Assembly: GCA_964457925.1 (NCBI GenBank)
Contig: CAYWGH010000024.1
Coordinates: 61,192-81,623, forward strand
DNA length: 20,432 nt
Origin: an uncultured Cytophagia bacterium
GTDB taxonomy: Bacteria > Zhuqueibacterota > Zhuqueibacteria > Zhuqueibacterales > Zhuqueibacteraceae
Reading direction: 5' to 3'
Under the pieces are notes generated by a model. It was given only the letters and a program-made list of their open reading frames with translations, was not told the origin of the DNA and did no database searches. The stretch's first letter is position 1. Every line of letters starts with the position of its first letter. This document shows, in pieces, positions 1 to 20,432 of the stretch. Both the position numbers and the translations under genes were made by a program.

Positions 1-1274
1 CAAACCATCCACATGCCCGAGCGCGGCAGATTATGCAGCAATCCGGAAAACGCGCCGAGCAGCAAAAACGGCGCGCCCAAGCCGAGCGCCAATACGAAAA
101 ACATCCAAAAACCGAGCACGGGGTTGGCGGTTGTTCCGACATACGTCAGCAAGCCCAGCACGAACGGCCCGATGCACGGCGCGGCGACGAAGCCGACCGT
201 GAGTCCCATGAAAAACGCGCCCAAGAAACCTGGTTTCGAGCCGCCGGCCATTTGCATCAGCGCCGTTGGCACTTTGAATTCATATAATCCGAACATTGAA
301 AGCGCGAGCGCGATCATCACCAAAGCAATAAAAATGAGCACCGGCGGACTTTGCAGCGCCGCGCCGAACAACGCGCCGCTCAACGCCGCCAGCACACCCA
401 ACACGGAATACGTCACTGCCATGCCGAAAATGTAAAGCGCCGCGAGGCCAAAAACTTTTGCGGGGCGTCCGCCGGTTTGCCCGCCAAAATAACTCACGGT
501 GATCGGAATCAATGGATAAACGCACGGCGTCAAATTGAGCGCAAGCCCGCCAAGGAAAATAAACAGCAATGAAACGCCCAGGCCGTGCCGCTCAACCAGC
601 GCGCTGATTTCGTTGGCGCTTCCCGCCTGCTGTTGCCCGGCAATTGTCAAGCCACTGCCGAAATCAATTTGCGAAAAAATTTCATCGTTGATGAGATTCG
701 CGGGCTGATCGAGACCTACCAGCGGCAGTGTGGCGCTGAAGGCCTTCTCCTCCGGCTGCAAACAGGAAAAATCATTGCAGGCTTGATAAATCAGCTTGCC
801 GGAGAGGCGCAACGAATCGCTTTGGAATCTTTCCGAGATTTTGAGCTGGACGCCGATAATGAATTCGTGTTCGTAAACCGACATTGGCGTTTCGGAAAAC
901 GCAAAGCGGCGCGACAAACCCGGCGGGTAAACAATCTGTTCGATCGCAACCCCAGAAAGTTCATCCAATATAACCTCAGTCGGAATCAAAAACTCTTCAT
1001 TCGGCTGATGCGAGTTCACATGCCAGCCTTCGCTGATTTTGCCGAGGATCGCCGCGCGCAGCGTGCTCCCCTTGTAGGCTTGATCAAACGAGAATATCAC
1101 TTCGGTCTGCAGGATTTCTTCCGGAGGAGAGAAATCGAAAGAAAGCGATTCTTGAGAATAGGCTAACGGCGAATTCATCAATAAGAACAACAACGCCCAT
1201 TTTATCGCTTGCCTGAAATTGGTAACAGCCAGGTTTCTATAACCCTGAAAATCGCCTCCCTTCCCATTTGTCAT
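1..1274 (-). CDS. dsbD: DsbD-like thiol:disulfide interchange protein (DsbD-alpha N-terminal domain plus CcdA/DsbD transmembrane core); partial, with the 3' end beyond the left window edge
   Basis: This ORF is absent from the ORF track because it has no stop in the window. My reverse-strand translation is open from 1274 down to 1. It reads MTNGKGGDFQGYRNLAVTNFRQAIKWALLFLLMNSPLAYSQESLSFDFSPPEEILQTEVIFSFDQAYKGSTLRAAILGKISEGWHVNSHQPNEEFLIPTEV...GKLIYQACNDFSCLQPEEKAF...LLFIFLGGLALNLTPCVYPLIPITVSYFGG...FFMGLTVGFVAAPCIGPFVLGLLTYVG. The Cys-x5-Cys (ACNDFSC) is typical of DsbD-alpha. The two membrane Cys-Pro motifs (TPCVYP, APCIGP) are typical of DsbD-beta/CcdA. The start is uncertain: ATG 1274 lies inside a palindromic repeat, and ATG 1178 would cut the signal-like KWALLFLLMNSPLA segment. 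Confidence 0.85.
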   Translation of the reverse strand, partial: MTNGKGGDFQGYRNLAVTNFRQAIKWALLFLLMNSPLAYSQESLSFDFSPPEEILQTEVIFSFDQAYKGSTLRAAILGKISEGWHVNSHQPNEEFLIPTEVILDELSGVAIEQIVYPPGLSRRFAFSETPMSVYEHEFIIGVQLKISERFQSDSLRLSGKLIYQACNDFSCLQPEEKAFSATLPLVGLDQPANLINDEIFSQIDFGSGLTIAGQQQAGSANEISALVERHGLGVSLLFIFLGGLALNLTPCVYPLIPITVSYFGGQTGGRPAKVFGLAALYIFGMAVTYSVLGVLAALSGALFGAALQSPPVLIFIALVMIALALSMFGLYEFKVPTALMQMAGGSKPGFLGAFFMGLTVGFVAAPCIGPFVLGLLTYVGTTANPVLGFWMFFVLALGLGAPFLLLGAFSGLLHNLPRSGMWMV

Positions 1275-1340
1275 TCTGCAAGAATCTTGTGAAAAAACCG
1301 TCTTGATGCCAAACTTTACAGGATTCCTTCTGAAGGGCAT
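1269..1340. repeat. REP/MITE-like imperfect palindromic element, copy 1
   Basis: The left arm tgtcattctgcaagaatcttgtgaaa (from 1269) can pair with the right arm acaggattccttctgaa (1318-1334); about 13-14 of 17 positions pair, counting G:U. 26 of the first 28 nt are identical to 17949-17976, in the same orientation. The element is intergenic, between the stop at 1430 and the dsbD-like signal peptide. A small extra hairpin gggcatataatgccc abuts it at 1335-1349. Confidence 0.7.
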
Positions 1341-1429
1341 ATAATGCCCATACCAAGCAAGGCTTACAAGAGTTGGAATCGACAATTTCACTTTCATAAA
1401 TCCGTGAAATCCATGGTTAAAATTTTTTC

Positions 1430-2026
1430 TCACAATTCCGATTGATCGACCCAGCGCAGCAGGCGCCATTTGCCGTCGCGCGGGTTGCGGTGAAAGGTGA
1501 AAATGGCAAAGCCCGAAACGCTGAAGCTGAAATCCGAGCTGGCGAGATCCAGGCGAAAACTGCGCGCCTGCGTCTCATCTTCGCCTTCGGTGATGGTGTA
1601 AATGGTGTTCAACCATTCGAGATTGATGACGTCGAATGATCGCAACAAACGCCCAGTGGTTTTTAAATCCGTTTCACGCGTCCAGGAAATAAACAACCCG
1701 GAAGGCCCCTGCTCGGGATCGAAATATTGAAACACGAATGCGCTGTCCAGCACATTCGAATAAAGCAGCGAATCCTTGAACGTATAGGCGTAGCGGAAAT
1801 TGGTCAACACTTCGTCGGGATTGCGCTGTTCGGTGATCAACTCGCGGGTCAAACTGCCGTCATCGAGCTTGGGGGCAAAGGGATTGATGCAACTGAGATG
1901 GGCGAAAGCCAGCGTCATCCAAACCAGCAACGTTGAAATGGCAGCGCCGCGCAGGCAGGCGCAGCGATACTTATCGTTGATGCTCAATCGTGTAAGAAAT
2001 ATTGCAAACATAACCGCCAGCGGCAT
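1430..2026 (-). CDS. Hypothetical lipoprotein (possibly an NTF2/SnoaL-like small domain)
   Basis: 198-aa ORF. The N-terminus has a hydrophobic stretch ending in the lipobox-like AHLSC followed by INPFAPKLDD. I recognise no catalytic motif. The fold guess rests only on size and on the C-terminal pattern GFAIFTFHRNPRDGKWRLLRWVDQS. The start is ambiguous: ATG 2026, or an internal ATG/TTG closer to the signal peptide. Confidence 0.6.
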   Translation of the reverse strand: MPLAVMFAIFLTRLSINDKYRCACLRGAAISTLLVWMTLAFAHLSCINPFAPKLDDGSLTRELITEQRNPDEVLTNFRYAYTFKDSLLYSNVLDSAFVFQYFDPEQGPSGLFISWTRETDLKTTGRLLRSFDVINLEWLNTIYTITEGEDETQARSFRLDLASSDFSFSVSGFAIFTFHRNPRDGKWRLLRWVDQSEL

Positions 2027-2085
2027 TGTTGATTATTCAAATGACAAAACCAAAGCGCCGACAAAATTATTCCAGGCGGGCAACA

Positions 2086-2934
2086 TCACTGTTGCCTTGC
2101 AATGCGCTGCGCGAACGCCTCCTGCAAACGGCGGGTGATGCGGCCGGGTTTGCCGGCCGCGATGACTGCATTATCGAGCCGAACAATCGGCACAACCTCG
2201 CCCGTGGTGCGCGAGAGGAAAAGCTCACCGGCCTGTGGCAGCCGCGCTGCAGACGGCGGCGTTTCTTCCACCGGAATGCGCAATTCCCGGCAAAGCTCGA
2301 GTACGACTGCACGCGTGATGCCCGGCAATATTTTATGTGACAGCGGATGTGTTATAATCTTACCGTCGAATACTGCAAAGAAATTGCTGTGACTCGCCTC
2401 CGTGGCAACGCCTTCGTGGATAAAAATCGCCTCGTCAGCGCCCTGTTCATGCGCTTTCTGACTTGCCAAGACATTCGGCAAGAGATTGATCGTCTTGAGA
2501 TCGCAACGATCCCAGCGAATATCGGGCATCGTTATTGCGGACACACCCTTTTCGGTCAACTCATGAGCCGGGACGAATTTGCTGGCGGCAATGTAAACCG
2601 TGGGCGGCGTGCCTGGCGGCGGAAAGAAATGTTTGCGGGGAATTGCCGCGCCGCGCGTGATCTGAAAATAAATCAGCGCCTCGTCATTTAAAAGATTATT
2701 TTCCGCCAACAGCCGCCGTGCGATACTTTCCAACGCGGGGAAATCATCAAACCGCAAATGCAGCGCTTCGAGGCCGTACTGAAGGCGGCGCCAATGCGCA
2801 TCTTTCTCGAAAAAATAACTGCGATAGCTGCGAATGACTTCGTAGACGCCGTCGCCGAATAAAAAGCCGCGCTCATAAACCGAAACGGTGGCTTGTTCGT
2901 GGGGAATATATTTGCCGTTGAGGTAAACCAGCAT
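2086..2934 (-). CDS. Class IV (fold type IV) PLP aminotransferase, D-amino-acid aminotransferase-like
   Basis: MLVYLNGKYIPHEQATVSVYERGFLFGDGVYEVIRSY is a typical class IV N-terminus. RWDRCDLKTINLLPNVLASQKAHEQGADEAIF resembles the Dat catalytic-Lys segment (CDIKSLNLL...AKQEA) more than the IlvE one. I prefer ATG 2934 (GGGAG about 10 nt upstream) over the track start at 2961, which is a TTG. Confidence 0.8.
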   Translation of the reverse strand: MLVYLNGKYIPHEQATVSVYERGFLFGDGVYEVIRSYRSYFFEKDAHWRRLQYGLEALHLRFDDFPALESIARRLLAENNLLNDEALIYFQITRGAAIPRKHFFPPPGTPPTVYIAASKFVPAHELTEKGVSAITMPDIRWDRCDLKTINLLPNVLASQKAHEQGADEAIFIHEGVATEASHSNFFAVFDGKIITHPLSHKILPGITRAVVLELCRELRIPVEETPPSAARLPQAGELFLSRTTGEVVPIVRLDNAVIAAGKPGRITRRLQEAFAQRIARQQ

Positions 2935-2993
2935 GGCTGAACGACTCCCAAGCACTTGCAAAAATATTTAGACATTTCGCTCTCGCGCGAAAA

Positions 2994-3022
2994 ATCTTAG
3001 ACAAGTTTGTGTTGAATGTCAA
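2994..3022 (-). promoter_or_regulatory. Sigma70-like promoter for the aminotransferase gene
   Basis: The minus strand reads TTGACA (3022-3017), a 17-nt spacer, then TAAGAT (2999-2994). This sits about 60 nt upstream of ATG 2934. Confidence 0.45.
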
Positions 3023-3370
3023 GGCAATTCTGGTTTATCGCGACGTACCTGAGCTGGCCACAGTAAAACCGGCAGATTCGTCCTTGAACTTTGCACCAAG
3101 TCTGACCGAATCCGCGTTGAGCTGGGGTTTGATCAAGACGCCAACTACCGATTCATCGAACGATCAAGATTTAAACTCGCGCCTATGCAACATTTCATTC
3201 CTTCGGGGTTTTGAAGGGCAGTGAGGCGAATTTCACGATAACCCTTCACCGCTTCGCGGCTTGTTTAGGACGATTATCGATTCTTTCTTGTCGTATCGCA
3301 GCATACAAAATTCAGGTCGTCCCAATCACCGCCAACCGGCCTGGATTTTTTATGTTGAAAAATTGCCCAA

Positions 3371-3405
3371 ACAAAAAGGGCATCCCGGAGAGAGACGCCC
3401 TTTGA
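3371..3405 (-). terminator. Rho-independent terminator downstream of the S41 protease gene (bidirectional in form)
   Basis: The minus strand reads GGGCGTC-tctctccgg-GATGCCC, a 7-bp stem with one mismatch (plus-strand 3378-3384 pairing with 3394-3400). It is followed by TTTTTGTTT and lies 38 nt after the stop at 3439. On the plus strand the same hairpin is followed by tttgattttt. Confidence 0.7.
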
Positions 3406-3438
3406 TTTTTGCTGTTCGCGAAATGAGTCTGAGCCGTT

Positions 3439-5067
3439 TCAGTTCCTGCGCAAGCGGCCGCCCGTATCGCTCAGAGCGGCAAGCTTTTCCGCCTGCGGGA
3501 ACAGGCGCAACACCTCCGCAAATTGCGGGTCGTCATGCACTTCGACTTGCGCGGCGCGCTCGCGATCCCACAAATGCAAAGCAATTTCCTTCTTGAGCAA
3601 AAGCTTGATCAAGTTTTGATCGGCATTCCAACTCGCTTGATCGAATTTGATGTTCTTCGCTTCCAGCAAACGGCGAAAGTCTGCCAGCATGCGTTCGTTC
3701 GGCGCCCAGGTTTCTTTGAACGCTTCAAAATTATTTGCAAGCTGGCGGTTCTTCGAGGCGAAGTCGCCGGCATATTCGAGGAAAACATTTTTCACAATCA
3801 AATCAACCGTGAAATGCGTCGGCAAGAGCCACTTGATTTGCACGTCCGGGGTAATGCCGCCGCCGCCAAAGACTTTGCGGCCCGAACTAGTTTGATAGAC
3901 CGGCCGATTTTTTAAAGAATCCGAATTGGTATTGGGATCGACATCGTCATAAGCGGCTTCGACATATTCGCCGAAATGCCCGTTTTCATAAGGCCGCTGA
4001 ATCAACCGGCCGCTGGGCGTGTAGTACTTGGCCGTGGTCACACGGATGGCGGAGCCATCTTTCAAACCGATTTGCGTTTGCACGAGTCCCTTGCCGAAAC
4101 TGGTCTCGCCGACGATCAACGCGCGATCCCAATCTTGCATGGCGCCCGCCACAATTTCGGAAGCGCTGGCCGAGCCATGATCAATCAAAATAATTGTTGG
4201 AAACGGTTTGTGATGATCGTCGTCCGTCGCCAAATAATCATCGTCGGCTTGTGGAATGCGGCCGCGGGTATAAACGATTTTACGGCCGCGCTCGATGAAC
4301 TTGTCGGCGACATCCACGGCTTGATCGAGATAACCGCCGGCATTGCTGCGCAAGTCGAGGATGAGCTGCTTCAAACCCTGTGCTTCCAATTTCAGCAGCG
4401 CGTTTTCCAATTCTTCTGCCGTGGTTTTGGAGAAGCGTTTCATGCCGATGTAGCCGGTTTGATGATCGATCATAAAAACCGGCTCGACGCTGTAAATCGA
4501 AATCTTGTCGCGGGTGATCGTCACATCGAAGGTTGATTCGAAACCAGGCCGTTGAATTGTGATTTTGACTTGTGAGCCACGCGGGCCGCGCAAACGCTTA
4601 ATGATCTCCTCTTGATTGAGATTGTAAGAGGACTTGCCGTCGATCTGCACAATTTGATCGCCGGCGCGCAAGCCGAGGCGTTCCGAGGGCGAGCCGCCAA
4701 TGGGCGCAATGACAGTCGGCCATTTTTTGATGATTAAAAATTCAATGCCGATGCCGAAAAAATGGCCTTCGAATTTTTCCGTCACGTCTTCAAGTTGATC
4801 TTTTGGAATGAAAACCGAATGCGGATCGAGCGTTTCGAGCATGCCGGAGATCGCGCCGTCAACCAGGGCCGGCGTTTTCACCTCTTCGACGTAATACTTG
4901 CTGACCGCGTTGAGCGCTTCGCTGAAACGCATCATCTCTTGATAGATGTTGTTGCGCTCGGGCCGTTCCCACGGCAGGAAGCTCGTCGGCTCGTACAACG
5001 CCAAAGTCGAAACCGTGACCACCGCGAACGTTGCCATCCAAACTTTGTGATTTCCTAAAGACTTCAT
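3439..5067 (-). CDS. ctp: Carboxyl-terminal processing protease (peptidase S41, Ctp/Prc family) with a PDZ domain
   Basis: PDZ-like segment GIGIEFLIIKKWPTVIAPIGGSPSERLGLRAGDQIVQIDGKS. S41 Ser/Lys dyad context IILIDHGSASASEIVAGAMQD ... GETSFGKGLVQ. N-terminal anchor MKSLGNHKVWMATFAVVTVSTLALY. ATG 5067 is preceded by GAGGTG (5077-5072) with a 4-nt spacer, so I prefer it to the track start at 5145. Confidence 0.9.
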   Translation of the reverse strand: MKSLGNHKVWMATFAVVTVSTLALYEPTSFLPWERPERNNIYQEMMRFSEALNAVSKYYVEEVKTPALVDGAISGMLETLDPHSVFIPKDQLEDVTEKFEGHFFGIGIEFLIIKKWPTVIAPIGGSPSERLGLRAGDQIVQIDGKSSYNLNQEEIIKRLRGPRGSQVKITIQRPGFESTFDVTITRDKISIYSVEPVFMIDHQTGYIGMKRFSKTTAEELENALLKLEAQGLKQLILDLRSNAGGYLDQAVDVADKFIERGRKIVYTRGRIPQADDDYLATDDDHHKPFPTIILIDHGSASASEIVAGAMQDWDRALIVGETSFGKGLVQTQIGLKDGSAIRVTTAKYYTPSGRLIQRPYENGHFGEYVEAAYDDVDPNTNSDSLKNRPVYQTSSGRKVFGGGGITPDVQIKWLLPTHFTVDLIVKNVFLEYAGDFASKNRQLANNFEAFKETWAPNERMLADFRRLLEAKNIKFDQASWNADQNLIKLLLKKEIALHLWDRERAAQVEVHDDPQFAEVLRLFPQAEKLAALSDTGGRLRRN

Positions 5068-5271
5068 TCGGCACCTCAATTTAGTGGCATGGGTGAAACG
5101 CTGACAAATCAAAAAAACCGGTATGCTGAAAAGGTGAGAAGCCATATCGCGCTCAACACGAACACCTGCCCTGCTTTCCTATTTATAGCGACGATGCGCC
5201 GTCTCGCAGACCGATAACGAAAATGAAAGTGCACAATAAGACGCACACTCCTGCAAAAAGGTTTCGCCTGA

Positions 5272-6195
5272 TTACAGTTTTACTAAAATCGAAAAGCGGT
5301 GGGTGGCGCCCAATTCATTGGCAAAAGGCAAGTAGCCATAATCCAGTGTGCAGCGTCCGCGGCTTGCGCCAAATCCCGCGGTCAAGCCGCGATTTTCACG
5401 ACCAAGCTGATACCCAGCGCGGCCGGCCACGCCGTTCATCAGCCAATATTCCAAACCGGCGTTGGTGGCATTGCCGCCCGCGAATAAAAGCATGTTCTCC
5501 AACACCAGCGCCGCGCGCGGCTCGCCACTGGCTGAAGTCAATTGATAAACCCCGCCGATACGCAGCAAAGCCGGTAACGTGATACTCTCATTCACCAGCT
5601 TGCCCATCGTTCCCACATTTTGCGCACTCGCTGCCAAGCGCAAAGGCGCGGCGGGTGTTTGCCAATTTACGCCCACATCAAAGGCAAAGCCGTTGGCCGA
5701 GGTCAAATAAATTTTCTCGTAGAGATATTTGAGGCTTACACCCCATGACAAGTTTACGCCACGTTTGCGGCCGTAGGACAACGACAAGGCGAGATCGCGG
5801 CCATCAAAACTGCCGATTGGTTCAGCCGTTGGCGTTTCACGCAATTCAATATTGGGAATCGCCTGCGATGTGAGGCCAAGTCCCAACACGCCGCCAAAGC
5901 CGGGGAAACTCAAGGCGTAAAAATCGTGATTGATGCTTTCGAGCCATTCCAAATGAGTGAACGCCAGTTGTGTGCCCGAGGCGTTTGCCAATCCCGCCGG
6001 ATTCCAATAAATCGCGGTGGGATCGTCGGCCAAGGCAACGTATGCTTCACCTAGCGCCGCCGCACGGCCGCCCACGCCAATTTTCAAAAATGCCAGCCCG
6101 GACTTGCCGGCATCTTGCGCGACAGCAAACGCCGGCAGACACATGAGGCCCGCGACAACGCAACATTTTAGTTTCAACATATAAACTCTTTTCAT
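5272..6195 (-). CDS. PorV/PorQ-family (FadL-like) outer-membrane beta-barrel protein, paralog 1
   Basis: Signal peptide MKRVYMLKLKCCVVAGLMCLPAFAVAQ. This is followed by the family-typical N-terminal block SGLAFLKIGVGGRAAALGEAYVALADDPTAIYWNPAGLA. The rest of the sequence is rich in alternating Gly/aromatic residues and ends in an aromatic-rich terminus (HRFSILVKL). Confidence 0.7.
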   Translation of the reverse strand: MKRVYMLKLKCCVVAGLMCLPAFAVAQDAGKSGLAFLKIGVGGRAAALGEAYVALADDPTAIYWNPAGLANASGTQLAFTHLEWLESINHDFYALSFPGFGGVLGLGLTSQAIPNIELRETPTAEPIGSFDGRDLALSLSYGRKRGVNLSWGVSLKYLYEKIYLTSANGFAFDVGVNWQTPAAPLRLAASAQNVGTMGKLVNESITLPALLRIGGVYQLTSASGEPRAALVLENMLLFAGGNATNAGLEYWLMNGVAGRAGYQLGRENRGLTAGFGASRGRCTLDYGYLPFANELGATHRFSILVKL

Positions 6196-6269
6196 GCGTT
6201 TAACATTTCAATGAATCGCTTGCTTCTGCAGATTCAAGCTTGAACATGACGTTGAAATTTTGATGGCGG

Positions 6270-7718
6270 TCAATCCAACACCATCACCTTGCCCCAATGC
6301 ACGCCCTCCCCAGCCAGGTCAATGCGATAGAAATAAACGCCGTTGTGCACGATGTCGCCGCGGGTGTTTTTGCCATCCCAAATTTCAAAATAATTGCCGG
6401 CGCTATTGCGCACTTTCGCGGAAACAACCTCGGCGACCAACTCCATGGCGAAATCAAAAACTTTGATTGTCACTGTCCCCGGCGCGATAAGGTTGTATTG
6501 GAAACGAACGTGGCCATCACCGCGCAATTGGTTGTGCCGCGAGGGTGAGAACGGATTAGGATAGGCATACGTTCGCGGCTCGCCGTTCTCTCCGGCAGCA
6601 ACGGAGCCGCGCTGAATCGTCCACGTCGCGCCGTTGTTAGGCGTAACTGCCAGGCCGTCCGGCCCGCCGACAAACAGTTGATTGCCCAACACGCCAGCGC
6701 AAAAGTATTCTTCACTCAGATACGGTTGTTTTTGGTTTTGATCGACGATCACCGGAAACTTGGCCCAGGTGTGGCCGAAATCATCGGAACGATAAAGCCC
6801 TTGATCGGTGACGGCATAGGCGCTCGCGCCATCAAAGGCAAAATTGTGGGCAAATTCATTTTCCAGAGTCACGCGCCAGGTAAACCCGCCATCTTCGCTG
6901 ATGGAGACAGCGCGTGTTTCCTCGGGATCTTCGGCATTTACCGTCGCCGCCCAAATATATTCGCGATTGTTCCATTTTTGCTGACCCAGCGCAACCACGA
7001 AATTTCCGGAAATGGGTTGCGTTTGATTTTGATGGGAAAAATTTGTCCAGGTCAAGCCGCCGTCGATGGAACGATTGACGCCGCCGGCCGTGCCGACATA
7101 CAAGACGCCCTCGGCATTGATTACCGAAAAGGCGCGATGGTTCAAGTTATTGGCAACATCAAGGAAGAATGAATCCGGCGGCACGGATTGCCAGGTTTTG
7201 CCGCGATCGTTGGACTTGGAAACGCTGCCGCCAAAGCTCGTAATCCAAACGCCGGTAGGATGCAAAGCGATATCATATGTGACATTTTGCATGACGGTGT
7301 TGAATGGCGCAGGCTGCGGCACATAGGTCCAGGTTGCGCCGCCATCCGTCGAATAACTCAGCCCGCCGCCTGCCGGCAGCAAGCCTTCGGGCACCAGCGA
7401 ATCGATTGCCGTGGCGACCCAAATGATGCTATCTGAAACCGCCAAACCGGAAACTCCGCCGCGCGGCAAACCGTCGCGGTTGGTGTAGGTAACCCACGAA
7501 TTGCCGCCGTCATTCGAACGTGACAAGCCGCGACCGGTGCCCAGCCAAATTTCGCCATTAAGAATAACAATGTCGCTCACTGAATTTGAGCGCAGCCCCG
7601 GCAAAGGCATGGTCGTACGGTTTCGCTCGGAACCAAACTTCCAGCCCATTTTAGCCGGCGTTTGCGCCGGCGCGAGAGCGGCGAAACCGAACATCAGAAT
7701 CAAAAGCATGCGTTGCAT
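6270..7718 (-). CDS. Secreted BNR/Asp-box beta-propeller protein with a C-terminal T9SS type A sorting / FlgD-Ig-like domain
   Basis: Signal peptide MQRMLLILMFGFAALAPAQ. Seven Asp-boxes: SRSNDGGNSW, SYSTDGGATW, SKSNDRGKTW, NRSIDGGLTW, SISEDGGFTW, YRSDDFGHTW and a degenerate TPNNGATW. The C-terminal ~95 aa is YPNPFSPS...VRFQYNLIAPGTVTIKVFDFAMELVAEVV...FEIWDGKNTRGDIVHNGVYFYRIDLAGEGVHWGKVMVLD. This matches the NPF..-..I.Y-..V.I.I.D..G..V-WDG.N..G..V..GVY.Y pattern of Por-secretion tails. Confidence 0.8.
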   Translation of the reverse strand: MQRMLLILMFGFAALAPAQTPAKMGWKFGSERNRTTMPLPGLRSNSVSDIVILNGEIWLGTGRGLSRSNDGGNSWVTYTNRDGLPRGGVSGLAVSDSIIWVATAIDSLVPEGLLPAGGGLSYSTDGGATWTYVPQPAPFNTVMQNVTYDIALHPTGVWITSFGGSVSKSNDRGKTWQSVPPDSFFLDVANNLNHRAFSVINAEGVLYVGTAGGVNRSIDGGLTWTNFSHQNQTQPISGNFVVALGQQKWNNREYIWAATVNAEDPEETRAVSISEDGGFTWRVTLENEFAHNFAFDGASAYAVTDQGLYRSDDFGHTWAKFPVIVDQNQKQPYLSEEYFCAGVLGNQLFVGGPDGLAVTPNNGATWTIQRGSVAAGENGEPRTYAYPNPFSPSRHNQLRGDGHVRFQYNLIAPGTVTIKVFDFAMELVAEVVSAKVRNSAGNYFEIWDGKNTRGDIVHNGVYFYRIDLAGEGVHWGKVMVLD

Positions 7719-7761
7719 AAGATTATCTCATGGATTGAGCAGCGAGATTATTCGTATCAAT

Positions 7762-7781
7762 AAAATTGCTTGCGGCAATTT
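7762..7781 (-). terminator. Weak candidate terminator hairpin after the repeat-module lipoprotein gene
   Basis: The minus strand reads AAATTGC-cgcaa-GCAATTT followed by TATTGAT, about 32 nt after the stop at 7814. The stem is AT-rich and short, so support is weak. Confidence 0.3.
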
Positions 7782-7813
7782 CAACAATGATCGCAATGAG
7801 TTTTAACATTCTT

Positions 7814-8968
7814 TTAGGGTGTTACATTTATGACGTGAGTCACGGCACGGCTCAACGCGCCGTTCTTGTCTTGCGCTTGAAAATCAAACCGATATGTGCC
7901 GGTTTGATTTTGTGAGGTGATTTGAATGCGCAGCGAATAGCGTTTGTCGTTCGCGCGCAAATCGCCTTCCAGGCCATCATCACGCATGGCGAACGGATTG
8001 CCGCTCGCCGGTGTGCCATCCGGCCGGAACGAGTTGAAAAAAACGCGCGACACTGCGTCGGCGCAAGCCGAATCCGGGTCATTCGCGCTGATTGCCAACA
8101 AATAGATGTTCGGCGTGGCACTGCGACTGATGGTCGTGGGGGCGGATAAGTCAAATACTGTCGGCGGCCGGTTGTTCTGGCAGGCGATTAAATCGGTTTT
8201 GACGGTGCGCACGATCGCAGGGCCAACGCCGCCGGCGCGATCGACGGCACGCAAAATCATGGTCAACAAGCTGCGGGTATTTTTAAATGGCGAGGGTTCC
8301 AGGCGCAACCCGAAAACACCGTCTTGCGCGGCGCCGTCGCCGCTTTGGCCGTCATCGCGCAGGGTTTGAATTAAAGAGGGCGTGGGTGAAACGGCTGAAT
8401 AAATTTCCAGACGAACAAAATCAAGCGAGGCAATGCCGTCCGCATCATCGACAGTCGCGAGAAATTGGGCGCTATAATTCGAATCGGACCAAATCACCTC
8501 GGGCACGGTCAGTGCCGTGATCACCGGCAAAGCATTTTCATTGCCGGGCAAGATGGTGAGTGTATCCAACCGCGCCGGGCTGACATTGTCATCACGATCA
8601 GCGGCAATCGTTTCAAGAATAAGCTGACCGGTTTGATTTTTGGTTACGGTCGAGTCCAGGGGATAAAAAAACTGGCCATCTTTTGAAAGAATGTCGCCGT
8701 TGAGGCCGTCATCACTCATGGCAAGAGTCGCGAGCGTCGCGTTATTGCGGCGCACGGTAAGCGTAACGCCCGCCATGTTCTCTACGCCCTGCGGATCCTC
8801 GACGCGAACATGAATGCCGGCGGGATTGCGCGGAAATTGATACACACTTTCCGGAAGTTGCACCGCAACGATGCGGGGTGACGGATCCAGGATTGGTTGC
8901 GAGGGATTATCCTGGCACGCAATAAAACCCAACATCAGCAGGCTTACGATCAAAAGATAAGTTTTCAC
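7814..8968 (-). CDS. Lipoprotein with three tandem ~110-aa Ig-like modules, each carrying a DDG-x2-GD-x4-(D/N)-(G/K)-x-(F/Y) motif
   Basis: GTG start at 8968 with AGGA 8-9 nt upstream. Signal plus lipobox MKTYLLIVSLLMLGFIAC. The three repeated motifs are MSDDGLNGDILSKDGQFF, LRDDGQSGDGAAQDGVFG and MRDDGLEGDLRANDKRYS. Each sits in a similar beta-rich context (..V.V.D..G......V.L.. upstream and ..A.D..G..S downstream). Confidence 0.7.
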   Translation of the reverse strand: MKTYLLIVSLLMLGFIACQDNPSQPILDPSPRIVAVQLPESVYQFPRNPAGIHVRVEDPQGVENMAGVTLTVRRNNATLATLAMSDDGLNGDILSKDGQFFYPLDSTVTKNQTGQLILETIAADRDDNVSPARLDTLTILPGNENALPVITALTVPEVIWSDSNYSAQFLATVDDADGIASLDFVRLEIYSAVSPTPSLIQTLRDDGQSGDGAAQDGVFGLRLEPSPFKNTRSLLTMILRAVDRAGGVGPAIVRTVKTDLIACQNNRPPTVFDLSAPTTISRSATPNIYLLAISANDPDSACADAVSRVFFNSFRPDGTPASGNPFAMRDDGLEGDLRANDKRYSLRIQITSQNQTGTYRFDFQAQDKNGALSRAVTHVINVTP

Positions 8969-9024
8969 GATTCAAATTTCCTGTATGCAAGCGATTGCTT
9001 CAAAATAGGCGCGACAAAAGGCTT

Positions 9025-9993
9025 CTAAAACATAAACGCCCAGCCGAACACATGATCACTGGCAAGATCATCAGAATGCATGGCAAAGGCATAATGCAAC
9101 TCCGATTTTGTGCCGAGCAGGCCAAAGCAGTATCCGGCGCCGAAGGTGGGCTGGCCGTCGTTCACTCCGGCGCGCACATTGCCAAATTCCTGCAGGCGCG
9201 CAACCGCGCCCACATGCAACGTCGCATCGCGGAATTGGCGTTTTTCAACATCCGCCGCAAGCGTGAGCCACGGCGTGAACCGCGACACGGCAATGCCGGC
9301 GCGCATGCCGCGCGGGAATTTCTGTACGATGCTCGTGCCCCGTTCATAAACGCCTTCGGTTTTCCAGGTGTATTTCAGATTCACATTGGTCAACGCCGCG
9401 CCGAGTTGAATTCCGGAAACCGGTTGCAGCAATGCGCCCAAATCGAAGCCAAAAGAAGACGCCGAGATCGCGCCACCGTCATTTTTTACACCGGGGAGAC
9501 GATTGAAAACCACGCGACTGGTCAAGCCGATTCCAACTTTGGGATGCGGCTGCAGCGCGAACGACAAACTGAAGGCATTTTCAGAATTCGACAACGGCTC
9601 GAGCTTCCCGCCGTCAAAATCGCGCGCGTCAATATTATCAACGCCGGCGTGAATCCAGGCCAGGCTGATGCCGCCATTCATGGCTTGCCCGCCCTTTGCA
9701 TCCGTTTCCGGCTGAATCGGCACGCCCAAACTGAGAAAGGCAAACGTACGATCGAGCGTCATGGCGCGATACGATGCAGTAAACTCGCGGTGCTGAAACC
9801 ACGCCGCGCTCGCGGGATTGTAATAAGCGGATTCGTTGCCTTCAATCACCGCAACATAGGCGCGGCCCATGGCCTCCGAGCGCGCGGCAATTCCGCTGCG
9901 CAGAAACGCGCCGCTGTAACCGCCTTGACCAAAAGCGATCAGCGGAACGGCCGCAACGCCGATCATAAACAATGACTTCATTCGTTTTTTCAT
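9025..9993 (-). CDS. PorV/PorQ-family (FadL-like) outer-membrane beta-barrel protein, paralog 2
   Basis: Signal peptide MKKRMKSLFMIGVAAVPLIAFGQ, followed by GAFLRSGIAARSEAMGRAYVAVIEGNESAYYNPASAAW; this is the same block as in 5272..6195 but more diverged. The C-terminus ends in aromatics (VFGWAFMF), as in outer-membrane barrels. I prefer ATG 9993 to the TTG at 10008 used by the track. Confidence 0.65.
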   Translation of the reverse strand: MKKRMKSLFMIGVAAVPLIAFGQGGYSGAFLRSGIAARSEAMGRAYVAVIEGNESAYYNPASAAWFQHREFTASYRAMTLDRTFAFLSLGVPIQPETDAKGGQAMNGGISLAWIHAGVDNIDARDFDGGKLEPLSNSENAFSLSFALQPHPKVGIGLTSRVVFNRLPGVKNDGGAISASSFGFDLGALLQPVSGIQLGAALTNVNLKYTWKTEGVYERGTSIVQKFPRGMRAGIAVSRFTPWLTLAADVEKRQFRDATLHVGAVARLQEFGNVRAGVNDGQPTFGAGYCFGLLGTKSELHYAFAMHSDDLASDHVFGWAFMF

Positions 9994-10300
9994 AATTGTC
10001 TCATACAAGTATTACAATTTAATCGCAAAATTTCGCACGCGGTGCGGGCACAGCGCATCGCATTGCCGCAGCATTGCAGATTAAGGCGTTTGAAAGGACT
10101 AAGGCCGGTTGGAGGATGGCCCTGACCGCAACATTCCCAGAACGGTTTCTCATGACAAGCCGGCGCGCCGCGTTTTTGCCTGGCGAACTTGCTTGACAGC
10201 CGGCTTCAAATCCGTAACAAACTCTCGCGGTCTGGCTCCTGAGTAGGGTGGGTTTAATTATGATTTTGGACGAAGAACGGCTTTTGCGAACTGTTCGTTG

Positions 10301-11038
10301 TCACTCTTCAATATCCAGGTCTGTCATAGGAGAATAGCGGCCTTCGGGTTTGGGTTTGGCGGGCAGCGGCTGCAATGCCGGGCCTTCCAAGTGACTGATG
10401 AGGGCCGGCAGGCGCCGCCGCAATTCCGCGAAATCTGCGACGATGGCATCAGCGTGACGCAGGTAATGCGGCGCAAGTGTCGTGGTCATTGCAATGACAC
10501 TCATGCCCGCTGATTTTGCCGCGCTGATCCCGAGCGGCGCATTTTCAATGACCAAACATTCGCTCGGCGCAAGATTCAATTTTTGCGCGGCGCGAATAAA
10601 CGGCTCGGGATCGGGCTTGCCATTGTCGACATCATCGGCGCCGACAATGCAATCAAAATAGCGCAACACCTCCGGGCCGAGCACTGCATCGATTTGCGCG
10701 CGTAACGAGCCGGTGACAATGCCCATGCGATAACGATTCTGTTGAAGATATTCCAAAACGTCAACAACGCCTTCGTGAAGGGTGACGTTGTTGTTGGCGA
10801 GATAGGCCGCGCCCTTTTCTTCCGCGATTTGCTGGACGAATTCCGAGGAGGCCGCTTTGCGATGGCGATGAAACAACTCGGCCGCCACTTCCATGGTGGT
10901 CGCCCCTTCTTTTAAATAAATCTCCATCGGCTCGATTTCAACGCCATGCCGAGCCATGACCTGCTGCCAGGCTTCCACATGATAAGGCATGCTGTTCACC
11001 AACACACCATCGTGATCGAATAAAACGGCGTGAATCAA
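10301..11038 (-). CDS. HAD-superfamily hydrolase, subfamily IA (beta-phosphoglucomutase/phosphatase-like)
   Basis: HAD motif I VLFDHDGVLVNS, motif II GIVTGS, motif III/IV GKPDPEPF ... IENAPLGISAAKSAGM. TTG start at 11038 with AAGGAG (11049-11044) 5 nt upstream. There is a ~30-aa Pro/Lys-rich C-terminal tail (LQPLPAKPKPEGRYSPMTDLDIEE). Confidence 0.85.
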   Translation of the reverse strand: MIHAVLFDHDGVLVNSMPYHVEAWQQVMARHGVEIEPMEIYLKEGATTMEVAAELFHRHRKAASSEFVQQIAEEKGAAYLANNNVTLHEGVVDVLEYLQQNRYRMGIVTGSLRAQIDAVLGPEVLRYFDCIVGADDVDNGKPDPEPFIRAAQKLNLAPSECLVIENAPLGISAAKSAGMSVIAMTTTLAPHYLRHADAIVADFAELRRRLPALISHLEGPALQPLPAKPKPEGRYSPMTDLDIEE

Positions 11039-11246
11039 GGCATCTCCTTCCTGTTGTTGGAAACGTAACCACGCCTCTTGTCGTTTTACTGCGACAGTTC
11101 ATTGATCGTGCATGAATGAGGTGATCGCACAACAGCGCAAGCTGTCGAGAAGCAGGCTGCCGCCTTATTCTACGTCAACCACTCAGATACGTTCCTGCGG
11201 AAAATAGAAAATTTCTAGTAAAAGTCAATTCAGAATTCACGTGGCT

Positions 11247-12227
11247 TCAAATTGCAGCTTCGATCATCCCGCAGACATGGCCGCGGTGATTTTGCAGAAC
11301 TTCCTGCCGAAAATGCGACAGCCGGTTAAGCTCATCCTCGGTCAGAATCTGTAACTTTTCCAGGAGTGCGACCACTACTGCTGCAAGCGCGCGGCTGCTG
11401 CCATCAGCAATCTTTATCGCAATGCCGAGCGGCTGCGGCGCGTTGATTGCCAGGCACTCGATGCCTTCGGCTCCGGTTTTCGCCAGCACTTTACCGCGTG
11501 TGGCGCGCATCAAGATCGTGTCAAAACGGCCCTCACCGGCAATCAAATCAGGATTTTTCACAAAGGTCGAGAAGATGCGCTGCGAAATTTCATCAGGCGC
11601 GGCGACCAGGCCGGCGTACATGTGCGCCATGCTGATTATCGGTAGGGCAAAATTCGGCGCGCTGCAACCGTCAATCCCGAGCGGAACAGCATCTTCCAGC
11701 AACCCGGCGCAGCGTGCAACGGTGCGCCAGAGACGCTGTTGGTAAGGATGGCCGAACTCCAGATAATTGTCGAACGACAGCCCGCGGTTGATGCACGCCG
11801 CAATCATGCCGGCGTGCTTGCCGGAACAATTGTTATGCAAAACTGTCGGTTTGCGCCCGGAGGCCGCAAGCTGTTCCGCCACGGCGATTCCAAGCGGTGT
11901 GTGCACGCCGCATTGCAAATCCGCCGGCTCGCGCCCGATTTTTTGCAGGATGTTCGCCACCGCCCGCACATGCTTCTCTTCCCCGCTGTGACTCGACATC
12001 ACCACCGCCATTTCCGCTTCGCTGAGATCAAAAATTTCCGGCACGGAATCTTCATAAAGCGGAATCGCCTGAAACGGTTTGGCGGCCGAGCGAATGTAGG
12101 TGATGAACTGGGCATCGCCATACGATAAAACAAGATTACTGTCTCCGTCAACGACGGCGATGTGGCCATAGTGTTGGCTCTCGATAAGGTTTCCACGCGT
12201 AATGTTTGCAAGCAGGGCAGCGGACAT
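11247..12227 (-). CDS. L-asparaginase, Asparaginase_II family (class 3, Rhizobium etli-type)
   Basis: N-terminus ITRGNLIESQHYGHIAVVDGDSNLV. The SxxK motif IRSAAKPFQAIP, plus HNNCSGKHAGM and GIDGCSAPNF, match the Ser-Lys catalytic pair and the Cys-Lys-Cys metal site described for the R. etli enzyme. Confidence 0.75.
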   Translation of the reverse strand: MSAALLANITRGNLIESQHYGHIAVVDGDSNLVLSYGDAQFITYIRSAAKPFQAIPLYEDSVPEIFDLSEAEMAVVMSSHSGEEKHVRAVANILQKIGREPADLQCGVHTPLGIAVAEQLAASGRKPTVLHNNCSGKHAGMIAACINRGLSFDNYLEFGHPYQQRLWRTVARCAGLLEDAVPLGIDGCSAPNFALPIISMAHMYAGLVAAPDEISQRIFSTFVKNPDLIAGEGRFDTILMRATRGKVLAKTGAEGIECLAINAPQPLGIAIKIADGSSRALAAVVVALLEKLQILTEDELNRLSHFRQEVLQNHRGHVCGMIEAAI

Positions 12228-12297
12228 AGAGTCTGGGCCGGATCACTTTAACGTTGGTTCTTTGATGTACTCAATGATCATAAGACAGCACACAACC

Positions 12298-15200
12298 TCA
12301 CTCAACAATCTTGACTCTCGCTTCAGCGCTATTCCCCTGATACTCAGGATAATACATCAAACTCGCGAGCGCGGGCATGACATGATACTCTCCGGGAATT
12401 TGCGCGCGATAGAGATATGTGAACTCATGTACGCCCGCAGATATTCGCGTGGCGAAAAAGACGACTTTCTCGTCACGGATTTCTTTGTTGGCGTACATAT
12501 GCCGATCGCGATAATTCGAGCGTCTATAATAAGCATTTTCCCCCTGAATTGCGTAGCCGGATTCATCTTTAATTACTTCGACGCCGGCCGGCAGCGGATC
12601 TTCCAGCATGAAATATTCAAAATCAGCGGTTGAGGTGACGGTGAGTTTCACCAACACTTCCTCGCCGGATTGCAGCGTGCCGGTGAAAGGATTTTTGGCA
12701 TACTGTAAACCGCTGCCGCCGGGTGTGTGCGTGAGTTTGTAATACTCGCGTTTCACGCCGAAGCCCGTGGAACTGGCGCGTAAATTTTCGCCGGCGTTGT
12801 AATATGTCATACGAAACGTGCTGTAGAACTTGCCATTGCCGTCCTTTGTAATACGAATGTGATTTTGTCCCGGATTCAAACTGCTGCCATTGAGCCGCAC
12901 AGCATATTCCTGCGCCAGGGCATCGGCTTTTGTCATTTGCTTGTCAAGCACGAGTTTGTCATTGAGATAAATTTTAACATTGTAATCCGGTTCGAGTTCT
13001 TTGCTTTTTTCGAGATAATCGACCAGCGTGAAGATGATCATCGCCGTGTCTTTTGTCGATCGCCAGGCGCTGCCGCGCTTCTGTGTAAGCAGGAAGCGAA
13101 TACCTTCGTTGATGCGCGGGCTGGCCGATTTCACCTGCACCAATGATTTCACCGCAAATGCCGTGGTTTCGACATGATCGTCCTGCCAATTGTAATGCCA
13201 CGTTTTACCGCCCCACGAACACAAGGTTCCGGCAGCGATGCAGTTGTTTTCGAGTTGCGTCGCCAGCGCATTGGCAATTTCACCCTTGTTCTGGCTATGT
13301 GACACCAACGCAAGCAGCGCACGGGTGTAATCATTGATGTTGGCCTTCTGCAATTCGGCGAAGCGAGCGTCAAATTTATAATCAACCTGCACCCCGGCTT
13401 TAATCGCGGTTTGCAGCGCATAAAGCATGTAGGCTTGCGTTGTGGCATCAATCCACTCATAATTGCCGCCGTCACCGCGGCTGCCGAGCCCGGCAATTTC
13501 TTGTTCTACCAATTTTGCCTGCTCGAGCTGACGGCTCAAGGAATTCGCCCCGCGTCGCAATCGCTCATCATCAATTTGATGTCCCGCCTGCTTCGTTAGC
13601 GACAAACCGTAAACAACGTAGGCCGTCATGTAGGGATGCGTGTCGTCCTCTTTCCACCAACCCCAGCCGCCGTCGTTGTGTTGATAGCCATAAAGCGCCT
13701 TGAGACCCTTGTCCATCATCTTGGGCAGTTCATTCATCAACTGCATTTTGAGATTGAGATTCAACGTCTTCGCGGTATAAGCCACAATCGCGGTCGGCAA
13801 AAACCGGCTCATGGTTTGTTCGACGCAACCGTAAGGGTAACCTGCGAGATCCTCGAGCGCGGACAACATCGAAGCAGCCAACGAGGGTGAAACGGAAACC
13901 TGCAACTCCGCCGTCGCCGGATTTGCGGTAGCCGGCAACGTGATGGTATGATCGCGCACGGCGCTTTGCTGCTCAATATCAACCGCCAATGCTTCCGAAG
14001 TTTTCAGGCCATGCGGCAGAATTGGAACTGGCAATTGCATCGCATCTGAGACTTCATTGGTCAGAGCCTTCGCTGTCAATGAGGCCGTTCCGGTTTTGTC
14101 CGTGCGCACGATCCAATCCACGCGTTTTTCGCCGTTCTCCGGCACACGAATCAGCTTTTCCACCGCCGGCGTAATGCTTACGCCTTCACCCAGCAAGCTC
14201 ACATTCACTTGTTTTGCCTGAGCCAGATAATTGTGCACAACGGTTGAGACCGTCGCTTCATCTCCGGCCGTGAAAAAGCGCGGCGGCTCCATGCGCACGA
14301 TCAAATCCATGCGCACGAGGTTTTTGAAAATCTTCTCGCCGACTTCGGTGTTCGCCGAAATCGCCCGCACGGTTGTGCGCCAGGTGGTAAGATTGTCCGG
14401 AAATTTTACTTTGAGCTTGGCAATGCCGTTGCTGTTCGTGCGCACATGGGCCTGCCAAAACATGGTATCGCGAAAATCCTTGCGCACACGCGCTTCCTTG
14501 AATTTATCGGCTTTCACATCCGCAAAGCCGCTGCGCGAGAATCCCTCGGCTTTGCGCGCCGCCATTGCGCTGCCCAAGCCGCGCGCATACCCATAGAACC
14601 TGAAATAAACCGAAGCATGCGTGATCACCCGATTGTAGCGTTTGCTGTAAAACACCCGCTTGATCTCGCGCGTCATATCCGGGGCCAGCGCATAAATGCT
14701 TTCATCCACCATGCCGACTGAAAGCTCGGCGGCCACCCCCTCACCCTTCTTGTTCGTGACTTTGATGGTTAGTTCACCCTCTTCTTGCGGCTGAAAAATA
14801 TCCTCATTGAGATTGATATCGATGCTGAGAAATTTTTCCTCGGGAATGACGATGACATTCTTGCTCTCATTATAAAATGCTTCGTTCGCCAACAGCGCTA
14901 CGCCGACACTGAAGTTGGGTTGATAGTTCTCGTCGATCTTGAAATCGATCACTTGCGAGGCGCCCTCGATATGCACGATCTTATGCTCCAGAATCGTCGA
15001 GGCCTCGGCCGTGACCAATGCCCAGACATTCTTCACCGGCGAGATTACCAGCACATGCGCCGTTTCACCCGCGCGATAATTGGGCTTATCCGGTATGATT
15101 TCGATACCCTTCGCATCATAGCCAGAATAACCGCCGCGCTCACTCACCCAGCAATATTCTTTTGTTGAAATATTATTGCCGCGGCTGTCGATCGCATTGG

Positions 15201-17016
15201 CGGCGATGTAATAATAACCGCCCCTGCTGGTTTTAAATTTAAAGAACGCCTCGCCCTGCGCATTCGTCGTCACCTCCTGCGCCGCGGTTTTGCCCATTTG
15301 CCGCCAGCCCTTATCCGCAAACCAATTCTGCTCGAACGCCTCCATTTTTACCGTGGCAGAAACCGGTTGGTTTTTGAAATCCATGGTCTTGACCGTAACC
15401 GTCACGTCTTCACCGGGCGCATAAACATATTTGTCCGTGTATGTCGAAATCATGAACAACCCGCGCGTGACCACGACCTGCTTCGAGCCGATGATTTGCC
15501 GGCGGCTGGCATCCACGACACGCGCTTCGATGCGGTAATAAAAATCTTGTTCCGCCGTCGGCGCTTGATAAGTCAGCGTGAATTCCCCGTTTTCATCAAG
15601 ATACCCGGACTCGCTTTGCAACAGCTCGGCGCGATAGCTATAGCCTTCGCCATTATCTTCATCTTCATAATACCAGGCGTATTCCGTGCCGTACCACCAC
15701 GGCCGCCAAAATCGCCCGCGGAAGATGTAATAATCGACTTGGGCATTTGCCACCGGGCTGCCAAAATAGTAATCTGCTTTGATCTTCGCGGTAATCAAAT
15801 CACCGTTGGCGTACTGATCCTTGTCGCAGGTCACCTCGACTTTGTACTCCGGCTTTTTATATTCTTCAACTTTAAACGAGGCATAATGCGTGATGCCGTC
15901 AGGAATCGTGGTGGTAAGCTGATAACTTCCCAGTGGCGGCTCCTCTGCCAATGCCAACTCCCCACTCACCGAGCCGTTATCATTCGTTTTCAGCGTCTGG
16001 CGGTAAACATCATTGCCGCGCGCATCCGTGACTTTGATTTCGACCTCGCTGTTACTATAAACTTGATAACCAGCTTCCGTTAATTGCCGCACAATACTCT
16101 TGAAGTAAACCGTCTGGCCGGGGCGATAAATCGGGCGATCGGTATAGGCGTGCACGACATATTGCCGGCTGTCGCCGGAAAAATAGTAGTAAGGATCCGA
16201 CAGCACGAAATCGCTGCCCTTTTGGCCGAGAATAAGTCGGGCTGAACCGAATTCGTCTTCATCACTTTCGCTCAATCGCTTGGGCCCGAATTGCGCCAGG
16301 CCGTTTTTGTCCGTCACCACGGTTGCCTGTTCTTTGCGTTGCTGAATCAAGCGAAGATTGACTTCGGGAACCGGCTCACCCGTCATTTTATTGCAAACAA
16401 AAACCATCGTGCCTTGCGGCGAGCTTTTGGTGATCATGCCCAAGGGCGAAATAACCACCGCCGTATGCGCCATCAACTTGTCGTTGAATGCTTCAATGAG
16501 ATATACGCCGGTTTCGCGCAAATCGACTTCGATATCGCGATAGGTATACTCTTCCGTGCTGCCAAATTCCGTGATCTCCCAGGTTTTGAGCAGCGGATAG
16601 TTTTTGAGCGGCGAGAGCAGGCGGCTCGCGCGTGTGGCCACGGAGAACGCCGGAATGCCGAGCGTGTTCTTCACGTCGGTGCGCGTTTGCGGCGTCATGT
16701 TGTCGCGGAACACCTGGCGCTGATCGCGCTGCAAGCGATTTCTTGCGGCGCGCAGAATATCGACCGCATTCGATTCACGGAGGTTGAGCAATTGCTGCGG
16801 ACTGTGCGGATCCGACTGCCGCTGAAAAAAGGTGATTGGATCTTCGATTTTGTAGGCGCGAAAGAAAATCGATCCTTTGATGCTCTCCGCCGAAAGATTG
16901 ATCACGACTTTCTCGCCGGGTGAATAAATTTTGGGCGTTTCGAGACTGAAGTATTGCGCCTGCGCCAAGGGCGTTAGGCATAAAATCAGCGCGCTCGCTA
17001 GCAACTTGCCTTTCAT
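12298..17016 (-). CDS. Bacterial alpha-2-macroglobulin family protein with an intact thioester motif
   Basis: 1572-aa ORF with GAGGTGG (17027-17021) 4 nt upstream of ATG 17016. Sec signal MKGKLLASALILCLTPLAQAQ. Thioester block LAGYPYGCVEQTMSRFLPT, with CVEQ at residues 1064-1067 (nt 13827-13816). The following TED-like segment is YGYQHNDGGWGWW. The length and the many MG-like beta modules are consistent with ECAM/YfaS/MagD-type proteins. Confidence 0.9.
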   Translation of the reverse strand: MKGKLLASALILCLTPLAQAQYFSLETPKIYSPGEKVVINLSAESIKGSIFFRAYKIEDPITFFQRQSDPHSPQQLLNLRESNAVDILRAARNRLQRDQRQVFRDNMTPQTRTDVKNTLGIPAFSVATRASRLLSPLKNYPLLKTWEITEFGSTEEYTYRDIEVDLRETGVYLIEAFNDKLMAHTAVVISPLGMITKSSPQGTMVFVCNKMTGEPVPEVNLRLIQQRKEQATVVTDKNGLAQFGPKRLSESDEDEFGSARLILGQKGSDFVLSDPYYYFSGDSRQYVVHAYTDRPIYRPGQTVYFKSIVRQLTEAGYQVYSNSEVEIKVTDARGNDVYRQTLKTNDNGSVSGELALAEEPPLGSYQLTTTIPDGITHYASFKVEEYKKPEYKVEVTCDKDQYANGDLITAKIKADYYFGSPVANAQVDYYIFRGRFWRPWWYGTEYAWYYEDEDNGEGYSYRAELLQSESGYLDENGEFTLTYQAPTAEQDFYYRIEARVVDASRRQIIGSKQVVVTRGLFMISTYTDKYVYAPGEDVTVTVKTMDFKNQPVSATVKMEAFEQNWFADKGWRQMGKTAAQEVTTNAQGEAFFKFKTSRGGYYYIAANAIDSRGNNISTKEYCWVSERGGYSGYDAKGIEIIPDKPNYRAGETAHVLVISPVKNVWALVTAEASTILEHKIVHIEGASQVIDFKIDENYQPNFSVGVALLANEAFYNESKNVIVIPEEKFLSIDINLNEDIFQPQEEGELTIKVTNKKGEGVAAELSVGMVDESIYALAPDMTREIKRVFYSKRYNRVITHASVYFRFYGYARGLGSAMAARKAEGFSRSGFADVKADKFKEARVRKDFRDTMFWQAHVRTNSNGIAKLKVKFPDNLTTWRTTVRAISANTEVGEKIFKNLVRMDLIVRMEPPRFFTAGDEATVSTVVHNYLAQAKQVNVSLLGEGVSITPAVEKLIRVPENGEKRVDWIVRTDKTGTASLTAKALTNEVSDAMQLPVPILPHGLKTSEALAVDIEQQSAVRDHTITLPATANPATAELQVSVSPSLAASMLSALEDLAGYPYGCVEQTMSRFLPTAIVAYTAKTLNLNLKMQLMNELPKMMDKGLKALYGYQHNDGGWGWWKEDDTHPYMTAYVVYGLSLTKQAGHQIDDERLRRGANSLSRQLEQAKLVEQEIAGLGSRGDGGNYEWIDATTQAYMLYALQTAIKAGVQVDYKFDARFAELQKANINDYTRALLALVSHSQNKGEIANALATQLENNCIAAGTLCSWGGKTWHYNWQDDHVETTAFAVKSLVQVKSASPRINEGIRFLLTQKRGSAWRSTKDTAMIIFTLVDYLEKSKELEPDYNVKIYLNDKLVLDKQMTKADALAQEYAVRLNGSSLNPGQNHIRITKDGNGKFYSTFRMTYYNAGENLRASSTGFGVKREYYKLTHTPGGSGLQYAKNPFTGTLQSGEEVLVKLTVTSTADFEYFMLEDPLPAGVEVIKDESGYAIQGENAYYRRSNYRDRHMYANKEIRDEKVVFFATRISAGVHEFTYLYRAQIPGEYHVMPALASLMYYPEYQGNSAEARVKIVE

Positions 17017-17072
17017 ACTGCCACCTCAACGATTAGATTTGCCATGAATCCAAACAGCTTCTTTCGAAAAGT

Positions 17073-17954
17073 TTAATCAAGTATCTTCCAGCGATAAAAT
17101 CCCAAGAAGTATTGATTCTCCGGCGCGGGATGCCAGCGATCATCCGGATGCTGCAAGAGATCGAGTAGCCGAACTTTTTTGAGCACGCCAGGCTCTGCCT
17201 CGCGCGGGCCGGTGTGGTAAATGACGGCATCTTCGAGACTCGCAGGCTTGCGCGGGTCGCCGAGGAAAATCATCGAATGCTGCGGCATGTTCACATCGCC
17301 GGCATTGAGATAAAAAAGCAAATCACCCGGCTGCACGTTCTCCAGCGTTTTTCCGAGGAAACCCGTATTATAGCTTCTCATTTTTGCTGCCATTGCGGTG
17401 ACGGCAAACGTCGTATCGGCCAAATCCGTTTCACGGAACTGGCCGTCGCGCGTGCGAAAAATCTTGGTTTTGAGCAACGGCACTTTGGGATAATTATATT
17501 TCTGCACATCCGGAATCGCCGCGTCAAGCAGAAACGGCCTACTGCGCAGCCAATTGGTATCATGTTGCTTCAAAGCTTCACGATAAGCAAATCGAATCAA
17601 GCCCGCGCAATCGTGATCATCTTTGCGCCAGGCCGGATCTTCTTTATACAATTGCGATTCGGCGATCGAGACGAACCAGCGCCGAAAATTGCGGCGATCC
17701 TGCTCGTCGTGCAATTCTACCACATCCGGAAAACCGTCGGCATCGAGATCAATGAGGGAAGTGAGATCGTCATTCTTTGCCGTCGCTGCCGGCGCCGCGT
17801 TTGTCATGGGCGATTGGCTCTCCGGAAGGTCGGCGCAAGATTGCAAAACCATAACTGCAAACAACAATAAAAAATATGGATGCAACCGGAGCGTGTTACT
17901 TCGGGCCTTGAGTATACTGTCGCGTCGAAAATTGCGTCCCTCCCAGGCTGTCAT
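17073..17954 (-). CDS. DUF1175 / YfaT / MagC-like protein (NlpC/P60-like papain fold), probable lipoprotein
   Basis: RRNFRRWFVSIAESQLYKEDPAWRKDDHDCAGLIRFAYREALKQHDTNWL, PGDLLFY....QHSMIFLG...VIYHTGP and the C-terminal YFLGFYRWKIL fit my recollection of the YfaT family. Signal/lipobox HPYFLLLFAVMVLQSC. The start is ambiguous among ATG 17954 (inside the palindromic repeat), TTG 17885 (just before the signal peptide) and GTG 18095 (4-nt overlap with the upstream stop, the start used by the ORF track). Confidence 0.75.
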   Translation of the reverse strand: MTAWEGRNFRRDSILKARSNTLRLHPYFLLLFAVMVLQSCADLPESQSPMTNAAPAATAKNDDLTSLIDLDADGFPDVVELHDEQDRRNFRRWFVSIAESQLYKEDPAWRKDDHDCAGLIRFAYREALKQHDTNWLRSRPFLLDAAIPDVQKYNYPKVPLLKTKIFRTRDGQFRETDLADTTFAVTAMAAKMRSYNTGFLGKTLENVQPGDLLFYLNAGDVNMPQHSMIFLGDPRKPASLEDAVIYHTGPREAEPGVLKKVRLLDLLQHPDDRWHPAPENQYFLGFYRWKILD

Positions 17955-18020
17955 TCTGAAAGAATCTTGTGAGAAATCGGCACGGGCTTTATCCCTCACC
18001 GGATTCCCACGGAATGACAG
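17948..18020. repeat. REP/MITE-like imperfect palindromic element, copy 2
   Basis: ctgtcattctgaaagaatcttgtgagaaat ... accggattcccacggaatgacag. The terminal 9 nt (ctgtcattc / gaatgacag) are perfect reverse complements, and the arms continue to pair imperfectly for about 29 nt. The orientation and left arm match copy 1 at 1269. The element lies between the stop at 18092 and the DUF1175 signal peptide. Confidence 0.75.
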
Positions 18021-18091
18021 GAGGAAACAAGCAACGGTGCGTCGAATTTGAACGTGATAACTCATGGGACATGAGACGCATTGATAAACTC

Positions 18092-20248
18092 TCACTTCAT
18101 GCTCAACACCATCTCCCCATTTCCCTTTGCACTGAATTTCCCGGCGCCGGTTTGCGCCGTGGCCTTGAACAGCGCAAATAACGGATCAATGCGCAACCGC
18201 AAATCCGCCTCATCGAAGAGATGTGTTTGGCGATCATACGCCATGAGATAGCTGCGGTAATTTTCAAGAAAACCTTCGGCATTAAAGTATGCGACGGCAT
18301 TTTCCGGGGCGCTGAGCCGCGTCCGCAGCGCTTCGAAGCCGGGGTTTTGTGCAATGGCTTCCGCGCGCTGCTGGCCCGCATCGATTGCAGCACGCAGCGT
18401 GGCGCGATCAAATGCCGTCAGCAAATACCCATCCACAATGGCAAAATTCGGCTCAAAACTTGTCGGACTCTTGATGTAGTGAATGCGGCTGCCGTTGTAC
18501 TCTTCCACCTGCATTTCTTCCTTGGGCGAATAGAAATAAGTCATCAAACGCCTGGCATAGGCTTCCATGCCCGCAGGCTCAAGCAGACGCACGCCTGCCA
18601 ATTGCCGCCAGAAAAAACGCGGCCCGGTGGTGTCGATGCCGGCAAAGAAATAAAGCATCTGCCGGTCGAGCTTGCGCACCAAATCGCGCTCGAGATTCAA
18701 ATTGCTGCGTGTTTCAAATCCCTTGATGGCCTCGCGTTCGGCGCGCATGGTGGTGACGTATTGCCAAAATTTGGCGGGTTCAATCGCGGTGGTCGCATAA
18801 CAAAAAACAGCGTCGGCTGGAATAAAACGCAGGGTTTGAGCTTCGACCGGCGGTATTGTTGGCGCCGGCAACGAATCCGGCAAAGTCTCTTGTGGCGTGG
18901 CGACAGTTTCTCCCGTGATTTCTTGCAAGGCATTTGCAACCGTTCCGGCAAGAGTTGCCGCGCTGTGCCCGTTGCGGGTGATCTCAAAATATTTTTCGGG
19001 ATCGACATACGCCAACAAAAACGAAGCCGGCTCAACTTGCGGCAGTGATTGTTGCAATGCCCGTTGGTAAGCCAGACTGCTTTCGTTGGAGTCGAGATAT
19101 GAAGAAATCGCGCGGGCCAGCAACTGCTGGTTGTTGGAAACCACCAAGAACCCATCGACAACAGCATAGTGGAAAAGCGAACCCCGGCGCTGCGATGAAA
19201 TATCAAACAGCGTTTGCTTGCGATAAACCTGTTTTGTCACCGAGAGGTCGCCGCTCTCAAATTTGCCCAATGCGGCCAGCACATTCGTTACGGCCTTGGC
19301 TTTGAGATTCGCGGGGGTAACCAAAAGCAAACGATTCTCCTTTTGCATGGGATACGAGGCCACGCAAATCTCGTCGCCGAGAGGGTCAATGAAGTAATTA
19401 AAATTGCCGCCCAGCAAACCGAGTTGCTTGTCGAGTTGTTCCCACAAGGCAAATATTTGCTGATATGGCTCTGCGGCTTTGAAATCCTGCCAGGCTTGCA
19501 ACGTGACAAGCTGTTTGGCGAACGCGGAGTTTTGCAGCTTTTCCCAGTGCGTTTTGAAATTCGGCGCGAACAGACATATCTCGAATTCTGCCGGGACAAA
19601 CAAGGCCAACTTTTCGCGCCCATTCAGATTCCCCGGCGGCGCCTGGGCCGATTTCGGATAAGGCGTAAATTGCAGGTTAAACTCCGTTCCTGCATTTACC
19701 GAAACCACGCGGCCGTGCGCCGTCAGATACGCTGTATCGCGAAAGGGAATATACTCGGCGCGTTGCTGTGTCTGCAAGCTGGAATACAATTCGCGTAACG
19801 GCCCGGCCGCGGCCGGGGCGCGCAATTTCATCAACGCCAAAACCGCTTCTTCAACAACCCATGAGCTTTCATCTTTGAGTTTCGTTATAAGCTTTTGCTC
19901 GCGACTCGCCTGCGCCGTTTCAAAATCACCCAGCAAGCGCGTGGCCAGCAGGCGATTGGTGGTTTCTTCGTCATCGGCAAGTTTCAGCAGCGCGGCAAGT
20001 TTTTGATCGCTGGAGAGGGAATCATACGTCGTGCCGGTTTGCCGGCGCACCGCTTCGAAAAATTTTTCTTCGTCGGCTTTGGGTTTTTGCAGCTCTCGCA
20101 ACACGATTTGCGGCGCCATCACTTCCTGCATCATCGGTGTTTCGGCTTTCTCGCCGCCAGCTTGCCGCTTCTGCCAGAAAAAAACGCCGGCAGCAATTGC
20201 GACGACGAACAAGCCTGCCGCAAGCAGATAGTAATATTGTTTTTTCAT
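18092..20248 (-). CDS. Membrane-anchored hypothetical protein: N-terminal TM helix, short HEAT-like segment and a large uncharacterised periplasmic domain; possibly YfaA/DUF2138-like or DUF3352-like
   Basis: ORF of 718-723 aa. TM helix YYYLLAAGLFVVAIAAGVFFW. HEAT-like segment DEETTNRLLATRLLGDFE...LKDESSWVVEEAVLALMKLRAP. The remainder has no motif I can name. The family guess rests on gene order only, since the gene lies upstream of DUF1175 and A2M as yfaA does in the E. coli yfa cluster. I slightly prefer ATG 20248 (AAGGG 6 nt upstream) over ATG 20263. Confidence 0.6.
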   Translation of the reverse strand: MKKQYYYLLAAGLFVVAIAAGVFFWQKRQAGGEKAETPMMQEVMAPQIVLRELQKPKADEEKFFEAVRRQTGTTYDSLSSDQKLAALLKLADDEETTNRLLATRLLGDFETAQASREQKLITKLKDESSWVVEEAVLALMKLRAPAAAGPLRELYSSLQTQQRAEYIPFRDTAYLTAHGRVVSVNAGTEFNLQFTPYPKSAQAPPGNLNGREKLALFVPAEFEICLFAPNFKTHWEKLQNSAFAKQLVTLQAWQDFKAAEPYQQIFALWEQLDKQLGLLGGNFNYFIDPLGDEICVASYPMQKENRLLLVTPANLKAKAVTNVLAALGKFESGDLSVTKQVYRKQTLFDISSQRRGSLFHYAVVDGFLVVSNNQQLLARAISSYLDSNESSLAYQRALQQSLPQVEPASFLLAYVDPEKYFEITRNGHSAATLAGTVANALQEITGETVATPQETLPDSLPAPTIPPVEAQTLRFIPADAVFCYATTAIEPAKFWQYVTTMRAEREAIKGFETRSNLNLERDLVRKLDRQMLYFFAGIDTTGPRFFWRQLAGVRLLEPAGMEAYARRLMTYFYSPKEEMQVEEYNGSRIHYIKSPTSFEPNFAIVDGYLLTAFDRATLRAAIDAGQQRAEAIAQNPGFEALRTRLSAPENAVAYFNAEGFLENYRSYLMAYDRQTHLFDEADLRLRIDPLFALFKATAQTGAGKFSAKGNGEMVLSMK

Positions 20249-20275
20249 AAAAAGCCCTTGCATAAGTTTTGGTTG

Positions 20276-20432
20276 CTGCCTTCGACAGGCTCAGGCAGCG
20301 GCTATTCGTTGGCTGGGCCTGTCGAAGCCAACTTCCCTGCCCTCGACAAGCTGCCTTCGACAAGCTGCCTTCGACAAGCTGCCTTCGACAGGCTCAGGCA
20401 GCGGCTATTCGTTGGCTGGGCCTGTCGAAGCC
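20276..20432. repeat. Composite repeat: two identical 54-nt direct repeats, each an internal hairpin, separated by 14-nt tandem repeats; truncated by the window end
   Basis: ctgccttcgacaggctcaggcagcggctattcgttggctgggcctgtcgaagcc occurs at 20276-20329 and again at 20379-20432, identical by eye. Inside each copy, cttcgacagg and cctgtcgaag are reverse complements, giving a 10-bp stem. Between the copies, gctgccttcgacaa is repeated in tandem (20350-20363, 20364-20377, then running into copy 2). Confidence 0.85.

Follow-up and report, generated by a model that had tools for sequence, protein, structure and literature searches.

We are fairly confident that three co-directional minus-strand genes in the window (the whole stretch of DNA analysed, 20,432 nt, from an uncultured KSB1 bacterium) constitute a Mag/Yfa-type envelope defence module with covalent chemistry, that is, an anchored thioester trap. 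This reading draws on gene content, order and conservation, protein families and signal types, an intact CxEQ motif and the probable distant kinship of the anchor protein with MagB/YfaA. The experimental literature on bacterial alpha-2-macroglobulins (A2Ms) is built on two proteobacterial models, a thioester lipoprotein together with PBP1c and a thioester-less protein in the six-gene Mag operon, and published work keeps this Type I/Type II dichotomy (PMC5764988, PMC12663445). The features of the locus, with window coordinates and strand, are as follows.

11247-12227: Asparaginase_II gene, downstream of the A2M gene (Pfam E 1e-110)
12298..17016, minus: alpha-2-macroglobulin gene, 1572 aa, Sec/SPase I signal peptide
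13816..13827, minus: thioester motif C1064-V-E-Q1067 (cysteine codon TGC), in GYPYGCVEQ, residues 1059-1067
14446..14580, minus: candidate bait region, ~residues 813-857, GLGSAMAARKAEGFSRSGFADVKADKFKEARVRKDF, between the A2M_BRD and A2M domains
17073..17954, minus: MagC gene, DUF1175, NlpC/P60-like lipoprotein (Pfam PF06672, E 2.4e-64)
17835..17846, minus: MagC lipobox L-Q-S-C, read from the sequence
18092..20263, minus: MagB/YfaA-like membrane anchor gene, 723 aa, from Pfam DUF3352 and HEAT_2 and its place upstream of MagC
18095..19735, minus: DUF3352 alpha/beta body, residues 177-723, predicted periplasmic (AlphaFold2)
19757..20083, minus: HEAT-repeat domain, residues 61-169 (Pfam HEAT_2)
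20168..20236, minus: single N-terminal TM helix, ~residues 10-32, preceded by KK
20275..20432, no strand assigned: palindromic 55-nt repeats and 14-nt tandem units in the upstream spacer, where the contig breaks

The initial annotation had described three co-directional genes for a single-pass membrane protein, a DUF1175 lipoprotein and a 1572-aa A2M that keeps CVEQ and has a plain Sec signal without a convincing lipobox; it had also noted that an asparaginase gene follows and that the window lacks pbpC. The ORF list, Pfam, motifs and signals bear all of this out. No PBP, SpoIID, DUF2135 or DUF2138-like ORF occurs anywhere among the window ORFs, and a search of NCBIfam returned no match for the 723-aa protein, MagC, the A2M or the asparaginase. 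The 723-aa gene is separated from MagC by 137 nt, and MagC lies directly upstream of the A2M gene with a gap of 56 nt. Since promoter and terminator scans found no more such sites than in shuffled sequence, it is from this spacing that we infer co-transcription of the trio.

The 723-aa protein, previously placed in no known family, contains DUF3352 (PF11832; E 1.2e-23; score 84 bits, cut-off 26.8) together with a HEAT domain, and 43 of 50 relatives also match DUF3352. Its translation may start at M6 (20248), in keeping with relatives that start MKKQYYY. The sole hydrophobic segment (Kyte-Doolittle 19-residue maximum 2.26, residues 11-13) corresponds to a helix at residues 13-35 of the AlphaFold2 model, which is followed by a disordered linker. 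The HEAT domain is modeled as helices spanning residues 61-169 with pLDDT >90, and its assignment agrees with Foldseek HEAT matches and with sequence matches to alphaRep/HEAT entries in the PDB (E 1.7e-8); neither E. coli YfaA nor the MagB-like proteins of Myxococcota and Spirochaetota, which are shorter, have such a domain. For the DUF3352 body (mean pLDDT 86, pTM 0.81) the order of secondary structure is b2-a-b4-a twice, then b-a-a-b-b, and an independent AlphaFold2 model of E. coli YfaA has a matching order. Foldseek comparison of the 723-aa model with the PDB recovered HEAT repeats only, the DUF3352 body having no relative there at E <= 0.001; a weak match to DcrB was seen. Profile methods were needed because BLASTP of the protein against YfaA found no similarity. 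Alignment of the 723-aa protein with DUF2138 using hhalign gave a probability of 94.9% (E 4.6e-8, 400 columns), which fell to 63% (E 7e-5) with larger, noisier alignments, as against 0.1% for controls; the Pfam DUF2138 model itself does not match the 723-aa protein. From profiles and models we surmise that this protein is probably a remote homolog of MagB/YfaA rather than a member of DUF2138, and that the trio would therefore be a module of the Mag/Yfa type.

The 340-aa MagC ORF (17073-18095) is over-extended, the likely start being ATG 17954 or TTG 17885; either yields a lipoprotein signal ending in the lipobox VLQSC, and the KSB1 relatives of MagC share the pattern L[LI]Q[SA]C. The protein matches the structure of P. 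aeruginosa MagC (7bk8) with E 1.1e-23. As regards the Cys-His-His/polar triad of active NlpC/P60 papain-like hydrolases, Cys116, His226 and His247 do not vary across 16 sequences drawn from many phyla. According to a passage of PMC10318531 that cites Zouhir 2021, DUF1175 is inactive and peptidoglycan-binding.

The A2M gene is preceded by a Shine-Dalgarno sequence, GAGGTGG, 6 nt before the ATG. Its product contains bMG3, MG2, A2M_BRD, A2M, TED_complement and bMG10 above the Pfam cut-offs (E 1e-9 to 1e-33; TED_complement, E 6e-18). CVEQ aligns with the CLEQ of ECAM, whereas the corresponding residues of E. coli YfaS are GGVIN, and a thioester bond between Cys1064 and Gln1067 is predicted from the intact motif. 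The signal peptide ends AQA/QYFSLETPK, an ending without a lipobox that is conserved in 11 KSB1 relatives; its sole cysteine is C13 (LILC), with Leu at position -1. Secretion of the A2M by a T9SS was considered and rejected, as the protein lacks a Por_Secre_tail domain and bMG10 extends as far as its C-terminus. The bait candidate was placed by composition and by the flanking Pfam domains (638-777 and 851-941). No hypervariable bait was found among the KSB1 A2Ms, whose least conserved stretches are residues 568-592 and 236-260.

In P. aeruginosa, magABCDEF (PMC3735191, PMC5764988, PMC12663445) shares with the window the order TM anchor, MagC, A2M. Like the 723-aa protein, P. aeruginosa MagB is a bitopic anchor with an N-terminal TM helix (residues 26-48; PMC5764988); MagD, like the window A2M, has a plain signal peptide without a lipobox, and a SpoIID-domain partner (MagE/YfaQ type) accompanies the module in some relatives. 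The two systems differ in that MagD has no cysteine at all, whereas the window A2M has CVEQ; the P. aeruginosa anchor is DUF2138, the one described here DUF3352 plus HEAT; and the window's MagC is a lipoprotein. MagA and MagF (DUF2135) are both lacking here, and the SpoIID-type gene of the KSB1 relatives lies upstream, not downstream, and has no DUF2300. The first three genes of E. coli yfaA-yfaT-yfaS-yfaQ-yfaP are collinear with the window trio: MagC is directly 5′ of the A2M gene and the membrane anchor 5′ of MagC, which agrees with the Mag/YfaS-type partnership first suggested for this locus. Again there are differences, E. coli having YfaP, which is absent here, and a YfaT with a plain signal peptide, unlike the lipoprotein MagC of the window. 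The SpoIID domain of E. coli YfaQ scores 27 bits (cut-off 23).

The trio is kept in seven KSB1-clade contigs (L001, L002, L118, L119, L120, L098 and L121), and the 723-aa and DUF1175 proteins are thus conserved neighbours of this A2M clade; the downstream genes vary among the seven. Signal types are likewise conserved in KSB1: AxA/Q without a lipobox for the A2M, LLQSC for MagC, and MKKQYYY plus a TM helix for the anchor. A SpoIID-type gene lies directly upstream of the trio in three of the five KSB1 relatives whose upstream DNA could be read (L001, L002 and L119), including the relative whose A2M is 93% identical to that of the window, and is absent upstream of the trio in L118 and L120. Compared with the SpoIID-type proteins that end the full operons of other phyla, its product shows 33-40% identity across 280-430 residues. 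The upstream context of the window had to be read from relatives because an exact look-up of the 723-aa protein in public assemblies found no copy. In L001 the same repeats that end the window occupy a 285-nt spacer between the SpoIID stop codon and the MagB-like start, and the end of the window falls within a repeat-filled spacer of that kind. Calling the module reduced or minimal was therefore an overstatement, as a SpoIID-type gene probably lies just beyond the contig break, by analogy with these relatives. Of the partners that might have been hidden by the contig end, SpoIID is thus encountered in three of five relatives, whereas YfaP/DUF2135, with no match in the window or the KSB1 relatives, is the only one truly absent. 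The nearest A2Ms outside KSB1 (38-46% identity) are solitary or in tandem.

The neighbourhoods of PF06672 proteins were surveyed using the best 80 of 195 matches. Among the 43 MagC-adjacent A2Ms of other species in which the site is readable (best 80 of 195), 39 have CxEQ, four have TGA-xEQ and none lacks the motif; they derive from Myxococcota, Spirochaetota, Acidobacteriota, Atribacterota, Deinococcota, Thermotogota and others. The combination of Mag-type partners and CxEQ, presented in the initial annotation as a hybrid architecture, is accordingly not rare. It is common, yet no paper was found that describes thioester-bearing A2Ms beside DUF1175 (the neighbourhood survey of Budd et al. 2004 lay outside the search). 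Judged from these sequences, a MagC-linked A2M with a predicted thioester is the usual arrangement outside the Proteobacteria, and it is the proteobacterial Type II, without a thioester, that departs from the rule.

In other phyla the order MagB-like, MagC, A2M(CxEQ) was found in at least 27 genomes counted at species level, 16-18 of which also carry YfaP and a SpoIID-type gene; a Pfam check on samples revealed that the iterated “YfaQ” HMM used here really tracks the SpoIID domain. Full operons of Myxococcota, Spirochaetota, Acidobacteriota and Thermodesulfobacteriota, such as those of Cystobacter fuscus (L054) and Archangium (L056), have MagC followed by a thioester A2M and, as in KSB1, a DUF3352-like anchor and a SpoIID-type partner. 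They differ in carrying YfaP/DUF2135 and in having the SpoIID gene at the 3′ end, often as a fusion with a PBP transpeptidase, as seen in Myxococcota and Acidobacteriota. Their anchors are 530-600 aa, lack HEAT and are often lipoproteins, and their A2Ms are 29-36% identical to that of the window. We found no paper describing full MagB-like/MagC/A2M(CxEQ)/YfaP/SpoIID(-PBP) operons. The partnership is not obligatory, since partial sets exist: among the best 80 of 195 matches, about 18-20 genomes (Kapaibacteriota, Chlorobiota, Bacteroidota and KSB1 L008) have MagB-like/MagC without an adjacent A2M, and about 23 have MagC-A2M without a detectable MagB-like gene. The upstream genes of the MagB-less loci were considered as MagB-like candidates and discarded as unrelated (SLT/TPR, M20 peptidase, DUF2207, ThiF, epimerase). 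In Leptospirales loci the MagB-like matches lie on the opposite strand.

A working model for the module, in which anchoring, complex formation, trapping and a defensive role are drawn from work on P. aeruginosa and E. coli, would run as follows. The A2M would be exported by Sec and released by signal peptidase I into the periplasm, where the MagB-like protein, with its N-terminus in the cytoplasm, a single TM helix and, on the periplasmic side, a HEAT domain and the DUF3352 body, would hold it at the inner membrane. The MagC lipoprotein, with its NlpC/P60 fold, would couple the A2M to the cell wall. A foreign hydrolase entering the periplasm would cut the bait region, the A2M would change shape, and the exposed Cys1064-Gln1067 thioester would cross-link the intruder. 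The SpoIID-type peptidoglycan enzyme encoded upstream in relatives would probably be the wall-remodelling or repair arm, analogous to the PBP1c of Type I. In P. aeruginosa, MagC is a peptidoglycan binder, MagD depends on MagB for anchoring and stability, and its 100-kDa cleaved form is missing in magB and magC deletion mutants (PMC5764988); the mag operon there shields the cell from T6SS effectors aimed at peptidoglycan (PMC12663445).

Other readings of the same genes can be weighed against this one. Type I proteins (ECAM/YfhM, Salmonella Sa-A2M) share with the window A2M the CxEQ thioester motif, the bait-region domain and the MG/TED/bMG10 architecture, the YfhM and Sa-A2M structures are matched with E about 4e-23, and Type I has a genomic link to a peptidoglycan enzyme, as do the kin of the window module. 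A Type I (ECAM/YfhM-like) system with its pbpC partner elsewhere is nevertheless very improbable. Type I A2Ms are lipoproteins adjoining pbpC (E. coli yfhM-pbpC) without MagC or MagB partners, whereas the A2M described here has MagC and MagB-like partners and no lipobox, pbpC is found neither in the window nor within 8-10 kb in L001, L002 and L118-L120, and BLASTP gives 184 bits against YfaS, the better-scoring of the E. coli A2Ms, and only 85 bits against YfhM/ECAM. The A2M might instead be a solitary soluble periplasmic covalent protease inhibitor, with MagB-like/MagC (with or without SpoIID) forming a separate peptidoglycan-maintenance unit. The MagB-like/MagC pairs without an A2M, seen in about 18-20 genomes among the best 80 of 195 matches, point in this direction, as do the A2Ms of Kapaibacteriota, which lie elsewhere in tandem arrays (L033/L005 in one assembly, L072/L007 in another), the BNR protein that follows MagC in KSB1 L008, and the unrelated genes inserted between module genes in L120, L098 and L119. 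We consider such a division rather improbable: an A2M lies directly downstream of MagC in 53 of 79 MagC loci from at least 10 phyla (best 80 of 195 matches), far beyond chance for a 4.7-kb gene; the homologous P. aeruginosa partners bind and stabilise their A2M (PMC5764988); and the window's A2M has no tether of its own.

The same complex might also act mainly on the peptidoglycan-degrading toxins of competitors, the thioester tagging them or fixing them to the wall, with repair left to SpoIID and MagC. MagD protects P. aeruginosa specifically against the T6SS effectors VgrG3 and Tae1 (PMC12663445), and all the conserved partners are peptidoglycan-related (the NlpC/P60 fold of MagC, the SpoIID-PBP transpeptidase fusions). 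A2M activation as now understood, however, needs proteolysis of the bait, and VgrG3 is a glycan hydrolase (PMC12663445); no feature of the sequence separates the toxin reading from that of a protease trap, and we regard toxins as the main targets as somewhat unlikely. The anchored thioester trap is the reading we prefer.

A further variation concerns the thioester site itself. Some related A2Ms, including KSB1 proteins 70-72% identical to that of the window, have an in-frame TGA at the position of the thioester cysteine together with a SECIS-like hairpin, which suggests selenocysteine there. No Rfam family matched the candidate SECIS hairpins, and the tRNA in L098 is tRNA-Leu, not tRNA-Sec. 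It is possible, although we hold this with slightly less than even confidence, that the window's module belongs to a third, undescribed, multi-phylum class of A2M system, in which Mag-type partners accompany a reactive warhead that switches between Cys and Sec, including within KSB1, and from which the thioester-less Type II is derived. If true, this would be the first protein “selenoester” trap, and the selenocysteine variants, provided that they are real, would broaden the chemistry of thioester proteins as well as the bacterial selenoproteome.

In the literature “Mag context” and “no thioester” have been read together. Across most other phyla Mag-type partners accompany an A2M with the thioester motif, and the loss of the thioester in Proteobacteria therefore looks secondary. 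To ask how the thioester-less MagD works may thus be to begin from the wrong end. Together, the MagB-like, MagC and SpoIID partners would rather provide a general scaffold on which a covalent trap is tied to cell-wall enzymes; Cystobacter and Archangium offer culturable systems in which to test this.

The window carries a real and conserved alpha-2-macroglobulin (A2M) module of the Mag/Yfa type: its thioester is intact, its anchor combines DUF3352 with HEAT repeats, its MagC is a lipoprotein, and it has no DUF2135. The initial annotation had read three co-directional genes for a transmembrane protein, a DUF1175 protein and a thioester A2M, followed by an asparaginase and without pbpC, and both the ORFs and Pfam agree; its interpretation of them holds in part.

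The module and its downstream neighbor in the window
18092-20263, minus strand: 723-aa ORF (anchor), Pfam DUF3352 (E 1.2e-23) plus HEAT_2 repeats
17073-18095, minus strand: 340-aa ORF, Pfam PF06672 (DUF1175, renamed MagC; E 2.4e-64)
12298-17016, minus strand: 1572-aa ORF, Pfam bMG3, MG2, A2M_BRD, A2M, TED_complement and bMG10, together the complete domain set of a bacterial A2M
11247-12227, minus strand: 326-aa gene after the A2M, Pfam Asparaginase_II

None of these four proteins matches an NCBIfam model, and no PBP, SpoIID, DUF2135 or DUF2138-like ORF was found anywhere in the window. The source organism belongs to candidate division KSB1; the top A2M match (93% identical) is from assembly GCA_013359385.1. 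The genes at 3439-10008 are all collinear with L001, the locus of a 93%-identical relative; they encode a CtpB-like S41 protease, a protein resembling UPF0164/PorV, a BNR/Sortilin protein whose tail is FlgD_ig-like, two proteins that match no Pfam family, and a HAD hydrolase. This content is in keeping with an FCB-group organism that has a T9SS, as had been guessed.

The thioester motif of the A2M is GYPYGCVEQ, with Cys1064 encoded by TGC at 13825-13827. A GAGGTGG ribosome-binding site precedes the ATG, and the signal is of the signal-peptidase-I type (MKGK...PLAQA, cleaved before QYFSLETPK). The cleavage context and mature N-terminus are kept in 11 KSB1 relatives, none of which possesses a lipobox in this signal. 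The protein's bit score is 184 against YfaS and 85 against YfhM/ECAM. In a neighbor-joining tree it clusters with FCB-group and Thermodesulfobacteriota sequences, within a broad set of MagC-linked thioester A2Ms. In the published scheme, Type I A2Ms have a lipoprotein signal, CLEQ and an adjoining pbpC, whereas Type II proteins lack the cysteine and belong to a six-gene operon (PMC3735191, PMC5764988, PMC12663445). The window module differs from Type I in having neither a lipobox on its A2M nor pbpC, and from Type II in possessing a thioester and no DUF2135. It shares MagC with the latter, and its anchor is probably a remote homolog of MagB. The arrangement falls outside the two-type scheme. 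The literature covered contained no paper on DUF3352 and none on a thioester-bearing Mag-like arrangement; a prior mention elsewhere, for instance in Budd et al. 2004, is possible.

To the initial annotation this combination looked like a hybrid. A MagC alignment was scanned against one genome per GTDB species, and the best 80 of 195 hits gave 79 loci, whose ORFs were classed by HMMs seeded from the window and E. coli, with a Pfam check on samples. Within this set an A2M lies directly 3′ of MagC in 53 loci, and the thioester position is within the contig in 43 of them. The readable sites are CxEQ in 39/43 (CTEQ, CVEQ, CSEQ, CNEQ) and TGA-xEQ in 4/43; none is motif-less. E. coli YfaS reads GGVIN here. 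Among the sampled phyla, then, the supposed hybrid is what is commonly found, and it is the thioester-less Type II that stands apart.

Among the same best 80 of 195 hits, a DUF3352-like gene is also present upstream of MagC in at least 27 A2M loci, and the full set including YfaP and a SpoIID-type gene in 16-18. MagC-A2M without a detectable anchor accounts for about 23 loci (Atribacterota, Deinococcota, Acidobacteriaceae, Thermotogota), and anchor-MagC without an A2M for about 18-20 (Kapaibacteriota, Chlorobiota, Bacteroidota); genomes with the latter pairs carry A2Ms elsewhere, in tandem. In Cystobacter, Archangium and an acidobacterial MAG, the SpoIID-type gene also encodes a fused PBP transpeptidase domain. 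This fusion, which closes MagC-linked A2M operons, recalls the tie to pbpC in Type I systems; its hosts are Myxococcota, the acidobacterial MAG and a MAG labeled "Clostridia."

Gene arrangements at surveyed loci
L054 16067-18058; L039 8590-10734; L055 16165-18246; L056/L058/L060/L061: PBP transpeptidase-SpoIID fusion, last gene of the A2M operon
L005 5055-14908; L006/L007 1-14929: Kapaibacteriota, two or three tandem partnerless thioester A2M genes
L033 and L072 7518-10792: Kapaibacteriota, DUF3352-like/MagC pair on a separate contig of the same assemblies

The pair in L033 is preceded by a GH57 gene. In Leptospirales/Spirochaetales loci (L052, L065, L070, L078 and L081; approximately 7800-9900, minus strand) the DUF3352-like match is on the strand opposite MagC, apparently divergent and overlapping the start of the MagC ORF, and is either a candidate gene or an ORF-calling artefact.

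The module had also been described as minimal. The trio occurs in the same order in seven relatives (L001, L002, L118, L119, L120, L098 and L121), and a SpoIID-domain gene lies upstream of the anchor gene in L001, L002 and L119, with a gap of only 4 nt in L119; the window's SpoIID partner is probably off-contig, and the module is probably not minimal. The window ends (20432) upstream of the anchor gene, in a spacer built from palindromic 55-nt repeats together with 14-nt tandem units (20275-20432), of which no further copies exist within the window, and the same repeats are found in the 285-nt spacer of L001 (3229-3512) that starts directly 3′ of the SpoIID stop codon. The contig most likely breaks within this spacer with a SpoIID gene just past the end; the repeats probably caused the assembly break and may represent a REP-like transcript element. 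The KSB1 SpoIID protein shows 33-40% identity over 280-430 residues to SpoIID-type proteins whose genes lie 3′-most in the full operons of other phyla, and E. coli YfaQ has a SpoIID match above the Pfam cut-off. DUF2135 genes (YfaP, MagA/MagF) are absent from the KSB1 loci examined. The genes 3′ of the trio vary among KSB1 relatives (asparaginase, ECF sigma factor, SmpB, RNase III), and module members are at times separated by unrelated inserted genes.

Variable genes inserted between module members in KSB1 loci
L119: 7259-7975
L120: 4754-5356 and 6415-7929
L098: 3573-5153 and 6345-7031
L002: 4798-6616

These inserts encode a 238-aa unknown protein, a PDDEXK nuclease, a 504-aa WG_beta_rep protein, a 526-aa unknown protein, and a TIR gene with a nucleotidyltransferase/HepT pair. 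In one KSB1 genome (L008, 7117-14184) the anchor and MagC are followed by a 1102-aa Sortilin/BNR-repeat protein in place of the A2M, and L121, also of the KSB1 clade, encodes a stand-alone transpeptidase 3 kb downstream.

The E. coli order is yfaA (DUF2138), yfaT (DUF1175), yfaS (A2M), yfaQ, yfaP, and the 723-aa gene is therefore at the yfaA/magB position. Its product has a single hydrophobic segment (residues 10-32) behind two lysines. Based on 50 relatives, an AlphaFold2 model (mean pLDDT 86, pTM 0.81) reveals a transmembrane helix (13-35), a disordered linker, a HEAT domain (61-169) and a large α/β body, the last without a PDB match. BLASTP detects no similarity to YfaA; comparison of profiles from 18 DUF3352-like and 15 DUF2138 proteins aligned 400 collinear columns (94.9% probability, E 4.6e-8), falling to 63% (E 7e-5) with bigger, noisier alignments, against 0.1% for unrelated profiles. 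In the hhalign register, an independent AlphaFold2 model of YfaA (pLDDT 77.6) matches the 723-aa model in the transmembrane helix, two β2-α-β4-α units and a β-α-α-β-β element. The protein is a probable remote MagB/YfaA homolog with an extra HEAT domain. MagB is the sole membrane-spanning Mag protein of P. aeruginosa, where it holds MagD at the inner membrane and shields it from degradation (PMC5764988).

The window MagC matches the solved P. aeruginosa structure 7bk8 (E 1.1e-23), and all 16 homologs compared, drawn from many phyla, keep Cys116, His226 and His247 of its NlpC/P60-like core. Its ORF is too long at the 5′ end; judged from relatives and from the sequence itself, translation probably starts at ATG 17954 or TTG 17885, either of which gives a lipoprotein signal ending VLQSC, and the lipobox L[LI]Q[SA]C is kept across KSB1. 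The extension (17955-18095) encodes MSYHVQIRRTVACFLLSF, a peptide which in relative P0123 directly serves as the signal peptide (MSYHVQIRQAVARFLLSFAVILLQSC). In the window lineage about 57 codons appear to have been inserted into what was the signal-peptide region, which makes the true start uncertain.

Four MagC-linked A2Ms (L012, L017, L025 and L059) have TGA, in frame, precisely at the position of the thioester Cys (GYPYG-TGA-NEQ), and a metagenome scan for G-Y-P-Y-G-TGA-x-E-Q found 29 contigs.

Loci with TGA at the thioester codon
L012 14018-14020; L017 14159-14161; L059 14046-14048; L025: genome loci
L089-L117, e.g., L092 6926-6928, L091, L106 11134-11136: metagenome loci
L095, L098, L121 4420-4422: KSB1 clade

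In about 24/29 contigs the full A2M reading frame is broken only by the TGA, and these sequences represent at least five clades. One is the window's own: the L095, L098 and L121 A2Ms share 70-72% identity with the window A2M and up to 92% with Cys-form relatives. The database "proteins" P0014-P0016 from the first search stop exactly at ...LAGYPYG. In the main clades a hairpin with a G/A-GUU-type loop starts 15-17 nt 3′ of the UGA; its sequence differs by clade and uses synonymous codon choices not present in the Cys forms, which lack the hairpin. Although their G+C is lower, the 22 TGA forms compared fold more strongly 3′ of the codon than the 42 Cys forms do (one-sided Mann-Whitney p = 0.007, computed on phylogenetically non-independent sequences). 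selA, selB and selD are reported in KSB1 MAGs (PMC9012183). Macroglobulins are named neither in the text nor in the supplements of a catalogue from 2016 that covers about 90 families of bacterial selenoproteins, and a selenocysteine A2M is not mentioned in the selenoprotein or A2M literature searched. On these sequence features the pattern looks like repeated selenocysteine substitution at the A2M warhead, and we regard the TGA forms as candidate selenocysteine ("selenoester") A2Ms. The window's own A2M, with TGC at this codon, is not one of them.

By homology, the window module is most likely an envelope-anchored covalent trap. The A2M would be tethered via the MagB-like anchor, the MagC lipoprotein would supply its link to the wall, and the SpoIID-type wall enzyme would likely be a repair or remodeling arm. 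PMC10318531 reports peptidoglycan binding for DUF1175, and a magC deletion mutant lacks the cleaved form of MagD (PMC5764988). The main targets of the trap may be proteases or, alternatively, wall hydrolases. The mag operon guards against peptidoglycan-targeting T6SS effectors (PMC12663445), a protection that fits an all-peptidoglycan partner set.
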